This document shows, piece after piece, positions 1-64,000 of a stretch of 64,000 nucleotides of DNA. A program made the position numbers and the translations under genes. The notes beneath the pieces are model-generated. The model made no database searches and had not been told where the DNA came from. It was given only the letters and a program-made list of their open reading frames with translations. Within the stretch, counting starts at the first letter, position 1. Every line of letters starts with the position of its first letter. The DNA is taken from the sequence record MT612988.1. One strand, 5' to 3'.

Positions 1-1239
1 AACATCATCAACCATTTCAGTCACTGGACGTAGACTAGACATGATATTCGGGTGGAATACACGATTCGACTCAGCCATTGTTGAAAATGCAGTCACTGTT
101 TGACGCTCAGGGGTAACACAACCATCGAACGATAGCATAGCTTCAGCAAATGCTTTACAGTCAAAACGTTTCACGCCTTTACGTTCCATCATCGCAATCA
201 TATCAAGAAGCGGGTAACCTGCTTCAGATAATTCAACGCGATATTCTTCACACACACGACCTGCACGCATAGCATGTTCCGCGTTTGTTAGAACAATACT
301 TGTGTTGTTGTGTTTCAGCTTCCAACCGTTGTCAAAATACGCTTCTTTCACATCAACAAGATTTTGCCATGCAGTCGATGTCAGTGGCGCAGTCGCGATT
401 TCTTTCGTGAAAACGTTCTGAGCATGTTCAATCATGGTGATGTTCTGTTTCAGATCGTATGCTTTGAATCCTTCTAGCATCGGCAAGCCAGTATCGTCTT
501 TACGTTCACGAGCGTATGATACGTCTTTCGCTTCTTTTACAATGAACAAGTCCATGATTTTACGGTTCAGTGCAGCCAATGTAAGTGCATTTTTACCAGA
601 CTTGATTTTCATCTCAGTGATGTCAGACAGTTCGGCTTTTGAATCAACCGATTCAACAGTCACATAAACGTCACCAAGCTCGATGTTTTCAGCCATTGAC
701 AGTATTTCAGATGCTGAATTGTCATCAATTGATAGCGATTCAATTACAAGCTTATCAGAATCAGCAAGATTAATTTTCATTTCACGCATAGGGAAAACAA
801 CGTGAATGTCATTTTTCTTATAACCAAGCTTAGTCGCTTCGGCAACAACCTGATCTAAGTAACCGCCTTTAATCACGATGCTAGGAAGACGAGCTTCAGT
901 ACACATGATCATAGACTTAACTTGCTGTAGCTCATGTGCTGGCAATGATAAGAATTCGTTTTCCATAAGCAAGTTGATTGTGCTTACGTTCTCGCTCAGA
1001 TTAATATCGAAGTTTTTCTCATCGACGTTTTTATCTTCAGCAAGTTTAGTACTCATGATAGATTTAAGCTCATTTGCCTTTTCCATCATGCCGATAGTTG
1101 TTTCAACGCCTTTGCCTTTGCTGAACTCAGTAGATGCAGTGCCTAGCTCAACAATAACTTGACCAAACTTAGGGTAGATTTTACCACCCTGAGTTTGACG
1201 GCGATTTTCACTCAGAAATGAGTCAAAGTTACCTAACAT
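1..1239 (-). CDS. Hypothetical protein, >413 aa, runs off the window edge; not in the ORF track
   Basis: Hand translation from ATG 1239 (MLGNFDSFLSENRRQ...) stays open to position 1. AAGGAA SD overlaps the gp55 stop. Confidence 0.85.
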   Translation of the reverse strand, partial: MLGNFDSFLSENRRQTQGGKIYPKFGQVIVELGTASTEFSKGKGVETTIGMMEKANELKSIMSTKLAEDKNVDEKNFDINLSENVSTINLLMENEFLSLPAHELQQVKSMIMCTEARLPSIVIKGGYLDQVVAEATKLGYKKNDIHVVFPMREMKINLADSDKLVIESLSIDDNSASEILSMAENIELGDVYVTVESVDSKAELSDITEMKIKSGKNALTLAALNRKIMDLFIVKEAKDVSYARERKDDTGLPMLEGFKAYDLKQNITMIEHAQNVFTKEIATAPLTSTAWQNLVDVKEAYFDNGWKLKHNNTSIVLTNAEHAMRAGRVCEEYRVELSEAGYPLLDMIAMMERKGVKRFDCKAFAEAMLSFDGCVTPERQTVTAFSTMAESNRVFHPNIMSSLRPVTEMVDDV

Positions 1240-1248
1240 GTTAATTCC

Positions 1249-1761
1249 TTAATCGTAAAATTTCTGTAAGTTAAGTGGTTCTTTCTGTTCATCTGGTTGA
1301 GCTTTAGCAGTCTTGCCAGATTCGTAAGAATTGACACGTTCTAACATCTGTTGAAGAAAATCGAAATCAGTTTCTTCACCATCAATCGAGTAGTTAGACG
1401 AATCACATAAGAATACTTTATATTTAATCGCTGTATCTTTTCTTTCTTTCTTAATACGTTGTACAAACGCATTGAAGCAAATACGAGTGATATAAGCGTG
1501 TGGGTTGTTATACTTGTCAGTGTCGAAGTTCTTGATATAGCGCAAGCAATGTTCAATCGCGTCACCAATCATCTCTTCTTTCCATGTTGCAGTATACCCA
1601 CTAAAATTGTAACGGCGAGATAAATTCTCGCTGATCTTCATGATGCTGATTGCTACCACGTCAGGGACGGGAATTGCAGCATCAGGGTGTTTCTTCATTT
1701 CGTTTTTCCATTCGCACAAAGATGCGTACAGAGCTTTATTATCTACATAATGATTTTTCAT
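1249..1761 (-). CDS. 55: Late-transcription sigma factor gp55
   Basis: NHYVDNK, LSRRYNFSGYT, WKEEMIGDAIE and NPHAYITRICFNAFVQRIKKE are T4 gp55 motifs; 170 aa. Confidence 0.95.
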   Translation of the reverse strand: MKNHYVDNKALYASLCEWKNEMKKHPDAAIPVPDVVAISIMKISENLSRRYNFSGYTATWKEEMIGDAIEHCLRYIKNFDTDKYNNPHAYITRICFNAFVQRIKKERKDTAIKYKVFLCDSSNYSIDGEETDFDFLQQMLERVNSYESGKTAKAQPDEQKEPLNLQKFYD

Positions 1762-1769
1762 GTCACACC

Positions 1770-2669
1770 TTATACCGTTACTGCGTGAGTGTATGACAGC
1801 TTAGAACTGTTCGCAAGAACACCAAGATTATCCCAGTCGATTTCAACGGCACCCGTTTGATTGTCTTCTAATGGGGCTACGGTCAATGCGTATCGAGCAA
1901 TCACACCGTAAATTGGGTGGAATGATTTTGAGTCTTGTGTTTTATATTGATATGCAATACCAGCGTCTGTTGCTTTGTCAAAGTTGTATGGGCTGAATAC
2001 TAAACTTGAGATTTCATAATCACCAAGTTCTTTCTTAACACCAATTGTTACGTAGTCAGTCGTTGCATACTTGTCATGAACTAGATATAACCCAGAGTCA
2101 CATTTATACATGCTAGTATCACCAATCTGTGTAGCCATACCAGTGCCCGTCAATAGACCAAATGCTTCACCACCTGCTACGATATATGTACCTGTACAAC
2201 CCGTCGACTTTTCAATCTCAGCAGCAGATGCATGGACGAGCGAGTATAATTCTCGACCTTTATCAAAACGATTAGTAATCCCAGATAGCGTAATTGCACT
2301 ACCAACAGTTGAAATACTGTTTAGTGCATCGATGATATTAGTGTTGATGTCATCTGCGATTTGGTCAGCAATAGAATCTGTGATAATCGATTCATTGACA
2401 CCAAGTGCTTGCATATCTTGAATTGTTTCAAGTGAGATTTCAGTTTTTAGCTTTGATGATTGAACTTGTGCATACCAGCGATCAAGTCTAAAACCATGGG
2501 GAAGCCAGCCACTCGCGTCATCAGCTTCAGCTACAGATTTGAAACCGAATGCAGTCGCAACCGGTTGAGTTGTTGGCTGTTCTGAAACGATTTGCGTAAA
2601 TATTAACGGGTATAGTCGTTTTTGAACAGAAACAATGTCTGGTAAACCGTTACTATTAGATACAGTCAT
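1770..2669 (-). CDS. 24: Capsid vertex protein gp24 (short, 299 aa)
   Basis: N-terminus NSNGLPDIVSVQKRLYPLIFTQIVSEQPTTQPVA resembles the mature N-terminus of T4 gp24; VFSPY and YGVIARYAL resemble gp23/24 motifs; late promoter upstream. Confidence 0.8.
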   Translation of the reverse strand: MTVSNSNGLPDIVSVQKRLYPLIFTQIVSEQPTTQPVATAFGFKSVAEADDASGWLPHGFRLDRWYAQVQSSKLKTEISLETIQDMQALGVNESIITDSIADQIADDINTNIIDALNSISTVGSAITLSGITNRFDKGRELYSLVHASAAEIEKSTGCTGTYIVAGGEAFGLLTGTGMATQIGDTSMYKCDSGLYLVHDKYATTDYVTIGVKKELGDYEISSLVFSPYNFDKATDAGIAYQYKTQDSKSFHPIYGVIARYALTVAPLEDNQTGAVEIDWDNLGVLANSSKLSYTHAVTV

Positions 2670-2724
2670 TGTATGATTCCTTTAATTTATTGCCGCATTT
2701 CAGCGGAGAGAATGTTATTTTCTT

Positions 2725-2964
2725 TTATTTATATGTCTGGTTATCAACCCATTGCTTGAGTTCTGGAAGATGACCTATGTATGTATCACCATGCATAGCA
2801 AGAGGCACGCGAATGTTGCGCACCCCACCAAGTTTCTCATGCAATTTATCGATATCAGATTGAGACTGTAACTCTATTACAGTGTACGGGACGTTTTTGA
2901 ACTTACAGAGGGAAATTGCGTGACGACAGCCGTCACAGTTGGGAATTGTGTATATCGTTATCAT
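2725..2964 (-). CDS. Glutaredoxin / NrdH-like
   Basis: TIYTIPNCDGC (CxxC), VP motif, YIGH; 79 aa. Confidence 0.85.
   Translation of the reverse strand: MITIYTIPNCDGCRHAISLCKFKNVPYTVIELQSQSDIDKLHEKLGGVRNIRVPLAMHGDTYIGHLPELKQWVDNQTYK
2726..2733 (-). promoter_or_regulatory. Late promoter TATAAATA upstream of gp24-gp55
   Basis: Exact T4 late consensus overlapping the glutaredoxin stop codon. Confidence 0.7.
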
Positions 2965-2981
2965 TTCTTCACCTCGACCTA

Positions 2982-3011
2982 TATTATACGTCTGCCAAGG
3001 TGGTTATTAAA
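2982..3011 (-). promoter_or_regulatory. GTTTAA-18-TATAAT promoter for the glutaredoxin-gp24-gp55 unit
   Basis: Minus strand reads gtttaa taaccaccttggcagacg tataat, then GAGGTGAG SD and ATG 2964. Confidence 0.6.
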
Positions 3012-3020
3012 CAAATCTTA

Positions 3021-3081
3021 CTAATACTTCTAATATTACTAAAAGCACTAATACTACTAAGATGAGACGGAATTTTTCCGC
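3021..3081. repeat. 61-bp dispersed element, copy 1: five 9-bp CTAA-iterons plus CGGAA-ttt-TTCCG hairpin
   Basis: 60/61 identical to the reverse complement of 45710-45770. Units: ctaatactt, ctaatatta, ctaaaagca, ctaatacta, ctaagatga. Confidence 0.95.
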
Positions 3082-3088
3082 TCAAACC

Positions 3089-3110
3089 AAAAAAAGCCCC
3101 TTTCGGGGCT
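3089..3110 (-). terminator. Rho-independent terminator
   Basis: agcccc-gaaa-ggggct followed by a T-run, after the SprT-like gene. Confidence 0.85.
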
Positions 3111-3128
3111 ATAAAGAGAACAACAATG

Positions 3129-3956
3129 TTATAAACCGTGAGATTTTTTGAAAGTGTCTAGACGCTTTTCGATTGTGTGAGCTTCTAGTTCAATAATGAT
3201 GTACCAATCTTTGTATTTACCACGCTGTTCAAATGACACTGACTTACAACCTTTGTGAGTAGTATTCATTACGATTTCTGCGATTGCGTCACGAGCAGCT
3301 TGACCACGTGCGTTTACTTTCTTAGCAGGCTTAGGCGCTTCAGCTTTCTTTTCAGCTTTCGGTGCAGGTGCTGCTACAGGTTCAACTGCTTTAGTATTTT
3401 CAGCTTTCTTAGCTTCGTGATCTGCTTTGATAGCGTTGAATGTTGATGTTGCAACGCAACGAAGTTGACCTTCAGTTTCAGCTTTACGACCTTTCAAGTA
3501 TAGAGCCTTGATGTGTACTGGTTGAAAACGCTTAGTCAAACGATCCATTTTCTGAACTACTTCAAGTTCACCTTGAGCGTTTTCGAAGAAAACAACGTAC
3601 TTGCTATCTACAGCATCAGGGTTAGATACAGTTGAGCAACGCTTTGCATCGCCACCTAGTTGACGGTGTACACGCTTCCAGATAGCACCGTGACCACGTT
3701 CGTTGTAATCAGTGTAAGCAATCGCATGAGCCATTTCGTGAGTGATTGTGTTGATTTGCTCTTCTTTAGTACGAGCGTTCAAGAATTCTTCAGAAATACG
3801 TAGCGTTTTAGTACGGTAGTTACAATCACCTAGTGCAGCTTTACGTTTTGAAAATTCAAATGACCAACCTTCTGCAATCAGATCGCGCTTCATCAAGTTG
3901 TTACCAGACATAAGGTCGATTGCGATAGCTTTCATTTCTGCTTTAGTGATTGTCAT
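3129..3956 (-). CDS. SprT-like zinc metalloprotease
   Basis: TITHEMAHAI (HExxH), HGAIWKRV and LGDCNY SprT-like motifs; A/P/K-rich linker. Confidence 0.85.
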   Translation of the reverse strand: MTITKAEMKAIAIDLMSGNNLMKRDLIAEGWSFEFSKRKAALGDCNYRTKTLRISEEFLNARTKEEQINTITHEMAHAIAYTDYNERGHGAIWKRVHRQLGGDAKRCSTVSNPDAVDSKYVVFFENAQGELEVVQKMDRLTKRFQPVHIKALYLKGRKAETEGQLRCVATSTFNAIKADHEAKKAENTKAVEPVAAPAPKAEKKAEAPKPAKKVNARGQAARDAIAEIVMNTTHKGCKSVSFEQRGKYKDWYIIIELEAHTIEKRLDTFKKSHGL

Positions 3957-4000
3957 AATGTTCTCTCTTTAAGTAGTTCGTATCTCGTCTTGATGTGTTT

Positions 4001-4029
4001 ATTATCGGGGATTGACGTGTTATTGTCAA
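4001..4029 (-). promoter_or_regulatory. Early sigma70-like promoter TTGACA-17-GATAAT
   Basis: -35 at 4024-4029 and -10 at 4001-4006, overlapped by a 9-bp inverted repeat at 4008-4033. Confidence 0.75.
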
Positions 4030-4064
4030 TCCCTAAAACTACTTTTTTCGTGAATTATTTCAAA

Positions 4065-4568
4065 TTATTCACTAATTGACTTCACTTTTTCGATAATTTC
4101 AACGATTTCTTTCGCTGAACGATTCGAAAATATGATTGTCGATTTTTTGCGTCGCTGTACTTCTTTATGCTTTGCTGGGTTTAGATGTCCAAGTTCGCGA
4201 TCAAGTTCCTTATTTGATAATACACTAGAACGAATCATTACGCGATGACTATCAGGCAGTCCAGTAGTCACGTATACATTTAGACCGTGCTCTTCAGAGT
4301 CCATACCAGGCTGAGATTCTCGAATCTCCCAAAAATCTGAAGACTCGCTTTGTAGTTCTGCAAGTAGTTCTTCAGCAGTTGCTTTAGGCTGTGCTTCAGC
4401 GCGTACTTTACGTGCTTTCTTCGTCTTAGCAGATTTCATTGCTTTCTGACGAAGGTCTGTTAAATAATGACGACGACCTTTCTCATCAACAACTTGAAAA
4501 CCGTTTGAGTCTACTGTCATGTTGAAGTAAGCAGCAAGTTGTTCGTTAGTCAGTGATTGTACATTCAT
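4065..4568 (-). CDS. Hypothetical early protein, 167 aa
   Basis: ORF with GAGAGA RBS and an early promoter. Confidence 0.75.
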   Translation of the reverse strand: MNVQSLTNEQLAAYFNMTVDSNGFQVVDEKGRRHYLTDLRQKAMKSAKTKKARKVRAEAQPKATAEELLAELQSESSDFWEIRESQPGMDSEEHGLNVYVTTGLPDSHRVMIRSSVLSNKELDRELGHLNPAKHKEVQRRKKSTIIFSNRSAKEIVEIIEKVKSISE

Positions 4569-4607
4569 AATTATTCTCTCTGTTCGTTAATTCGTTTCGA
4601 TGAAGCT

Positions 4608-4636
4608 ATATTAGGTCTATATTGTTTTTCGTGCAA
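4608..4636 (-). promoter_or_regulatory. Early promoter TTGCAC-17-TAATAT
   Basis: A-tract, GGTTGCAC, 17-nt spacer, TAATAT. Confidence 0.75.
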
Positions 4637-4687
4637 CCTTTTTCTGACAAAAAGTTTAAAATAATTTCAACGGGTGTTATGAGCAAT

Positions 4688-4695
4688 CATAAATA
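4688..4695 (+). promoter_or_regulatory. Late promoter variant CATAAATA
   Basis: TAAATA core about 30 nt before ATG 4727. Confidence 0.6.
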
Positions 4696-4726
4696 CACAT
4701 ATATTTCTAAAGGGTGAGTCTATAAA

Positions 4727-6355
4727 ATGATTGGATTTCAACAATTAAATGAAAACATGAGCGCAACGTACGACTATTATCCGGCTCGCTCGACCAAAGA
4801 AAACAAATTCTTTGTGATCGACATGAAAGGCGAAGCCAGAGACATCGTTGTTTCGTTCACAACTAAAACAAAATCAGATATCGGAAATCGCGGTAAACGT
4901 TCTTGGTTCTGTACTGTATCAGCAATGCGCGGCAAAAAAGGCGGTGTTACTATTCGTGAAATGGGAGATGAACAAAAGCTTCAACAAACTATTGTTAAAG
5001 TGGTTCAAGATTTCATGATCAAACGTCGTGCGAATGTCGTTTCAATGCGTGTGCAGAAACTAGGTACGGGTAAGATGTTCGACTTGCGCGTTAAAACGTT
5101 GTTTAAAAAGCTACGTTACGGCTGTGATACAACTAAGATTATTGGCGTGGGTGGTGAAGAAATTTCGCAAGATTACAGCTTCTTTATTGTAACCAAACCA
5201 GGGTATAATGCCGATAAGCTATTCGAAGCATCTGAAGAAACAATTAACGATATTGCGTTAAAAATGTCACTCGAAACTGATATTTCAAGCAAGAAAACGA
5301 TTATCGTAACTGCCGATGCTGCGTATGACGACTATGAAGATGACGTACTAGGTAAATGGGTAGAAGAAAACCCCGCTGCACGTGTTCCAAATGATGTTCT
5401 TCAAATGCCTCAATATGAAGCGCGTGTAAGTTCGTCTGTTCGTTCTCAATTGAATGAAAGCAATGAACATGTTCTTGCTAATGCTGCGAAAGGTTTAATT
5501 GATATGAGTTTGAATCTTGAAACTGTGGCAGTTTCATTGAATTCATATATCGCCGAATCGAAGAAGCCTCAAAGCGTTCTGAATAGTATCATGGAATCTC
5601 GCTCACGTGCTCATGCAAGTCAGTATGAACGTCTTTCTTTGCAACTTATGCAGGAAGATTCATTTGCGGGTCTATCGTCACTTACACAAGCGGCTATTGC
5701 TAGATACTCCGCGACTCGTTTTTCATGGAAGGTGAATGAAGAGTTATTACACGGAACTGGTGTTGATAAAGAATCACAGATTGTCTCACGCATCGACCAA
5801 GCGTTTTCTGAAGCTGGTATGATTGCTGGTGGAATGACGTTATATCGTGGCTGTGAAATGTCAAGTAAACATGTGCGCTCTATTCTTGAATCTGGCTCGT
5901 TTGTTTCGACTGCGTTTATCTCAACGTCAATCGACCCTCTTGTTGCTTGTAAGTTCGTTGAATCAAGCTCTAAGAACATCATTGATTCAACTGCTAAGAA
6001 TAGTAAATCAGATATGCGTTCTCTGCTTGAGTCAGATAAGAAAATGAATGTTGTATTCATCATAGAAGCGAGCGGCTTGCCTGTTTTAGCTTCAGGTAAA
6101 CACGGTATGAAAGACTCAAAAGAGATTATCATCAACCGTAATACGATGTTTGAAGCTGACGTTGTTCAAATGTCTGAATACGACGCTGTAATTCGATTGA
6201 AAATCAAAGAAGATACGAAGCAAGGTGTATTGTCTGCTTTCAAAAAGCAAGACCGTTTACACGAGCTTTCAGAAGTAGCTAATTTCATGCGTTCTGTTGA
6301 TGTAGATGTCGATGCAGATAGACTAACAAAAGAGCGTAGTCCTCTAACACCATGA
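4727..6355 (+). CDS. Alt-like ADP-ribosyltransferase (R-S-E class), probably virion-packaged
   Basis: C-terminal LYRG (R374), FISTSID (S399-T-S401) and SKEIIINRN (E466); N-terminus MIGFQQLNE; late promoter. Confidence 0.75.
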   Translation: MIGFQQLNENMSATYDYYPARSTKENKFFVIDMKGEARDIVVSFTTKTKSDIGNRGKRSWFCTVSAMRGKKGGVTIREMGDEQKLQQTIVKVVQDFMIKRRANVVSMRVQKLGTGKMFDLRVKTLFKKLRYGCDTTKIIGVGGEEISQDYSFFIVTKPGYNADKLFEASEETINDIALKMSLETDISSKKTIIVTADAAYDDYEDDVLGKWVEENPAARVPNDVLQMPQYEARVSSSVRSQLNESNEHVLANAAKGLIDMSLNLETVAVSLNSYIAESKKPQSVLNSIMESRSRAHASQYERLSLQLMQEDSFAGLSSLTQAAIARYSATRFSWKVNEELLHGTGVDKESQIVSRIDQAFSEAGMIAGGMTLYRGCEMSSKHVRSILESGSFVSTAFISTSIDPLVACKFVESSSKNIIDSTAKNSKSDMRSLLESDKKMNVVFIIEASGLPVLASGKHGMKDSKEIIINRNTMFEADVVQMSEYDAVIRLKIKEDTKQGVLSAFKKQDRLHELSEVANFMRSVDVDVDADRLTKERSPLTP

Positions 6356-6358
6356 TCG

Positions 6359-6384
6359 AAAAAGGGAGCAAATTGCTCCCTTTT
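6359..6384. terminator. Bidirectional terminator
   Basis: aaaaa-gggagc-aaatt-gctccc-tttt between convergent genes; identical 26-mer at 47107-47132. Confidence 0.9.
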
Positions 6385-6387
6385 CTT

Positions 6388-7269
6388 TTATCGAATATCT
6401 TCTAGTTCATAACCCCAGATATTACTAAAATCTTCTTCTGATTCGACGTAATACAATGTATCTTGCTCACATAAAATCATATCACCTGCATCAAGCGCCG
6501 CACCTTTTTCACTAATATCAAATGTACGACCTGTTTTAGTGCGAACTGTAATATCACCTAGCATTGACAGCCAAATGTCAGCCGAATCTAAGTTATTGAA
6601 CTTACCACGCGGAGTTGTTGCTTCAATGTGAATAACATCACTCGATTTTCGCTCTATGTAAACTCGACCGTGTGGCAATCCAAATCGAATGAAATCTCCG
6701 TCGTTGTCTAACCAGAATAACTTAGCCCAAGTGAATGCGTTAGTATTTGGGAAAATAACGTACGTTAGTTCTTCTTCTTTGTGAATCCCGTCGTTATGCA
6801 GTCTGCGAACTTTCGGTGGGTTATTGTTCTTCAATGTGAAGCTATTTCCCATGACGTGAACCGTATAGTCCATCTTGTTCGCGTATCGCTCAGCCATACG
6901 TTTGTACAGTCGGAAACGTTTGTCTGCATCATTGCGATCTTCATCTGAGTACGCACTAAACGCAATCTCATCAGGGTTAATCTCAGACGCTTTTTCAAAC
7001 GTAGCAGCTAGAATCGTACTTAATACTGTCATGGCATCTTTAGGCGATCCTTTTGCAAGCGTGTGCGTCCAATTGCCTGTTTCACGATCTTTTCGTTGGA
7101 AAGCTACATATATGCTTACACCGCGTGGCGTTTCGCGATCTTGAATCGTTGCTAGGTATTGGGTCCCGCCTACTGTGAAACTAGCTTCATTGTGCATAGC
7201 ATCCCATCTATATGGCACTGGTCGGTCGAACGCTTCAATTAACGTTTCTCCATGTTCAAAAATGATCAT
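6388..7269 (-). CDS. Hypothetical late protein; N-terminal AFDRP domain shared with 51609-52529
   Basis: MIIFEHGETLIE|AFDRP; TATAAATA at 7294-7301. Confidence 0.8.
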   Translation of the reverse strand: MIIFEHGETLIEAFDRPVPYRWDAMHNEASFTVGGTQYLATIQDRETPRGVSIYVAFQRKDRETGNWTHTLAKGSPKDAMTVLSTILAATFEKASEINPDEIAFSAYSDEDRNDADKRFRLYKRMAERYANKMDYTVHVMGNSFTLKNNNPPKVRRLHNDGIHKEEELTYVIFPNTNAFTWAKLFWLDNDGDFIRFGLPHGRVYIERKSSDVIHIEATTPRGKFNNLDSADIWLSMLGDITVRTKTGRTFDISEKGAALDAGDMILCEQDTLYYVESEEDFSNIWGYELEDIR

Positions 7270-7293
7270 TTTCGTTATCTCTCTAAATGAAAG

Positions 7294-7301
7294 TATTTAT
7301 A
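7294..7301 (-). promoter_or_regulatory. Late promoter TATAAATA
   Basis: Exact consensus between the ligase terminator and ATG 7269. Confidence 0.8.
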
Positions 7302-7304
7302 CGC

Positions 7305-7327
7305 AAAAAGGGGCATAAGCCCCCTTT
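7305..7327 (-). terminator. Terminator after DNA ligase
   Basis: ggggc-ttat-gcccc followed by a T-run. Confidence 0.8.
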
Positions 7328-7328
7328 A

Positions 7329-8666
7329 TTAACCTTTGAACCCGCTCATTTCTTCAAGCGCATTCGCAACATCTTTGTCATCACGGAATTGCACGAAAAT
7401 AGGCAAGAAACAAGACCATGTTTCTTTATTGCGTGCGCGTGTGATTGCGTTGTAGTTGATTTCAACAATCATACCGATTACTTCATCACGACGTTCCCAA
7501 ATTTCAGCACGCTGTTTATCACTGAAGCCACTACCGACTTTAGTAATCAACATACCGCAAGCTGAACGAAGAAGAAGAGCACCCATTTTGCCTTTGTTCT
7601 TCTTGTCACCTTCGATTACTTCAATGATCTCTAAATCACCATCGTGAACTTCTTTGTATTTCACAAGTGATTTGCTTCGCTTGTTTTCCCAGAGTGCATC
7701 TGGGTCTTTCAAGATGATACCTTCTAGACCTTGAGCAACGTACTGATTGTAGATTTCAGATGCTTGTTCTTTTGTAGAAACAGTCTGCCACGGAATCGGT
7801 TCGATGATACCACGTGCTTTAATAGCAACATCTGCAAGAATCTGTTTACGTTTACTGTACGGCATGTTCAATTCATTCGACTTACCGAAATAAACGTCTT
7901 CAGGGATGATATCCCACACTTGAAATACAATGTCAGCCTGTTCTTTCGGTGTGATTGTACCTTTGCTTGCTTTGTTGACAATGCCATTACCAGTCGAACG
8001 GTCTTCAACCTCATGTAAACCGTTTGGCGCGTACACAAGCTCACCGTCGATAACAAAGCCGTTTACACCCATTTCAGTCAAACCTTTCTCAACTTTGACT
8101 AGACCTTGATAGCGTTTACCGTTACGCGATGTAAGAGTAATGTTACCATCTAAGTCAACATGAGCGAAACAACGAGCACCATCAGCTTTCAATTCAGCGT
8201 ATGCGATTTTAGTTAGAATCGCGTCGATTAGTTTGTCGTTCTTCGGGCTTGCAAGCATTTGAGGTTGTTCTGGAATCAGTTTCTTCCAAACTTTGTTTGC
8301 AGTACCACCCGTACAACCAGTTCGAAGGTCTTTCAATATAACACGACGAATCACTTCCGCGTCGTCTTCAGAAACTGAAGCGAGTATACGAGCAACAAAA
8401 TCTTGTGCAGAATGACCGCGCACTTGATTCACAACCAACGCACTAAACACTTGCTCTAGTGCATCTTCTAGTTCGGTATATTCATGCACATATGCTTCAC
8501 CTGCATTCACTTCAGGCAGTTTCTTCATATTAAACTGATACGTAGGTGTGTATGCAAGCTCAAATACACGCTTTAGCAATTCATTGTCTTTTTCAGACTT
8601 CAGGATTGCTTCTTTTTCAGTGCGTTTAGTCGTTGCTGCTAGTTTATTCAGGATTGGTAGAATCAT
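7329..8666 (-). CDS. 30: ATP-dependent DNA ligase gp30
   Basis: ELKADGAR (KxDG), IDGEL, EGIILK, WENKRS and VGSGF motifs. Confidence 0.97.
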   Translation of the reverse strand: MILPILNKLAATTKRTEKEAILKSEKDNELLKRVFELAYTPTYQFNMKKLPEVNAGEAYVHEYTELEDALEQVFSALVVNQVRGHSAQDFVARILASVSEDDAEVIRRVILKDLRTGCTGGTANKVWKKLIPEQPQMLASPKNDKLIDAILTKIAYAELKADGARCFAHVDLDGNITLTSRNGKRYQGLVKVEKGLTEMGVNGFVIDGELVYAPNGLHEVEDRSTGNGIVNKASKGTITPKEQADIVFQVWDIIPEDVYFGKSNELNMPYSKRKQILADVAIKARGIIEPIPWQTVSTKEQASEIYNQYVAQGLEGIILKDPDALWENKRSKSLVKYKEVHDGDLEIIEVIEGDKKNKGKMGALLLRSACGMLITKVGSGFSDKQRAEIWERRDEVIGMIVEINYNAITRARNKETWSCFLPIFVQFRDDKDVANALEEMSGFKG

Positions 8667-8856
8667 CTGGACCCTCTATATAAATTTCAGGACGAACACG
8701 TGCAACAAAGCACTGCTCGTGTAAATCATTTTTGTACAACACTTTAAGTGCATCTTGCTCTTTCAGGTACAATGCAGGCATTGTAACATCACCGAGATCA
8801 ATAATCGCCACTTCTTGGTTGCTTTTCATTAGTATAGCAAACATCATTTTCCTCAA
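8644..8856 (-). CDS. Hypothetical protein (likely ATG start near 8847)
   Basis: ORF in operon orientation with GAGG SD. Confidence 0.6.
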   Translation of the reverse strand: MRKMMFAILMKSNQEVAIIDLGDVTMPALYLKEQDALKVLYKNDLHEQCFVARVRPEIYIEGPDDSTNPE

Positions 8857-9097
8857 AATATACGTTGCCGTTGTTGATTGTTACTAAGAATGGCTTACCT
8901 GCGATATGATCACCGTAAATGTGAACAATATAATCACAAGCTTCTTTGTTCCATTCTTGCCAATCGGTTTGCAATTCAGCTTCCCATTCTTCTCGATTCG
9001 AAAAGAACGGCTTGCCTTTTGCCTCTCGCTTATCTAACGCAACAGCACGTTTTGCAAGTGCGCTATCAGCATGAATAATATAAGCTCGTTTAATCAT
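8798..9097 (-). CDS. Hypothetical protein, 99 aa
   Basis: ORF downstream of the promoter at 9130-9159. Confidence 0.65.
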   Translation of the reverse strand: MIKRAYIIHADSALAKRAVALDKREAKGKPFFSNREEWEAELQTDWQEWNKEACDYIVHIYGDHIAGKPFLVTINNGNVYFEENDVCYTNEKQPRSGDY

Positions 9098-9107
9098 AAT
9101 TAACCCA

Positions 9108-9159
9108 AAAAAGCCCCGACAGGAGCTTTATTATATGATGAATGTAAGACGTGTTAAAC
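9108..9159 (-). promoter_or_regulatory. GTTTAA-18-TATAAT promoter directly followed by a terminator hairpin
   Basis: -35 at 9154-9159, -10 at 9130-9135, hairpin aagctcc-tgtc-ggggctt plus T-run at 9108-9129. Confidence 0.6.
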
Positions 9160-9160
9160 T

Positions 9161-9754
9161 TTATTCGTGAATAAAATCTAATAGCTTTGACATATGATGA
9201 ACGTCTGCTCGTTCGTCATATCGATTGAGGTGTACCACTTTAAGGTCGTGAAAACACTTCTTGATTTGCTCAGTATTTTCTAACTGATCATCAATGAAAC
9301 CGATCACGTCGTGATCTGATACTAGCTGAGAGACATAACCGACTTTGCTCTCATCACCGCGAATAGTAATCAATTCGCTGAAACAACCCGGGAAGAATGT
9401 TTCTAAGTTGAACTTGCGCACAAGCCAGTGATCAGTTGAATCACCGAATTTAGTCAGCGCAACAAGATTGTATTCTTTCGCGATTTTGTGAACGTTCTCT
9501 ACCGCATCAGGGAACGCAGTCATGTACTTACCGTGCTCAAGATTATACTTCTCAAGTAAGTCAAATGCTATTGAACGCTGCTCGACACCGAATAAATCAC
9601 GTACGTCAACATGCTCTTTAGCAGTGAAGTGTTTTAATGCAAGAACGGGGTCGATACCACATCGCTTGCAGAATAGCGGTAGCTGGCTTGCCCAATCAAT
9701 AAGCACACCATCTACGTCGAAAATTAGAGTAGGTTTTTGTTTCTTGTCTGTCAT
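9161..9754 (-). CDS. HAD-superfamily hydrolase, T4 30.2-like (start ATG 9754)
   Basis: LIFDVDGVLIDW (DxD motif I), ALTKFG, FIDDQLEN (motif IV). Confidence 0.8.
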   Translation of the reverse strand: MTDKKQKPTLIFDVDGVLIDWASQLPLFCKRCGIDPVLALKHFTAKEHVDVRDLFGVEQRSIAFDLLEKYNLEHGKYMTAFPDAVENVHKIAKEYNLVALTKFGDSTDHWLVRKFNLETFFPGCFSELITIRGDESKVGYVSQLVSDHDVIGFIDDQLENTEQIKKCFHDLKVVHLNRYDERADVHHMSKLLDFIHE

Positions 9755-9767
9755 AATATATTTCTCG

Positions 9768-9965
9768 TTACATATATTCAGCGCCCGTGAAGACAATGAA
9801 CATAAAAGTAAAACAAAACACAGCAACAGCTACTAACAATGCAGTTACACTAGCTATCATTGAATCGAATTCGTCTTCAATAATCTTATTGACTACATAT
9901 ACTAATGGCGTTGCTGATACGAATACTAGAATAACACCTAGTGTTGCTAATAAAATTTGAATCAT
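9768..9965 (-). CDS. Small membrane protein with two hydrophobic segments
   Basis: MIQILLATLGVILVFV... and ...ALLVAVAVFCFTFMFIVF; GGAG SD. Confidence 0.7.
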   Translation of the reverse strand: MIQILLATLGVILVFVSATPLVYVVNKIIEDEFDSMIASVTALLVAVAVFCFTFMFIVFTGAEYM

Positions 9966-9991
9966 ATTGTGCTCCTTTATTTGAAGCATCT

Positions 9992-10027
9992 ATGATAATG
10001 AAAAGGGCTGCAAATTGCAACCCTTTT
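9992..10027 (-). promoter_or_regulatory. Early promoter TTGCAA-17-TATCAT with its -35 inside a terminator stem-loop
   Basis: aaaaggg-ttgcaatttgcag-ccctttt; -10 at 9992-9997. Confidence 0.65.
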
Positions 10028-10029
10028 GT

Positions 10030-10539
10030 TTATTTCATCCACTGTTTGCGCTTTTTAGAGCGTTTCCACCCGCGCTGTGGAGATTTGTAAGACGATAGAC
10101 CATCCCAATCTAGAAGACAGCGAACTGTATGAGCACGTTTTTTGCGAACTACTTTACCGTATTCGGCTTCAATCTCGTCTTCACAGAACTTGTTATGATG
10201 CATTTCAGACATCAAACCGTTACCGCGTCGAGCATGAATCCAGTTCTTGTAGCAACCAGTATGTGGCACTGGCGTGTAACGAAACACGTAGTTACCTTTG
10301 TAACGTGCTAGACATTCACCATTTCGAATTAGGTCAATCATACGTCTTGCGCTAGTTGACATGTAAAACCCAACACGTTCTGGGCTCCAGAAGCTCTGAT
10401 AACGAACGTATGTTCTAGCCCACTCAGGTACCCATTCACCATCCCATAATTCGAAAACATGATGAGGTCCCATTTCGCGTGAGTTGTATAGTGGTAGATC
10501 TTTTTCTTTTACGCCTTTGTATTTTTTGACTTCAGTCAT
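10030..10539 (-). CDS. Hypothetical protein with basic C-terminus
   Basis: 169-aa ORF with GGAG SD. Confidence 0.75.
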   Translation of the reverse strand: MTEVKKYKGVKEKDLPLYNSREMGPHHVFELWDGEWVPEWARTYVRYQSFWSPERVGFYMSTSARRMIDLIRNGECLARYKGNYVFRYTPVPHTGCYKNWIHARRGNGLMSEMHHNKFCEDEIEAEYGKVVRKKRAHTVRCLLDWDGLSSYKSPQRGWKRSKKRKQWMK

Positions 10540-10598
10540 CGTTGTTTCTCCAAGTTAAATTACTTAGTGAAACAACTCCTTACGATGAAATTTCTTCA

Positions 10599-10844
10599 TT
10601 ATTCAATTACCTCATACGCTTCGTTAAGGAAGTCATCAACATCATCTACGTTGATTTTGTCTTCATCTATTGCTAGTAAATCACATAGCAATTCTAAAAT
10701 ATCATGTTTACGAATTGTCCCATGACTGAATACAGTCTGACCAATCCATTCGGCTACCGACCAGTAATAGTCTTCAAAATCACCATCGCATTCGTAATTT
10801 GCTAGGTTGTACTGCTCTAGAAGCATATTCAAATCGTGCGTCAT
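10599..10844 (-). CDS. Acidic hypothetical protein, possibly late
   Basis: 81-aa ORF; ATTAAATA at 10878-10885. Confidence 0.7.
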   Translation of the reverse strand: MTHDLNMLLEQYNLANYECDGDFEDYYWSVAEWIGQTVFSHGTIRKHDILELLCDLLAIDEDKINVDDVDDFLNEAYEVIE

Positions 10845-10884
10845 TGTATTACCTTTTATTGTTTTATTTGACGCACGTATTTAA

Positions 10885-11073
10885 TCATTTAATTTTGAAC
10901 AATTTCATCACGATTAGAGCAATCATTAGTACTGGCGTGATGACTGTCGATAATAAATTCACCACGGTTTTACTCGCTTGACCACCGTTTTGGCGGTACG
11001 TTTCGTGTAATGTATCTTGAATCGCAACTGTCAAAAGTGCACCAATCAATAAGTAAACAAAAATAAAAGTCAT
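10885..11073 (-). CDS. Small membrane protein
   Basis: Two hydrophobic segments; ATGA overlap with the upstream gene. Confidence 0.7.
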   Translation of the reverse strand: MTFIFVYLLIGALLTVAIQDTLHETYRQNGGQASKTVVNLLSTVITPVLMIALIVMKLFKIK

Positions 11074-11798
11074 ATGTCGAAAATCCTAAGCCCATATTCT
11101 GGGTTTTCTGAGCCATATGCACGTGGGTTACACAGTACATTACAGCCATTTACGTGATAGTCAAATTCTTGATGAACATGACCGTGAATTGCAAAACTGA
11201 ACCCTTCAAGTAAATGGTCAAGGTCAGTGCAATAAAAACTATTCGTACTTGAATACGCATAGTAAGATGAAATGCTCTTCAGAGAAGGGGCGTGATGTGT
11301 GATTAACACTTTCTTACCTTCAATCTCGCGACATTTCTCAATAAATTTGACTGATTTACAATGAAGTGCATGTACATCTTCACCGTACAAAGGTCGCCAT
11401 TGCGGACCGCGAATCTTACGACGGTCATTCATGTTGTCTTTCCAACGTTGACCCTCAAACCAGTCATTGACTTCGTGCCACAGCGTTGTTCCGCAGAATG
11501 TCACGTCATCAATCTGAACTGTATTTTCAAGCAAAACGTGAACATTGTCAACCGAAGTTTCAAATTTATGTCGCTCGTGAATCGCAAGACCCCACCAATC
11601 GTGATTTCCCGGCACTGCGATAACAGCGCGCCAACGGTCGGCTACAGCTTCTAAATCGCGCACTGTGCGCCCTTTGCTGTTAATGTCACCCGCTACTACC
11701 AATACAGCGTCTTTGTCGCCTGTAATCGATTCTAGCGCGTTCTCTGCGTGATAGTCGTTGTGAATATCACTACAGTAATAAACTTTTAAATTTGCCAT
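11070..11798 (-). CDS. Calcineurin-like metallophosphoesterase
   Basis: SDIH, AGDI, GNHD, THHAP and HGHVH motifs. Confidence 0.92.
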   Translation of the reverse strand: MANLKVYYCSDIHNDYHAENALESITGDKDAVLVVAGDINSKGRTVRDLEAVADRWRAVIAVPGNHDWWGLAIHERHKFETSVDNVHVLLENTVQIDDVTFCGTTLWHEVNDWFEGQRWKDNMNDRRKIRGPQWRPLYGEDVHALHCKSVKFIEKCREIEGKKVLITHHAPSLKSISSYYAYSSTNSFYCTDLDHLLEGFSFAIHGHVHQEFDYHVNGCNVLCNPRAYGSENPEYGLRIFDI

Positions 11799-12070
11799 CG
11801 AATCTCCAAAATATTATCGACATAAAATGCGTTGTAGTTGTGTAAACGCAGATATTCAATCAATAGGCGTTTCATACTATGACTTTCAATACCTGGCAAT
11901 TCGTCTTGCATTCTGATATTAATACCAAAGCGCATTTCATCAGTTGCTTGCGCAATGCGCTCATCTAGATGTTCTAGATCATCAACGGGAAACTTCTCTT
12001 CCATTACTTTGATGCTGCGTGCGCGTGCTTCTTCTGCTTTCATAATCATGCTCATGACTTTCGTCTCCAA
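11786..12070 (-). CDS. Hypothetical protein
   Basis: ORF in a tightly packed operon. Confidence 0.65.
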   Translation of the reverse strand: METKVMSMIMKAEEARARSIKVMEEKFPVDDLEHLDERIAQATDEMRFGINIRMQDELPGIESHSMKRLLIEYLRLHNYNAFYVDNILEIRWQI

Positions 12071-12444
12071 TCAATTATAGTCAATATCATGCGTTCAGAA
12101 CCGTGTTCCATCAACATACGATTCACATAAGCAAGTGCTAAACTGTGAGTCTCGTATTGCAAGTAGCCAATTTCGGACGGCTCGTAAGGGTTGATTCGAT
12201 TTTTAATATCGAATGTATTCTTCACTGCTCTGATATTATAACCTAATTTCTCGAACTCTGCAACCGCTGATTCATAAAATTCAGCTTTTATACCGACTTT
12301 TATCTCAAGCTCTGTATCAGCTATTTTATCAATTGATTTCAAAGTGTTATACAGAAAATCTTGAAATTCTTCGATTTTCTTTAACTGACGGTCGGACGGT
12401 TTCTTCGGCTTATAGCGTGACCGCATACTAGCAGCATCAAACAT
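12052..12444 (-). CDS. Hypothetical protein
   Basis: ORF with GAGAGA RBS. Confidence 0.7.
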   Translation of the reverse strand: MFDAASMRSRYKPKKPSDRQLKKIEEFQDFLYNTLKSIDKIADTELEIKVGIKAEFYESAVAEFEKLGYNIRAVKNTFDIKNRINPYEPSEIGYLQYETHSLALAYVNRMLMEHGSERMILTIIDWRRKS

Positions 12445-12455
12445 AATATTTTCTC

Positions 12456-12722
12456 TCAGAAGTAGTCAGCGTACCTATCTAAGATTCGCTTCGGGATTTT
12501 TAAGTTTACAAATCTCTTACCTTTCAAACCACCATCATATGCGATTTCTGCAATCAGATCTTCGTACATGTCTGGTTCAAGTTCGTCGATAATGTCCTTG
12601 TACTCTTGTGGAAGCTGTCTCTTCAGCTTCTTAACGAGCGCGTGGATCTCATTTATCGTGAGATCACGCAACTCTTGGTATGTCATTTCGTTTAGGGATA
12701 TTTCAATAAAAGACTTTAGCAT
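12456..12722 (-). CDS. Hypothetical protein with CTS-like N-terminus (MLKSFIEISLNE)
   Basis: GGAGG SD; ATTAAATA at 12741-12748. Confidence 0.7.
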   Translation of the reverse strand: MLKSFIEISLNEMTYQELRDLTINEIHALVKKLKRQLPQEYKDIIDELEPDMYEDLIAEIAYDGGLKGKRFVNLKIPKRILDRYADYF

Positions 12723-12739
12723 AATGCCACCTCCGTCTC

Positions 12740-12961
12740 TTATTTAATCCCTAGTAGCTTACCAATTACGGTCATTGGTAGATAAAAAATGACATAAAAC
12801 AAAATGTAAATCGCAATCTGTACGCCGAAACCTAGTGATAGCATAGCGACGTAAAGCTGCACGAGGTAATAATCTACCTCGGCTGTCGCTGCTTCGTTCA
12901 GTTCGCCGCGAAACTCGCGACACATATCTTCTAGAATTCGAATGAAATTGCTCATTACCAC
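12740..12961 (-). CDS. Small membrane protein
   Basis: Hydrophobic C-terminal half. Confidence 0.65.
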   Translation of the reverse strand: MVMSNFIRILEDMCREFRGELNEAATAEVDYYLVQLYVAMLSLGFGVQIAIYILFYVIFYLPMTVIGKLLGIK

Positions 12962-13197
12962 ATCACCTCAAGTTTCTCACCTGTAATGAACGCATCATAG
13001 CCGAGACTAATCAAAATACTACGAATAGTATCGCGCTCACTTTCAGTCAATTTTTCTGTTTTGAAGTCAACTCGCGACTTCGTGGGAGAAGCGACTTGAA
13101 TTGCAAAATCTAGCTCTTCAAGTGACTTCTCAACAGCAGGCGAAAGTTTCTTCCGCTTTGCTCTTGCCTCTTTTGCTGTAATCATTGGGTCATCCAA
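12955..13197 (-). CDS. Hypothetical protein
   Basis: ORF directly after the topoisomerase gene. Confidence 0.65.
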   Translation of the reverse strand: MDDPMITAKEARAKRKKLSPAVEKSLEELDFAIQVASPTKSRVDFKTEKLTESERDTIRSILISLGYDAFITGEKLEVMW

Positions 13198-14987
13198 TCC
13201 TTACGTTTATCAGTGTCATTACCGAACAATAGTTCAAAACAATTTGGGTCATCGATTACAATATCATCAAAAACTGGCTCGTTAATAACTTTTTTGTATT
13301 CTTTTTCAGTCAGTGAACCCAAACCCTTAATGTAACGAATCTTCCACGTTTTACTCAGTTTCGCCTTGCGATACTCTTCAATAGAATAAAACCATTTCGT
13401 TTCTTTATTCTTCGATGCAATGACTACTGGTGTACGAACGAACTTGATTCGCTTCTGCTTGTAAAGCTCTGGCCAGTTGTAGAAAAACGCAAGCAACAAC
13501 GGGAAAATCGAACCTTTACCATCAACGTCCGCATCAACTAAGATACCAATGTCTTTATAGTACATGTCTCGAATGTCGTCATTACCGAGCTGAATGTTCA
13601 GCACTGACATGATATCGCATAGCTCTTTGTTTTTCATGATCTCGGCAGGGCGTTTACCCCATGTGCTCAGTACTTTACCGCGCAACGGAATACCACCATG
13701 CTTTTTACTGTCACGAACTTTAATCAAGTAACCAATCGCTGACTTACCCTCAGTCAAGAACAGCGTACCACCTGGCTGCGAAGCCTTGATATGCTCTGCA
13801 ACTTTCGCTTGTTGAGCTTTCTTCTGCTTGCGTGCTAGTTCTCGCGCTTCGGCTGCTTGTTGTTTAGCAAGTAACGCTTCAATAATCGGCATGATGATAT
13901 CATCTTCTGCCAGAATCTTCTTAGCGATTTTGTCATATGCTAAGTCTTTCAAGTATGGTGACACTTCACCTTGAGAACTAGTTAGACGTTCTTTTGTCTG
14001 ACTGTCAAACTTAGGGTCTGTGAAGTTACGAATGAACAACCCGAGTGTCAAACCATTCTTTAATTGTGGTTTTGGTACATTGATTTTATGCTTGCGCTTA
14101 ATCATCGGGATTAATTCATCTGAAAGTTTATTGATGAAGTAATCTACGTGGGTACCACCATTAGATGTATTTACACCATTGATGAAGCTGTTATGTCTGA
14201 ATTCATCAGACGGCGCGACAAACAGCGCAACGTTGTCAAATTCAAACGCAACTTCTGTGTTAAACATCTTTGCGTATTGCTTCAGCGTAGGGGCGTGTTT
14301 CTTCCCGTTGTACTTGAACGTAATCTCAGGGAATGCGACTGACAACGACGCGAGACGGTCTTTGATGATCTCTTCGTCTTGAGGGGAGATACCAAATACA
14401 CCAAAGCGGTTAAAATCAGGGATGAATTCAACTGAAGTCCCTTTCGTACCGCCTTTCGAAGTTCTAACGAAAATACGATCTGCATTGTTAGAACAGCTTA
14501 CTGTTACTGTGTTTTTACCGTCACACGTCTTACCAATGAATTGATGACTGAAGTAGTTGGTCAGTGCAGCGCCAACACCGTTCATACCAACAGTTGTTCG
14601 GTCATCTTCGAAGTTACTACCTGCTTTAGTACGTGTCCATGCAGCTTCAGGTCGAAGAAGCTCTTTACCATCTGGGTCTAGAACTTTGTCTTGCGGAATA
14701 CCGCGACCGTTATCTGAGATAGTGATTCGATTACCTTCGATTTTCACTTCAATAACATTGGCAAATTTGAACTTAGTTCGAATCGCTTCATCAAGAGAGT
14801 TATCAATAACTTCGTTGATGATCTTCACAAGACCCGGTACGTACTCGATTTTCTTGAAATCACCTAAGACAAAACGCTCATGTTCTTCTCGATCAACTGA
14901 CCCGATGTACATACCCGGTCGTTTAAGAACGTGTTGTTTGTCTGATAAAATTTGAAAGTTGTCTTTTTTAGACATCATGTTCCTCAC
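13182..14987 (-). CDS. 39: Type II DNA topoisomerase large subunit, fused gp39+gp60 (likely start 14978)
   Basis: HVLKRPGMYIGS, NEVIDNSLDE, DNGRG, GMNGVG, LTEGKSA, PLRGK, DADVDG, RYIKGLGS. Confidence 0.97.
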   Translation of the reverse strand: MRNMMSKKDNFQILSDKQHVLKRPGMYIGSVDREEHERFVLGDFKKIEYVPGLVKIINEVIDNSLDEAIRTKFKFANVIEVKIEGNRITISDNGRGIPQDKVLDPDGKELLRPEAAWTRTKAGSNFEDDRTTVGMNGVGAALTNYFSHQFIGKTCDGKNTVTVSCSNNADRIFVRTSKGGTKGTSVEFIPDFNRFGVFGISPQDEEIIKDRLASLSVAFPEITFKYNGKKHAPTLKQYAKMFNTEVAFEFDNVALFVAPSDEFRHNSFINGVNTSNGGTHVDYFINKLSDELIPMIKRKHKINVPKPQLKNGLTLGLFIRNFTDPKFDSQTKERLTSSQGEVSPYLKDLAYDKIAKKILAEDDIIMPIIEALLAKQQAAEARELARKQKKAQQAKVAEHIKASQPGGTLFLTEGKSAIGYLIKVRDSKKHGGIPLRGKVLSTWGKRPAEIMKNKELCDIMSVLNIQLGNDDIRDMYYKDIGILVDADVDGKGSIFPLLLAFFYNWPELYKQKRIKFVRTPVVIASKNKETKWFYSIEEYRKAKLSKTWKIRYIKGLGSLTEKEYKKVINEPVFDDIVIDDPNCFELLFGNDTDKRKDWMTQ

Positions 14988-15150
14988 TCAATTTCACATA
15001 GCAGTACGTTAACAATGCACCTAGTATAGACGCACAGCCTGCTAAAATATACAACTTATCTAGAATGAGTAAAAAAGCTGCTATGAATGACATAACAGCC
15101 CCACTTCCACTAACGATTAACGCTATTCCCTCGATAGTCAAGTAGACCAT
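14968..15150 (-). CDS. Possible small membrane protein (start uncertain, 15150 or 15093)
   Basis: Hydrophobic ORF filling the gap between sir2 and gp39. Confidence 0.45.
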   Translation of the reverse strand: MVYLTIEGIALIVSGSGAVMSFIAAFLLILDKLYILAGCASILGALLTYCYVKLSEEHDV

Positions 15151-15871
15151 TAGGAAAATTGCGTGAAATATGCTCTTCAATGTGCTTATCAATTTCATCG
15201 AATGCCTCAGTGGCTGGCTTATTGATGAATACGTCACACATACGAATCGCTTCGTTTAGTGCAGAATGCTTTTCAGTGTCAATGCCAGTCGGGTTAATAA
15301 GAATGAATTTACAGCCCGTCGCAGACAAATCCCAATGAATCGGGTTAATCTCAAGCGTCGAACCAACAACAATTGCAATGTCAGTCGGCAATAGAGTGTC
15401 AATATCACCCCAGAAGTGAGTGTATAATGGTGCGCCTTCATTGAAGAACACAACACCCGGTTTATCACGACGACCTGTACGCAACTCGTATTCATTGTAC
15501 CCGATGTCAATAACTGTACTGTCTTTTGACGTGTAATCTTGCACGATCTTTGTCAACTCACCGTGAATATGCTTAACGTCTTTACAACCTGCACGCTCAA
15601 GTAAATCTGATACGTTCGCAGTGTAGTTGTCAACGTCGTATTTTTCACACAGTTCAGCAATTTTGTAGTGTGCTGAATTCGGGTGAACTTCAGCTAATTG
15701 TTTACGACGCTCATTGTAGAAACGATGTGTCACTTCATAATTGTTTGCAAATGTGTTGATGTTACACACTTCCATAATGTCGTGGTTTTCCCACAGACCG
15801 TTTGCGTCTCGAAACGTGCTGATACCTGATTCTGCATCAAGACCTGCACCGCTAAAAATAAAAATTCTCAA
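15110..15871 (-). CDS. Sir2/CobB-family NAD-dependent deacylase
   Basis: SGAGLDAESGISTFRD, HIHGE, KPGVVFFNE, VVGST, INP; TTG start with AAGGA SD. Confidence 0.92.
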   Translation of the reverse strand: MRIFIFSGAGLDAESGISTFRDANGLWENHDIMEVCNINTFANNYEVTHRFYNERRKQLAEVHPNSAHYKIAELCEKYDVDNYTANVSDLLERAGCKDVKHIHGELTKIVQDYTSKDSTVIDIGYNEYELRTGRRDKPGVVFFNEGAPLYTHFWGDIDTLLPTDIAIVVGSTLEINPIHWDLSATGCKFILINPTGIDTEKHSALNEAIRMCDVFINKPATEAFDEIDKHIEEHISRNFPNGLLDYRGNSVNR

Positions 15872-16302
15872 AATGATTCCTTAATTGTCGCTGAGGGACC
15901 TTGTTGCCACTCAGAGTATTGTTGCTTAACTAACTCGTCAGGAATATCATAACGCACGAAAAACGTGTTATAAACTTTTCCGTTTACAGTATTTGATTCA
16001 CCGAACCACGTTTCAACTTCTTGAACTTTAAACCATTCTTTGGCTTCGGCTAACGTCATGCCAGTATAGCGGCGAATCTCATTATATACACCATACAATG
16101 CTTCTTTGATGTATATCGAATCCATTTCGCCGTCTTCATGAACAGGAATGGCAAAAATATCACAGTGTAATTCAGGGTCATACACGTCTGAACTGCGATA
16201 TTCATCTGCGAGTCGTTCCATTAAATCATCACTCATGAGCATACCTCGATTAAAGTTTCGACTGCTTGTTTCGTTGGGTTTGCAATGGTTGCTAAATGCC
16301 AC
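15868..16302 (-). CDS. Hypothetical protein (real start likely near 16236-16242)
   Basis: ORF in operon. Confidence 0.6.
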   Translation of the reverse strand: MAFSNHCKPNETSSRNFNRGMLMSDDLMERLADEYRSSDVYDPELHCDIFAIPVHEDGEMDSIYIKEALYGVYNEIRRYTGMTLAEAKEWFKVQEVETWFGESNTVNGKVYNTFFVRYDIPDELVKQQYSEWQQGPSATIKESF

Positions 16303-16493
16303 TCTTCACCGTAAAGCTCATAACACGACCATGTCTGGTCTTCTTCGTTGAAGTAAGGACGATCAGTCCATCCCGTGACGTAACCGTTCCCGTCAACAGT
16401 CACATACTCAGTTTCGTGGTCTACAACTAACGGTATACCGCTCACGTTTACGACAGTTGAACAACCTTTGTTCATTGATAGTAAATAGCTCAT
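16233..16493 (-). CDS. Hypothetical protein
   Basis: 86-aa ORF. Confidence 0.65.
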   Translation of the reverse strand: MSYLLSMNKGCSTVVNVSGIPLVVDHETEYVTVDGNGYVTGWTDRPYFNEEDQTWSCYELYGEEWHLATIANPTKQAVETLIEVCS

Positions 16494-16494
16494 G

Positions 16495-17202
16495 TTATGC
16501 TCCTATTGTTTTCATCATTGCTCGTTTTTGAGCGGGTGTCATGTCCAATTCTTCAATTGAAGTCATGATTTCATCGATTTGACGCGAAGTTACTTGAATG
16601 TTGTCACACGTAATAGGCTTAGAATCGTCTATAACGCGCACTACGCGCTGTTTCATGTTCGGCAGTAGTACTTTACTAACCTGACAGCGTTTACGCGATA
16701 CAGTACGTTTGAAGTCGCCTATCGTGATTTCAAAGTGTTTACCTTGGCGCTGTGCTTCAGTCGCGTACTTCACGTATAGCTTAGTGATCTCAAGATCAGT
16801 CATCGGTGTTTCAATAACTTCACCTTTGTAGCGATCAAGATATGACTGAATAATGCTTTTGACTTTCGTCTCATCTGCAAGAAGACGTTGAATCTGCTTC
16901 AGTGTATGAGCTTCTTCAGCATTTGCTTTACTCACGGGCTGATTCTGCTCGATGTAGTTACACTTTACGTTGTTTGCAAGCTGAGTCACAAGAACACAGT
17001 TCTTTGGTTCATACGGCATAGACTCGTCAATACGCTCAACAGTCGCACGCATTTTCTTGCTGCTTTGATTAAACGGGTGGTTTGTGTATGCACAACGACC
17101 ACCGTTCTTCATGCTTTGTAATGTTTTCCATTGTTCTTCAGTGAAGTTGAATGCAATACCGCGTTTTTCACACTCTGCTTTCTTTGTGTTGTAGCTGCTC
17201 AT
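16495..17202 (-). CDS. srd: Srd-like protein with a tandemly duplicated domain
   Basis: KRGIAFNF...RCAYTNHPF...TVERIDESMPYEPKNCVLV resembles T4 Srd (KRRSKDFNL...CAYSGEPF...SLERFDNNVGYIKGNVIAV, from recall). Confidence 0.65.
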   Translation of the reverse strand: MSSYNTKKAECEKRGIAFNFTEEQWKTLQSMKNGGRCAYTNHPFNQSSKKMRATVERIDESMPYEPKNCVLVTQLANNVKCNYIEQNQPVSKANAEEAHTLKQIQRLLADETKVKSIIQSYLDRYKGEVIETPMTDLEITKLYVKYATEAQRQGKHFEITIGDFKRTVSRKRCQVSKVLLPNMKQRVVRVIDDSKPITCDNIQVTSRQIDEIMTSIEELDMTPAQKRAMMKTIGA

Positions 17203-17205
17203 AAT

Positions 17206-17607
17206 TTATTCCTCAATCATACCTTGGCTTACTAGTGAACCTTTGAAACGTTTAAGAACGCCTTCCCATGCTTCGTCTGTGTAAGCATCAATATTGAACA
17301 CTGCGCGAATCTTGTCAAAAAGTTCTCGACGCTGTTCGAGTGGCATTTCTTTGCAGAATATCATGATTGCACCTTGATATTCACGTGCTGTCTCATGCAA
17401 ACCTTTGTACATAAGATGATGTAGATCTAGACCTTTATGGTCAATTTCATGTGAAATCTCGCGTGATAGATGCTCACGCTTCATTTCAGTTTTGAAAATA
17501 TACTTGCCTTCATCACCAGCAGCAAGTTGACCCATGTCGTAGATTTTCTTGTGCATCTCTTCAAGACGCCCGATTTTCTTTTCCCACATTTGATAAAATT
17601 CTGACAT
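17206..17607 (-). CDS. Hypothetical helical protein
   Basis: 133-aa ORF. Confidence 0.7.
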   Translation of the reverse strand: MSEFYQMWEKKIGRLEEMHKKIYDMGQLAAGDEGKYIFKTEMKREHLSREISHEIDHKGLDLHHLMYKGLHETAREYQGAIMIFCKEMPLEQRRELFDKIRAVFNIDAYTDEAWEGVLKRFKGSLVSQGMIEE

Positions 17608-17609
17608 GA

Positions 17610-17939
17610 TTAACCCTCAAATGATTCGATAAGACGAAAGTTTTCGTAGTCTGCTTCTGAAGCAGCACGCCAATGTTTAAGTGAAACTTTACCCGCTGCT
17701 TTGATTTTGTCAATAAGCTGTGCTGACTCATAACCTGGCCATGCACATTTCTTTTCAACTGTAGTGCTCCACAGTTTGCGACTTTCACAATATGAACCTT
17801 TCGAATCCATGAAAAGCACTTCATGCAGCATGATTGTACCATCTTCAAGGCGCATTGCTACTTTTTGGTGTTCTGCACGCATAGAATAAACGACTTTGAT
17901 TTCAGCAAATTTGATGTCGAATTTAGTTTGGTCAGTCAT
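17610..17939 (-). CDS. Hypothetical early protein
   Basis: AAGAGAGAACATTATG leader and early promoter. Confidence 0.75.
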   Translation of the reverse strand: MTDQTKFDIKFAEIKVVYSMRAEHQKVAMRLEDGTIMLHEVLFMDSKGSYCESRKLWSTTVEKKCAWPGYESAQLIDKIKAAGKVSLKHWRAASEADYENFRLIESFEG

Positions 17940-17983
17940 AATGTTCTCTCTTTGTTTTAGGTCAACATCGTGTTGATGTAGCT

Positions 17984-18020
17984 ATAATACACAAAAGGGC
18001 TGACCGCAGTCAACCCTTTT
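17984..18020 (-). promoter_or_regulatory. Early promoter TTGACT-18-TATTAT embedded in a terminator stem-loop
   Basis: aaaagggttgac-tgcg-gtcagcccttttg; -10 at 17984-17989. Confidence 0.6.
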
Positions 18021-18771
18021 CTTCAAGAATATTCAAATTATATTTCGGCTTCATGTAATGACTCATGTTTGCACAAATGAAATCACATGCCCAATTCTTA
18101 GTAAGCCGTGTAATTGTCTTCTTCAACGCATGATTCCACGCATTCAACGGCATCATTCCGTGAACAATGTATCGTTCAATTGCGATTACCGAAATTTCTT
18201 CGTGGAATAAATTGATCTTGTCTTCGAACGACAATTGTTCGAACTTCTCTTTACTGACTAAAACATCACAGCCGTCTTTGAGAATTTTCTCATACAACGG
18301 GCGGTTAGGTGCTGCGACCATTCGATGAAGCTCATCATGTTCATACACGTATCGAACTTTGTCATTAAAGAAGTCGTCTGCGTCTTTGTTCAAACACAGA
18401 TAATCTTTATTGCCAAGCTCTTTTCGCCAATGATTTGTCAACGCTGCGTATAGCTCAGGCTTGATTTTGCAGAATCGCGATAGCGCCATAACATCACGCT
18501 TGTGCTTGTCCCACAATGTCGAACCACCAAACTGACTGTACCCGACTTTATGCTCATCCCAACCAAGATGACTGCATTTTATCGTGTAGATTTCGTCAGC
18601 AGTTGCTATATCACCGTCGAACATCTGCAATATATCGACGGGCATGACAATAAAATCATCCCCGTCGTTAGCCGAGTCGGGCGAGTCTACGAATACATCT
18701 AGATCTTTAATGGTCTTACGCAGTCGAATACCATTATGATGTAACGCAGTTGACCCGACAACAATACGCAT
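18010..18771 (-). CDS. Pol-beta-like nucleotidyltransferase-family hypothetical protein
   Basis: N-terminal IVVGSTAL...KDLDVF (hGS...DhD). Confidence 0.5.
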   Translation of the reverse strand: MRIVVGSTALHHNGIRLRKTIKDLDVFVDSPDSANDGDDFIVMPVDILQMFDGDIATADEIYTIKCSHLGWDEHKVGYSQFGGSTLWDKHKRDVMALSRFCKIKPELYAALTNHWRKELGNKDYLCLNKDADDFFNDKVRYVYEHDELHRMVAAPNRPLYEKILKDGCDVLVSKEKFEQLSFEDKINLFHEEISVIAIERYIVHGMMPLNAWNHALKKTITRLTKNWACDFICANMSHYMKPKYNLNILEEKG

Positions 18772-19067
18772 TACTGAGGAGTGCTCACGTATTGGGTGAT
18801 TGTAACTTGCTTTGGGTAAACTTCAACGAAGTGGTCCCCGTAGTTGTCGTAACCGTGGTAGCTGTAGTAGCTGTATTCAGTCTTGAAGTAACGACCGTCT
18901 TTTTCAAGAATCGTGTAGCAGTACTCAGAACCACCTTCACCACCGCCGTCTTGGTCGATGAACTTCACACCAGGGAAGTCACCATAACCATCTAGTAGAA
19001 AGTCAAGATAGTCTTTGTCGTCGTAGTCTTCACCAAGAATTTCTTCAAATGTATAACGATTTGTCAT
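18771..19067 (-). CDS. Hypothetical acidic, Tyr-rich protein
   Basis: Translationally coupled ORF. Confidence 0.7.
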   Translation of the reverse strand: MTNRYTFEEILGEDYDDKDYLDFLLDGYGDFPGVKFIDQDGGGEGGSEYCYTILEKDGRYFKTEYSYYSYHGYDNYGDHFVEVYPKQVTITQYVSTPQ

Positions 19068-19390
19068 TTATTTTCACCATTTTTTTCAGTTTTTGCTTTG
19101 TGTTCGTTTTCCTTTCGCTCCCATTTAGCGAGCTTGTTACGAACAACGTTCATGATTTCAGCTTCAGTGATGTTCGGGTTATCGACGTAAATTAGGTCAA
19201 TTAGACACAGAATACCATCAACCGATTCACCTAGAATCCCGTCAACGTCAGCGTTTTTGTACGACGTACCGTACTTGACGCGAACTTCAGTTGCTAGTTC
19301 GCCTACTTCTTCAACAACGCTCATGTGAACGTCTTTTACTGTTCGACCGTTGTCGATTCGCTTACTTGAAGCTAGAATTTCATTGATCAT
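19064..19390 (-). CDS. MazG-like NTP pyrophosphohydrolase
   Basis: VVEEVGELA...GESVD (EExxE...ExxD). Confidence 0.8.
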   Translation of the reverse strand: MINEILASSKRIDNGRTVKDVHMSVVEEVGELATEVRVKYGTSYKNADVDGILGESVDGILCLIDLIYVDNPNITEAEIMNVVRNKLAKWERKENEHKAKTEKNGENK

Positions 19391-19677
19391 AGAGTATTCA
19401 ACACATCAACAATTTGAATTTTTTCAACAGTGTGAAATCCGTATTCACAGTAAGGCATTTGTTCAGAAATGAACTGAATATCATCTTCACTGAACTCAGG
19501 GTATACTTCTGAGTTCGGACGCTCTTGACATTCGCCTTCTGTCCAACTCGCCAGAGAATCACCAGAAAGATGTACGAGCGTTTCAAATCGCTCAACTTCT
19601 TCACTCGATGCCGGTTTCAAATCGCCAACGTAATCACCATCATTGGTGTCAACTTCTACGTAAATATGTAACGCCAT
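19387..19677 (-). CDS. Hypothetical protein (start ATG 19677, MALHIY...)
   Basis: GAGG SD; overlaps the stop of the upstream gene. Confidence 0.65.
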   Translation of the reverse strand: MALHIYVEVDTNDGDYVGDLKPASSEEVERFETLVHLSGDSLASWTEGECQERPNSEVYPEFSEDDIQFISEQMPYCEYGFHTVEKIQIVDVLNTL

Positions 19678-19907
19678 TACAAATTCCTCATTATTGTGCC
19701 TATTAAAGCGAAAACAATCGCCGAGATGAACAATACAACCCACCCAGCGACTGTATGACCCGAAATGATGAGCCATGCACCGAAGATAAGCCCGCCAACT
19801 GACAATCCGAGAATAACCAACATTGCGACGATACCGAACGCAATCAATGTCAACAACCCCGTTACGAACTCACCTAAGTTCATGTTACTCACCAATTTCA
19901 AAGTCAA
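19677..19907 (-). CDS. Membrane protein
   Basis: Two to three hydrophobic segments. Confidence 0.7.
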   Translation of the reverse strand: MTLKLVSNMNLGEFVTGLLTLIAFGIVAMLVILGLSVGGLIFGAWLIISGHTVAGWVVLFISAIVFALIGTIMRNL

Positions 19908-20079
19908 AAAGATAGTGAATCTTGCCGTCAGTTAGCGAATCGCCGATGAGCGGGTCGTTAGCTGCAACAACTTTGCTGTACGGAAGTTTGATAAGCTCAC
20001 CGTCGATTGTGTCAATTCGCTCAATTACAATGATCGGCGTACCTGTTTTCAGTTCAAAATAATCTGTTTTACTAATCAC
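19885..20079 (-). CDS. Hypothetical protein
   Basis: ATGA-coupled to td. Confidence 0.6.
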   Translation of the reverse strand: MISKTDYFELKTGTPIIVIERIDTIDGELIKLPYSKVVAANDPLIGDSLTDGKIHYLFDFEIGE

Positions 20080-20978
20080 GACATTTTACCTTTTAGGGTT
20101 GGGTATGGGTCATAGTCATATACGCGAAAATCACTTGCGCGTTTAGTTAACAACTGTGACAACGTTTCAAATTCAGGAAGTTCAATCTGAGGTAGCGCAC
20201 GCGGCGTACGTCTCATTTGCTTCATTACTTGTATTAGATGATCTTCATAAATGTGAACATCACCACCAGAGAAAATCAATTCACCGACACCTAAGCCAGT
20301 CAATTTAGCTAGTATATGCACTAGCAAAGCATACGATGCGATATTGAACGGTAGACCTAAGAATGTGTCAACTGAACGCTGATTCCATTTCAAGCTGATC
20401 TTACCATTACGCACGAACACTTGAAAGCCGTAATGACATGGCGGTAGAGCTACGTCAACTGAGTTACTTTCAGTATGGAAGTACGGGTCCCATGCTTCAA
20501 CAAGCATACGACGTTGCGCACTTTGCGTCGGGTCTTCATTAACCGCTGCAATATCGCACAGCAATTGATGAATCTGGTCAAACTCAACAATTTCTCGCTC
20601 TGCATTTACAGATAGACGTTTACGCCACACTTTGCCATAGACATAACCAAGGTCGTCTTCATTGCGAACAATACCTGCTTCTTTCGCACGCTCGTTCAGC
20701 TCGTCGAGATTTTGTTGCCAGATACAGAAATCTTCGTCTGATAATTCAGTGTATTTTCTCAGTTCAGAAATCGAACCTGAACCGCTCAAGAACCATAGCA
20801 ACTCACCGAAAATAGCTCTTGTCGCCATTTTCTTAGTCGTTAGCAACGGGAAACCTTTTTCTAAGTCCCATCGAAGCTCACGCGAAACAACACTAACAGT
20901 ATTCGTGCCTGTTCTATTCTCAAGAAAATCACCATTTTCTAGAATATCTTTACAAAGTTCCAAGTAGTTTTTCATCAA
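20076..20978 (-). CDS. td: Thymidylate synthase (uninterrupted)
   Basis: FPLLTTKK, ELLWFLSG, LPPCH, QRSVD, LGLPFNIASY, HIY. Confidence 0.97.
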   Translation of the reverse strand: MMKNYLELCKDILENGDFLENRTGTNTVSVVSRELRWDLEKGFPLLTTKKMATRAIFGELLWFLSGSGSISELRKYTELSDEDFCIWQQNLDELNERAKEAGIVRNEDDLGYVYGKVWRKRLSVNAEREIVEFDQIHQLLCDIAAVNEDPTQSAQRRMLVEAWDPYFHTESNSVDVALPPCHYGFQVFVRNGKISLKWNQRSVDTFLGLPFNIASYALLVHILAKLTGLGVGELIFSGGDVHIYEDHLIQVMKQMRRTPRALPQIELPEFETLSQLLTKRASDFRVYDYDPYPTLKGKMS

Positions 20979-20984
20979 TTACCT

Positions 20985-21188
20985 TTAAAAATCATCGTCC
21001 CATACTGCTTGCACGGGAGTACATTGCATCAACTGACCGTCAATTTCATAAGTCTCTGATTGCGGTTGAGTACTGTAAGATGTAGGTTGTTCAGCCCCAA
21101 ACAACGTACCAGCAGCTACCGACGCTAGAATCCCTAGAATCGCAATCAAAACAATCAATTCGATCAGAGTAAAACCTTTAGATTTCAT
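20985..21188 (-). CDS. Mini type IV prepilin-like protein, 67 aa
   Basis: MKSKG|FTLIELIVLIAILGILASVA: basic leader, G|F cleavage site, E at +5, hydrophobic helix. Confidence 0.85.
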   Translation of the reverse strand: MKSKGFTLIELIVLIAILGILASVAAGTLFGAEQPTSYSTQPQSETYEIDGQLMQCTPVQAVWDDDF

Positions 21189-21224
21189 AATATTACACTC
21201 ACAAAGTTAGTTAATAAACAGTTT

Positions 21225-21455
21225 TTACGGCAGTTTGCTCGTTTTGCGTGCTTGCTTTGCCGTTTCAGGTAGTTTCACTTCAAAGTGCTCTGCTTGTGAA
21301 ACGTACAATACGCGCTCTGCAAGTAATTCACCGTTCTCGTAAACAGTCGTAATGAATTCAGGACCAGAAGAGCTATTTTTAACATCAACACCTGGTTTTG
21401 TCATTAGCTCTTCAAAGCGAGTCGCAGTAGTCAATTTAAGATTTAAGTTATCCAT
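21225..21455 (-). CDS. Hypothetical protein
   Basis: 76-aa ORF. Confidence 0.65.
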   Translation of the reverse strand: MDNLNLKLTTATRFEELMTKPGVDVKNSSSGPEFITTVYENGELLAERVLYVSQAEHFEVKLPETAKQARKTSKLP

Positions 21456-21891
21456 GATGAGAATGAAACCCCTCTAAGTATTTTGCAAGTTCATATGTTC
21501 GACCGTATTTGTAGAACATATCTGAATCAAAGTCGCGACGCTTTAGACCTTCGCCGATCTTACGCAGTTCACGCCATTCTTTCATTTCGGCTTGAACTTG
21601 CATTAGCGTGTCGTCGCCAATGAATGCTACACCTGTTAGTGAGTGATGTAAACCTTCTTCTTGAAAAAATGTAATGTCTTCAACAACACCCATTTCACGA
21701 ATTGTCTCTTCGATTTCTTCAAGATGGTCATGACTAGCCGCTGACAGAACACAAATCGTCTCGTGATCATTCAGCCACTTATTGAAAACTGGGTTATCTG
21801 CTTTACGCGCAAGACGTAGAAGCGCATGTGCACCTTGAATACCAGCTTGAATACCTTTACAATAGCGATTTACAAATACGTAACCTTTCAA
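21448..21891 (-). CDS. PTH2 (peptidyl-tRNA hydrolase 2)-like protein
   Basis: YVFVN...GIQGAHA...W...HETICVL...FQE...LTGVAF follows the PTH2 pattern (AQxAHA, W, KIVL, T); GTG start. Confidence 0.5.
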   Translation of the reverse strand: MKGYVFVNRYCKGIQAGIQGAHALLRLARKADNPVFNKWLNDHETICVLSAASHDHLEEIEETIREMGVVEDITFFQEEGLHHSLTGVAFIGDDTLMQVQAEMKEWRELRKIGEGLKRRDFDSDMFYKYGRTYELAKYLEGFHSHHG

Positions 21892-22133
21892 ATCTTTTCC
21901 TCACAATACATAAAGCCATGAGCGTTTCTAGTTAATTCACTCACAACTGTGCCATTAATCATGTCGATGTTCACAGTGTTCAATTGAACTTCATTACCTG
22001 CGTCATCAACAAGTCGTAGAAAATCACCACGTGCCCATAGACACGGTGCAATATCAACCAACTGACCAAAAAAGCTCTCTTGGTCTAGTCTTTCAGTGAC
22101 CTCGATATAGTCACCAAGTCTAATTTGCTTCAT
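21888..22133 (-). CDS. Hypothetical protein
   Basis: Coupled ORF. Confidence 0.65.
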   Translation of the reverse strand: MKQIRLGDYIEVTERLDQESFFGQLVDIAPCLWARGDFLRLVDDAGNEVQLNTVNIDMINGTVVSELTRNAHGFMYCEEKI

Positions 22134-22518
22134 TTTGCTTTCTGCTTATATCAATCAAAAAGAATTTATCATGGTTTTGCTTATTTTCATTACGATATAT
22201 CGTCGTAATCAAAATACAACCTTTAATTCCCTTCTCAAATATTATGTAAATATCTTCACGCTTGATAGCAAGCTCACGCTTTTCAGCACTGTAATACCAA
22301 TACAGAACTTCACCTAAGTGCTTGTTTACTGTATGATACAGCATTCTACGCAATGTTGAATGTTCAGCAGCACAGAATCGGTCATATACTCGATGTGTGA
22401 AGTGTTTCTTCATCACAAAGTCAACAGTCCCGACTAAGCCACGCTGCTTCTCAATCGCGTAATTGTTGAATTCAAATGAAAATCTTTTCCATTTGTACAT
22501 GAACGAATGCAAATTCAT
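22120..22518 (-). CDS. Hypothetical protein
   Basis: Coupled ORF. Confidence 0.65.
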   Translation of the reverse strand: MNLHSFMYKWKRFSFEFNNYAIEKQRGLVGTVDFVMKKHFTHRVYDRFCAAEHSTLRRMLYHTVNKHLGEVLYWYYSAEKRELAIKREDIYIIFEKGIKGCILITTIYRNENKQNHDKFFLIDISRKQNEAN

Positions 22519-22652
22519 AACGTTTTTTCAAACTCATTGATTTGCGAATTAAGCTCTTCGCGAGTACGAGCAACTAAAACAGTACCGTCTTTGTATGTCG
22601 CGATGAACTGAGCTTTCTTTTCGATTGTCCAATCTAAGCGATTCGTTGTCAT
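22515..22652 (-). CDS. Small early protein (MTTNRLDW..., 45 aa)
   Basis: AAGAGAAC leader; early promoter at 22685-22713. Confidence 0.65.
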   Translation of the reverse strand: MTTNRLDWTIEKKAQFIATYKDGTVLVARTREELNSQINEFEKTL

Positions 22653-22684
22653 AATATTGTTCTCTTTTCGTTGTCGATGTGAGT

Positions 22685-22713
22685 ATATTACACAAGTCAC
22701 ATCGACAACGCAA
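22685..22713 (-). promoter_or_regulatory. Early promoter TTGCGT-17-TAATAT
   Basis: A-tract, GGTTGCGT, 17-nt spacer. Confidence 0.75.
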
Positions 22714-22720
22714 CCACTTT

Positions 22721-22882
22721 TTACATATTTTCTGTAATTCTGAAAATATTAATCAGTGGGTATTTGTAAACCATACCGTCTTTCATCATCAAGCAGTAAA
22801 GACCGTCTTTGGTGTAAGCGTTCTTTACATTATCATGAACAACTGGCTTGGCTTGTGATAGTAAATGTACAGCAATCATCAT
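22721..22882 (-). CDS. Hypothetical 53-aa protein missed by the ORF track (MMIAVHLLSQ...)
   Basis: ATGA overlap with the dexA stop; open to TAA at 22721. Confidence 0.65.
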   Translation of the reverse strand: MMIAVHLLSQAKPVVHDNVKNAYTKDGLYCLMMKDGMVYKYPLINIFRITENM

Positions 22883-23571
22883 AGTAGCCCAAGTTCCTCT
22901 TTCTCTTCGTCAGTGAAATCAACCGATACTTCATGACATTCCATTTTCTCGGGTAGTTCTTCTAAATCAAGTGCGTAACGCGCTGCCATGATAAGCATCA
23001 TTGCATCTTTCGCACAGTCGTGTACGCCGTTGTGGTGAATGAAACCTGGCATTGCGTCACGACGAATTGGCACTTTACACATGTCACGTTGTAACATCAA
23101 TGCTTCAATACGAGTACGAACATCACGGAATTTCCAGAATCGTTCGATGACTGCATGACGCAAGCCGCTGTACTTGAAGCAATCTGCCATTAACGGGATA
23201 TCGTAGTTATTACCGCGACAGTACAAGTGTGAACGACCGTCGTAGCGAGTGTTTTCTTCGATCCACTCAATGAACAACTTGTGACCTTCTTCAACCGACA
23301 CGTCTTCTGCGCTAGGTATTAGAATTTCTTTCGCTTCTTTTGATTGCTCAGACCACCATTGCACAGTAGCTTTGTTAATGCTTCGCTTACCTTTCTGAGT
23401 TTTGATCTCAAACTTGCAACGAAAAGAGTTTTTCACAAGCTCTTGGTAGTCAGGGACTTTCGTAAAATCGTGCTCGAATTCAACTGCACCTAGTTCAATA
23501 ACCGCTGCGTCGGGAGTCACGTCGAATCCCTCATAGTCGATTAGAATGTCATAGACGGGTTTATCACTCAT
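22879..23571 (-). CDS. dexA: DexA-like 3'-5' exonuclease (DEDDh)
   Basis: LIDYEG, YCRGNNYD, FWKFRDVRT, HNGVHDCAKD. Confidence 0.85.
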   Translation of the reverse strand: MSDKPVYDILIDYEGFDVTPDAAVIELGAVEFEHDFTKVPDYQELVKNSFRCKFEIKTQKGKRSINKATVQWWSEQSKEAKEILIPSAEDVSVEEGHKLFIEWIEENTRYDGRSHLYCRGNNYDIPLMADCFKYSGLRHAVIERFWKFRDVRTRIEALMLQRDMCKVPIRRDAMPGFIHHNGVHDCAKDAMMLIMAARYALDLEELPEKMECHEVSVDFTDEEKEELGLL

Positions 23572-23804
23572 GATATTTCCTTCTTCACGTCAAGTAATGT
23601 ATGTAGCAAATCGAGCTTAGATTCGATTCTGCTTTGTTGTTTGTCAATGTCGCAAATCTTAGTTCGATTCGAAATCAACATCTTTTCTTTTTGCTCTTGG
23701 TCACGTGCAATATCCATTCGAAGAGAAGCTTCAATGCGCTCGTCCATGAGCACTGAACGCATTGAACCTAGAATCTCACCAGTTTTAGAAATAGGCGTGT
23801 GCAT
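23568..23804 (-). CDS. Hypothetical coiled-coil protein
   Basis: Coupled ORF. Confidence 0.65.
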   Translation of the reverse strand: MHTPISKTGEILGSMRSVLMDERIEASLRMDIARDQEQKEKMLISNRTKICDIDKQQSRIESKLDLLHTLLDVKKEIS

Positions 23805-24301
23805 TATTTCACCCCGCTCTCACCGAACCCACTAGCACCGCGGTCAGTTTCTTCGTCGAAATCATCAACTACTTCAAACTGCACGTTTTTCACGTAAGTG
23901 TGGAAAATCAACTGACAGATACGATCACCGCGCTCAATATGCAGCACGTCGTCGCCTTCGTTGCGAATCTTGATCATGATTTCGCCTTGATAGTTCGCGT
24001 CGATAATCCCGATTGTGTTTGCAAGGCGTAAGAAGTGCTTGAACCCAAGACCGCTTCGCGGTGCAATCGCGCCGTATACACCTAAATCAGTGAATACTCG
24101 ATGTAGTGGGTGCGAACCAATATGAATCTTGACACCAGACGGGATAACGACTGAATCACCCGGTTGTAGCTCGATTGACTCTTCAATTGCAGCACGCAGA
24201 TCAATACCCGCGTCATCTGGGTCTTTCACACCAATTGGCTCAATTGCTTTTAGACCAAGTTCTTTGTTTTCTTTGTAGTGAGGCAGGTAAATAATCTTCA
24301 T
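23804..24301 (-). CDS. dut: Trimeric dUTPase
   Basis: AGIDL, PRSGLG, GIIDANYQGEI, RICQL, RGASGFGESG. Confidence 0.95.
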   Translation of the reverse strand: MKIIYLPHYKENKELGLKAIEPIGVKDPDDAGIDLRAAIEESIELQPGDSVVIPSGVKIHIGSHPLHRVFTDLGVYGAIAPRSGLGFKHFLRLANTIGIIDANYQGEIMIKIRNEGDDVLHIERGDRICQLIFHTYVKNVQFEVVDDFDEETDRGASGFGESGVK

Positions 24302-25359
24302 TAAATTTTCTTCCATCTGTTAAGTCGATTTGTAGCCATTAGACCGCTAACGGCATTTTCATAAATGTATTGCTGAATGAACTCAGCAGATACACCAGCT
24401 TTGACAAAATCATTGATGTCTTTCTTATCAATAATTTGAGGTGGGAGCTTATCCCAAATAACAACACGCTCACCCGCTCTGATTAGAACTTGAAGACGCT
24501 TTACAACGTCTGGGTGGCGAGGCTCATTATCAAGCGCCCAAATGCGATTCCCCGCATAGGGTGCATTTTGTGGACTGACTTGTCCACCTACTATAGCACA
24601 GCAATTGTAGAGGAATAAACTATCAATCGGGCCCTCAACGAAAATAACAGGGTCATCTTCATTGATACGCTCTGTGCCGTATATCTTGTTGAAATCGTCG
24701 TCAATTTTAATGGTCATGTATCGTTGAGCATGTTTGTTTGTCAACGCACGACCTTGAACAGCAATCAAACCTTCTTTGTTATAGATAGGTATTACCAATC
24801 GAGGGTGGTCATTTCTAATCTCACCTTCGTACAAATCTGGGCGAAGCGTCTTAGCCATTTGAGACCAGCCACGAGTAAACCCAAGCAAATGCCACTTGTC
24901 TTTAGGGATTTTTCTAGATTCGAGGTATTTGTGCATCACATGACCATCTTTAAGGGCAGTGATATTATAGAAAAGTTGCTCTTCTTGTTCTTTCTCAACG
25001 ACAGTCGCTTCTTTCTTTTCAACGACTGGTTCAGGTTCGCGTTCTTTACGCTCACGAGAATTGCGCTCTTTGAATAACTCGACGCGATACTGAGAAAACA
25101 ACGATGGTTCGTGATCTTTCAAAAAAGTATACAGCGATTCGTTATAGTCACAGTTCCAGCAACTACAACGTAAATGAATCTCACCAGAACGTGTCTTAAC
25201 TTCATTAATCCAGAAACGTGTCTTGTACTTGTTCTTTTTCGAGTCACCACAAATCGGGCATCTTGCATTGATTTTGAATGGACGATGACTATGCACCGTA
25301 GGGAGTAGTAATCGATGCTGAAGCATCTTGGCGTATTGTATATCAATCAATATTTGCAT
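24301..25359 (-). CDS. 61: DNA primase gp61
   Basis: RCPICGDS...CWNC zinc finger, QGRAL, VEGPIDSLF, DNEPRH, KDIND. Confidence 0.96.
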   Translation of the reverse strand: MQILIDIQYAKMLQHRLLLPTVHSHRPFKINARCPICGDSKKNKYKTRFWINEVKTRSGEIHLRCSCWNCDYNESLYTFLKDHEPSLFSQYRVELFKERNSRERKEREPEPVVEKKEATVVEKEQEEQLFYNITALKDGHVMHKYLESRKIPKDKWHLLGFTRGWSQMAKTLRPDLYEGEIRNDHPRLVIPIYNKEGLIAVQGRALTNKHAQRYMTIKIDDDFNKIYGTERINEDDPVIFVEGPIDSLFLYNCCAIVGGQVSPQNAPYAGNRIWALDNEPRHPDVVKRLQVLIRAGERVVIWDKLPPQIIDKKDINDFVKAGVSAEFIQQYIYENAVSGLMATNRLNRWKKI

Positions 25360-25379
25360 AATTCAACCTCCGTGTAGTG

Positions 25380-25408
25380 ATTATACACGGCATCACGATA
25401 CGATAAAC
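25380..25408 (-). promoter_or_regulatory. GTTTAT-17-TATAAT promoter for primase
   Basis: -35 at 25403-25408, -10 at 25380-25385, GGAGG SD. Confidence 0.7.
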
Positions 25409-25410
25409 AT

Positions 25411-25432
25411 AAAAAAGCCCCGTTTCCGAGGC
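25411..25432 (-). terminator. Terminator of the late 3-gene operon
   Basis: gcctcg-gaaa-cggggc followed by T6. Confidence 0.8.
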
Positions 25433-25438
25433 GTTTTA

Positions 25439-25918
25439 TTATTCGAAATGTCTGAACTTCTTCAGCTTTTTCTTTTTCTTTTTCTTACCGATAGTTTCAG
25501 GACCTGCATTAGTTACAGCACCAGTCGTTTCACCAGAAGCAATCGACTCTGGTGAGCTACTACCGTCACCCGCATCACCTGCAACAACAGCTTCTTCGAC
25601 TCGAATACACTCTTTCGCGAAATCTTCAGATAACCCGTATTCTTTTGCAAGCTCAATCAGCAACAAATAAGACGCGCCATAATCAAGTGCTGTTTTACCA
25701 CCTGGTAATGCACCAACCATGCGCTTGATATTTCTCACAGTAACATGAAACATCGTCCAGTTACTTTTCTCTTGTGCAGTTACAGGGTCACGCAACTTCT
25801 TACCATCTGCGTCGATGATACCCATTCGATATGCTTCCCAACGTTCAAAACGAAGATGAAGCAAACGAGACAGACGAAGAGCATAAAAACCATCTGCACC
25901 ACGTTTAGCTACACTCAT
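25439..25918 (-). CDS. gp61.1-family protein with C-terminal gp23 N-arm-like segment and poly-Lys tail
   Basis: FYALRL...WEAYRMGIIDADG...TMFH...RNIKR recalled from the T4-like 61.1 family; adjacent to gp61. Confidence 0.7.
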   Translation of the reverse strand: MSVAKRGADGFYALRLSRLLHLRFERWEAYRMGIIDADGKKLRDPVTAQEKSNWTMFHVTVRNIKRMVGALPGGKTALDYGASYLLLIELAKEYGLSEDFAKECIRVEEAVVAGDAGDGSSSPESIASGETTGAVTNAGPETIGKKKKKKKLKKFRHFE

Positions 25919-26742
25919 TATGCCCCCAAGATTTGCTCAAGTTGACGATCAAAGATCTTCTCTGCTTCATCAAGTGGTAATGGTACGCTGCGCATGAATT
26001 CGTGCAGATTATCTTCGCGAATCAGATTTTCAATAGTACTAGATGGTACTTTGTTCTTGACTTCAACGATCTCGAATCGTGTTCCACCTACACGTAGGAA
26101 GTGACGACCTAGACGGCGATACTCAGCTACTTTGTTCGCTTCTACAAATGCAAACACGCGAGTGATACCTTTTTGAATCATAGTCTCTACTTCAGCAAAC
26201 ATCACGCCTTTCGGTGCAACATCGACATCAGAGAACGATTCAAATAATTCAACGCGCTCTTGAAGTGATAAAACCTTGTTCTGAGCCTCAGGTACAAACA
26301 CTTTACCAACAGCACCAACGTGTTCACACGCTTCAGATAATGTTTTAGTCAATTCTTTATGACCAACTGAAGGAATGCTTGAATCCACGTCCATGATACA
26401 CGCAGCGTCAATCGCACACTCATTCACAACGGTTTCATGTTCGAAGAAATCTTTTTCCGAAACGACAAATAGACCCTCATCAAGTTTAGCTGCAATTGCT
26501 TCAGCTTCTTGTTGTTGTTTCTTCATCGTTGCTTCTTCTTTTTCAGCAGCAGATTCTTTGTCAAACATGGTGATTTTGCCGCGAATTGCGTCTCGAACAC
26601 GAATGTCCATCATCGGTGTGATGTTCGCCCCGAGTTCTTTTTTCTTTTGCGTATATAGTTTCTCGATTTCAACTACACCGTCTTTGGTAGTACATTGGTG
26701 AACCGACGCAATAAGTTCTTCCAATTTATCTTTGATAGCCAT
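25918..26742 (-). CDS. UvsW.1-like domain fused to a degenerate cytidylyltransferase-like domain
   Basis: IASVHQCTTKDGVVEIEKLY...DIRVRDAIRGK versus T4 UvsW.1; C-terminal PSVGHKEL and SSTIENL...EFMRSVP. Confidence 0.55.
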   Translation of the reverse strand: MAIKDKLEELIASVHQCTTKDGVVEIEKLYTQKKKELGANITPMMDIRVRDAIRGKITMFDKESAAEKEEATMKKQQQEAEAIAAKLDEGLFVVSEKDFFEHETVVNECAIDAACIMDVDSSIPSVGHKELTKTLSEACEHVGAVGKVFVPEAQNKVLSLQERVELFESFSDVDVAPKGVMFAEVETMIQKGITRVFAFVEANKVAEYRRLGRHFLRVGGTRFEIVEVKNKVPSSTIENLIREDNLHEFMRSVPLPLDEAEKIFDRQLEQILGA

Positions 26743-26745
26743 TAG

Positions 26746-27591
26746 CTACTCCTCGTAAACAATCGTATTTTTAGTAATTCTTGATTCGAATACAACTTCA
26801 ACACGTACACCATAAGGCAATGCCTTAGAACGGCGACATGCATCATTTCTAATCAACATATACGGGTGATATACAGTATCTTTAATATCTTTCGCGTTCA
26901 ACAAAACATCACCGTTAATATGCAAGGTACCGCGTTTGAATACAAAATCATCTAGTGTAAAGCTATTGACTACAACAAGACCGTTATTGAGAATGTCTGA
27001 ACCAAATACAACATGATTTATTTCGTCGTCTCGTAGTCTGCGTGCGATTGGCTGGCTAAGTCTCTTCACTTTACCATCGTCAGAATAGTCCGATAATGTA
27101 ACCATCTTCTTGACTATCATTTGTGATAAAAGCTTACGAGCTTCAGTGCCGTGAATAACGTCAGTACTAGCCCAACGCTCGGCATTTGATTTTTTAATCG
27201 AAATCGGAAAATCGCCGCTTACGGTCTTCAATACCATATCGGCTTTTTTGTTGTTTTTTGTGTCGTGACCAGTCATTTCAATCGACTGAACACCTTTTAT
27301 TACTCGTCGACCAATTTTAATCCGAGTACAGCCAGAATCAATGTGTTGCTTTACAATATTATAGAAATTGCGTTCATTCTCGATGCCCGGATTAGATGTT
27401 GGTTTGACGTATACTCTGCATTTTTCCATCTGTATACAACCAATTGAACTGCCTGGGTCGCACTTCTTGTACGTCCCGTCAAGCTCTTTCGCAAGTTTAA
27501 CAATTAGACCAAGTCGATTTTCATCTGTGTAGATAACGATCTTTCGGCTATTGATAATTCTCGCGTCATATCTTAACAAAACATCTATCAT
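26746..27591 (-). CDS. PD-(D/E)xK nuclease-like late protein
   Basis: ENERNF...KADMVL...PISIKK pattern; late promoter and RBS-occluding hairpin upstream. Confidence 0.5.
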   Translation of the reverse strand: MIDVLLRYDARIINSRKIVIYTDENRLGLIVKLAKELDGTYKKCDPGSSIGCIQMEKCRVYVKPTSNPGIENERNFYNIVKQHIDSGCTRIKIGRRVIKGVQSIEMTGHDTKNNKKADMVLKTVSGDFPISIKKSNAERWASTDVIHGTEARKLLSQMIVKKMVTLSDYSDDGKVKRLSQPIARRLRDDEINHVVFGSDILNNGLVVVNSFTLDDFVFKRGTLHINGDVLLNAKDIKDTVYHPYMLIRNDACRRSKALPYGVRVEVVFESRITKNTIVYEE

Positions 27592-27593
27592 AG

Positions 27594-27642
27594 TGCATGA
27601 ACACCATCTTTAATACCATACCAGTATTTAGATGTTCATGCA
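27594..27642 (-). promoter_or_regulatory. Late promoter TCTAAATA (27625-27632) inside an RBS-sequestering hairpin
   Basis: Perfect 10-bp arms tgcatgaaca (27594-27603) and tgttcatgca (27633-27642), plus inner pairing. Confidence 0.8.
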
Positions 27643-27655
27643 GATAGACTACCAC

Positions 27656-28180
27656 TTAGAAGTCGTAACTTACCTCTTTGGACTCACGACGTTTGTCAAG
27701 AAGTTGTCGCAGATCAGTTAAACGAATCATCGGCTGACCGATGTTACGCTGCAAGTTATCACAACAAACGTTCACGTAACGATAGTCATCAATCGTTGCG
27801 TAATGCACGTGCCCGTGAATGCTGAAATGACCACGCAGTTCATCGGGGTGTAATGGAAAATGACTCAACCAACCCAACTTTTTGTACTTTTCACAACCGC
27901 GAATCACGTCAAACGCACGCATGTAGCTTGAAACAGGAAGATCGTCATGATTCCCGCCATATTGTACTTTACGACCCGGCAAACCAGCAAGAATTCCAAC
28001 AGCTTCTTCAGTAAATGCAGTATCACCAAGCATAATCACAGTGTCACGCTTGCGAACGTTCTTCAACCAGAAGTCAACAATCCAGTCGGTATTCGCTTGA
28101 GTGTCTTCAATGTCATCCCGAAACTTACCAATATTTTTGTGACCTAAATGCAGATCACTTGTAATCCAAACACAACTCAT
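27656..28180 (-). CDS. Calcineurin-like phosphoesterase
   Basis: SDLHLGH, LGD, GNHD, SHFP, HGHVH. Confidence 0.9.
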   Translation of the reverse strand: MSCVWITSDLHLGHKNIGKFRDDIEDTQANTDWIVDFWLKNVRKRDTVIMLGDTAFTEEAVGILAGLPGRKVQYGGNHDDLPVSSYMRAFDVIRGCEKYKKLGWLSHFPLHPDELRGHFSIHGHVHYATIDDYRYVNVCCDNLQRNIGQPMIRLTDLRQLLDKRRESKEVSYDF

Positions 28181-28656
28181 TAATTTCTCTCTTTATCAAT
28201 AACCATTTCATCATTTACCCGAACGTACAAGATTTGATTATCAGAGCCGCGCCACGCTTTCTGCGTTGGTTGATGTCTCTTGTATCGTCCGTCAATGAAA
28301 ACATCAATATAATTCATTATCTCTAAATGATAAACATGAGATAATTTGTAACCGCTCCACAACCAAATGTCTTTATCGGGATATCGCTCTTTCACTGATT
28401 TACAAATACGCAATATTTCGTCGCGATTGCTCGGGTGCAACGGGTCACCTCCTGAAAGACTCAGCCCATCGTGCTGCTCTAAGCTCGTCAAAACGTCTCT
28501 AAGCGTTTCTTCAGTGAAATCGATACCATCGTTCGAGTCCCACGTAGATTCGTTGTAGCAGCCCTTACAGCGATGCTCACAACCAGAAACGAAGATGCTC
28601 AATCGAACACCTTCGCCGTTTGCAAAATCAAATTCGTTAATCTTCTGATACTTCAC
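28180..28656 (-). CDS. nrdG: Anaerobic ribonucleotide reductase activase (radical SAM)
   Basis: NGEGVR, SGCEHRCKGCYN, LSGGDPL, DGRY, RGSDNQ. Confidence 0.95.
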   Translation of the reverse strand: MKYQKINEFDFANGEGVRLSIFVSGCEHRCKGCYNESTWDSNDGIDFTEETLRDVLTSLEQHDGLSLSGGDPLHPSNRDEILRICKSVKERYPDKDIWLWSGYKLSHVYHLEIMNYIDVFIDGRYKRHQPTQKAWRGSDNQILYVRVNDEMVIDKERN

Positions 28657-29239
28657 TTACCTGCCATCCCGCAAAAACATCAATATTGAGGCGACAAGAT
28701 TTTTTGATACCATCATTCGATACATGAACAATATTTTTGTTCATAGCTTCGCGTCGAGAAAATGTAAACGGTACATCATCTGCAACAACTGTGATGAAAT
28801 CATCATTACAAAACACAACTGTTGCTTCTTCTTGTCTCGGCTCGAATTGACAGTTCAAGTATACGTCAATCGTGTCACCTTCGTTGATACGAACATATTC
28901 CATCTTCGTTTCAATCGTTTCTTTATTGTATGACAGCACACCGTCGTGATTAAACAATTCTTGAAACGTTTCTCGTTCTTCAAAACGTGAAATGATACCA
29001 AAGCTAGAATTATCGCTGACTCGACTGCCTTGAACAATAAACGTCAAAGAACTCATATAATCATACAAAACACAGTCGCCAGTTTCGTCTTGATATATAA
29101 ATCGAGCATCTATAGTATCACTCGCACTTAAACTCAAGCTGCTACTACTCATAGGTTCGACGTATACTCTAACATCTTTACCAATTTCTAAAGCTGTCGG
29201 CGTGTATGTAGGTATTCTTCGTTCTTTTTGCGTAAACAT
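28637..29239 (-). CDS. Hypothetical protein
   Basis: 200-aa ORF. Confidence 0.7.
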   Translation of the reverse strand: MFTQKERRIPTYTPTALEIGKDVRVYVEPMSSSSLSLSASDTIDARFIYQDETGDCVLYDYMSSLTFIVQGSRVSDNSSFGIISRFEERETFQELFNHDGVLSYNKETIETKMEYVRINEGDTIDVYLNCQFEPRQEEATVVFCNDDFITVVADDVPFTFSRREAMNKNIVHVSNDGIKKSCRLNIDVFAGWQVSEVSED

Positions 29240-29240
29240 T

Positions 29241-29657
29241 TTAAAACTCCCAATTTATTTTAGACGTGTGACCATGTACTAACGTGCAACAGCCGCCCCG
29301 AACCCATTGACCAGACAACTTACGGCGATAGTATTTGCCACCCGTTGATGTCGTGATCATCTTCATTGTTTTTGAAATCTTCGTGATTACACCGTCGGGA
29401 TGACTGTCACCATTGAAACAATAGCTAACTGAATCACCTACACGTGGCTTTTTGATAATGTCAAAGCGCGGCAAGCAACCTGAACCTGCGTCCACAACCA
29501 TGTATAAATCTTGGTCGAGCATGTTGCAAACTTCAGTAACTCGCTCTAATGTTTTCCAATCTCTACGAGATTCAACAGTGTGACCCTCTTGGCGCCACTG
29601 TTCAGCTACTGAGTGTTCGTCGATAACGCTGCAAGTTGTCAAGTTGATGTATAGCAT
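29241..29657 (-). CDS. Hypothetical early protein (start ATG 29657)
   Basis: GAGAGAGAAACATTATG leader. Confidence 0.7.
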   Translation of the reverse strand: MLYINLTTCSVIDEHSVAEQWRQEGHTVESRRDWKTLERVTEVCNMLDQDLYMVVDAGSGCLPRFDIIKKPRVGDSVSYCFNGDSHPDGVITKISKTMKMITTSTGGKYYRRKLSGQWVRGGCCTLVHGHTSKINWEF

Positions 29658-29700
29658 AATGTTTCTCTCTCTGTTAGTCGATGTCGTCTCGATGAAGTTA

Positions 29701-29729
29701 ATATTACGCACTTATGATTCGTGTTGCAA
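29701..29729 (-). promoter_or_regulatory. Early promoter TTGCAA-17-TAATAT
   Basis: A-tract, GGTTGCAA, 17-nt spacer. Confidence 0.8.
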
Positions 29730-29748
29730 CCTTTTTCTTCGTCAAAAA

Positions 29749-29773
29749 CAAAAAAAGCGCCCGAAGGCGCTTT
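29749..29773 (-). terminator. Terminator after nrdD
   Basis: agcgcc-ttcg-ggcgct followed by a T-run. Confidence 0.85.
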
Positions 29774-29774
29774 C

Positions 29775-31610
29775 TTAACAGTGTTTAACTCGATTTTGCA
29801 TTTCGACAGTCTTGCCGTGATTCCACCCACGAGCACCCGGGTTACCGAGATAACCGCAGACACGTCTCGTTACATTGAGCTTTTCAGGGTCGCGTTCACC
29901 ACAAACAGGACAAGAATAACCCAGCGAATCACCATGAGCTTCACCAGACCAACCACACGTACACTGATCAATCGGGGTATTCGTACCGAAGTAAGCTACT
30001 TTAGTGTAAGCATAATCCCATACGCGCTCTAGACCTTTGATGTTATCTCGCATATTCGGGAACTCAGCATAACAGATGAAACCACCGTTTGCATGAATTG
30101 GGTATGCAGCTTCAAAATCAATTTTCTCAAATGGGTTAACTTTCTTGAACACGTCTAAGTGAAACGAGTTTGTGTAATAGTCTTTGTCATTGATACCTGT
30201 AATGACACCGTATTTCTCTTGGTCGAGACGACAGAAACGATCACACAGCGATTCACTTGGTGTACTGTACAGACTGAAACCGTAGCCCGTCAGTTCTTTC
30301 CATGCATCTGTGTACGCTCTAAGAGTTTCCACAATCTTTTCAGCGAGGAATTGTTTGTGCTGTGACTCAAACGTATGCATGTCTTTATCTGGCGAAAGCA
30401 ACGTTACTGCTTCGTGTAACCCGATATAACCAAGCGAGATACTTGAACGACCGTGTTTGAAAACTTCACTGACTTTATCAGTTGGCTTCAAGCGCACGCC
30501 CATTGCACCTTCACAGTATAGAATCGGAGCAACTGATGCAGTTACATCATCAAAACGCTTAATACGCAACATCAATGCTTCGTAAGCTAGTGTACAACGC
30601 TCGTGTAAGATCTCGAAGAAGCGTTCAGTATCACCCGATGCTTCAATAGCAATACGCGGGATATTGATTGAGACGACGCCTAAGTTATTACGACCATCGA
30701 ATACCGTTTCACCATCTTCGTTCTTCCAGTCACCCAAGAATGAGCGACAGCCCATTGGAGACTTAAACCCACCAGTCGTTTCAACTAGTTTGTCATAGTT
30801 CAAAATGTCTGGGTACATACGCTTACTTGCACATTCAAGAGCTAACTTTTTGATGCCGTAGCACGGGTCGCCTTCTTTTAGGTTCACGCCGTCTCTCAAT
30901 GTGAAAACAAGCTTAGGGAAAATAGCAGTTTTCTTAGTCTTACCTAGACCTGCAATACGATTCTGAAGAATACTTTTTTGAATAAGTTTTTCTTCCCACG
31001 ACGTACCTAACCCGAAGTTGATTGTCGTGAATGGTGTCTGACCGTTTGAAGTCTGCATCGTATTGACTTGATATTCAAACGTCTGGAATGCATCGAACGT
31101 TTCCTTTTCAACACGCTTTCGTGCAAAGATAGCAGCTTTAGAATCAGAGTCGGGATGTTCTTCGCGACCTACTTCGAGCCATTTATAATATGACTTACGA
31201 ACATAAGGTGCTAGGACTTCGTCGATTCTATTGATCGTGTTACCGCCGTAGATATGGCTACTTACTTGCTGAATAATCTGAGTTACAACAGTGGCAGCAG
31301 TGCTAATACTGTTTGGTTCTTCGATTTCAGCATTACCCATTTTGAAACCGCCTTCAAACATGCCTTTGATATCAATAAGCATACAGTTGAATTGCGGGAA
31401 TAATGGGCTGTAGTCAAGGTCATGAAAATGAATATCGCCGTCGATATGTGCATCTGCAATATGCTTCGGTAGATAGTCTTCAAGTGCGTAATGTTTCGAC
31501 ACTGTGCCAGCTACTAAGTCACGCATTGTAGGGATTACTTTCGAATCTTTATTTGCATTCTCTTTGTTGTTACCCGAACCGCTAACAATGTCTAAAATGT
31601 CGTGTTTCAT
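29775..31610 (-). CDS. nrdD: Anaerobic ribonucleoside-triphosphate reductase (uninterrupted)
   Basis: IHFHDLDY, NCMLI, PMGCRSFL, GRNNLGVVSIN, PSESLC, CPVCG, RRVCGYLG. Confidence 0.97.
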   Translation of the reverse strand: MKHDILDIVSGSGNNKENANKDSKVIPTMRDLVAGTVSKHYALEDYLPKHIADAHIDGDIHFHDLDYSPLFPQFNCMLIDIKGMFEGGFKMGNAEIEEPNSISTAATVVTQIIQQVSSHIYGGNTINRIDEVLAPYVRKSYYKWLEVGREEHPDSDSKAAIFARKRVEKETFDAFQTFEYQVNTMQTSNGQTPFTTINFGLGTSWEEKLIQKSILQNRIAGLGKTKKTAIFPKLVFTLRDGVNLKEGDPCYGIKKLALECASKRMYPDILNYDKLVETTGGFKSPMGCRSFLGDWKNEDGETVFDGRNNLGVVSINIPRIAIEASGDTERFFEILHERCTLAYEALMLRIKRFDDVTASVAPILYCEGAMGVRLKPTDKVSEVFKHGRSSISLGYIGLHEAVTLLSPDKDMHTFESQHKQFLAEKIVETLRAYTDAWKELTGYGFSLYSTPSESLCDRFCRLDQEKYGVITGINDKDYYTNSFHLDVFKKVNPFEKIDFEAAYPIHANGGFICYAEFPNMRDNIKGLERVWDYAYTKVAYFGTNTPIDQCTCGWSGEAHGDSLGYSCPVCGERDPEKLNVTRRVCGYLGNPGARGWNHGKTVEMQNRVKHC

Positions 31611-31856
31611 TCATTCCTCTTCTAACAATTTGTCGATGCGAGATAAGACGCTCACACCCTCGCCTAGACATTCGCCATTGTAAAACGCTATTGGGTGGGC
31701 AATATAACCATCATCTTCAGCGATTTTCTGAAGTTCTTTATAGCGTTCACTAGGAACAAATGCGTCATAAAAAATATGTTTAATGTTTCTATCATTTAGC
31801 GAGTCGCACAACTTGCGACAAGCTAAACAATATTTTGACCCGATAATCTCTACCAA
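31611..31856 (-). CDS. Glutaredoxin/thioredoxin-like protein
   Basis: GSKYCLACRKL (CxxC), HPIAFYNG; next to nrdD; GTG start. Confidence 0.75.
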   Translation of the reverse strand: MVEIIGSKYCLACRKLCDSLNDRNIKHIFYDAFVPSERYKELQKIAEDDGYIAHPIAFYNGECLGEGVSVLSRIDKLLEEE

Positions 31857-33250
31857 TTTACCGCCTCTGCTTTCTGCGTCTGTTCTTTCTTCTGCGCGAA
31901 AGGAGTCGCCGATTGCGTTTGAGATTGAGCAGGCGCCGTATAACTCGCAGTACCATCTACATCACCCCAACGTTGTTTACCTTTGTTAACAGCAATCATA
32001 AATGTCTGGTCTTGGTTACGGTCAGCATAACGAGACTTAATCTGTTTCACTCGTTGTTGCCCGAGCGCGACAGTTTCTTCAGTTTCCATAATACCGAGAA
32101 TCAAGTCAGCAGTATGAGCAAGACCAGCCGATTCAGCAATATCACCCATTCCCATGTCACTTGCATCCCATGCGTTACGTGTAGTCTGAGCAGCAGACCA
32201 AACAGCAACGTTATGTTCAACAGCAAAACCACGAATTTCTTCAGCAATAGCTTTAACGTGAACGTATGTATTTTCTGAACTTGCAACACGTGAACTTGCA
32301 CAGATACCAAGATAATCGACAATCACAATGTCTGGGATTACGTCTTTCTTGGTGCGAAGCTCATTCATCAACGTATTGAAGTGAGTTACATTCGCGCCCG
32401 CAGTCGGGAACTGTTTAATGAATAATTTACCTTGAGTTTTCTTCTCAAGATTCTGAATCTTAGTGCCGTATGTTTTTTCAGTAATAGTATCGAAATCGTC
32501 CATACTGATGTCCATTAAGTTGGCATCAATACGCTTCGACACTGCCGCTTCACTCATTTCCATACTGATGTATAGAACGTTGTAGCCTTGTAGAAGATAC
32601 TCAGTTGCTAAATGACACAACGCAAGTGATTTACCCACGTTAGAACCCGCTAGAAGTAGGTTCAGAGTACTTCTTTCAACACCACCTTGAGTGATCTTGT
32701 TTAAAATGTTCATTTTGAATGGGATTTTTGCTGCTTTCTCGATATACGATTTGTATCGAGGTTCCCAATCTGCAAAATAATCATGACCAACTGATGTGTC
32801 AAAACAAACGTTCAATGCATCACGCATCAAATCGGGAATCGCACCAAGCGTTTTCATTCGTTTGTTTTGTTGATCAAGTGGTTTAGCTGCATTCTCTTGA
32901 ATAGCAAGTGATTCACTAAGCGCGTTAAAAACGCTCTGTTCGATACAGAACTGTTCAGTCGTGTCAATCAACCATCTCAGGTCGTGACTCGGGTGAGGTT
33001 CTAGTTCATTTATTGTTTGTTGTATCTCTGCATAGTCGTATTCACTAATCCCTGTCAATGACTCAAGACATACTTTCAAAACTTCAGGTGTCGCACGACG
33101 TTTGTACTCGTCTGCGTGGTTCTTAATCATCATAAAGATATGCTGATGAGCAGTTGACTGAAAGTATTCTTTTTTCAAGTGAGGGATTACGGTAGCAAAG
33201 TACTCTTGATTTTCGATAAGATTTGAGAAAATCGACTTCTCGATTTGCAT
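31850..33250 (-). CDS. 41: Replicative helicase gp41
   Basis: AGSNVGKS (Walker A), LYISMEM, IVDYLGI, SAAQTTR, KQIKSRY. Confidence 0.97.
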   Translation of the reverse strand: MQIEKSIFSNLIENQEYFATVIPHLKKEYFQSTAHQHIFMMIKNHADEYKRRATPEVLKVCLESLTGISEYDYAEIQQTINELEPHPSHDLRWLIDTTEQFCIEQSVFNALSESLAIQENAAKPLDQQNKRMKTLGAIPDLMRDALNVCFDTSVGHDYFADWEPRYKSYIEKAAKIPFKMNILNKITQGGVERSTLNLLLAGSNVGKSLALCHLATEYLLQGYNVLYISMEMSEAAVSKRIDANLMDISMDDFDTITEKTYGTKIQNLEKKTQGKLFIKQFPTAGANVTHFNTLMNELRTKKDVIPDIVIVDYLGICASSRVASSENTYVHVKAIAEEIRGFAVEHNVAVWSAAQTTRNAWDASDMGMGDIAESAGLAHTADLILGIMETEETVALGQQRVKQIKSRYADRNQDQTFMIAVNKGKQRWGDVDGTASYTAPAQSQTQSATPFAQKKEQTQKAEAVNW

Positions 33251-33525
33251 TGTTCTTTTACCCCATTCTTGTTCTGTTCTTCACGAATAAGTTTCATAAT
33301 ACACGCCTCAACATGCGGACGAATTTGTTCTTCTTTGTCTGGATGTTGAGTTACAAATTCAATTTTGAGTCTGCCGCTATTATCTACTAGAATGTCAGTA
33401 ATATAAACTTCAATATCGTCAATCATTATACTAAATTTCACGCGCTCTTGAAGCTCGGTTAGCATTTCTGTTACTTGGTTCGGAGTCATACGATTCGTCC
33501 CGTCTAAGGTGAAAAAGACCCGCAA
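33187..33525 (-). CDS. 40: Head vertex assembly chaperone gp40 (likely start near 33489)
   Basis: RPHVEACI resembles T4 gp40 APHVEKCI; uvsX-40-41 synteny. Confidence 0.75.
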   Translation of the reverse strand: MRVFFTLDGTNRMTPNQVTEMLTELQERVKFSIMIDDIEVYITDILVDNSGRLKIEFVTQHPDKEEQIRPHVEACIMKLIREEQNKNGVKEQCKSRSRFSQILSKIKSTLLP

Positions 33526-33543
33526 TTAAGCGGGCCAGTATCG

Positions 33544-34644
33544 TTAATCGAATAAGCTATCGATTTCATCATTCAATTCAGACTCGTCTAACTGACCTAA
33601 GCAGTAAAGTCGTTTCACGCCTTCTTTGAAAGTCGGTGAATTGATGATGTCTTTCCAGAAAGAAAGCGTTTGTGTTTCTTTCGCTCGATATTTCTTTTCT
33701 TCGACGATCATTTCGCCAGTTTCTTCATCAACAGTTGCACGTTGATACCAACCATTAGATGGTTTAACAACATGACCGGTTTGAAGTGCAATATCAAGTA
33801 GACCAGAGAACATATCGATACCGTTTTCGTATGTAACTGTCAACGGAACTTTCATCTTCTCTTTCACGAAACGTGATTTCTCGATATTCATAATGAAGTG
33901 ATAGCCGACAATCTCTTTGCCGTCTTTTTCTTGCTGTTTACCGAGAATGATTACCGTATCAGCAGAGTACATGATACCCGTACCACCAGACATGACAGTT
34001 TTAGAGTACATTTCTTGAGTTTGATACGTGTGGTTGATCGCGATACAAGGAATATCGAGCATTGTGAAATATGGTGTGATGATACGGAACAATGATTTCA
34101 ATTGTTTCGCACGAGACATATCAGCAACTGACTTTTCGTTTTGCGCGTCATCGATTTCTTTTGCAGAAGCAACGTTACCTACCGAGTCAATAAAGAAAAT
34201 TACGCGGTCTGGTTCGTCACCCGCTTTCTTAGCTCGCTTACGTTCTGCAAGGTCTTTAAGCTGATTCGCCATTTCGAATTTCATACGCTCAACGCTCTCA
34301 CATTGTATATGAAGAACACGGTCTGGGTCAACACCTTGTGAGCGCAAATAAGACGGTGTGATACCGAATTCTGTATCAATGAATACACAAATTGCCTCAG
34401 GGTATTTCTTCAAGTAAGCAGCTACGCCAACTAGACCCAAGTTCGATTTAAAGTGCTTTGACGGTCCCGCTAGTACTGTCAACCCAGAAGTTAAACCACC
34501 ATCTACTTCACCACTAAAAGCAATGTTAATCGCAGGCACGTAAGTACGTGTATGATCTTTTTCGAACATAAACTGACTTTCTGATAACACTTGCGCGTAA
34601 CCAGATGTGCTTGATTTTTTCAACGATTTCATTAAATCTGACAT
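33544..34644 (-). CDS. uvsX: RecA-like recombinase UvsX
   Basis: GPSKHFKS, IDTEFG, IDSVGN, SGGTG, IEKSRFVKE. Confidence 0.96.
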   Translation of the reverse strand: MSDLMKSLKKSSTSGYAQVLSESQFMFEKDHTRTYVPAINIAFSGEVDGGLTSGLTVLAGPSKHFKSNLGLVGVAAYLKKYPEAICVFIDTEFGITPSYLRSQGVDPDRVLHIQCESVERMKFEMANQLKDLAERKRAKKAGDEPDRVIFFIDSVGNVASAKEIDDAQNEKSVADMSRAKQLKSLFRIITPYFTMLDIPCIAINHTYQTQEMYSKTVMSGGTGIMYSADTVIILGKQQEKDGKEIVGYHFIMNIEKSRFVKEKMKVPLTVTYENGIDMFSGLLDIALQTGHVVKPSNGWYQRATVDEETGEMIVEEKKYRAKETQTLSFWKDIINSPTFKEGVKRLYCLGQLDESELNDEIDSLFD

Positions 34645-34662
34645 TATTTTACCTTCTAACTA

Positions 34663-34690
34663 AGAAAGGAGCAGCAAAATGCTACCCCTT
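34663..34690 (-). terminator. Possible imperfect terminator
   Basis: ggggtagca-ttt-tgctgctcc followed by tttctt. Confidence 0.45.
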
Positions 34691-34710
34691 AAATTACAAC
34701 TGAGATTAAA

Positions 34711-35427
34711 TTAAGCTTTCTTTGCAGCACGCTTGCGTTTTGGCTTTACGGGCTCATCTTCAACTTCTTCATCTTCAGGGTCGACCTTTAGTTTGCGAAG
34801 CTCTTCAGCTACGCGCTCTTGAATCTGTTCTTCAAGTTGAGATTCAATGTCACCTGCAAGTTGAGCTTCAGCTTCTTTCATTTCATCTTCGAACTTCTTC
34901 GACATTTCTTGAAGACGTTCTGTAACCTCTTCTGGCGTCAGCCATAAGTCTTGGTTATGGTTGATGATTTCGTCGATCTCGTCAGCATCAAAGAACGGTT
35001 CATAAAGAAGACCACATACGCGGTTTAAATGCTCTTCGTGAGATTTAGCTTGTTTCAACGTGTCTGGCATTTTACCAATTTGACCGCCGCTCGATGTATG
35101 GAACATGAACGTTGCAAATGGGGATACGTGCCAACCATTACAAGCTAAGAAAATCATTGTACCTGCGCTGCACACTTCACCCTCTGCGCACGCGATGACT
35201 GCACCTGCTTTAGATTGCATAATTGCATCACAAATTTGACATGCAGCATAGAAGTTACCACCAGGTGTATTCAAGTGCAAGTAAATCACGTCTGTTTCGG
35301 AAGCCGTATGCAGAATTTGAAGCATTTCTTCATAATCATTCGGCTCTTCAATCGCACCGTTGATGTAGAAATCATGACGTACAGAACCAGCCCCTGCGTA
35401 CCATCCAATGTTATTTTTAAAAATCAT
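34711..35427 (-). CDS. ClpP-like serine protease with acidic/basic tail
   Basis: LHLNTPGG, EVCSAGTMIF (nucleophile Ser), FMFHT (His). Confidence 0.85.
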   Translation of the reverse strand: MIFKNNIGWYAGAGSVRHDFYINGAIEEPNDYEEMLQILHTASETDVIYLHLNTPGGNFYAACQICDAIMQSKAGAVIACAEGEVCSAGTMIFLACNGWHVSPFATFMFHTSSGGQIGKMPDTLKQAKSHEEHLNRVCGLLYEPFFDADEIDEIINHNQDLWLTPEEVTERLQEMSKKFEDEMKEAEAQLAGDIESQLEEQIQERVAEELRKLKVDPEDEEVEDEPVKPKRKRAAKKA

Positions 35428-35969
35428 AAGTCACCCTTTGTTAACTTTTCGATGAAAATCGTAGAGCCGTTCTGGCATTCGACGATCTCTGATTCCCCGT
35501 TGTGTGGGAAATACCAGAAAATTTTAGTTAAATCAATCGTAACGTCGTACGCTTCGATTTCATCAACGATTGTAGTTTTATATATGTGGTCTGCAAAAGG
35601 TAATGCAGACTCGATAACACTAGGGCCACCGATAACACTTATTTTATCAAAACCTTCTATCAGATAAACATTTTCGATGTTCTTAATCAGGTCTTGAAAG
35701 GAGTCACACTTGCAGTAAACATCGGCTTTTTGACCGTTTTTTGCAGTCGCTGTATCGCTGCTACTGAGCACAACGTGCGGGCGGTCTGCTAGTTTACCGG
35801 GAAGTGATTCGAATGTCTTAGAGCCCATTACAAGCACGCTATTCATAGTAACTGCTTTAAATCGAGCCAAGTCTTCTTTGTTATGTTTCCAAGGGAGTTT
35901 GTTTTGATTGCCGAAGGGCGCGTGCGGGGATTTACTCATACCGTGAGCGAAAACGATTTGAACTTTCAT
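35424..35969 (-). CDS. frd: Dihydrofolate reductase
   Basis: FGNQNKLPW, DLARFK, VMGSKTFESLP...R, VIGG. Confidence 0.92.
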   Translation of the reverse strand: MKVQIVFAHGMSKSPHAPFGNQNKLPWKHNKEDLARFKAVTMNSVLVMGSKTFESLPGKLADRPHVVLSSSDTATAKNGQKADVYCKCDSFQDLIKNIENVYLIEGFDKISVIGGPSVIESALPFADHIYKTTIVDEIEAYDVTIDLTKIFWYFPHNGESEIVECQNGSTIFIEKLTKGDL

Positions 35970-35990
35970 TTAATCTCCTATAAAGAGAAC

Positions 35991-36012
35991 AAAGGGGCAA
36001 TTAAGCCCCTTT
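35991..36012 (-). terminator. Terminator after gp32
   Basis: aggggc-ttaatt-gcccct followed by tt; the same stem-loop occurs at 63228. Confidence 0.8.
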
Positions 36013-36018
36013 AAATCA

Positions 36019-36945
36019 TTACTCGTCTAGCTCTAGGTCAGCTAGTAGTGCGTCTAGCTCGTCATCGACAGAATCAGTCACTGGCTCTTGTGAAGCAGGA
36101 GTGTCGTCAGTGTCGATAGTTGCGCTTGGTTTAGCAACTGTACGAGGTGCATTTGCTTGAGCAGGAGCACCAGTGTTCAGTTGAGCTTCAAGATTTTGAG
36201 CAGCCGTAGATGCTTTAGACTGAGCAGCGCCAGTCACTTGAAGAAAACGCTTCTGAAGGTCAGCTTCAGATTTAAACGCAGACGGTGCAATGATTGCGTT
36301 TAGGTCGTGCATTTGGTCCCAGACTTCTTTCAGTTTAGCTTCGTCACCGCCGTATAGCTCAGTGCTTGGGCCGAATTTAGAGTCGTCGTAGTTAGGGAAA
36401 CCAGATACTTTCTTAGCTTTCAAGCTGAAGTTAGCACCATCGAATACACAAGTCACGTCCATGCCCGGTACACCTAGATCTTCATCTGCTTGAGCAGCTT
36501 GAGTGATCTTGTCAAGAATTTTCTTACCGAAACGGTATTTGAAAACTTTGCCTTCATTTTCTGGTGCAGCTTCATCTTTGATTACAACGATGTTAGCCCA
36601 GTAAGAAAGAGTACGCTTGCGTTTACGTGCAATGTTTTGGTTATCTTCGTTTTCAGTTTTCCAAAGCTCGCCGTTAGCTTGGCAGCATGGACATGGAAGA
36701 TCGATAGTCGAAGGACAGTTTTCGATGTACCAGTTACCGTTTTCTTTGAAACCGTGTGTGAAGATTTTTACAAATGGTAGGTCGTCTTCGCCTTTAGCAG
36801 GCAGGAAGCGAATCACCGCAGAACCATTACCAAGCTTGTCAGTAGAAAGTTTCCACTCGTCAGCATTGTCGAATGACTTTTTGCTTGACATTTGCTCTAG
36901 TTTTTCTTGAAGTTTTGCTGGAGATTTGCGTTTGAACATAGACAT
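36019..36945 (-). CDS. 32: Single-stranded DNA-binding protein gp32
   Basis: MFKRKS, AVIRFLP, HGFK, CP...CPCC zinc site, acidic tail. Confidence 0.97.
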   Translation of the reverse strand: MSMFKRKSPAKLQEKLEQMSSKKSFDNADEWKLSTDKLGNGSAVIRFLPAKGEDDLPFVKIFTHGFKENGNWYIENCPSTIDLPCPCCQANGELWKTENEDNQNIARKRKRTLSYWANIVVIKDEAAPENEGKVFKYRFGKKILDKITQAAQADEDLGVPGMDVTCVFDGANFSLKAKKVSGFPNYDDSKFGPSTELYGGDEAKLKEVWDQMHDLNAIIAPSAFKSEADLQKRFLQVTGAAQSKASTAAQNLEAQLNTGAPAQANAPRTVAKPSATIDTDDTPASQEPVTDSVDDELDALLADLELDE

Positions 36946-37008
36946 ATTGTATTTTACCTTGTATTTTATAGTATGATATAGTATCGTATAGTGTGTTATT
37001 GTATTTTA
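36946..37008 (-). promoter_or_regulatory. A/U-rich repetitive gp32 leader, likely autogenous translational operator
   Basis: Three copies of TAAAATACAA and 10-nt periodic repeats. Confidence 0.5.
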
Positions 37009-37649
37009 CTTTGATTTTTTATTTGAATAAACATTTCTTTAGCAAGAACTTCGTCGATTTTCAGCAACTTATCGTATGCTAAAGCTCGTGTCTTGAACTC
37101 GTGCCAGAAGATATCGTCTCCGTAATCTTTGTCGATTACAGGTACGAAGTTCAATAATCTATTCAGAATTACGAACGTCTCAATTGAGATAGTATTTCGT
37201 AACACGAGTTGCATTATAACGGGATGCCCTTCGCCTCTAAACAAATCTTTGAATTTTTTATTCTCTCTATTTATAAGAGTAAAAATCGAAAGTAGTTCAT
37301 TTTTGTAGTGTTGACTGTAAATTTCCATAAATCCCGTATGTTTCAACCAGAATTCATGAGCGTCAGCACCTGCAATCTCATAAGAAATCGCATTTGGGTT
37401 CGCTGCTAAGTTACTAACAAGCAACTGATAGCAATCATTCAATGTTAGCCGTTTGGCTAGCCGTTCAAAAAACACCTTATCTGAACGCTTCTCGAACGCA
37501 GATCTAGGTGTTTTCATTCCGAGTTTATACTTGGAGATGTCGTACTTTCCGCCCATATGCGCCTTTACAGCACAATAAACACGAAATACGCTATACCCAT
37601 TGACCCAAGTCCGAGGCAGAACCAAATCGACTTCTAATAGTCTTTTCAT
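36996..37649 (-). CDS. 59: Helicase loader gp59
   Basis: YCAVKAHMGGKYDISKY, FEKRSDKVFF, TISIETFVIL. Confidence 0.92.
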   Translation of the reverse strand: MKRLLEVDLVLPRTWVNGYSVFRVYCAVKAHMGGKYDISKYKLGMKTPRSAFEKRSDKVFFERLAKRLTLNDCYQLLVSNLAANPNAISYEIAGADAHEFWLKHTGFMEIYSQHYKNELLSIFTLINRENKKFKDLFRGEGHPVIMQLVLRNTISIETFVILNRLLNFVPVIDKDYGDDIFWHEFKTRALAYDKLLKIDEVLAKEMFIQIKNQSKIQ

Positions 37650-37899
37650 TTATCGCCTCAGTCTCAATTTTGTCTTTCAACGTCTGATTAATCAGATACG
37701 GGAAGCGACTAATGTCGTAATCGTATTGCTCAATGAAGAACAGACACGCTTCAAGATAGGTCATGGCGGGACAGCTATTATAAATCTCTTCAATTTCTAG
37801 AGAGATTTGCTGTCTAAGACTGCCTTTAATAGGCGGAACTAAATCACCAAGCTCTTCTTTTAAAACGTAGTTGTCTTTATTCATCATCTGCATCGTCAA
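37591..37899 (-). CDS. 33: Late transcription coactivator gp33 (likely start 37887)
   Basis: EIEEIY, TYLEA, LKDKIETEA; dsbA-33-59 synteny. Confidence 0.85.
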   Translation of the reverse strand: MTMQMMNKDNYVLKEELGDLVPPIKGSLRQQISLEIEEIYNSCPAMTYLEACLFFIEQYDYDISRFPYLINQTLKDKIETEAINEKTIRSRFGSASDLGQWV

Positions 37900-38158
37900 A
37901 AAGCTTCTCGTATAGATTGTCTACCTTTTCATACTTCGCCTGTTCTTCTTGGCGGTTTTGTTTGTGATACATCTTCACAACTTTGTTGAAATCGGCAGGT
38001 TTGATTTCGAACTCTTCTTTTGCGCGATTCGCAATGTCTTTCATTAGATCGCGTTCAGAATCAATGCGCAACATGGAAGCAGACGCTTCTTTAACCATGT
38101 TAACTACTTCTTGCTTATCTTGCGGAGTAGAGATTGTTTCGTATTCAAGAATGTCCAT
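37877..38158 (-). CDS. dsbA: dsDNA-binding protein DsbA
   Basis: KEAS...KDIANRAKEE...FNKVVKMYHKQ; synteny. Confidence 0.88.
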   Translation of the reverse strand: MDILEYETISTPQDKQEVVNMVKEASASMLRIDSERDLMKDIANRAKEEFEIKPADFNKVVKMYHKQNRQEEQAKYEKVDNLYEKLFDDADDE

Positions 38159-38204
38159 CGTTACCTCAATATGTTTTGTTCAATGTCGTTGTTTCGTGCT
38201 GCTC

Positions 38205-38233
38205 ATTATACAGCAGCACATGTTGTTCTAAAC
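38205..38233 (-). promoter_or_regulatory. GTTTAG-17-TATAAT promoter for dsbA-33-59
   Basis: -35 at 38228-38233, -10 at 38205-38210. Confidence 0.7.
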
Positions 38234-38240
38234 AATTTTT

Positions 38241-39173
38241 TTAGAATTCGCTCATACTTTCAATAAGCTTATCTAACTTCTTAGAAGCAAAATACATCAT
38301 GATTTTACTTCTAGGCGCTGGCTTCTGCGCTTCAAACTGTTCGATTATGCTATCACTGATATTCTTAGGAATAAACGCAAAATCTAACAATTTTCTGTTT
38401 TCTTCATAACGAGCAAATTGCTCTTCAGTTAAGAGCTTTTTAAGCTCATCTGGCGTTGATGTCATTAGCGTGCGCAACTCTTCTTTGCGAACAGATGGTG
38501 CACGACGACCATCGCCATGTGTGTAGTGATCATTCGGCGCTTTCAACGGTGCAATACCGTCTTTTTTATCGCCTTTTATGCATTTAAACATGATGTCCAT
38601 TTCTGGTGAACCATGCTTCGGCTTGACCCATTTCTTCTGAATCGGAGACCATTGACGTACAAGCTTGCTTGTGTGTAACTGAGTAAAGTCACCATCTGAA
38701 GAAGTAATCAAAACTGGAACGTTTTTACTCACGTAATAATTAGTCAAAACACCAATATGGTCATCGGCTTCAACGCCTTCAATGTCCATTACGTAATACG
38801 GCATGTTTTCTTTGATTTCTTCTTTAATCTGCGCCATTGCATTGAAAATCGTTTCGAAATCCCAGCCAGAGTCATCACGCTGCTCACTACGTTTGTATTT
38901 GTAGTACCAAGCTTCTTTCTTGCGCCAATAACCGCCTTTACCGTTATCAATACACAAGATAATACGCGGGTATTTGAGTTTGTTCTTTAGCACGTTACTA
39001 CGTAGCGTGTTAAGAACGATATGACGAATCAAATCAACTGTTAGTAGATCAGTCGGTTTGTATGTTGCCATGATTGTACTCAAGACAATCTGACTGAAGT
39101 CAACGAGATTAACACCCGCTGGCATACCATCAAACGATTTTGTCTTTCGCTTGAAGAACCCCTCTAAACTCAT
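38241..39173 (-). CDS. rnh: RNase H / 5'-3' exonuclease
   Basis: VDFSQI, YWRK, YKYKR, EADD, SSDGDFTQL, KGDKKDGI. Confidence 0.95.
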   Translation of the reverse strand: MSLEGFFKRKTKSFDGMPAGVNLVDFSQIVLSTIMATYKPTDLLTVDLIRHIVLNTLRSNVLKNKLKYPRIILCIDNGKGGYWRKKEAWYYKYKRSEQRDDSGWDFETIFNAMAQIKEEIKENMPYYVMDIEGVEADDHIGVLTNYYVSKNVPVLITSSDGDFTQLHTSKLVRQWSPIQKKWVKPKHGSPEMDIMFKCIKGDKKDGIAPLKAPNDHYTHGDGRRAPSVRKEELRTLMTSTPDELKKLLTEEQFARYEENRKLLDFAFIPKNISDSIIEQFEAQKPAPRSKIMMYFASKKLDKLIESMSEF

Positions 39174-39203
39174 GTGTCGTTTCCTATATGTTTATATCGT
39201 GTG

Positions 39204-39211
39204 TCTAAATA
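39204..39211 (+). promoter_or_regulatory. Late promoter variant TCTAAATA for gp34-35
   Basis: TAAATA core about 40 nt before ATG 39252. Confidence 0.7.
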
Positions 39212-39251
39212 TATCATAGCGAATTGCATATCTAAACAAAGGAGCAATGAA

Positions 39252-42200
39252 ATGTCAGAATTCCGCAGAGCATTTCGTGCGTCAGGTCTTGATGCAAGTG
39301 GTCAGAATGTCATTAACGTAGCAGACCCACGAGCAAATGAATTGTTCGACGGTATTAACCAAGGCTACTTTATTGAAGAGAACACTGTTCAAGAGTATGA
39401 CCCAACACGAGATCACTATAAAGTAGACTTTATCGTTGAGTTCAATCAACGTCTATACAAAAACATTACCGAAATCAATGCACCTGAACCTTTTGACTCG
39501 CAGAAGTGGCAGAAAATGCGTACCGACCCTGAATGGGAAGATACTGATTCATCGGTAGGCGCAAACGTCGGTGACTTCTTGTTGTTAACAGCAAGCTCGG
39601 CAATCACTATTACACTGCCTGAAACACCATTAACAGGTGACACAGTTACAATCAAAGACGGTAAAGGCGTTCTTACAACTTACCCTTGTACGATTGCAGC
39701 AGCGGGCGGCTTGACGATTCAACATTACGGCATTGACGGTTCAATTGAGTCTAAACCGAGTATTTCATTCAATACCCCTAACAGCACTATATTCTTAGTG
39801 TACAACGGTATTGCATGGACATATCAGATCAATCAAGAGTTATACAATACGTATATTGACGACAGTCACCCAACTCAACAGGGTGGGTACTTATCAACTG
39901 GTGGTTATTTCACTAACGTTGGCGAGACAGTCACATATGACGGTTCAGTTAAGAAAATTGCAATTTCTGTACCACTGAACCCGAACGTGGGCGATACAAT
40001 TCATCTTAAAGATGTTGCGTATCTTGAGAATCAAACGTCGATTCAAATCGGTGTGAACCCGACTGCTACGGGTCAGGTTATTCAAGACCCTATTTCAGGC
40101 GAACGTAGTTCTGTTATCAGTCTTGATACTATCGGCGGCGCTGATATCACATTTATCGATGATAACGGTACTGGCGTATGGGTAATCACAATCGCGAACA
40201 ACCCGCATTTATGGAACTATGTCGGTGATTCAAGCGCGGTTGAATTGAAGCCTCGTTCTCGTTACGCTATCGAAATCGCAGATGCTGTTCCTGCAATGAC
40301 GATCACACTACCAGAAAAACCAGCAGATGGTGACTGGATTGAGATCTCACACAACAAAACAGCTCATAAGAAAGTAACGATTCAAGTTCACCCGAATTTC
40401 GGTGATGATGACCCAGGTCACGGCCCCGATGAATACAAAGTATTCTTGGACTTTGAAACATATCGTTATCAAAAATACCGTCATTACGTTGATTTCGTTC
40501 CATTCTTCGTTGAATCATTCGAAATTAGTGATTATGACAGCGGTTATTCACTAGTTCTATACTACGACGCGAGTCGTAAAGTATGGTCGTTCGGTAACAT
40601 CGCGACTCGTATCGATATCGCTGATGAACTATACCGTAAACGCCCGGGTATCGTGCCATTAGCTGACCCAACGGAAGCTCTAGCACACGGGATTGAATAT
40701 GCGCACCCTGAAGATGCAGCAGACCCTTGGGCTGATCAAAACCCACTGAAAGACCACGTAATCACGGTAGAGACGCTTGACGCTCGTCGTGCAGGTGAAC
40801 AGCAAGTTGGTATGGCTCGTGTTGCTACTCTTGGAACTGATGAAGCTCTTGAAGAATCGCGTTCTGGTACGTTTGTTCGTTACCCAGATACAAACTTCAG
40901 ACATGATCTGTTCATAACACCACGTAGTTTGAATGCGCGTACAGCAACTGAAACACGTCGCGGTGTAGTTGAAATCGCAACTCAAAACGAGACGCGAAGC
41001 ACAACTAACGATGTTCAAGTTCTAACACCGATGAAATTCCACGCTGCACAAGCTGAAGAAGATCTAACAGGTGTTGCAAAACTAGTCGAAGCGTCGAACA
41101 ACATCAATGCTGGTGGTATTGTTACATCAACAGCGAATATGCGTTCAGACCGTTCAGTAAATGGTCTTGACAATACAGTATATGATAAAACTGATCATCT
41201 GCGTATCGTAACGCCAAAAATGCTTGATGAGTATCGTGCTACAGAGAATCAACCTGGTACATTATGGGTTGCTAAGAGCAGTGAACTCCGCATCAACGAC
41301 TCAACAGTTGATAACGCGATCATCACGCCTAAGAAATTAGCAGCGTGGAAAGCAAGCTCAACGGTTCGTGGTATTGCTCGTTCTGCCACACAGTCTGAAG
41401 CAAATGCAACAACAGGAACTGGTGAATCGTGGACAACAGTCTTCATCACACCAGAAACGTTGAATAGCAGAACAGCAACTGAATCACGTCGTGGTGTTGC
41501 TGAAATCGCAACTCAAACTGAAGTTGACTCAGGGACAGACGATACTCGTATTGTTTCACCACTTAAACTGAAGACATGGCTTGATCGTGACCATTTCGTG
41601 ACGGCAGGAACAGATGGTCTATCGCATACTGGTACAGTGTGGGGCGACGTTACATTCAGCATCGCGTCAGCGACTGAAACACAACGTGGTACACTACAAG
41701 TTGCGACTCAAGTAGAAGCGAATGCTCAAACTGGTGCGCTTGATGATGTAATCATCACACCACAGAAGTTAAATGCGCGTCGTGCTACAGAAACGCAAAC
41801 CGGTATCGTGCGTCTTGCGACTCAAGCTGAAGTCGAAGCAGCGACAGCTAGTAATGAAATTGTTATTACTCCGAGTGATTTGCTACACTGGACTCGTTAC
41901 TCTGACAGCTCACGTGCAAATGAAAGTCGTTATGGTAACGTACAAATCGCAACACCAGCAGAAACATTTGTTGGTAACAGTACAGACGGTTCAACACAAG
42001 CGTATACGTCGTACTTGCGTGTTCCGTATGCAGTTTCACCTTACGGTCTGCATTATGCATTGCGCAACTACTTACCGCTAAACGCTAAAGCTGATGACTC
42101 AGAATTACTAGATGGCTTGAACAGTACACAATTTGCACGTCGTGACATCGACCAAACAATCAATGGCACGTATACGTTTAGTGGCGAATTCGTGCAAACG

Positions 42201-42959
42201 AAAGGTGGCGGTTATTTCTTAGTTGCAAACCCAACGAACGACGCAGCGAGTGTAAAACTCGACTGGTTTAATGACGAACCTCGCATTCGTGTGGGCGGTA
42301 GTGGTAACGGGTCTTCTTCACCATTCTCAATCGCAGGGACAGGTGACACAACTCGATGGCAAGTAAACTCAACTGGTTATACGACTCAACCAGGTGGGGC
42401 ATCGTTCGGTGATACAATATATGAAAATGAAGCGACTGCTAACGTTGATACAACATACGGGTCTTATTCGAGCCCGTCAAGCGGTTCACTTCGTCAGAAG
42501 TACTTGGGTATTAACAACGTAGCTAAAGCGTCTGAGAAGTGGGTTACAGCGCGTACAGTAACGTTCACCGGCGACTTGTCTGGTAACTTTACGTTAGATG
42601 GTAGCGGAAACGTTACTACAAACATTCAAGTTAATGATTACAGTCACGCTCACTCAGGTGAGAACATCACAACGGGTACAATTAACAATGATCGTCTGCG
42701 CAAATCAAGCCGCACGAATCAAGGTATTGTACAAGTAACAAGTGACGTGCGTACAGCAGACCCAGTGAATGCTTCAGACCCACACCAAGCTCTATCGGCT
42801 GGTGCTGGTAAGACGCTATCTGAGCGTATCGACTTGTTCACGCCAGACGGTGGTACAGGTGAGAGCGTTAAATACAGAGACTACATTCAAGTTGGTTCTG
42901 TAAGAATGTCAACTAATAATCAAGGCGTGTTGGAGTTTACGTACGGACACGCTATATAA
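39252..42959 (+). CDS. 34: Long tail fiber proximal subunit gp34
   Basis: FRASGLDA...INVADP N-terminus; repeated TPxxL...ATETRRG.AEIATQ units; divergent from rnh as in T4. Confidence 0.92.
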   Translation: MSEFRRAFRASGLDASGQNVINVADPRANELFDGINQGYFIEENTVQEYDPTRDHYKVDFIVEFNQRLYKNITEINAPEPFDSQKWQKMRTDPEWEDTDSSVGANVGDFLLLTASSAITITLPETPLTGDTVTIKDGKGVLTTYPCTIAAAGGLTIQHYGIDGSIESKPSISFNTPNSTIFLVYNGIAWTYQINQELYNTYIDDSHPTQQGGYLSTGGYFTNVGETVTYDGSVKKIAISVPLNPNVGDTIHLKDVAYLENQTSIQIGVNPTATGQVIQDPISGERSSVISLDTIGGADITFIDDNGTGVWVITIANNPHLWNYVGDSSAVELKPRSRYAIEIADAVPAMTITLPEKPADGDWIEISHNKTAHKKVTIQVHPNFGDDDPGHGPDEYKVFLDFETYRYQKYRHYVDFVPFFVESFEISDYDSGYSLVLYYDASRKVWSFGNIATRIDIADELYRKRPGIVPLADPTEALAHGIEYAHPEDAADPWADQNPLKDHVITVETLDARRAGEQQVGMARVATLGTDEALEESRSGTFVRYPDTNFRHDLFITPRSLNARTATETRRGVVEIATQNETRSTTNDVQVLTPMKFHAAQAEEDLTGVAKLVEASNNINAGGIVTSTANMRSDRSVNGLDNTVYDKTDHLRIVTPKMLDEYRATENQPGTLWVAKSSELRINDSTVDNAIITPKKLAAWKASSTVRGIARSATQSEANATTGTGESWTTVFITPETLNSRTATESRRGVAEIATQTEVDSGTDDTRIVSPLKLKTWLDRDHFVTAGTDGLSHTGTVWGDVTFSIASATETQRGTLQVATQVEANAQTGALDDVIITPQKLNARRATETQTGIVRLATQAEVEAATASNEIVITPSDLLHWTRYSDSSRANESRYGNVQIATPAETFVGNSTDGSTQAYTSYLRVPYAVSPYGLHYALRNYLPLNAKADDSELLDGLNSTQFARRDIDQTINGTYTFSGEFVQTKGGGYFLVANPTNDAASVKLDWFNDEPRIRVGGSGNGSSSPFSIAGTGDTTRWQVNSTGYTTQPGGASFGDTIYENEATANVDTTYGSYSSPSSGSLRQKYLGINNVAKASEKWVTARTVTFTGDLSGNFTLDGSGNVTTNIQVNDYSHAHSGENITTGTINNDRLRKSSRTNQGIVQVTSDVRTADPVNASDPHQALSAGAGKTLSERIDLFTPDGGTGESVKYRDYIQVGSVRMSTNNQGVLEFTYGHAI

Positions 42960-42967
42960 GGTGATTT

Positions 42968-45661
42968 ATGTACGAAAGACTTAAACGTGACGGCGATTGG
43001 CTATTAATCTTTCGCCATGATTCAACAGGAGGTGTGTTTTTCACCTCCGATGCTGAAGCACGCAGCGTCGGGACAGATCCCGACGTTGAACAAAAATTCA
43101 GTGCGTTGAACTCACTTGAGGAATTTCGCCGTGAAGACGGAAAATTCCAATTCAAGCTTCATTACCCTGAATTAGATGTAACAAACATCTGGAAGCAAAG
43201 TAGTAACTTTGCAGCTATTGATGTAGGTCAATATCTTACAAACGGTAACTTAGCGGGTGGGGAATACGTCACTGAACAAAATGCAAAAATCGGCTCTTGG
43301 GTTATTGTTGAGAAAGAAAACCCAGGGTCATCAAAATACGTTGTAGAACAACCAACTGCGGCACTCGAAGATCAATTGCGATTTCAAGTGCCACAATCGC
43401 GTTTAAAACCAAACAAAACATACACATTGTCATGTTGGGTTGGGTATGAAATAGACGCTGATCACGACACAGCAGCTATATTTCACGCTCGTTGGTATGA
43501 CGGTTCCAATAATGATTATACATTAGGCGAACATACTGCGGGTGACGTGTTCGAATCAGCAGGAAACGAAATAATAGTTGACGGGATTCTTTGGAAACGT
43601 CACTATGCTCGTTTCACAACGCCTAGTACTCTTTCATCAAGTAGCATGTACTGGTATTGTTGTTATACAACTGATACAGGTAAATTACCAACAGGTAAGC
43701 GTTGGCTTACAAACTTCATGATCACAGACTCGCAAATCGTCAAAAACTATACTGGCGATTACGACGCTACAACTCGCGGCGTTAGAGGCTATGAACCGAT
43801 TTACATCGAAAGCACTGCAAATGATTGGGGTGGAATAGAATATAGTGTTTCAGCCAGTACGTTAGCAGACGGTTCAGTTGACATATCAAATTGGTATTGG
43901 GCTATCGGTGCGAAACGTTCTTGGCCAGACGGGGCTACTACATTCCCGGGACCGGGTATAAACGTCAATCAAGCTGAATTGTGGGTATATGCTCCTGTTG
44001 GTTCTAGAATCGGTGAATATGAAGTGTCAGCTAGGCATATCAGAGATTTTTCAAACAATAATATCAGACTGTTAGCAACAGGTGTCGCGAACGGAAGTTC
44101 AAACCTAGCATCATGTTATATAAACGATGTTAGCGTATTTACACCCGAAGCTAAACAACAATATCAAGTTCGTTTGATTATATTCAACGACGATATGACA
44201 GTCAAAACTAATAGAAAATATCTTCTGAGTAGTTCAACAGAACGTAGCAACTTCATCAACGGTCTGAACGGGTTGACAACAGAGCCGTTTGTTATTTTAT
44301 CAAATGGGTCAATGTACGCAGATTCTGCGGTAGATGCTGCAATTCAACAGTATCACCCGATTGAGTATCGCGGTAGCTCTTACTTCAGTCAATACAGTTA
44401 TAGTTACTGTGCATTCGGGACAGGTCAATTAGGTATTGTATATGATCGTTGTATGTTCGACCATGAATCTGACGGTGACAGTGTTGTTGATACTGCATTC
44501 GAAGATAAAGCAGGGATTGGTTCAAACGGGTACGGAATTCCTTTACTCGAAACAATGACTGTTCCTACTGATAAACGTTATCTTCTTTCAGATTATGGTG
44601 TAATCGACGGACAGTACTTGATTTACAAAGCTCGTGCATGTATTGATCGAAATTCAGCAATCGCGAATGCAGACAAAATGGCGAATCTTCGATTCTACAA
44701 CGTAGTTGGCGATGAAGTAGGCAGACAGAATATTCATTTTTACAGTGCAGAGAAAAAAGAAACTCAAGAATTTTTCGTACAAGTACCAACAGGTGCAGTT
44801 AAATTTGGAGTTTGGTCTGACTTACAACCAGAGTACTTTGATTACGTCATATTGACTAAAGGCGGAATGTCAACCCCGAGTGGTATACCTCATATGATTT
44901 CGAACATAAACGGTATCGCTGCTCAAGAGATTGTCAATTCACCGATTACAGGTAACGTAGTTGATGACGATAGCTGGTGGCGAGCATATAACGCAGATTC
45001 AAACTTGTATGCAGGTATTAATATGCCAGTACAAGAAATTGACAACGTTCAATGGGGTAATTATGTACTTTCAGGCGGTGAAAAGTGTTTCACACGTACA
45101 GCAGGCTCATCATCTCCAATTGAAATGCAAGAAGTATCAATCGATCCATCTCGACCGTATTTCCTATCATTGTGGGTTAATGCTATCGACAAACAAAATA
45201 GCTTCTTATACTTCAGTGTACGAGTCAAAAATTCAACAGGTGATTATAGAACTCTGAGATTGTCAGACGGTAGCAGAACATCTACATATATCAATATTGA
45301 TAGAGTGTATGGGTTCCCTGCATCAAATAATCAGTGGATATTGCTACAAGGGTATATTTTACCACACGATTGGACTGATGCACAACATCAAGCGTTTGCT
45401 GATAAGTTTAACAACTATTTCGGTGTTATAAACCCTGAAGATGATCCAAGTTACCAAACGTCAAAGGGTGTTGGTTACTATACAACAGATGCAGACAAGT
45501 CATTTAGATGGAATAGTGATGATGATAAGTTGATACTTCGATATAAAGACGAAACAGCCGTTGAGAATCAAGTAATGTGGGCTTTCCCAATTGTTACTGA
45601 AGTCAATGTTGCTAGTTCGTTTGAAGACAACTTCACTGCAATCGACTTTGCAATGAAATAA
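42968..45661 (+). CDS. 35: gp35-position tail fiber hinge protein, 897 aa, multi-domain
   Basis: Follows gp34; fibrinogen-like segments, beta-sandwich inserts. Confidence 0.65.
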   Translation: MYERLKRDGDWLLIFRHDSTGGVFFTSDAEARSVGTDPDVEQKFSALNSLEEFRREDGKFQFKLHYPELDVTNIWKQSSNFAAIDVGQYLTNGNLAGGEYVTEQNAKIGSWVIVEKENPGSSKYVVEQPTAALEDQLRFQVPQSRLKPNKTYTLSCWVGYEIDADHDTAAIFHARWYDGSNNDYTLGEHTAGDVFESAGNEIIVDGILWKRHYARFTTPSTLSSSSMYWYCCYTTDTGKLPTGKRWLTNFMITDSQIVKNYTGDYDATTRGVRGYEPIYIESTANDWGGIEYSVSASTLADGSVDISNWYWAIGAKRSWPDGATTFPGPGINVNQAELWVYAPVGSRIGEYEVSARHIRDFSNNNIRLLATGVANGSSNLASCYINDVSVFTPEAKQQYQVRLIIFNDDMTVKTNRKYLLSSSTERSNFINGLNGLTTEPFVILSNGSMYADSAVDAAIQQYHPIEYRGSSYFSQYSYSYCAFGTGQLGIVYDRCMFDHESDGDSVVDTAFEDKAGIGSNGYGIPLLETMTVPTDKRYLLSDYGVIDGQYLIYKARACIDRNSAIANADKMANLRFYNVVGDEVGRQNIHFYSAEKKETQEFFVQVPTGAVKFGVWSDLQPEYFDYVILTKGGMSTPSGIPHMISNINGIAAQEIVNSPITGNVVDDDSWWRAYNADSNLYAGINMPVQEIDNVQWGNYVLSGGEKCFTRTAGSSSPIEMQEVSIDPSRPYFLSLWVNAIDKQNSFLYFSVRVKNSTGDYRTLRLSDGSRTSTYINIDRVYGFPASNNQWILLQGYILPHDWTDAQHQAFADKFNNYFGVINPEDDPSYQTSKGVGYYTTDADKSFRWNSDDDKLILRYKDETAVENQVMWAFPIVTEVNVASSFEDNFTAIDFAMK

Positions 45662-45684
45662 AAGAGCCCTTCGGGGCTTTTTTT
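45661..45684 (+). terminator. Terminator after gp35
   Basis: agccc-ttcg-gggct followed by a T-run. Confidence 0.9.
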
Positions 45685-45709
45685 ATACGCGAAGCGAAAA
45701 CGGTAAGAG

Positions 45710-45779
45710 GCGGAAAAATTCCGTCTCATCTTAGTAGTATTAGTGCTTTTAGTGATATTAGAAGTATTAGAGGGATTAG
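45710..45779. repeat. Iteron element, copy 2 (inverted), upstream of uvsY
   Basis: 45710-45770 matches copy 1 at 60/61; a sixth in-phase unit (ctaatccct on the minus strand) lies at 45771-45779. Confidence 0.95.
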
Positions 45780-45780
45780 T

Positions 45781-45810
45781 GTTTAAGCAACCAATGATGA
45801 AATGTATACT
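45781..45810 (+). promoter_or_regulatory. GTTTAA-18-TATACT promoter for uvsY
   Basis: gtttaa gcaaccaatgatgaaatg tatact; GAGG SD. Confidence 0.65.
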
Positions 45811-45828
45811 TGATGACGCGAGGTTATT

Positions 45829-46242
45829 ATGAAGCTACAAGATTTAAAAATTGAATATCACGAAGACGTGAAAATTGACACAACTGCTTTAGAAACAGCA
45901 GCTATTCGAATTCCCGTTCTTCATGCGAAGTGGCTTGCATACCGAGCCGATGCAAGACAACTACTTATCAAAGCTGAAATGAAAATGGAAGCTGTGAGAA
46001 AAGACCGCTGGCTCTTTTATAGCGGCAAACATGACGATGAAGTTTGTGATTTCATCGTAGAAAAGAGTGAAATGAAATATGCTCTTGCGGGTGATGAATA
46101 TCTTCAACGTGCAATTGCTACTTTTCAACACATGAAAGATGTGTTATCATTCATCGAAGAAGCTTTGAAAGGCATTAGTCAAATGGGCTTCACAATCAAA
46201 CACATTATTGACAACAGAAAAATTGAGAGTGGTATAGTATGA
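45829..46242 (+). CDS. uvsY: Recombination mediator UvsY
   Basis: IPVLHAKWL, YSGK, KSEMK...LAGD, MGFTIKHII. Confidence 0.92.
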   Translation: MKLQDLKIEYHEDVKIDTTALETAAIRIPVLHAKWLAYRADARQLLIKAEMKMEAVRKDRWLFYSGKHDDEVCDFIVEKSEMKYALAGDEYLQRAIATFQHMKDVLSFIEEALKGISQMGFTIKHIIDNRKIESGIV

Positions 46243-46652
46243 TCATCGAAACAATTAAAACAACACGCCTACAAGCTCGTAAAGACCGTAACAACGCAGT
46301 TGCGTCTGTACTCGGTGTCATTATGGGTGAACTTGACCGTCGTCAAAAACACGATGATGAGTCTTGCATCAAAGTAATCTCAAGCGCGATTGACAACAAC
46401 AAACTTGCTCTTGAACACGCACAAGGCGACCATGTAGACATTCTGAACGCAGAAAACGCAGTTCTTGAGTCTCTACTACCTGCAAAAATCTCTGAATCAG
46501 ATCTAGACACGTTCGTTTCTAACTTTGTTCTAGAAACTGGTGCTGATTCTATGCGTGACATGGGTAAACTAATGGGCGCTCTAAAAGCTACAGGTAAAGT
46601 TTTCGATGGTGGTAAAGCGTCTCAGTTGTTCAAACTAGCAATCGGTCTGTAA
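46239..46652 (+). CDS. GatB/YqeY-domain protein
   Basis: ARKDR...LGVIMGEL, E..VLESLLP..ISE, MRDMGKLMGALK...DG. Confidence 0.85.
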   Translation: MIIETIKTTRLQARKDRNNAVASVLGVIMGELDRRQKHDDESCIKVISSAIDNNKLALEHAQGDHVDILNAENAVLESLLPAKISESDLDTFVSNFVLETGADSMRDMGKLMGALKATGKVFDGGKASQLFKLAIGL

Positions 46653-46653
46653 T

Positions 46654-46818
46654 ATGCAGACTGATTACATTAAATACAAAGTAGTGCATGGCAATAATTC
46701 AAGAACTTTTGAAGAAGAAGTGCAGAAACTACTTAACGAGGGATGGGAACTTCATGGCTCTTTACAAGTCGATGGGTTTTATCTCTATCAATCACTTATA
46801 AAAAAGGGGTTAGACTAA
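46654..46818 (+). CDS. 54-aa DUF1737-like protein missed by the ORF track
   Basis: MQTDYIKYKVVHGNNSRTFEEEVQKLLNEGWELHGSLQVDGFYLYQSLIKKGLD. Confidence 0.65.
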   Translation: MQTDYIKYKVVHGNNSRTFEEEVQKLLNEGWELHGSLQVDGFYLYQSLIKKGLD

Positions 46819-46988
46819 TGGCACATTGTGTTGTATGTAAACAACCTATTAAAGAAGGCGATGTCACTATTGATACGCCACAAGGCACAGTTCACGCAGG
46901 TCAATGTCAGCAACATTTATCAGAAATGTCTATTTCTGAGTCTGGTGGCGAAACGCAACTTGTAGAAACACAACTACTAAACGGGTAA
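46818..46988 (+). CDS. UvsY.-2-like zinc-binding protein, 56 aa (start ATG 46818)
   Basis: CVVCKQPI...TPQGTVHAGQC...SES...ETQLL resembles T4 UvsY.-2 (from recall). Confidence 0.8.
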   Translation: MAHCVVCKQPIKEGDVTIDTPQGTVHAGQCQQHLSEMSISESGGETQLVETQLLNG

Positions 46989-46992
46989 AGAT

Positions 46993-47103
46993 ATGAGTAA
47001 GAATCGTAAACGAGATCGCGGGTTCTTCGACTGGCTATGGGCGCCATTTGAATTATTTTTTGAGTTAATCGGTGCGATTCTCTCAGCAATCTTTTCAGAC
47101 TAA
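46993..47103 (+). CDS. 36-aa amphipathic/membrane peptide missed by the ORF track
   Basis: MSKNRKRDRGFFDWLWAPFELFFELIGAILSAIFSD; stops just before the terminator. Confidence 0.55.
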   Translation: MSKNRKRDRGFFDWLWAPFELFFELIGAILSAIFSD

Positions 47104-47104
47104 T

Positions 47105-47133
47105 AAAAAAAGGGAGCAAATTGCTCCCTTTTT
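47105..47133. terminator. Bidirectional terminator
   Basis: Same 26-mer as 6359-6384; lies between convergent genes. Confidence 0.9.
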
Positions 47134-47138
47134 CGTAT

Positions 47139-48671
47139 CTATGCGGCAAGATCTACTTTCTTGACTGCGTATTTGAACTCTTCTTGGTTGTAAAGCTCAA
47201 TACGTTGCATACCATGCTTCATAGTATAATTTACGTGAGTGTACGGCTTCTTAGCGTTCTTGCGTTTCGGCTTGATTGCTAAGTTGTCGATAATATCAAA
47301 CAGCTTCGCAGTTACCTTCGAACCGTGCTTACGTAGAATACGACCAATCGACTGTAAGTTGATGATCTTGCTCTTCGTTGGGTGCGCAAAGATTACATTG
47401 TGCAGTTTCTTGATACTGATACCAGTAGAAAACACACCATACGATGCTACGATAATAGCCCCGTCAATATCTTCTGCAATCTTCTTCACATGCGTACGGT
47501 CGTCTGTTTTAGTCTCACCAGATACGTAGAACACTTTCTCTGGGTCATATACGCTCTTCAATGCTTCGTAAAGCAATTTACCGTGTTTGATGTTCTTGAA
47601 CAGCAATAGCGTGTTTTCGCCTTTCTTCGCGCTCAAGTGATGCGCAAGCTTAATCAAGTAACGATTTCGCTGCTTGTTCTCAAGAATGAATTTCATTTCT
47701 TCTTGATATGAACTGCCCTTCATTTCATCACGTAACGGCTGTGGGTATTCAAGCATTAAACAGTTTATCTTCAGATCTGTTACTTGCCCTTCTTCCATTA
47801 GCTGTGCAGTCGAAACAGGTCGGAAAATATCACCGAATGAACCAACGTACTGTAGAATATTCGCTTTACCGTCTCGAAGTGAGCCAGTAAGACCGATTTT
47901 GTATTCACAGTTTGTCATTTTCTTGATGATGCCGTCTAATGACTTACCTGTTGCTAAGTGACACTCATCGACTAAAAGCATACCGAATTGGTCAAACCAT
48001 TCTTTCGGTTGTTTTACAGCAGATTGCCATGTAGATACAACGATTCGGCAGTCACCGATTGCGTCTCGATCAACCCCACCACGAATCTGATAAATGTCGT
48101 TGTGTTCGAATAAACGATAATCTAAGAAGTCATCGCGCATTTGCTGGACAAGTGCAGTTGTAGGTACAATCACTAATACTTTCTGAAGTTCGTGCTCTTC
48201 TTGTGCTAAGAACCATTTAGTAATCAGCGACTGAATTAATGATTTACCCGCAGATGTTGGTAGATTCAATAGACTGTGTTGGTTGTTAATTCCGTGAAAC
48301 ACAGAGTCCATCTGATACCAATACGGTGAAATCTTATTCGACCCTGAGTAGATGTCAATAGACTCAACCCATGCTTCGAAATCTTCACGAGAAATTTTCT
48401 CAATCGGATCTAGCATTGGATCGGTTTCAATCGTATACATCATATTTGATGCAAACGCTTTAGCTTGTCCGACTAGACCGTATGGTAATAGACCTTGATA
48501 CGTCATTAGTCGAATTTTGCCATCCCAAATGCCCATTTTAAATTTCGGGTTAAATTTGTACCCATCTGTTAGAAATGAGAAATAGTCAATCATTTCGTGA
48601 GTGATGCTTGGCTCGGCTACGACTCTCGCATAACTCTCATCGTGGTACTCAATTTTAATGTCACATGTCAT
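47139..48671 (-). CDS. uvsW: SF2 DNA helicase UvsW (start ATG 48671)
   Basis: LPTSAGKS, VDECH, LTGS, QSIGRILR. Confidence 0.96.
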   Translation of the reverse strand: MTCDIKIEYHDESYARVVAEPSITHEMIDYFSFLTDGYKFNPKFKMGIWDGKIRLMTYQGLLPYGLVGQAKAFASNMMYTIETDPMLDPIEKISREDFEAWVESIDIYSGSNKISPYWYQMDSVFHGINNQHSLLNLPTSAGKSLIQSLITKWFLAQEEHELQKVLVIVPTTALVQQMRDDFLDYRLFEHNDIYQIRGGVDRDAIGDCRIVVSTWQSAVKQPKEWFDQFGMLLVDECHLATGKSLDGIIKKMTNCEYKIGLTGSLRDGKANILQYVGSFGDIFRPVSTAQLMEEGQVTDLKINCLMLEYPQPLRDEMKGSSYQEEMKFILENKQRNRYLIKLAHHLSAKKGENTLLLFKNIKHGKLLYEALKSVYDPEKVFYVSGETKTDDRTHVKKIAEDIDGAIIVASYGVFSTGISIKKLHNVIFAHPTKSKIINLQSIGRILRKHGSKVTAKLFDIIDNLAIKPKRKNAKKPYTHVNYTMKHGMQRIELYNQEEFKYAVKKVDLAA

Positions 48672-48696
48672 GATTTTTCTCTCTATGCGAGTTTTG

Positions 48697-48722
48697 TCTA
48701 AATATGTATAACTGTATTTATA
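48697..48722. promoter_or_regulatory. Overlapping divergent late promoters: TCTAAATA (+, 48697-48704) and TATAAATA (-, 48715-48722)
   Basis: Motifs lie in the uvsW / 48736 intergenic region. Confidence 0.7.
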
Positions 48723-48735
48723 GAGGTCTAAATTC

Positions 48736-48945
48736 ATGACAAGAGACGAAATGTTTTACAAGATGAAAGATGGTTGCTTTAAGTTTGAGCATAAAGGCAA
48801 GAAATATCACGCGACTTTATGCAAGCATTATCTACCACATCTTGATTGCAATCGAGAAGAACAACGTAAAAATGAAAACGGTGCAGATAATGAACTTACA
48901 TTTTTCGATTTAAATCGAAATGTGTGGGTAACAATTGAATGCTAA
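48736..48945 (+). CDS. Small WYL_2/SH3-like hypothetical protein
   Basis: FKF..K...HATL...LP...FFDL...W pattern. Confidence 0.45.
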   Translation: MTRDEMFYKMKDGCFKFEHKGKKYHATLCKHYLPHLDCNREEQRKNENGADNELTFFDLNRNVWVTIEC

Positions 48946-48954
48946 GGTAAAACT

Positions 48955-49467
48955 ATGATTAAAGAATATCTAAAGAAACAAACCAAGCGCGTAGTTGCAG
49001 AATTTGCAAAAGAGTACTACGACATCGAACTTGATAAATCGCTGACTAAAAGCAAGATGATCGACGAGTTATTCACACACGAGCTACGCGAGGTTAAAGA
49101 ACTACCACTAGAATGCTCTGTAATCGAGTCTGAGACGCGCTGTGAATCAGTCGATGAATCGGACGCGATTGTAGTCAAAGAGCTTTCAGACGACGTTAAG
49201 AAAGAATTAGAAGGTGTTTCTGCTAATGCCCCTTTAGGTGATGAAAACGTAACATTAGTAATCAAGGACGAATTCAAGCCTAAATGGATGCCTACTTATC
49301 GCCGTGGTGATGAGCTATATCAGCCAGTTGCGCATGATGTGATTCATGATTGGAATATAGGTCGACGCGACTCTCACGAATTGAAGACGATTGAATATTG
49401 GGTTAAGCGAAATGGTCATCTTTTAGTTCACGACCGTCTTTCGAACAGCTTCATTTATCTGAGGTAA
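48955..49467 (+). CDS. Inh-like paralog
   Basis: EFAKEYYDIELD..LTKSKM matches 54288-54782; similar C-terminus. Confidence 0.7.
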   Translation: MIKEYLKKQTKRVVAEFAKEYYDIELDKSLTKSKMIDELFTHELREVKELPLECSVIESETRCESVDESDAIVVKELSDDVKKELEGVSANAPLGDENVTLVIKDEFKPKWMPTYRRGDELYQPVAHDVIHDWNIGRRDSHELKTIEYWVKRNGHLLVHDRLSNSFIYLR

Positions 49468-49470
49468 TTT

Positions 49471-49959
49471 ATGTTACGATTTAATGAATATGAAAACACG
49501 CTTTACGGTATCGAACTGAGTTTATCACTTGAAGAGGGGTGGGGTAATCATAACCTAGCCAAACTAATCCCTGAGCCGAAAATCGATGAGTTACTAGAAA
49601 CGAAACCGAAGCACCCGTGGAAGATTGCTGCGAATGCTGCTCAATACCAGAACTTGCTCTTCAATATTGATTCAAGTCGAATCGTATTCAAGAACACTGT
49701 ATATCAAGTTGCGTATCTAGGTAACTTATACCCGCCAGAAGAAGTCGGTAAACCTGAAGGTGGGTATAAGTTCGCAGTTAAAAAGTCGATTTATCACTCA
49801 CACCCTAGTAGTGAATTTTATTCAGGGAAAAACCCAAAAGACCCTAAGTTAAATGATACTATTTCATTGGTCTGGTGGTTTCAGAGAGGTACAATCGTAT
49901 TCGACTTATGGAAGCATAGCGAATATGATGAAAAACTTGAGAGATGGCGAAGAAAGTAG
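49471..49959 (+). CDS. Hypothetical late protein with CTS-like N-terminus
   Basis: MLRFNEYE...LEE|G; GAGG SD; in the late unit. Confidence 0.7.
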   Translation: MLRFNEYENTLYGIELSLSLEEGWGNHNLAKLIPEPKIDELLETKPKHPWKIAANAAQYQNLLFNIDSSRIVFKNTVYQVAYLGNLYPPEEVGKPEGGYKFAVKKSIYHSHPSSEFYSGKNPKDPKLNDTISLVWWFQRGTIVFDLWKHSEYDEKLERWRRK

Positions 49960-49988
49960 TTGACAACTCAAATGTTTTTGCTTATTAT
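49960..49988 (+). promoter_or_regulatory. Early promoter TTGACA-17-TATTAT
   Basis: Exact spacing; AAGAGAG RBS downstream. Confidence 0.8.
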
Positions 49989-50025
49989 AGTCATCGTTAA
50001 CACAACATAACTAAGAGAGCAGAAT

Positions 50026-50292
50026 ATGAACAAACTCGAAACAGCTTTTGCTGAACATAACGCTGTACAAGTTCCTGTTGAAAAACCTAGAGAGTTTTAT
50101 ACACCGTGTGGCGTTAAATTCACAACTGAACCGATGTTTAATACTGCAACTGGTAAATATGACAGTATTTTATATTCATTTGATACTGGTGAAAAAATAA
50201 TTGTTGACGATGAACTTGACAGCTTTCATGAAGCATATCAAGAATTCACTGGCAAGACATTCATGGCTATTCAAGAGCCAATCGTAATTTAA
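50026..50292 (+). CDS. Hypothetical early protein
   Basis: 88-aa ORF. Confidence 0.75.
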   Translation: MNKLETAFAEHNAVQVPVEKPREFYTPCGVKFTTEPMFNTATGKYDSILYSFDTGEKIIVDDELDSFHEAYQEFTGKTFMAIQEPIVI

Positions 50293-50307
50293 TGAGAGAA
50301 ATATATT

Positions 50308-50934
50308 ATGAAAGATTTAGACATCGTACGTAAAGCACTTGCAACTAACGAGTCACCTAAGCGTCGTAACTTCCGCAAAGCAGTAATTCAATTGCTTGAA
50401 AAGCGTGACTTGACAGTTGCAGAGATTGTATATTCACTTAATGGTGGTGAATATGATGAGCGTCTTCGTCGTCGTGTTCAAGCTAACGTTCAGAATGCAC
50501 CTGAAATCATGGTCACTCGATTCGAAACGTTCGGTCACACCGAGATTCCTGTATACACGTTGAAAGGTGACGGTAAATTAGAAGTACTCATGCCAAAACG
50601 CGAGTCGCCACGTAAGCCTGTATTAGGGATGGAATCTCTATTGACACGTGTTCTCAATCTTGGTCTGGGGCGTGCAGTAGCTGTTGCGGGTCCACAAGCG
50701 GTTGATGCATTTAAAAAACTTGAACCGAAACAGCAAGCTCGTTATATTTCAACGCTTGCATTGTCAGATCACGCACGTTCTATTCTTACGCTTGTACATA
50801 GCGCGAACTTGTCAAAAGAGCAGTTGAAAGAACTGAACGTTAAACAACTTGTTCGTCAGAATGCATCGTATGTTGTAGCGAAACTACACGGTTCAACTGC
50901 GTTTTTCGACAATATCAAATCAGTATACGGTTAA
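50308..50934 (+). CDS. Early protein with possible N-terminal winged-HTH
   Basis: AVIQLLEKRDLTVAEIVYSL...RRRVQANV pattern; 208 aa. Confidence 0.55.
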   Translation: MKDLDIVRKALATNESPKRRNFRKAVIQLLEKRDLTVAEIVYSLNGGEYDERLRRRVQANVQNAPEIMVTRFETFGHTEIPVYTLKGDGKLEVLMPKRESPRKPVLGMESLLTRVLNLGLGRAVAVAGPQAVDAFKKLEPKQQARYISTLALSDHARSILTLVHSANLSKEQLKELNVKQLVRQNASYVVAKLHGSTAFFDNIKSVYG

Positions 50935-50946
50935 ATTAAACAATTT

Positions 50947-50974
50947 AAAAGGGTGACTTCGGTCGCCCTTTTTT
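50947..50974 (+). terminator. Terminator
   Basis: gggtgac-ttcg-gtcgccc followed by T6. Confidence 0.9.
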
Positions 50975-50982
50975 CGTTTGCG

Positions 50983-50990
50983 TCTAAATA
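50983..50990 (+). promoter_or_regulatory. Late promoter TCTAAATA
   Basis: Directly after the terminator, 22 nt before ATG 51013. Confidence 0.75.
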
Positions 50991-51012
50991 ATAGTAAACA
51001 AAGGGGTTAACA

Positions 51013-51606
51013 ATGATAGAATTTTTAACAGAAATGGACAAAGCTAAACAAACCGGTAGATGGGCTCAATTTAAAGCAGCAACATCGGGTTCGAAAGGTG
51101 AAGTTAAAAAGCGTATGCAGCGCAAAGGTGGCTTCTGGGGTGTGTTTGCAGGTTTGATCGCGAGTGCGACAGCATCGGGTGAACTTAGAAAGCACAATAA
51201 GTCACTAGAAGACCATAAGCTAAGAATGGAGCGTGCAGCAGTGAACACAATTCACAGTCTGAATGTTCTTAAAGACGTAATCGAGCTTGAACGTCCTCGT
51301 GACGAAGTAATGAAAGCTGCAAAGCGTTTAAAGCTTGATAACATGGAAATGAAGAAATACGCAACCGAAATGATTCGTGTCGTAGATGAATACAAGCGTG
51401 TTCATGACGAAGATAAGAAGGCAGGTGCGTTTCGTTTTAATGTGAAAGAATACGACCGTCATGATTTTCGTGAGATTTACCATCACTTGAACATGATTGA
51501 AGATAGCACATTTTACGTCGATAAAGCAGCGTCATCGGCTATGACTGGCGATACTGAATACGCAATTCGTATGATTCGCAATATTACAAACGCAGCAACG
51601 AGGTAA
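51013..51606 (+). CDS. Hypothetical late helical protein with CTS-like N-terminus (MIEFLTE)
   Basis: FLTE is the sequence preceding the T4 gp23 cleavage site; late promoter. Confidence 0.75.
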   Translation: MIEFLTEMDKAKQTGRWAQFKAATSGSKGEVKKRMQRKGGFWGVFAGLIASATASGELRKHNKSLEDHKLRMERAAVNTIHSLNVLKDVIELERPRDEVMKAAKRLKLDNMEMKKYATEMIRVVDEYKRVHDEDKKAGAFRFNVKEYDRHDFREIYHHLNMIEDSTFYVDKAASSAMTGDTEYAIRMIRNITNAATR

Positions 51607-51608
51607 TA

Positions 51609-52529
51609 ATGAGCATAATTTTTGAACGCGCTACATTGAAAACTCGAAAAGGTAGTGCAGTAAAACGCAGCAAGTGGGGCGTGGGTAAAGACATTGGCGG
51701 TTCATTATATGTTCACATTGACTATATACCAGATGAGTTCAAGCAAATGGTTGCTGATGCTCGTACTCAAGTATCAATTGCAAACCCACAATTTACTCCG
51801 AATGTAGTACGAATTGACTACAAGAAAGGTGGAGTTGCCTTCTACGATTCAGTTGAATTTGATACTGTACAAGAACCAGCCGCGGGTATGATGATTACTT
51901 ACAGAGACGGTGTTGTTTCTAAACCACGTCAAGTAAACCAAATATGGCATCACAAATGGTTGTGGGTTGGTGATGATTATAGAGGGTTTGATACTTCTCA
52001 GTCATATGACCGCTCGGCTCAGTGGCTAGATCATGACGATATCCCATTTGCCAAGATCGGTAATAAGAAGACATGGCGTGAATGGTTATCTTCAGTTAAC
52101 TTGACTGAGGCATTTGACCGACCATCTAAAATACACTGGGTTGAGAAGAGAATTCACAGTTGGGGTGGTACGTTCACGGTAAACGGGGACGAATACGCGA
52201 TTGCAATACAGTATCAAGAACAAAACGATGCATGGGAACTTGTGTTCTTAGGTATGAACAGTTCGGGTGATTATACTTACAGCGCAACAGGTCGAGGCAA
52301 TATGTATGGTGTGTTTGCGACAGTAATGAGCGGTATGCGTGAATTTATAGACGAGCGAGAGCCAGAAACAATTTATTTCAGTGCAGAGCGAGATATAAAA
52401 AACGACAGTGATTCGAGAATAAAACTATACAATCGTTTAGTAAAACGATATGCTGATACATTACCGAATTACACATATAAAACGGTCGAAGGGAAAGTCT
52501 CGACTAAAACATATTTCATTAGAAAATAA
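51609..52529 (+). CDS. Two-domain late protein: PT-associated-MTase-like domain plus AFDRP domain
   Basis: VGKDIGGSLYVH...IWHHK...IGNKKTW; internal LTE167|AFDRP. Confidence 0.75.
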   Translation: MSIIFERATLKTRKGSAVKRSKWGVGKDIGGSLYVHIDYIPDEFKQMVADARTQVSIANPQFTPNVVRIDYKKGGVAFYDSVEFDTVQEPAAGMMITYRDGVVSKPRQVNQIWHHKWLWVGDDYRGFDTSQSYDRSAQWLDHDDIPFAKIGNKKTWREWLSSVNLTEAFDRPSKIHWVEKRIHSWGGTFTVNGDEYAIAIQYQEQNDAWELVFLGMNSSGDYTYSATGRGNMYGVFATVMSGMREFIDEREPETIYFSAERDIKNDSDSRIKLYNRLVKRYADTLPNYTYKTVEGKVSTKTYFIRK

Positions 52530-52536
52530 GAGAGCA

Positions 52537-52591
52537 ATGAAAACATTTCAAGATTTTCATGAATTCAGCAGATTTCGTACCTGCTTGATAA
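52537..52591 (+). pseudogene. CTS-like stub MKTFQDFHE; possibly a frameshifted 16-aa micro-ORF
   Basis: AAGAGAG RBS; the +1 frame ends TGA TAA just before the terminator, while frame 0 reads through the terminator. Confidence 0.4.
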
Positions 52592-52593
52592 TT

Positions 52594-52619
52594 AAAAAGC
52601 GCATTTTTGCGCTTTTTTT
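52594..52619 (+). terminator. Terminator
   Basis: aaaaagcgca-tttt-tgcgcttttttt. Confidence 0.85.
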
Positions 52620-52630
52620 GTATCTATTGG

Positions 52631-52659
52631 TTGACGACAACACCAAAAAGCCGTAATAT
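52631..52659 (+). promoter_or_regulatory. Early promoter TTGACG-17-TAATAT
   Basis: GGTTGACG, 17-nt spacer; AAGAGAGAACATTATG leader. Confidence 0.8.
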
Positions 52660-52701
52660 CTCTATCAACGAAACGAATCGTCCATTACAAGAGAGAACAT
52701 T

Positions 52702-53886
52702 ATGACTTCACTAAACAAATTCGAAAACACTTACACAATCAAATCAATCTACATGAGCGAGTTTGAAGCGCGTATTGCATCTACTAACAAGATTGCAAAA
52801 CGTCTCGGTGTTGCTGAAATTACATTTGAGTTCGGTGAAGTGTACTCAAAAGTCATTATTATCAATCACCAAAAGCATCGTGAATACTACGTTGATGTTA
52901 CTATTCGCGGTGAATACCCGTCAACTAAAGGTTGGTCTTTCTTGACTCAACTTGACCACGCGACAAATCTTATTCGTTCAAACAACGAAACAAATCACCG
53001 TCATCTTCTAGGCGACACAACATGCGATCACTGTAACTCTAATCGTCAACGCAATGTAACTTACGTCATTCAGAATGAAGAGACTAAAGAAGAAATGCGC
53101 GTCGGTGGTTCATGCTTGAAATACTACTTGCCGACTAAATCTATCGACTCACTAGCGACGTTCTACACTGCAATCGCTGATTTCGGTGATGAAGAGTCTT
53201 GGGGTGGTGGTTCTCGTAAAATTTCATATAACGCGCTTCAGATTCTTGCTTGGGCTGCTATGTATGTTGAACACAAAGGTTGTTATCACGGTGGCGGTGT
53301 GACTCGTCAATGGGTTCTTGACATGATTAATGCAGGTACACCTGCACTTCGTACCGAACGCGATGCAATGTTAGATGAATATGATTACGACAATTGTGAA
53401 GAGCAAGCAAAAGAGATTTTAGAATGGGTTGCAACTCAAGAAGCGACTAACGATTTCATGCATAACGTCATCGCGTCTTGTTCTGCACCATTCATCGAGT
53501 ACAAACAAACTGGTTACATTGCAGCGGCTATCTTAGCTTTCAACAAAGCAAAAGAGCGCGAGATTCTAGCTAAACGCGAAGCTGAACGTAAAGCAGATTT
53601 GCCAGAATCTGAGTACGTCGGTACTATCAAAAAACGCGAGAACTTTAATGTCACTCTTGAAGCGGTTATCGTTTCTGAAGGCTACTACGGTGACACGTTC
53701 ATTCACAAGTTTCGCGATGAACAAAACAATCTAATCGTGTGGTTTGGTTCAAAGCGTCTACGTGATAACGACGGCGAAGCGATTGAGAAAGGCGTTTCAG
53801 TAACTGTAAAAGCGACTGTAAAAGCGCACGAAGAGTTTCGCGACGAAAAACAGACAATCGTACAGCGTGTAGCGTTCGTCGCTTAG
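52702..53886 (+). CDS. Early protein with Cys motif (CDHC...SCL) and C-terminal OB-fold-like domain
   Basis: CDHCNSNRQRN; YVGTIKKR...YGDTFIHKF...VKATVKAH..FRDEKQT. Confidence 0.6.
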   Translation: MTSLNKFENTYTIKSIYMSEFEARIASTNKIAKRLGVAEITFEFGEVYSKVIIINHQKHREYYVDVTIRGEYPSTKGWSFLTQLDHATNLIRSNNETNHRHLLGDTTCDHCNSNRQRNVTYVIQNEETKEEMRVGGSCLKYYLPTKSIDSLATFYTAIADFGDEESWGGGSRKISYNALQILAWAAMYVEHKGCYHGGGVTRQWVLDMINAGTPALRTERDAMLDEYDYDNCEEQAKEILEWVATQEATNDFMHNVIASCSAPFIEYKQTGYIAAAILAFNKAKEREILAKREAERKADLPESEYVGTIKKRENFNVTLEAVIVSEGYYGDTFIHKFRDEQNNLIVWFGSKRLRDNDGEAIEKGVSVTVKATVKAHEEFRDEKQTIVQRVAFVA

Positions 53887-53915
53887 AAACGCATACAGCT
53901 CGATTTAGAGACAAT

Positions 53916-53942
53916 AAAAAGCCCGCACTGAGCGGGCTTTTT
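53916..53942. terminator. Bidirectional terminator
   Basis: aaaaa-gcccgc-actga-gcgggc-ttttt between convergent genes. Confidence 0.9.
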
Positions 53943-53943
53943 A

Positions 53944-54279
53944 TTATTCAGCAGGTGTAATAACAGTCCAAGCGATTCGGAAGAATCGGCTATTGGTATG
54001 TTCTCTGCAAAGTGTAGTTGTTGAATCAACCGCGCCTGCAAGAATGTCAACGCATTCTTGAGAAAGACCAGTAATTGAACTCAACGGACTAGCAGTTTCA
54101 ATCGCAGCTTTAAGCTCTTCATAAGTTTGCTTGTCTACGATAATGTAAGATTCGCCTGAGTGATTAAGCACAGACGTTGTTACATCATCGTACCCACTTT
54201 TCGCAGCGTCTGCCGCTGCTACAGTCGCATCATCAAGTTCGACTGCAAGGTTCATATCAGTATAGATTGGTGTTGTCAT
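53944..54279 (-). CDS. Hypothetical late protein
   Basis: 111-aa ORF after inh. Confidence 0.7.
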   Translation of the reverse strand: MTTPIYTDMNLAVELDDATVAAADAAKSGYDDVTTSVLNHSGESYIIVDKQTYEELKAAIETASPLSSITGLSQECVDILAGAVDSTTTLCREHTNSRFFRIAWTVITPAE

Positions 54280-54287
54280 TTCAGTTC

Positions 54288-54782
54288 CTATTTAATTGTG
54301 ATGAATTGACTGTTGCGAGTTTCACGCACTAGCACCTTGCCGTCTTTATCGACATAATGCAAGATTGATTTAACTACGCGAAGATCTGATGCAAGTACAT
54401 CATCAAGCGAACCATCCCCTGCGATAATAGCTTTCGCAGATTTAACCGCGCTATCAGAAGCAGTCATGAAAAATTCACGACCACGACGGAATGGCAATGG
54501 CATAGGTTCGAATGAATCATCTTTTGGTAATTCAACTACCACTTCTTTCGTCTCGACTGGTTTAGTCTCAACAATCGGATCAGGTTTATCTTCAGTTTCC
54601 ACTAGAAGTTCTTCCCACGGTAATTGTTTAAGAGGCGTTTTAGTCTCAGCTTCTTCGACAAGCTTCTTAGCCATTGCGCCTTTTGATTTACGACGATCAA
54701 GTTCGACGCCGTAATATTCTTTTGCAAACTCATCAAGTTCAGCTTTCGTTAATGACTCTGCATGTGTTTTCAATTGACTCAT
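54288..54782 (-). CDS. inh: Inhibitor of prohead protease Inh
   Basis: C-terminal ILHYVDKDGKVLVRETRNSQFITIK resembles T4 Inh; AATAAATA upstream at 54813-54820. Confidence 0.82.
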   Translation of the reverse strand: MSQLKTHAESLTKAELDEFAKEYYGVELDRRKSKGAMAKKLVEEAETKTPLKQLPWEELLVETEDKPDPIVETKPVETKEVVVELPKDDSFEPMPLPFRRGREFFMTASDSAVKSAKAIIAGDGSLDDVLASDLRVVKSILHYVDKDGKVLVRETRNSQFITIK

Positions 54783-54818
54783 TGTGAATCTCCAATTTAT
54801 TTCATTCAGTTATATTTA

Positions 54819-56273
54819 TTACGGGATGCGCAACGTTGCGTCTGTGACGATGACCCCTGCACTACTAGTTCTATTCTCGACGAATATTTCTATGTAGTCG
54901 CCTTCAGAAATATCCAATTGCCATGATATAGACAAGTTTGACGGATCCCCGTTATCAACCGTAGTAGTTTTAGCACTAGCGACAATCGGTACACCATTCT
55001 TGGCAAGATAACAGCGTATATTAATACCGTTACCGGTAGCAGGCTCAACACTTATTGAAGCATCTACGCTAGTCGAAATCGTTCTGATGATCTGAGAAGT
55101 CAATCTCCCCGCCGTGGATGGCTCGAAGTGCGATGTTTCTTGTATATCCCACACACCCGCTGCTAATGTTGGTGTGTTAATAGCGCCCACCACCGTGGGA
55201 GTTGTGTTATCGGTAAGTGATAGTAAGCCACCATGTACTGTGTTACCGATTAGTGTGTTACCGATACTTTCAAATTTGTAATCGCGAGGTGTCAAACTTC
55301 CCGGTGCAAATATCGTACCATTCAATGCACCGCGTAACGTACAGTTACGAACGTTGATTGTATCAATAGTATCTTGAATATTCGGATCGAAATTAAAGAT
55401 CGTCTCGTTTGTACCTAGTGAGCACGTAACTGTATCTATGTTAATTGAACCAGTTGACGATGTACCCTGTACAGTGAAATAAGTACAACCTGCTTGGTTA
55501 TTACCAAACACAAAGAACGTATTAACTTCGAAAAAGCCAGGGTCATGAACAATCAATCCCTGATTGAAGTTTCTAAATGTACCGTTATTGAACACGATAG
55601 TCGAAAGACCACCACAATAAACCTCACCTAGACTTGCACAGTTGTTGAATCGGTCTGCATATCTCGACTGAAACGAGAACCCACCTGCACCTGAAATCAA
55701 ATTGAACATATCAGCATTCGGCGCATTAAACTCAGTCTGACCAGCAATTTCAATGTTTCCTTGAGCGCCTAGATCGTGGAACATTGCATCTGTCCCTGTG
55801 TAAGTTAGCACTGAACGATTGACTGCTTTGATTGTCGCGCTGATGCCCGGTCCCGGGAACCCTAGAGCATTCGATATATCAACGTCACCATCAATTACAT
55901 ACTCTTTCCCTTCGAGTTTATGGGTAAGAACCCCGTTGATTAGCTGAGGTGAAGGTAAATCGGCTTCACTTCGAACGTAAACAACATTTAGCGGGTCGTT
56001 GTAATAAAGCTCTTCAAGTGCATCATGAACGTTAATTGAATCTAATAGCGTAGATGTCAATGTAATGTCATTTGCTGTATATGTCGGGTACGTTGGTAAA
56101 ACCCATTGAAAGTCTTTTCTTACGTATTCTTGCCCGTCGGCAGGTGCTTCAAGTACACCATCTGAGAGAGCGATTAACTCCCATGTGGCATTTCGTCTAC
56201 CGTATAGCTGACCGTCATTTGGTGATTCAGGTACAGCAGAATAGCCGAAGCCAGGTATATTAATACTTGACAT
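54819..56273 (-). CDS. Putative virion surface/adhesin-like protein in the hoc position
   Basis: Two E.P.DG..Y.R....W repeats; beta-rich body; late operon. Confidence 0.55.
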   Translation of the reverse strand: MSSINIPGFGYSAVPESPNDGQLYGRRNATWELIALSDGVLEAPADGQEYVRKDFQWVLPTYPTYTANDITLTSTLLDSINVHDALEELYYNDPLNVVYVRSEADLPSPQLINGVLTHKLEGKEYVIDGDVDISNALGFPGPGISATIKAVNRSVLTYTGTDAMFHDLGAQGNIEIAGQTEFNAPNADMFNLISGAGGFSFQSRYADRFNNCASLGEVYCGGLSTIVFNNGTFRNFNQGLIVHDPGFFEVNTFFVFGNNQAGCTYFTVQGTSSTGSINIDTVTCSLGTNETIFNFDPNIQDTIDTINVRNCTLRGALNGTIFAPGSLTPRDYKFESIGNTLIGNTVHGGLLSLTDNTTPTVVGAINTPTLAAGVWDIQETSHFEPSTAGRLTSQIIRTISTSVDASISVEPATGNGINIRCYLAKNGVPIVASAKTTTVDNGDPSNLSISWQLDISEGDYIEIFVENRTSSAGVIVTDATLRIP

Positions 56274-56282
56274 AGTATTCCC

Positions 56283-56624
56283 TTAATAAATTAGTGTTAT
56301 TTTACCTGCACCTCGCAGCCATACGCGCAAGTTGCTGTTAAACATTCTCCCCTGAGCCTCGAAATGTCCCTGAGAGCCGATTAGATGAAAATCGGTATCT
56401 TCTGGTATCGGGTCTCGCTCGCCCTCAGTTTCGTTATAAAACCCTCCAAAGGCAATCTCAACTGCGATTTGTTCTTCACTATTCAGAACTGCAAAATAGT
56501 TACTATCAGACCCACATGGGCTACTAGGCAAATCGATGTAAATCGCACCTTTATAATCAGGCAAATTAATCCCGTGACTACGACGGCTACGATATTTTTG
56601 AATCTCGTATTTTGTATATTCCAT
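56283..56624 (-). CDS. Hypothetical late protein
   Basis: ACTAAATA at 56655-56662. Confidence 0.7.
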   Translation of the reverse strand: MEYTKYEIQKYRSRRSHGINLPDYKGAIYIDLPSSPCGSDSNYFAVLNSEEQIAVEIAFGGFYNETEGERDPIPEDTDFHLIGSQGHFEAQGRMFNSNLRVWLRGAGKITLIY

Positions 56625-56643
56625 GATCTTCCCATAAATCTGG

Positions 56644-56672
56644 TTGACTTATATTATTTAGTCTTGTACAGT
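56644..56672. promoter_or_regulatory. Overlapping divergent promoters: early TTGACT-17-TACAGT (+) and late ACTAAATA (-, 56655-56662)
   Basis: Motifs lie in the 71-bp intergenic region. Confidence 0.55.
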
Positions 56673-56695
56673 ATAGGTTCACTAAGGAGAATAAA

Positions 56696-57793
56696 ATGAA
56701 AGCGAAAATGAACTTAATGCGAAAATACATTGTCGGTGGCGCAGTACGCGACTCTATACTGAAACACGTAGAGGGCTGGTCTAGATTCCCGAAAGATATT
56801 GATTACGTCGTCACTGGTTGTACACACGAACAAATGATGGCTATGTACGGCGAACCTATCGGTGCTGATTTCCCTGTTTGGCTAGATCGAAACAACAATG
56901 AAGTCGCGCTTGCTCGTGTTGAACGTAGCACTGGTGACAAAACTACTGACTTCACTTTCACAACTGATGGGGTCACGTTAGAAGATGACTTATCACGTCG
57001 AGATCTGACTATCAACTCAATGGCTATACCTGACATGACGCCAAATAGTCTGTTTATGTTTGGTTCAACTGATGATGTCATCGACCCGTACGGCGGTCTA
57101 GATGACTTGAAGAACAAGATTCTCCGTCATACAACTGAAGCGTTTGCCGAAGACCCGTTGCGTGTTCTGCGCGTCGCTCGTTTCTATGCTCGATACTACA
57201 GCATGGGATTTACAGTCGCAGAAGAGACAGTTGAGCTATGCAAGAAAATGATCAACGACGGTATGCTTGAGAATCTGCCGAAAGAACGTGTTTGGCTTGA
57301 AACACAAAAAGCACTGTCAGAAAAAGACGCGCACATGTACTTTGCATTCTTAGGTCAAGTGGGATTCTGTGCTGCACCATCTGCACGCGAACTACTTGAG
57401 TTGAAGTACTACAACCGTATGCCATTTAAATGCGAAGACGTTCAGATGATTGCTAAGTGGGCATCGTTTGATCATCGTAATCGTTACACTCGTAAGTTCG
57501 GTGCGACTAAGCAGTATGACAAAGCATCTGAGTTGCTGATGTCACTTAACGTTGCAAATGTATTCGACGAGACTATTGTAATTGTATTGCGTAAGCTAGG
57601 TGCATATAAAGAAGGTCTTCCGTTTGAAGTTGCGCTATCACAAGTGAAAGATGTTGTGAAGCGTCAAATTATTACCGATTTGATTGAACTGACACGCAAT
57701 GTCAAAGTAGACGTTGAGCCGGGCCCTGAATATGGTGCAGCATTAGAAGACGCACGAATGACAATCGCATACGATTATTTGCATTGTCTATAA
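56696..57793 (+). CDS. cca: Class II tRNA nucleotidyltransferase (CCA-adding)
   Basis: VGGAVRD, DIDYVV, EDDLSRRDLTINSMA, DPYGGLDDL, EDPLRVLRVARF. Confidence 0.93.
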   Translation: MKAKMNLMRKYIVGGAVRDSILKHVEGWSRFPKDIDYVVTGCTHEQMMAMYGEPIGADFPVWLDRNNNEVALARVERSTGDKTTDFTFTTDGVTLEDDLSRRDLTINSMAIPDMTPNSLFMFGSTDDVIDPYGGLDDLKNKILRHTTEAFAEDPLRVLRVARFYARYYSMGFTVAEETVELCKKMINDGMLENLPKERVWLETQKALSEKDAHMYFAFLGQVGFCAAPSARELLELKYYNRMPFKCEDVQMIAKWASFDHRNRYTRKFGATKQYDKASELLMSLNVANVFDETIVIVLRKLGAYKEGLPFEVALSQVKDVVKRQIITDLIELTRNVKVDVEPGPEYGAALEDARMTIAYDYLHCL

Positions 57794-57797
57794 ACGC

Positions 57798-57824
57798 AAA
57801 AAGGGACTCCGAAGAGTCCCTTTT
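57798..57824. terminator. Bidirectional terminator (UUCG loop on the gp23 strand)
   Basis: aaaaa-gggactc-cgaa-gagtccc-tttt. Confidence 0.9.
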
Positions 57825-57849
57825 GTTGTCTGTTTCAATTAAGAGTCTA

Positions 57850-59394
57850 TTATAGACCCTTAACGAATACACGACGGAAGTAAGCGTTTTTACCCATTGA
57901 AGCTGCAACAGGCGCGCCGTTACCAACTTTTTCAGCAGCCTTAGTAGGATCTGCGAATGGGTTAACTTGAATACCGTAACGAGTTTTGAAACCAATTACA
58001 GGTTGGAAGTTCTTGCTGTCTGAACCACGTAGTGGAGTCAGCGGTACGTATGGTGAGTAGAACACACCCGCGTCCATTTCAGTAGAACCTTTGAAACCAA
58101 CTGTGAAGTAATCGTTCACTGCGTATTGGTCGATGAACACTTTGAAGCGACCACCTAGAACACCCGCGAACACAGTTTGGTTTGTGTCAGTGTTCATTGA
58201 ACCGTCTTGCATACCTTGTGCAGCAGGGCCAACAAGAGTATCAGTCATTGATAGTGCAGAAACTACGTTGCGTGATGCAATGATGAAGTTACCGTTACCA
58301 CGACCAGTTTGACGACCGATTTCGTTCGCTTCTTTCTCAATTTGAATTAGTAGAGCTTTGTAAGCTTCACCAGCCCAACGAGCACCTTTAACGTCTACAG
58401 CGTCTGCGAAGTCGAATACACCCGCTGCGCCTTGACCTTGAGTCCAACCAGACTTACCGATTTGCGCTTGAGAGTTAACTAGGTTAACGATTTCGCGGTT
58501 AAGCTCAACCATAACTTCGTTAGCAAGAATACCGCTAAGTTCAGCGTCAGCGTCTAGACCGTGTACAGCACGTAGATCTTGTGCAAGCTCGATTGAGTAT
58601 TGAGCTTTCAATTGACGTGATTTCGCTTCAACAACTTGTTTGTCGATGCGGAATGACATCTCGTTCCACTCGTTGTTGCTTGAACCGTTGAAGTTCTCTT
58701 GTAGTTCAGCCTGAGATGTTGCCATACCAGCGTCGATCTCAACTAGAAGACCACCTGCAACTGCGTCAGTGTATTCTGTAGCAGTCATTTCACCTGCAAC
58801 TGCTAGAGTAACAGCGCCAAGTGCTAGGAAGTAACGAGTGTCAACGTCGCCGCCAGAAGTAGTTACTTCAGCTTTGTACGGAGTACCGTCAGTTGCAGCA
58901 CCAGTAGTTGGGAAATCTGCAATTGTTGATGCAGCAGCTTGACCAGAGAACGAAGCGTCAGCTTGACGAGTCGGGTGGAAAGCTTCTTTACCAGTTAGCG
59001 GGTCTTTACCGTATACTGAGCGAAGTGTGAATACTTGGCTAGTTGGGCCAGTCATTGGCTGAACACCAGCGATATCGAATGCGATAAGCTGAGGAATAGC
59101 ACGACGAACCATACCCATTACAGTCGGACCGATGTTTGTTACTGCACCAGTAGTAACACCTTGAGCGATGTTAGACGGATCGTAACCATGGTCACCGTTA
59201 ACTACAGCTTCGTTTAGACCAGCATTGAATGCTTCGATTAACTGTGGGTCACGGTACATTGGATCGTTGTTGATGTCGCGATCTTGGTTTTCAAAGATTT
59301 TCGACATGATTTTTTGCTTAGTTGCAGTCGCAATCTCTGGCATTTCCGCACCGTCTGCTTCAAGCAATTCTTTCCATTTTTCAGTTAGGTTCAT
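57850..59394 (-). CDS. 23: Major capsid protein gp23
   Basis: LNE|AVVNGDHGY, VQPMTGPT, WNEMSFRIDK, YSIELAQDLRAVHG, YSPYVPL, GFKTRYG. Confidence 0.98.
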   Translation of the reverse strand: MNLTEKWKELLEADGAEMPEIATATKQKIMSKIFENQDRDINNDPMYRDPQLIEAFNAGLNEAVVNGDHGYDPSNIAQGVTTGAVTNIGPTVMGMVRRAIPQLIAFDIAGVQPMTGPTSQVFTLRSVYGKDPLTGKEAFHPTRQADASFSGQAAASTIADFPTTGAATDGTPYKAEVTTSGGDVDTRYFLALGAVTLAVAGEMTATEYTDAVAGGLLVEIDAGMATSQAELQENFNGSSNNEWNEMSFRIDKQVVEAKSRQLKAQYSIELAQDLRAVHGLDADAELSGILANEVMVELNREIVNLVNSQAQIGKSGWTQGQGAAGVFDFADAVDVKGARWAGEAYKALLIQIEKEANEIGRQTGRGNGNFIIASRNVVSALSMTDTLVGPAAQGMQDGSMNTDTNQTVFAGVLGGRFKVFIDQYAVNDYFTVGFKGSTEMDAGVFYSPYVPLTPLRGSDSKNFQPVIGFKTRYGIQVNPFADPTKAAEKVGNGAPVAASMGKNAYFRRVFVKGL

Positions 59395-59432
59395 TTGAAT
59401 GATTCCTTAATTTGTTCTAAAATTTATAGATG

Positions 59433-59440
59433 TATTTATA
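59433..59440 (-). promoter_or_regulatory. Late promoter TATAAATA (gp23)
   Basis: Exact consensus. Confidence 0.85.
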
Positions 59441-59464
59441 TAACGCTTTTTGACGTTTTATTGC

Positions 59465-60322
59465 TTATCGATTAGTACGAGCAGCTTTCAAGTATGCAGC
59501 CATAGATGGTACTGCGGATTCTTTCATATCTTTGTCGTCTTTCTTGTCAGCGTCGTCTTCACCGTCTTTTTTATCAGCCGGTTTTTTGTCGTCATCACTT
59601 GGCATATCTTCTTTTTCAGCAAGTTTGATGCCTGATGCGAACTTGATAACACTATTTAGATTGTCTTCAAAGTTCTCGTCGAAGCGAATTGATTCAGCTA
59701 GGTCAGAAACTTTCTCTTTTTGAGAGTCAGCCATACCAGCAGTCACGCGCTCGATGATGATATTTTTTTCTACGTAGTTAGCGTATTCTTTGTGTTGACG
59801 GTTCTCGATAACAACTGTATCTAGACGACCTTCAAGATCTTGAATGTTTTCTTCAAGAGCTTCGATCATATCGATCTTCTCGTCTGGGCAGTGAACGTTG
59901 TTCTCAATGAATACATTCTTCATGCCTTCCATCAACCCGTCGAACATTGAAACTTTTAGACCGTTTTCAACAGCTAGTTTGTTTTCAGTCATCCATGTTT
60001 CAACAACGTGGTCTAGATATGAATCTAGTTTATTCGACATTTGCTCTGCTAGATGTTCACCGTATTTTTCAGCGGCTTCATCAAGCTCTGCTTTGTGTTC
60101 GTTGATTACTGCTTCTGCCTTTTCAGCAGCTTCAGCGATATGTGCTTCAGCAAGCTCAACGGCTTTAGTTTTGATTACACTTTCGAAAACAGTGCTGAAC
60201 TTATTACGAACATCTTCGGAAAGTTCAACTGATTCAAAAATGCCATCCAAAGCAGTAGTGATTTTTGCATCGTCTTGCGATACAGCTTCAAGTAGTTGCT
60301 CTTTGATTTGCATCTTCTTCAA
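59465..60322 (-). CDS. 22: Prohead core scaffold gp22 (likely start ATG 60313)
   Basis: IFESVELS...FSTVFE; Glu-rich helical protein; 21-22-23 synteny. Confidence 0.92.
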   Translation of the reverse strand: MKKMQIKEQLLEAVSQDDAKITTALDGIFESVELSEDVRNKFSTVFESVIKTKAVELAEAHIAEAAEKAEAVINEHKAELDEAAEKYGEHLAEQMSNKLDSYLDHVVETWMTENKLAVENGLKVSMFDGLMEGMKNVFIENNVHCPDEKIDMIEALEENIQDLEGRLDTVVIENRQHKEYANYVEKNIIIERVTAGMADSQKEKVSDLAESIRFDENFEDNLNSVIKFASGIKLAEKEDMPSDDDKKPADKKDGEDDADKKDDKDMKESAVPSMAAYLKAARTNR

Positions 60323-60342
60323 TTCCTTAAATATGTTTTATA

Positions 60343-60350
60343 TATTTATA
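60343..60350 (-). promoter_or_regulatory. Late promoter TATAAATA (gp22)
   Basis: Exact consensus overlapping the gp21 stop. Confidence 0.8.
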
Positions 60351-60987
60351 AGAGAGTTTTTAACGTTTCCGCTAGTTTCGCAAATTCAGCGTCATTACTT
60401 TCTGTAATTTCTTCTGTTTTTACTGACTTAGCAGCTTCATTTGACTCAGTTACTGGTTTAACGTAAGCAGCAGGTGCACTAGGACCCCACACTACATCAA
60501 CGCCTACTGTAAGACGGAAATCTTGCACTTCGTTGATGCCGTCAACTTGCTTAACTGAACCAAGACCTCTTGAACTCACGCCCGGTACCCAACCACCTTC
60601 GATCAGACCTCGAACTATTTGTCCCTTCGGTGTATTTAGTACGATAGCTTTACCCATTACGTTATCGCCGTCCCACCACAACTCAGTAATTCGAATCGCA
60701 GCTTCAGCGGGGTCAACGTTTGAACGACTTGGGTGATTAAGCTCGCCCAACGCTTGATTCGTGTTGACTTGTTCTTTCATGTATTTAGATACAGCATTTT
60801 CCATGACTTTTTTCGGGTATCGACGACCATTACGGTTTACGACATTCGATTGCATGAAAATACCTTCGATGTACAAGTCACCGCCCTTTTCCGTGGGCAT
60901 TTTCGCTTCAACAAGAGGCTTTTCACCGAAGCTATCAGCGCAACCGCTAGATAAACCCCAGTCTTCAATTAAGAGTTGTAATTCCAT
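60346..60987 (-). CDS. 21: Prohead protease gp21
   Basis: IEGIFMQ, NRNGRRY, GELNHP, GVSSRGLGS, DVVWGPSAP. Confidence 0.97.
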   Translation of the reverse strand: MELQLLIEDWGLSSGCADSFGEKPLVEAKMPTEKGGDLYIEGIFMQSNVVNRNGRRYPKKVMENAVSKYMKEQVNTNQALGELNHPSRSNVDPAEAAIRITELWWDGDNVMGKAIVLNTPKGQIVRGLIEGGWVPGVSSRGLGSVKQVDGINEVQDFRLTVGVDVVWGPSAPAAYVKPVTESNEAAKSVKTEEITESNDAEFAKLAETLKTLL

Positions 60988-60989
60988 AA

Positions 60990-61481
60990 TTAAAGCCCCA
61001 TTTGTTGACGCTTCTTCATCGACTTCTTACGCAATTTTTTTGCTTTACGATCTGCACTAGTGCCTTTCATACGCTTGCGTGTTTTAGCCGCTTTTCGCGC
61101 TGTTTTTTGTCTCTTCGATTTACTTAGACCAGTTGTTTGAGTCGCTTTTCGCGCTCTGGTTTTTCGGTCTTTGCGCTTCGTAATTAAACTACCGCCAGCT
61201 TTTTTGTTAGCAATAGAAACTTGCTTAACTAGCTTTTCGGAAAGTTCGAATTTTTCACACGCTTCATCGATTGATAACCCGTCTTCAAGAGAACTTAGCA
61301 CGTCAAGTACAACTTCAACTTCGTTCGTGATGTCTTTATTGCTGTGAACGCCGATATCTTCAGCTTCAGCAAACGCTTTGATAGTGTCGCTGATATCTTG
61401 GCGATCTAACTGACCACCAAGAACTGCTTCTACCAAATCTTCGACGATTTTCTCTTGAACGGCTTCGGAAATGAACTTCAT
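60990..61481 (-). CDS. 68: Prohead core protein gp68
   Basis: Acidic N-terminal half, basic RKTRARKATQTTGLSKS...KA C-terminal half; synteny. Confidence 0.88.
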   Translation of the reverse strand: MKFISEAVQEKIVEDLVEAVLGGQLDRQDISDTIKAFAEAEDIGVHSNKDITNEVEVVLDVLSSLEDGLSIDEACEKFELSEKLVKQVSIANKKAGGSLITKRKDRKTRARKATQTTGLSKSKRQKTARKAAKTRKRMKGTSADRKAKKLRKKSMKKRQQMGL

Positions 61482-61649
61482 TTAGTCCTCCTGATTGATT
61501 TCACCGTCTACTGTAATTGAACGACCAAGTTCTTGCTTCATGTCGTCAATACGCGCCGCTACACGCTGACCGATTTCTTGGCGAAATTGAGATTCAAAAT
61601 CTGCCAATTTACCGTCTCGTGCCGCTGCTACCATTGTTTCTAAGCTCAT
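61482..61649 (-). CDS. 67: Prohead core protein gp67 (55 aa; missed by the ORF track)
   Basis: MSLETMVAAARDGKLADFESQF...; between gp20 and gp68. Confidence 0.8.
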   Translation of the reverse strand: MSLETMVAAARDGKLADFESQFRQEIGQRVAARIDDMKQELGRSITVDGEINQED

Positions 61650-61662
61650 TATGTGCTACCTC

Positions 61663-63213
61663 TTAAAATCCGTGATCGTCTTGTTGGAACCTTGGGTTTG
61701 TCTCTTCTTCGTCAATCTCACTCTGCATAGCAGTGATTTGATCGTCAGACAAACGTAAAATGTTCTTCTGAATGTATTTATGACTGTAATATTTGCCCGC
61801 GTACTCTTGCACGTCGCGCATTGCGTTCATACGACTATTTAGAATCTCTAATTCCTTAGCTTCTTCAAAATACGAGTCTTGGTTGAAAACAACATACAGT
61901 TTTTCGTGGTTTGCATCCCACTCTTCTTCTGTTATGATGTTATTTACAATCAACTGATGTTTTAACGGGTCAGTGATTACAGTTTCGAATTTCGTCTGCA
62001 AACGCTTAACGAATTTCGTGAATTTCAGCTCATCACGCGAAATTTCAGTGCCTTGACCGAAGTTGATACCACCATTTTGATCTTCTGTCGCTGCGCGTGA
62101 TGTAGGAATACGCATCGCTTTGTACAACTTACGATTGAAGTACAGAACGTCTTCGATGTCACCAAGTGACTGACCGCCAGGTAGTGTGCTTACTTCTGTA
62201 CCCTTCGAACCTTCTCGGCGAGGAAGATAGTAATCTTCAAGCATTGACATTGCGTTAGTCGTATTCTTGACTTTACCTGTTGATGTATCATACACAATGC
62301 GGTTTTTAACGTTTTGCATGATGCCGTTTACGTATTGCTGTGCTTTCTGAGTTGGCAAGTTACCTACGTCAACATAAAACACTCGACGTTCAGGTGCACG
62401 TGCTAGACGGTATATTACCAATGCGTCTTCTAGCATCTTCAACTGGTTCGCAGGTTTAATTGCGCGATCTAAGTAGCCGATAATATACGGCTCGTCAGCA
62501 CATCCCTTCATTAACCCGCTGTGAGCAAATACGATAGCATCTTTCGGAATTCTGAATGATGATTGTGAGCGAGAAGAACCACTCATCCATGACGGCATTT
62601 TGTAATCAGATTGCTTGTAAACGTAATACTCAAGCGTGCCCTTTACAACTTCAACACCATCAATAGTCTCTTTTTGAATTTCGCGAACTAGTTCCATTTT
62701 TGTCGGGTCTAGCGGGCGCAACTCAATGATATTATCTTCTTTGTCTAGAATTTTGTGAAAGTAGATTCGAGAATCAACGTACCATTTTCGAAACCACTTG
62801 TAGCCGTGCTTACGCATCTGTAGTAAGCCAACCACTCGATCAAATTCTTCGTTAATTTTAGTCTTGATATTTTCTGAGAAGTCAGTGTTGTCTAAGTTCA
62901 ACCACACAACTTCTTTATCGTTTTCATAAACGATAGCCTCATCGACGATTTCTTGAATAGCATCATCGACTTCGTGATATTCTGCTAGTGCTCGATATCC
63001 CTTTATCAACTCTTTTACGGGTACTGTCCCTTGAGCAGATTGACCGTCAGTCGGGATAAAGTTAGTTCCCATTTGAGGTGCTAATAAGTTAGTATGAATC
63101 TCTTTAGCACCATCTACGTTATCTGGCGCAGAAAACGAACGGACAGGGTTTTTATCGATTTGTTGTATTTCCTGTTCTTCTTCTTTCGCCCAGAATTTCA
63201 TAAACTCTAACAT
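61663..63213 (-). CDS. 20: Portal protein gp20
   Basis: DDAIQEIV, WYVDSRIYFH, YRLARAPERRVFYVDVGNLP, EDYYLPRREG. Confidence 0.98.
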   Translation of the reverse strand: MLEFMKFWAKEEEQEIQQIDKNPVRSFSAPDNVDGAKEIHTNLLAPQMGTNFIPTDGQSAQGTVPVKELIKGYRALAEYHEVDDAIQEIVDEAIVYENDKEVVWLNLDNTDFSENIKTKINEEFDRVVGLLQMRKHGYKWFRKWYVDSRIYFHKILDKEDNIIELRPLDPTKMELVREIQKETIDGVEVVKGTLEYYVYKQSDYKMPSWMSGSSRSQSSFRIPKDAIVFAHSGLMKGCADEPYIIGYLDRAIKPANQLKMLEDALVIYRLARAPERRVFYVDVGNLPTQKAQQYVNGIMQNVKNRIVYDTSTGKVKNTTNAMSMLEDYYLPRREGSKGTEVSTLPGGQSLGDIEDVLYFNRKLYKAMRIPTSRAATEDQNGGINFGQGTEISRDELKFTKFVKRLQTKFETVITDPLKHQLIVNNIITEEEWDANHEKLYVVFNQDSYFEEAKELEILNSRMNAMRDVQEYAGKYYSHKYIQKNILRLSDDQITAMQSEIDEEETNPRFQQDDHGF

Positions 63214-63227
63214 ATTTTTACCTCAAT

Positions 63228-63247
63228 AAAGGGGCAATTAAGCCCCT
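63228..63247 (-). terminator. Terminator/stem-loop after gp19
   Basis: aggggc-ttaatt-gcccct followed by tt. Confidence 0.7.
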
Positions 63248-63252
63248 AGTCT

Positions 63253-63753
63253 TTAGTCCATTGTGAAGTAGTCTAGGCTGAATGTTACTTCAAACGTTTC
63301 GATTTCGTTGTTTGAGTCCCAATCAAGCGCAACTTCACCGACCATTGTTGGGAAGATACCGAATACAGTTGCTGAAGTAGTCGGGTCGCCATTACGGTCT
63401 AATTGCGTGATTGTACCAGTACGCTTGTACTGATCTGGCGTCTCACCTGAAATGTCTTTACCTAAGCCTACTGCACGAGCTTGCCATGCCAAGATAGCTT
63501 TACGAATGTCGTGATTCTCATCATTGTAAACCGTAACGTTCCAATCATCGAAAGTACGATCACCTGCGATGTTGTATTTACGGTTCTGATATGAGACCTC
63601 AAGCTTTTCAACGCTGCCCGGTGGCATAGAAGAAGCTCGACATTGGAATTTAAAATTTTGTCCCAGATACGGAATCTCAACTTCGAACAAGTTTGGACGA
63701 GCGAAATCACCGTTACTGAAAGCTCTTTTAATGTTGTCTACATTAAGTGCCAT
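63253..63753 (-). CDS. 19: Tail tube protein gp19
   Basis: GDFARPNLFEV, NIAGDRTFDDW, LDWDSNNEI. Confidence 0.97.
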   Translation of the reverse strand: MALNVDNIKRAFSNGDFARPNLFEVEIPYLGQNFKFQCRASSMPPGSVEKLEVSYQNRKYNIAGDRTFDDWNVTVYNDENHDIRKAILAWQARAVGLGKDISGETPDQYKRTGTITQLDRNGDPTTSATVFGIFPTMVGEVALDWDSNNEIETFEVTFSLDYFTMD

Positions 63754-63768
63754 TTTCTCTTACCTTAT

Positions 63769-63794
63769 TATTTAGAGGGGCTAAAAAGCCCCTC
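63769..63794 (-). promoter_or_regulatory. Stem-loop after gp18 overlapping late promoter TCTAAATA (63769-63776)
   Basis: gaggggct-tttt-agcccctc followed by taaata. Confidence 0.7.
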
Positions 63795-63804
63795 GTGATT
63801 GCTC

Positions 63805-64000
63805 TTAGCCGATGATTTCTGCAAAGTCAGCGTCAGTTGACGTTGCTACGAAGTTCAGCGTAATGTAGTTGATTGACTTAGCAGGTTTCACGTAGATACT
63901 TGCTACAAACTCGTTTCTGTCGATGACAGACCCTGGGTTGTTTGTCTCATCACATACAACACGGAAATCGTAAATACCGCCTAGATCTTGAATGTTAGTC
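63805..64000 (-). CDS. 18: Tail sheath gp18, C-terminal fragment (partial)
   Basis: GGIYDFRVVCDETNN...IDRNEFVASIYVKPAKSINYITLNFVAT. Confidence 0.95.
   Translation of the reverse strand, partial: TNIQDLGGIYDFRVVCDETNNPGSVIDRNEFVASIYVKPAKSINYITLNFVATSTDADFAEIIG

Follow-up and report, generated by a model that had tools for sequence, protein, structure and literature searches.

A late-expressed two-domain protein of Vibrio phage vB_ValM_R10Z as a candidate precursor of head-internal proteins with an HHKW domain

T-even bacteriophages are known to deliver into the cell a varying repertoire of small proteins that neutralise the defences of their hosts and, to our knowledge, almost no such injected proteins have been identified outside T4. 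The locus studied here raises the question of whether a 306-aa protein of Vibrio phage vB_ValM_R10Z, annotated as hypothetical, is one of these proteins, and of what its two parts could do. The window, that is, the whole stretch of DNA analysed, comprises 64,000 nucleotides of sequence record MT612988.1, and its relevant features are given in Table 1. The ORF, whose homolog in bacteriophage KVP40 is KVP40.0371, is real, and the five motifs that a first-pass annotation had read in its N-terminal part were all found in place: VGKDIGGSLYVH at residues 25–36, PNVVRI at 64–69, VEFDTVQEP at 82–90, QIWHHK at 111–116 and KIGNKKTWREWL at 149–160.

Table 1. Features of the window related to the 306-aa ORF. 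A slash within a sequence marks the predicted cleavage position.
Feature	Coordinates	Strand	Remarks
Alt-like ADP-ribosyltransferase	4727..6355	+	Leader MIGFQQLNE/N; in-window reference for head-targeted cargo
Paralog, 293 aa, phrog_6387	6388..7269	-	Leader MIIFEHGETLIE/AFDRP, same module, unrelated C-terminal half
TATAAATA late-promoter-like sequence ahead of paralog 6388..7269	7301-7294	-	Sequence match
Terminator-like hairpin ending the upstream unit	50947..50972	+	11-pair stem and T run
T4-type late-promoter-like box TCTAAATA	50983..50990	+	22 nt upstream of the 197-aa gene
Partner gene, 197 aa, phrog_16422	51013..51606	+	Conserved; without Pfam match
306-aa ORF, vBValMR10Z_188, phrog_16075	51609..52529	+	Annotated as hypothetical protein, Vibrio phage vB_ValM_R10Z
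Leader MSIIFE, residues 1-6, ending in I-x-E	51609..51626	+	Putative capsid-targeting/processing peptide; predicted disordered
HHKW domain, residues 7-167	51627..52109	+	Family alignment and profile comparisons
Coil linker, residues 163-175	52095..52133	+	Predicted site NLTE167/AFDRP; cut between 52109 and 52110
C-terminal module, residues 168-306	52110..52526	+	GNAT-like fold; fast-evolving; one of four genomic paralogs
Terminator-like hairpin ending the two-gene unit	52594..52617	+	Predicted
gp21-type prohead core protease	60346..60987	-	Annotation; proposed cutting enzyme

The gene had been placed in a late unit, and its surroundings bear this out: the 197-aa and 306-aa genes follow a terminator-like hairpin and the TCTAAATA box, and a second hairpin closes the unit. 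This box is one of only four matches to T.TAAATA on the plus strand of the 64-kb window, and the short tail fibre gene (39204) is preceded by the identical late-promoter variant. Perfect TATAAATA sequences stand ahead of gp23, gp22, gp24 and the paralog. The next gene after the unit, at 52702, has its own sigma-70-like promoter (52631–52659). The 197-aa partner begins with the leader MIEFLTE/M, shows a hydrophobic stretch at approximately residues 40–57 and is encoded directly 5' of the N-domain gene in KVP40, 1.081.O and D479.

The first six residues of the 306-aa protein (pLDDT below 50) follow the pattern M-x-[IML]-I-F-E in every close homolog, and four ORFs of the window, that of the Alt-like protein among them, begin with M(S)I.F. 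When 53 distinct leaders from relatives that carry the domain at their N-terminus were compared, [LI]xE was present in 34, against 10.9 ± 2.6 after shuffling, and ended within the last three leader residues in 28, against 5.4 ± 2.1. Several leaders are exact 10-mers, with hydrophobic residues at positions 4 and 7, L or I at 8 and E at 10; positions 4, 7, 8 and 10 have been reported to matter in the targeting sequence of T4. The leader does not belong to the fold, as 33 of 98 relatives lack one.

A second predicted cleavage site lies between the two domains. As the first-pass annotation had stated, LTE ends at residue 167 and AFDRP begins at 168, and the flexible linker (block 161–170, coil, mean pLDDT 69) is flanked by two confidently folded domains (mean pLDDT 85.6). 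The junction is kept as NL[ST]E[AS] in all fused homologs, the linkers of some of them contain a second site (LIE or FSE), and stand-alone versions of the N-domain end 1–3 residues past the junction Glu. The gp23 propeptide of the same phage carries QLIE/AF and GLNE/AV. The complete 306-aa protein contains three [LI]xE triplets, a number to be read against the two to three or so that our composition estimate predicts by chance. As a separate observation, NL[ST]E also ends unfused relatives and may belong to the structure of the domain tail. Cutting of the junction by the prohead protease is plausible from the sequence.

The second domain had been recognised as shared with the paralog that starts at 7269, and BLASTP agrees (residues 164–300 against the N-terminal part of the paralog, E 1e-12, 31% identity). 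All four genomic paralogs of the module begin with [AS][FL][DN]R[PA] right after LxE. Its predicted order is four strands, helix, strand, helix and two strands, and a word-based search with the module alone gave no match. The protein is a mosaic with respect to KVP40: the N-domain is 97% identical, the C-module retains 41 identities in 122 aligned positions, and the DNA match falls in two pieces. The corresponding protein of phage nt-1 shares 85% identity with the 306-aa protein. Unfused versions of the protein occur in phages 1.081.O and D479. These modules constitute a rapidly diversifying four-gene family, whose role may be comparable to that of the variable internal proteins of T-even phages, and the C-module probably does not act as an enzyme.

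On balance, we lean towards considering the 306-aa ORF as the late-expressed precursor of head-internal proteins, ejected at infection, of the T4 type, with packaging, cleavage and ejection proposed by comparison with other phages. The leader MSIIFE would take the protein into the scaffolding core, where the gp21-type prohead protease would trim it after E6 and would also cut the exposed linker after E167. The products would be an HHKW-domain protein of approximately 160 residues and a GNAT-like protein of approximately 139 residues starting with AFDRP, and both fragments would be ejected along with the DNA when the phage infects. Consistent with this, a homolog of the C-module in PA5oct, EST35_0349 (141 aa), has been identified in virions by ESI-MS/MS. 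Homologs of gp21 were located within 8 kb of N-domain genes in five IMG/VR loci, one of which belongs to the R10Z/KVP40-like phage group, and gp23 or gp21 within that distance in several IMG/VR loci.

The N-terminal domain, referred to here as HHKW, belongs to a very large family (at least 1104 clusters, mainly in phage proteins) with neither a Pfam model nor a solved structural relative. The N-domain of the window protein gave no match in NCBIfam, Pfam or PADLOC scans, nor did profile searches match any PDB sequence. With Foldseek, its model retrieved nothing below E 0.2 from the PDB and one unnamed homologous protein only from BFVD, and no literature on the domain was found. Several assignments were considered and dropped: a PLD-type HxK motif, an RNase A/EndoU-type His-His-Lys site, a ligase motif I and a PUA-like reader fold all misfitted the predicted secondary structure and had no Foldseek match. 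Stand-alone relatives show no variation at G26, K27, H114-H115-K116-W117, V120, Y124 and F127, and almost none at H36, F84, D85 and E89. From this conservation we infer that the domain is enzyme-like. This pattern lends no support to the earlier description of a non-catalytic DNA-recognition domain: the TIGR04096 proteins examined retain H36 but carry other residues in place of K27, E89 and the His pair.

The similarity to TIGR04096 (dnd_rel_methyl), the DNA phosphorothioation-associated putative methyltransferases, had been claimed for the window protein itself. It holds at the level of the family and is indirect for the protein: neither the complete protein nor its N-domain alone matched TIGR04096 at E≤10, while 31 of 67 stand-alone relatives matched the model (best E 3.9e-10). 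Moreover, hhalign of the family against authentic TIGR04096 C-terminal regions aligned 145 columns at 96.6% probability (E 4.9e-10). The matches cover model positions 316–460, 364–436, 409–474 and 322–460 (overall approximately 316–474); the curated cut-off of TIGR04096 is 150 bits, and authentic members score 567–593 bits. By these profile comparisons, the N-domain is homologous to the C-terminal, non-methyltransferase region of TIGR04096. The absence of a SAM-binding motif was likewise confirmed, as Pfam detected no methyltransferase or SAM-binding domain in the window protein and its structure model has no Rossmann-type region.

In cellular genomes this relationship is also one of neighbourhood: in 34 of 61 loci, mostly of Planctomycetota, HHKW is fused to a TIGR04096 methyltransferase or located within 1.2 kb of one. 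In the case of the fused Rhodopirellula ORF, the fusion was established from the ORF itself and its NCBIfam scan. The island examined in detail, from Stieleria, encodes DndB/DGQHR proteins, a PAPS-reductase-like protein and an SNF2 helicase; relatives of the PAPS-reductase-like protein were present in 7 of the 61 cellular loci. No dnd-type genes were found at the phage locus, and no functional data were found in the literature on TIGR04096 and its product name. When P0094, a relative fused to a methyltransferase, was used as the query for homologs, no named TIGR04096 proteins were returned, only proteins sharing its N-terminal ~130 residues; PF25735 (Phage_L5_gp82), which was detected on these, is not the HHKW domain.

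In phages, the HHKW domain is repeatedly fused to class-I methyltransferases, which are its dominant partner, or to CCA-adding-type nucleotidyltransferases. Mid-size relatives are fused to ART-PolyVal, LPD38 and ParB_N, and the domain is also contained in giant proteins of 2,000–6,400 residues; the genomic context of one of these giants was uninformative. The contexts of the domain are two-sided: those in bacteria are DNA-modification islands, those in phages include fusions to tRNA/RNA enzymes. We infer that the HHKW domain would act on nucleic acid during genome entry, in counter-defence or take-over, as an enzyme or, at the minimum, by binding a ligand.

Four other explanations of the locus were weighed, two of which do without cleavage. 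The protein could be an ordinary cytoplasmic late protein, neither packaged nor cleaved, in which (L/I)xE and AFDRP are leftovers of a gene fusion. The near-chance number of sites, the shortness of a six-residue leader and the evident fusion history, with unfused versions in two phages, would agree with this, and the literature yielded no virion proteome for any KVP40-like phage. However, leader enrichment is family-wide, the leader ends exactly before the module in all four paralogs, a late promoter stands ahead of the unit with head genes nearby, and there is the virion-detected homolog in PA5oct, so we regard this explanation as unlikely. An uncleaved bifunctional enzyme whose C-terminal half is an active GNAT acetyltransferase seems to us very improbable. 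Although every top Foldseek match of the complete model is a GNAT acetyltransferase (probability up to 1.0), and true GNAT domains are fused to HHKW in 3 of 65 mid-size relatives, the Foldseek matches have E values of only 2e-3 to 1e-2 and a TM of about 0.4 on the target. In addition, no Pfam GNAT match was found in the C-module, and its match to DUF6934, a family for which no functional data were found in the literature, is sub-threshold (24.2 bits against a cut-off of 27). The loop before helix 3, at which GNATs bind acetyl-CoA, is not conserved among the paralogs, and the module has been swapped independently of the N-domain.

The remaining two explanations concern what the freed N-domain would do. 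The first-pass annotation had proposed a non-catalytic DNA-recognition module, injected as a coat or decoy against phosphorothioate-based restriction by Dnd/Ssp, systems which are common in Vibrio hosts. The region of TIGR04096 homologous to the N-domain could be its target-recognition part, bacterial HHKW proteins have a C-terminal tail resembling by eye a helix-turn-helix, and in one bacterial island the HHKW protein lies beside DndB/DGQHR genes and a ScoMcrA_N protein. Nevertheless, the replacement of K27, E89 and the His pair in the examined TIGR04096 proteins is opposite to what one would expect if the two shared nothing more than recognition, and no PADLOC defence model (Dnd, Ssp and others) gave a meaningful match among 67 family members. 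The term "dnd-associated" is a neighbourhood label of an uncharacterised family, relatives of the Stieleria DndB/DGQHR proteins occur in only 4 of the 61 cellular loci, and the family, widespread in phages with quite different enzyme fusions, is far broader than dnd neighbourhoods. The decoy is for these reasons most unlikely. Somewhat better placed, though still improbable, is an RNA/tRNA-directed enzyme, delivered or expressed, that mends or modifies tRNA ends together with the CCA-adding enzyme, RNA ligases and polynucleotide kinase. HHKW and a CCA-adding-type nucleotidyltransferase share one ORF in 7 of 63 distinct viral N-domains, several of these behind a 10-residue targeting-type leader, and there are also fusions to Tpt1/KptA, NFACT-R, a YafQ-like RNase and HD domains. 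On one T4-like contig, the N-domain gene closely follows a TROVE (Ro60-like) gene and is itself followed, approximately 7–8 kb further downstream, by ART-PolyVal and PolyA_pol genes. The CCA-adding gene is 4 kb from the 306-aa ORF in the window and adjoins the N-domain gene in D479, and the phage encodes Rnl1, Rnl2 and Pnk. Against this, co-occurrence in an injected multi-domain protein does not oblige fused domains to act in one pathway, the context in bacteria resembles DNA modification, and the dominant fusion partner is a methyltransferase.

Returning to a packaged precursor with an enzyme-like N-domain, we advance a broader proposal, which is tentative and has a limited chance of holding as a whole: HHKW would be a new enzyme fold that partners a methyltransferase on modified nucleic acid, the pair found in Planctomycetota would be a system, and T4-like phages would package its active half. 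If so, TIGR04096 and HHKW in Planctomycetota would form an undescribed system of modification/restriction type, whose active half T4-like phages would have captured and loaded into heads behind a targeting leader. The HHKW domain would then act within seconds of DNA entry, its target being either tRNA ends or the phosphorothioate or 7-deazaguanine modification of host or phage DNA. The locus offers a concrete candidate set for KVP40-like vibriophages, consisting of a conserved two-gene late unit, fast-evolving modules that form a four-member family, and an enzyme-like domain. The tight coupling with TIGR04096 in bacteria provides the first testable functional partner for both proteins, and ties a putatively phage-injected protein to a bacterial nucleic-acid-modification module.

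Comparison with known systems places the two parts of the protein differently. The N-domain resembles TIGR04096 in the homologous region and in its coupling with it in bacteria; unlike TIGR04096, the window protein has no methyltransferase domain, and K27, E89 and the His pair, conserved in HHKW, are replaced in the examined TIGR04096 proteins. With polyvalent proteins and the DarB-type injected proteins of phage P1 it shares the occurrence of HHKW in giant proteins, the ART-PolyVal, LPD38 and ParB_N partners and the recurrent theme of a cargo made of a methyltransferase plus an extra domain; the window protein, however, has two modules only and a T4-type leader, and no Pfam model matched HHKW, not even those that came out of the polyvalent-protein study. 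The C-module has its best structural matches among GNAT enzymes, which it resembles in strand-helix order, and gives a weak Pfam match to DUF6934, but it stays below every curated threshold and does not conserve the cofactor loop. In giant phages of the phiKZ/SPN3US type, head proteins are processed behind a Glu in a short motif, in some cases at more than one position, and the resulting pieces are retained in the head. The cut predicted here is also after Glu at a short motif, although those ejection proteins belong to a different lineage, have the motif A/S-x-E and show no homology.

The closest parallel is that with the internal proteins of T4. There is no sequence similarity between these and the 306-aa protein, whose T4-type packaging is only predicted; its leader has 6 residues instead of the 10 reported for T4, and its two folded modules with a second predicted site make it a polyprotein-like precursor. 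Like IPI, IPII, IPIII and Alt, however, it combines late expression, a short leader ending in (L/I)xE and a gene for a gp21-type protease nearby and, as with the T4 internal proteins, its mature parts are highly variable and exist as multiple paralogs, in a window that also encodes an Alt homolog with a similar leader.

The window was 100% identical to Vibrio phage vB_ValM_R10Z (MT612988.1), a KVP40-like Schizotequatrovirus, position 1 corresponding to position 62001 of the record. The ORF under study is real and encodes a protein of 306 aa, annotated only as hypothetical, which defines phrog_16075 and has KVP40.0371 as a homolog. It is the second of the two genes of a unit framed by terminator-like hairpins and placed behind a variant of the T4 late box, TCTAAATA, which bears out the late-unit membership proposed in the first-pass annotation. 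The identical variant is also found upstream of the short tail fibre gene, and the perfect TATAAATA precedes gp23 (the major capsid protein gene), gp22, gp24 and the 293-aa paralog. The five motifs described in that annotation lie where it had placed them, as does the junction, with LTE up to residue 167 and AFDRP from 168 on, and AFDRP is also the start of the module that follows MIIFEHGETLIE in the 293-aa paralog.

Features of the R10Z genome in the surroundings of the 306-aa ORF and of its paralogs (window positions unless marked as record positions; the arrow indicates the predicted cleavage site)
Feature	Position	Strand	Remarks
293-aa paralog	6388..7269	-	starts MIIFEHGETLIE↓AFDRP
Terminator-like hairpin	50947-50972		upstream frame of the two-gene unit
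T4 late box variant	50983		TCTAAATA, upstream of the two-gene unit
197-aa partner gene	51013..51606	+	phrog_16422, first gene of the unit
306-aa ORF	51609..52529	+	
Terminator-like hairpin	52594-52617		downstream frame of the two-gene unit
Sigma-70-like promoter	52631-52659		own promoter of the 394-aa gene
394-aa gene	52702..53886	+	phrog_2319
Gene named prohead protease inhibitor	54288..54782		
CCA-adding enzyme gene	56696..57793	+	about 4 kb from the 306-aa ORF
7-deazaguanine gene set	record, about 24522..29280		outside the window
Tandem paralog, 291 aa	record 30798..31673	-	leader MKFSEYQNELTE↓AFNRA
Tandem paralog, 306 aa	record 31675..32595	-	leader (V/M)KFSEYQRLNE↓SLDRP

The 197-aa partner gave no Pfam match; its leader reads MIEFLTE↓M, and a stretch at about residues 40-57 is hydrophobic. 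Its gene always precedes the gene of the N-domain (residues 7-167 of the 306-aa protein) in Schizotequatrovirus genomes, and its product may be a co-packaged protein, a chaperone or an inhibitor. Further downstream, the 394-aa protein has Cys/His-rich stretches (CDHC ... SC) that may bind metal, and two related IMG/VR contigs encode a relative of it (E 1e-24) in the vicinity of the N-domain gene. R10Z has only one gene named prohead protease inhibitor, while two genes with this annotation (3301..3849 and 8763..9254 of the KVP40 locus) flank the gene block in KVP40. Elsewhere in the R10Z genome, QueC, QueF-like, GTP cyclohydrolase I and QueD-like genes form a 7-deazaguanine set, with an unannotated 458-aa gene among them, and this set suggests that the phage DNA may be deazaguanine-modified. 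R10Z also encodes RNA ligase 1, RNA ligase 2, polynucleotide kinase and a macro-domain protein; the ligases and the kinase would provide a tRNA-repair kit.

An AlphaFold2 model of the 306-aa protein, built from an alignment of 27 relatives, had a mean pLDDT of 85.6 and presented two confident domains, with residues 1-6 disordered and a coil linker (163-175) containing the LTE↓A junction. Proteins of about 160-175 aa consisting of the N-domain are found in many phages and metagenomes. In the related vibriophages 1.081.O and D479, the N-domain gene follows the same 197-aa gene and ends 1-3 residues past the equivalent Glu, with no C-module (residues 168-306 in R10Z) behind it; hence the fusion is specific to the KVP40 group and mosaic. 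R10Z and KVP40 share 97% identity in the N-domain and only 41 identities over 122 aligned positions in the C-module, and their DNA match across the ORF splits into two pieces.

In T4, short targeting peptides at the N-terminus bring the internal proteins and Alt into the prohead core; within these peptides, residues 4 and 7 matter mainly for targeting and residues 8 and 10 for processing. The prohead protease gp21 cleaves after Glu, and a 7-residue propeptide is removed from Alt. Four ORFs of the window, encoding the Alt homolog, the 293-aa paralog, the 197-aa partner and the 306-aa protein, share an M(S)I.F start with an (L/I)xE site behind it. The leader was absent in 33 of 98 relatives with an N-terminal copy of the domain and is therefore not part of the fold. 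Among distinct leaders of 5-20 residues from proteins with the domain at the N-terminus, 34 of 53 contained [LI]xE (10.9 +/- 2.6 after shuffling, maximum 19 in 2000 shuffles), and in 28 the triplet ended in the last three residues (5.4 +/- 2.1 after shuffling); the leaders are 50%-identity cluster representatives and not independent, so these values should be taken as indicative and not as probabilities. Several leaders are exact 10-mers with hydrophobic residues at 4 and 7, L/I at 8 and E at 10, and in several IMG/VR contigs the N-domain gene has gp23 or gp21 homologs less than 8 kb away.

With regard to the internal site, NL[ST]E[AS] is kept in every fused homolog, and two of these have a second site, LIE or FSE, in a longer linker. 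The gp23 propeptide of R10Z contains QLIE↓AF and GLNE↓AV. The 306-aa protein has three [LI]xE triplets, and two or three are expected by chance at such a size; the argument for packaging and cleavage rests on their position and conservation, not on their number. The R10Z genome contains four C-module paralogs, two in the window and two in tandem outside it, and in the other three the module directly follows the leader (TLIE↓AFDRP, ELTE↓AFNRA and RLNE↓SLDRP). Together with the conserved linker site, this supports the earlier idea of a polyprotein. No virion proteome of any KVP40-like phage was found in the literature; EST35_0349 of PA5oct (141 aa), a stand-alone C-module homolog, carries the annotation of a structural protein detected by ESI-MS/MS. 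Packaging and cleavage of the 306-aa protein are thus well-motivated inferences.

The N-domain, here called HHKW domain after H114-H115-K116-W117, had no match among Pfam or PADLOC models; searches of the PDB by sequence and by fold gave no relative, and a fold search of BFVD gave a single unnamed homolog. A search of 1.84 billion representatives with its profile yielded 1104 proteins at E<=0.001, of which 814 reached E<=1e-10. The 306-aa protein itself matched no NCBIfam model even at E<=10. The resemblance proposed in the first-pass annotation to TIGR04096, the DNA phosphorothioation-associated putative methyltransferases, proved nevertheless to be correct: 31 of 67 stand-alone relatives matched this model individually (best E 3.9e-10), no other family recurring among the 67, and profile-profile comparison with the C-terminal 186 columns of 24 TIGR04096-type proteins gave 96.6% probability and E 4.9e-10 over 145 columns. 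The relatives align to model positions about 316-474, the non-methyltransferase end, and the phage protein is a relative of one TIGR04096 domain and not a member of the family. Surveying one genome per prokaryotic species, 61 cellular HHKW loci were found, overwhelmingly in Planctomycetota; a TIGR04096-like protein shared a single ORF with the domain in 13 and lay less than 1.2 kb from it in 21. Two HHKW-associated proteins are authentic TIGR04096 members (593 and 567 bits, cut-off 150), the latter with an additional HHKW domain after the complete model match.

A pair of this kind occurs in an island of Stieleria tagensis (NZ_JAMYFE010000069, locus coordinates 1452..10606), its neighbours being two DGQHR/DndB-family proteins, a PAPS-reductase-like protein, an SNF2 helicase weakly similar to DpdE, DrmD and ZorD, a ScoMcrA_N protein and a DUF1232 gene. 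By eye, the tail of the HHKW protein resembles a helix-turn-helix and the next ORF is transposase-like. The island resembles a modification or defence module of Planctomycetota not described so far.

The first-pass annotation had taken the domain for a non-catalytic DNA-recognition module shielding phage DNA from Dnd/Ssp restriction or acting as its decoy. No positive evidence for this mechanism was obtained, and the breadth of the family, the absent match to defence models and the conservation pattern make it less likely. G26, K27, the HHKW run, Y124 and F127 are invariant in both 67 stand-alone and 65 multidomain relatives, and V120 in the former; H36, F84 and D85 come close to invariance in both sets, as E89 and P90 each do in one set, being fully invariant in the other. 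The aligned TIGR04096 proteins retain H36, the FD/FE motif and P90, but K27, E89 and the His pair are replaced. An active HHKW domain, with a degenerate copy inside the methyltransferase, would fit this pattern better than a passive recognition domain common to both.

Among 63 distinct phage N-domains, 20 have a class-I methyltransferase in the same ORF and 7 a CCA-adding-type nucleotidyltransferase; GNAT, Tpt1/KptA, NFACT-R, YafQ-like, HD, ART-PolyVal, LPD38 and ParB_N are further partners, and the domain also occurs within giant proteins of 2,000-6,400 residues. Those of 3,000-6,400 aa (P0038, P0041, P0089 and similar) carry one HHKW domain mid-protein, and the two scanned, P0038 and P0041, had almost no Pfam-recognisable domains, apart from DnaJ in one. 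The metagenomic proteins P0094 (methyltransferase and HHKW) and P0174-P0181 (GNAT and Phage_L5_gp82-like) have in common an N-terminal region of about 130 residues which, given their different cargo, suggests another interchangeable delivery or anchoring module. The CCA-adding enzyme fused to HHKW in other phages is encoded separately in R10Z and in D479, where its gene (3522..4625 of the locus) adjoins the N-domain gene convergently. In a T4-like metagenomic contig (locus 6089..8525), a TROVE (Ro60-like) gene is followed by the N-domain gene, with ART-PolyVal and PolyA_pol genes about 7-8 kb downstream. The context points two ways, to DNA modification in the bacterial islands and to tRNA/RNA enzymes in the phage fusions; the substrate is most likely a nucleic acid, either DNA or RNA.

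Residues 164-300 of the 306-aa protein share homology with the N-terminal part of the 293-aa paralog (BLASTP E 1e-12). The predicted topology of the C-module is four strands, helix, strand, helix and two strands, and its best Foldseek matches were all GNAT acetyltransferases (probability up to 1.0, E 2e-3 to 1e-2), with a TM of about 0.4 on the target; in Pfam only a sub-threshold match to DUF6934 was obtained. The acetyl-CoA-binding loop of GNAT is unconserved among the paralogs, and the C-module is read here as GNAT-like but probably non-enzymatic.

Taking everything together, we lean slightly towards the explanation that the 306-aa protein is a late, head-targeted precursor which the prohead protease would trim after E6 and split after E167, giving an enzyme-like HHKW protein and a variable GNAT-like protein, both of which would be injected and act as the DNA enters. 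The HHKW domain is uncharacterised and very widespread, and with links now drawn to predicted phage head cargo as well as to TIGR04096 methyltransferases, the function of both can be tested directly. The 306-aa protein is a candidate T4-type internal protein. T-even phages carry a diverse set of anti-restriction internal proteins that have only the targeting sequence in common, and the C-module, fast-evolving, multi-copy and in every case right behind a predicted protease site, matches the pattern of the variable ones among these proteins.
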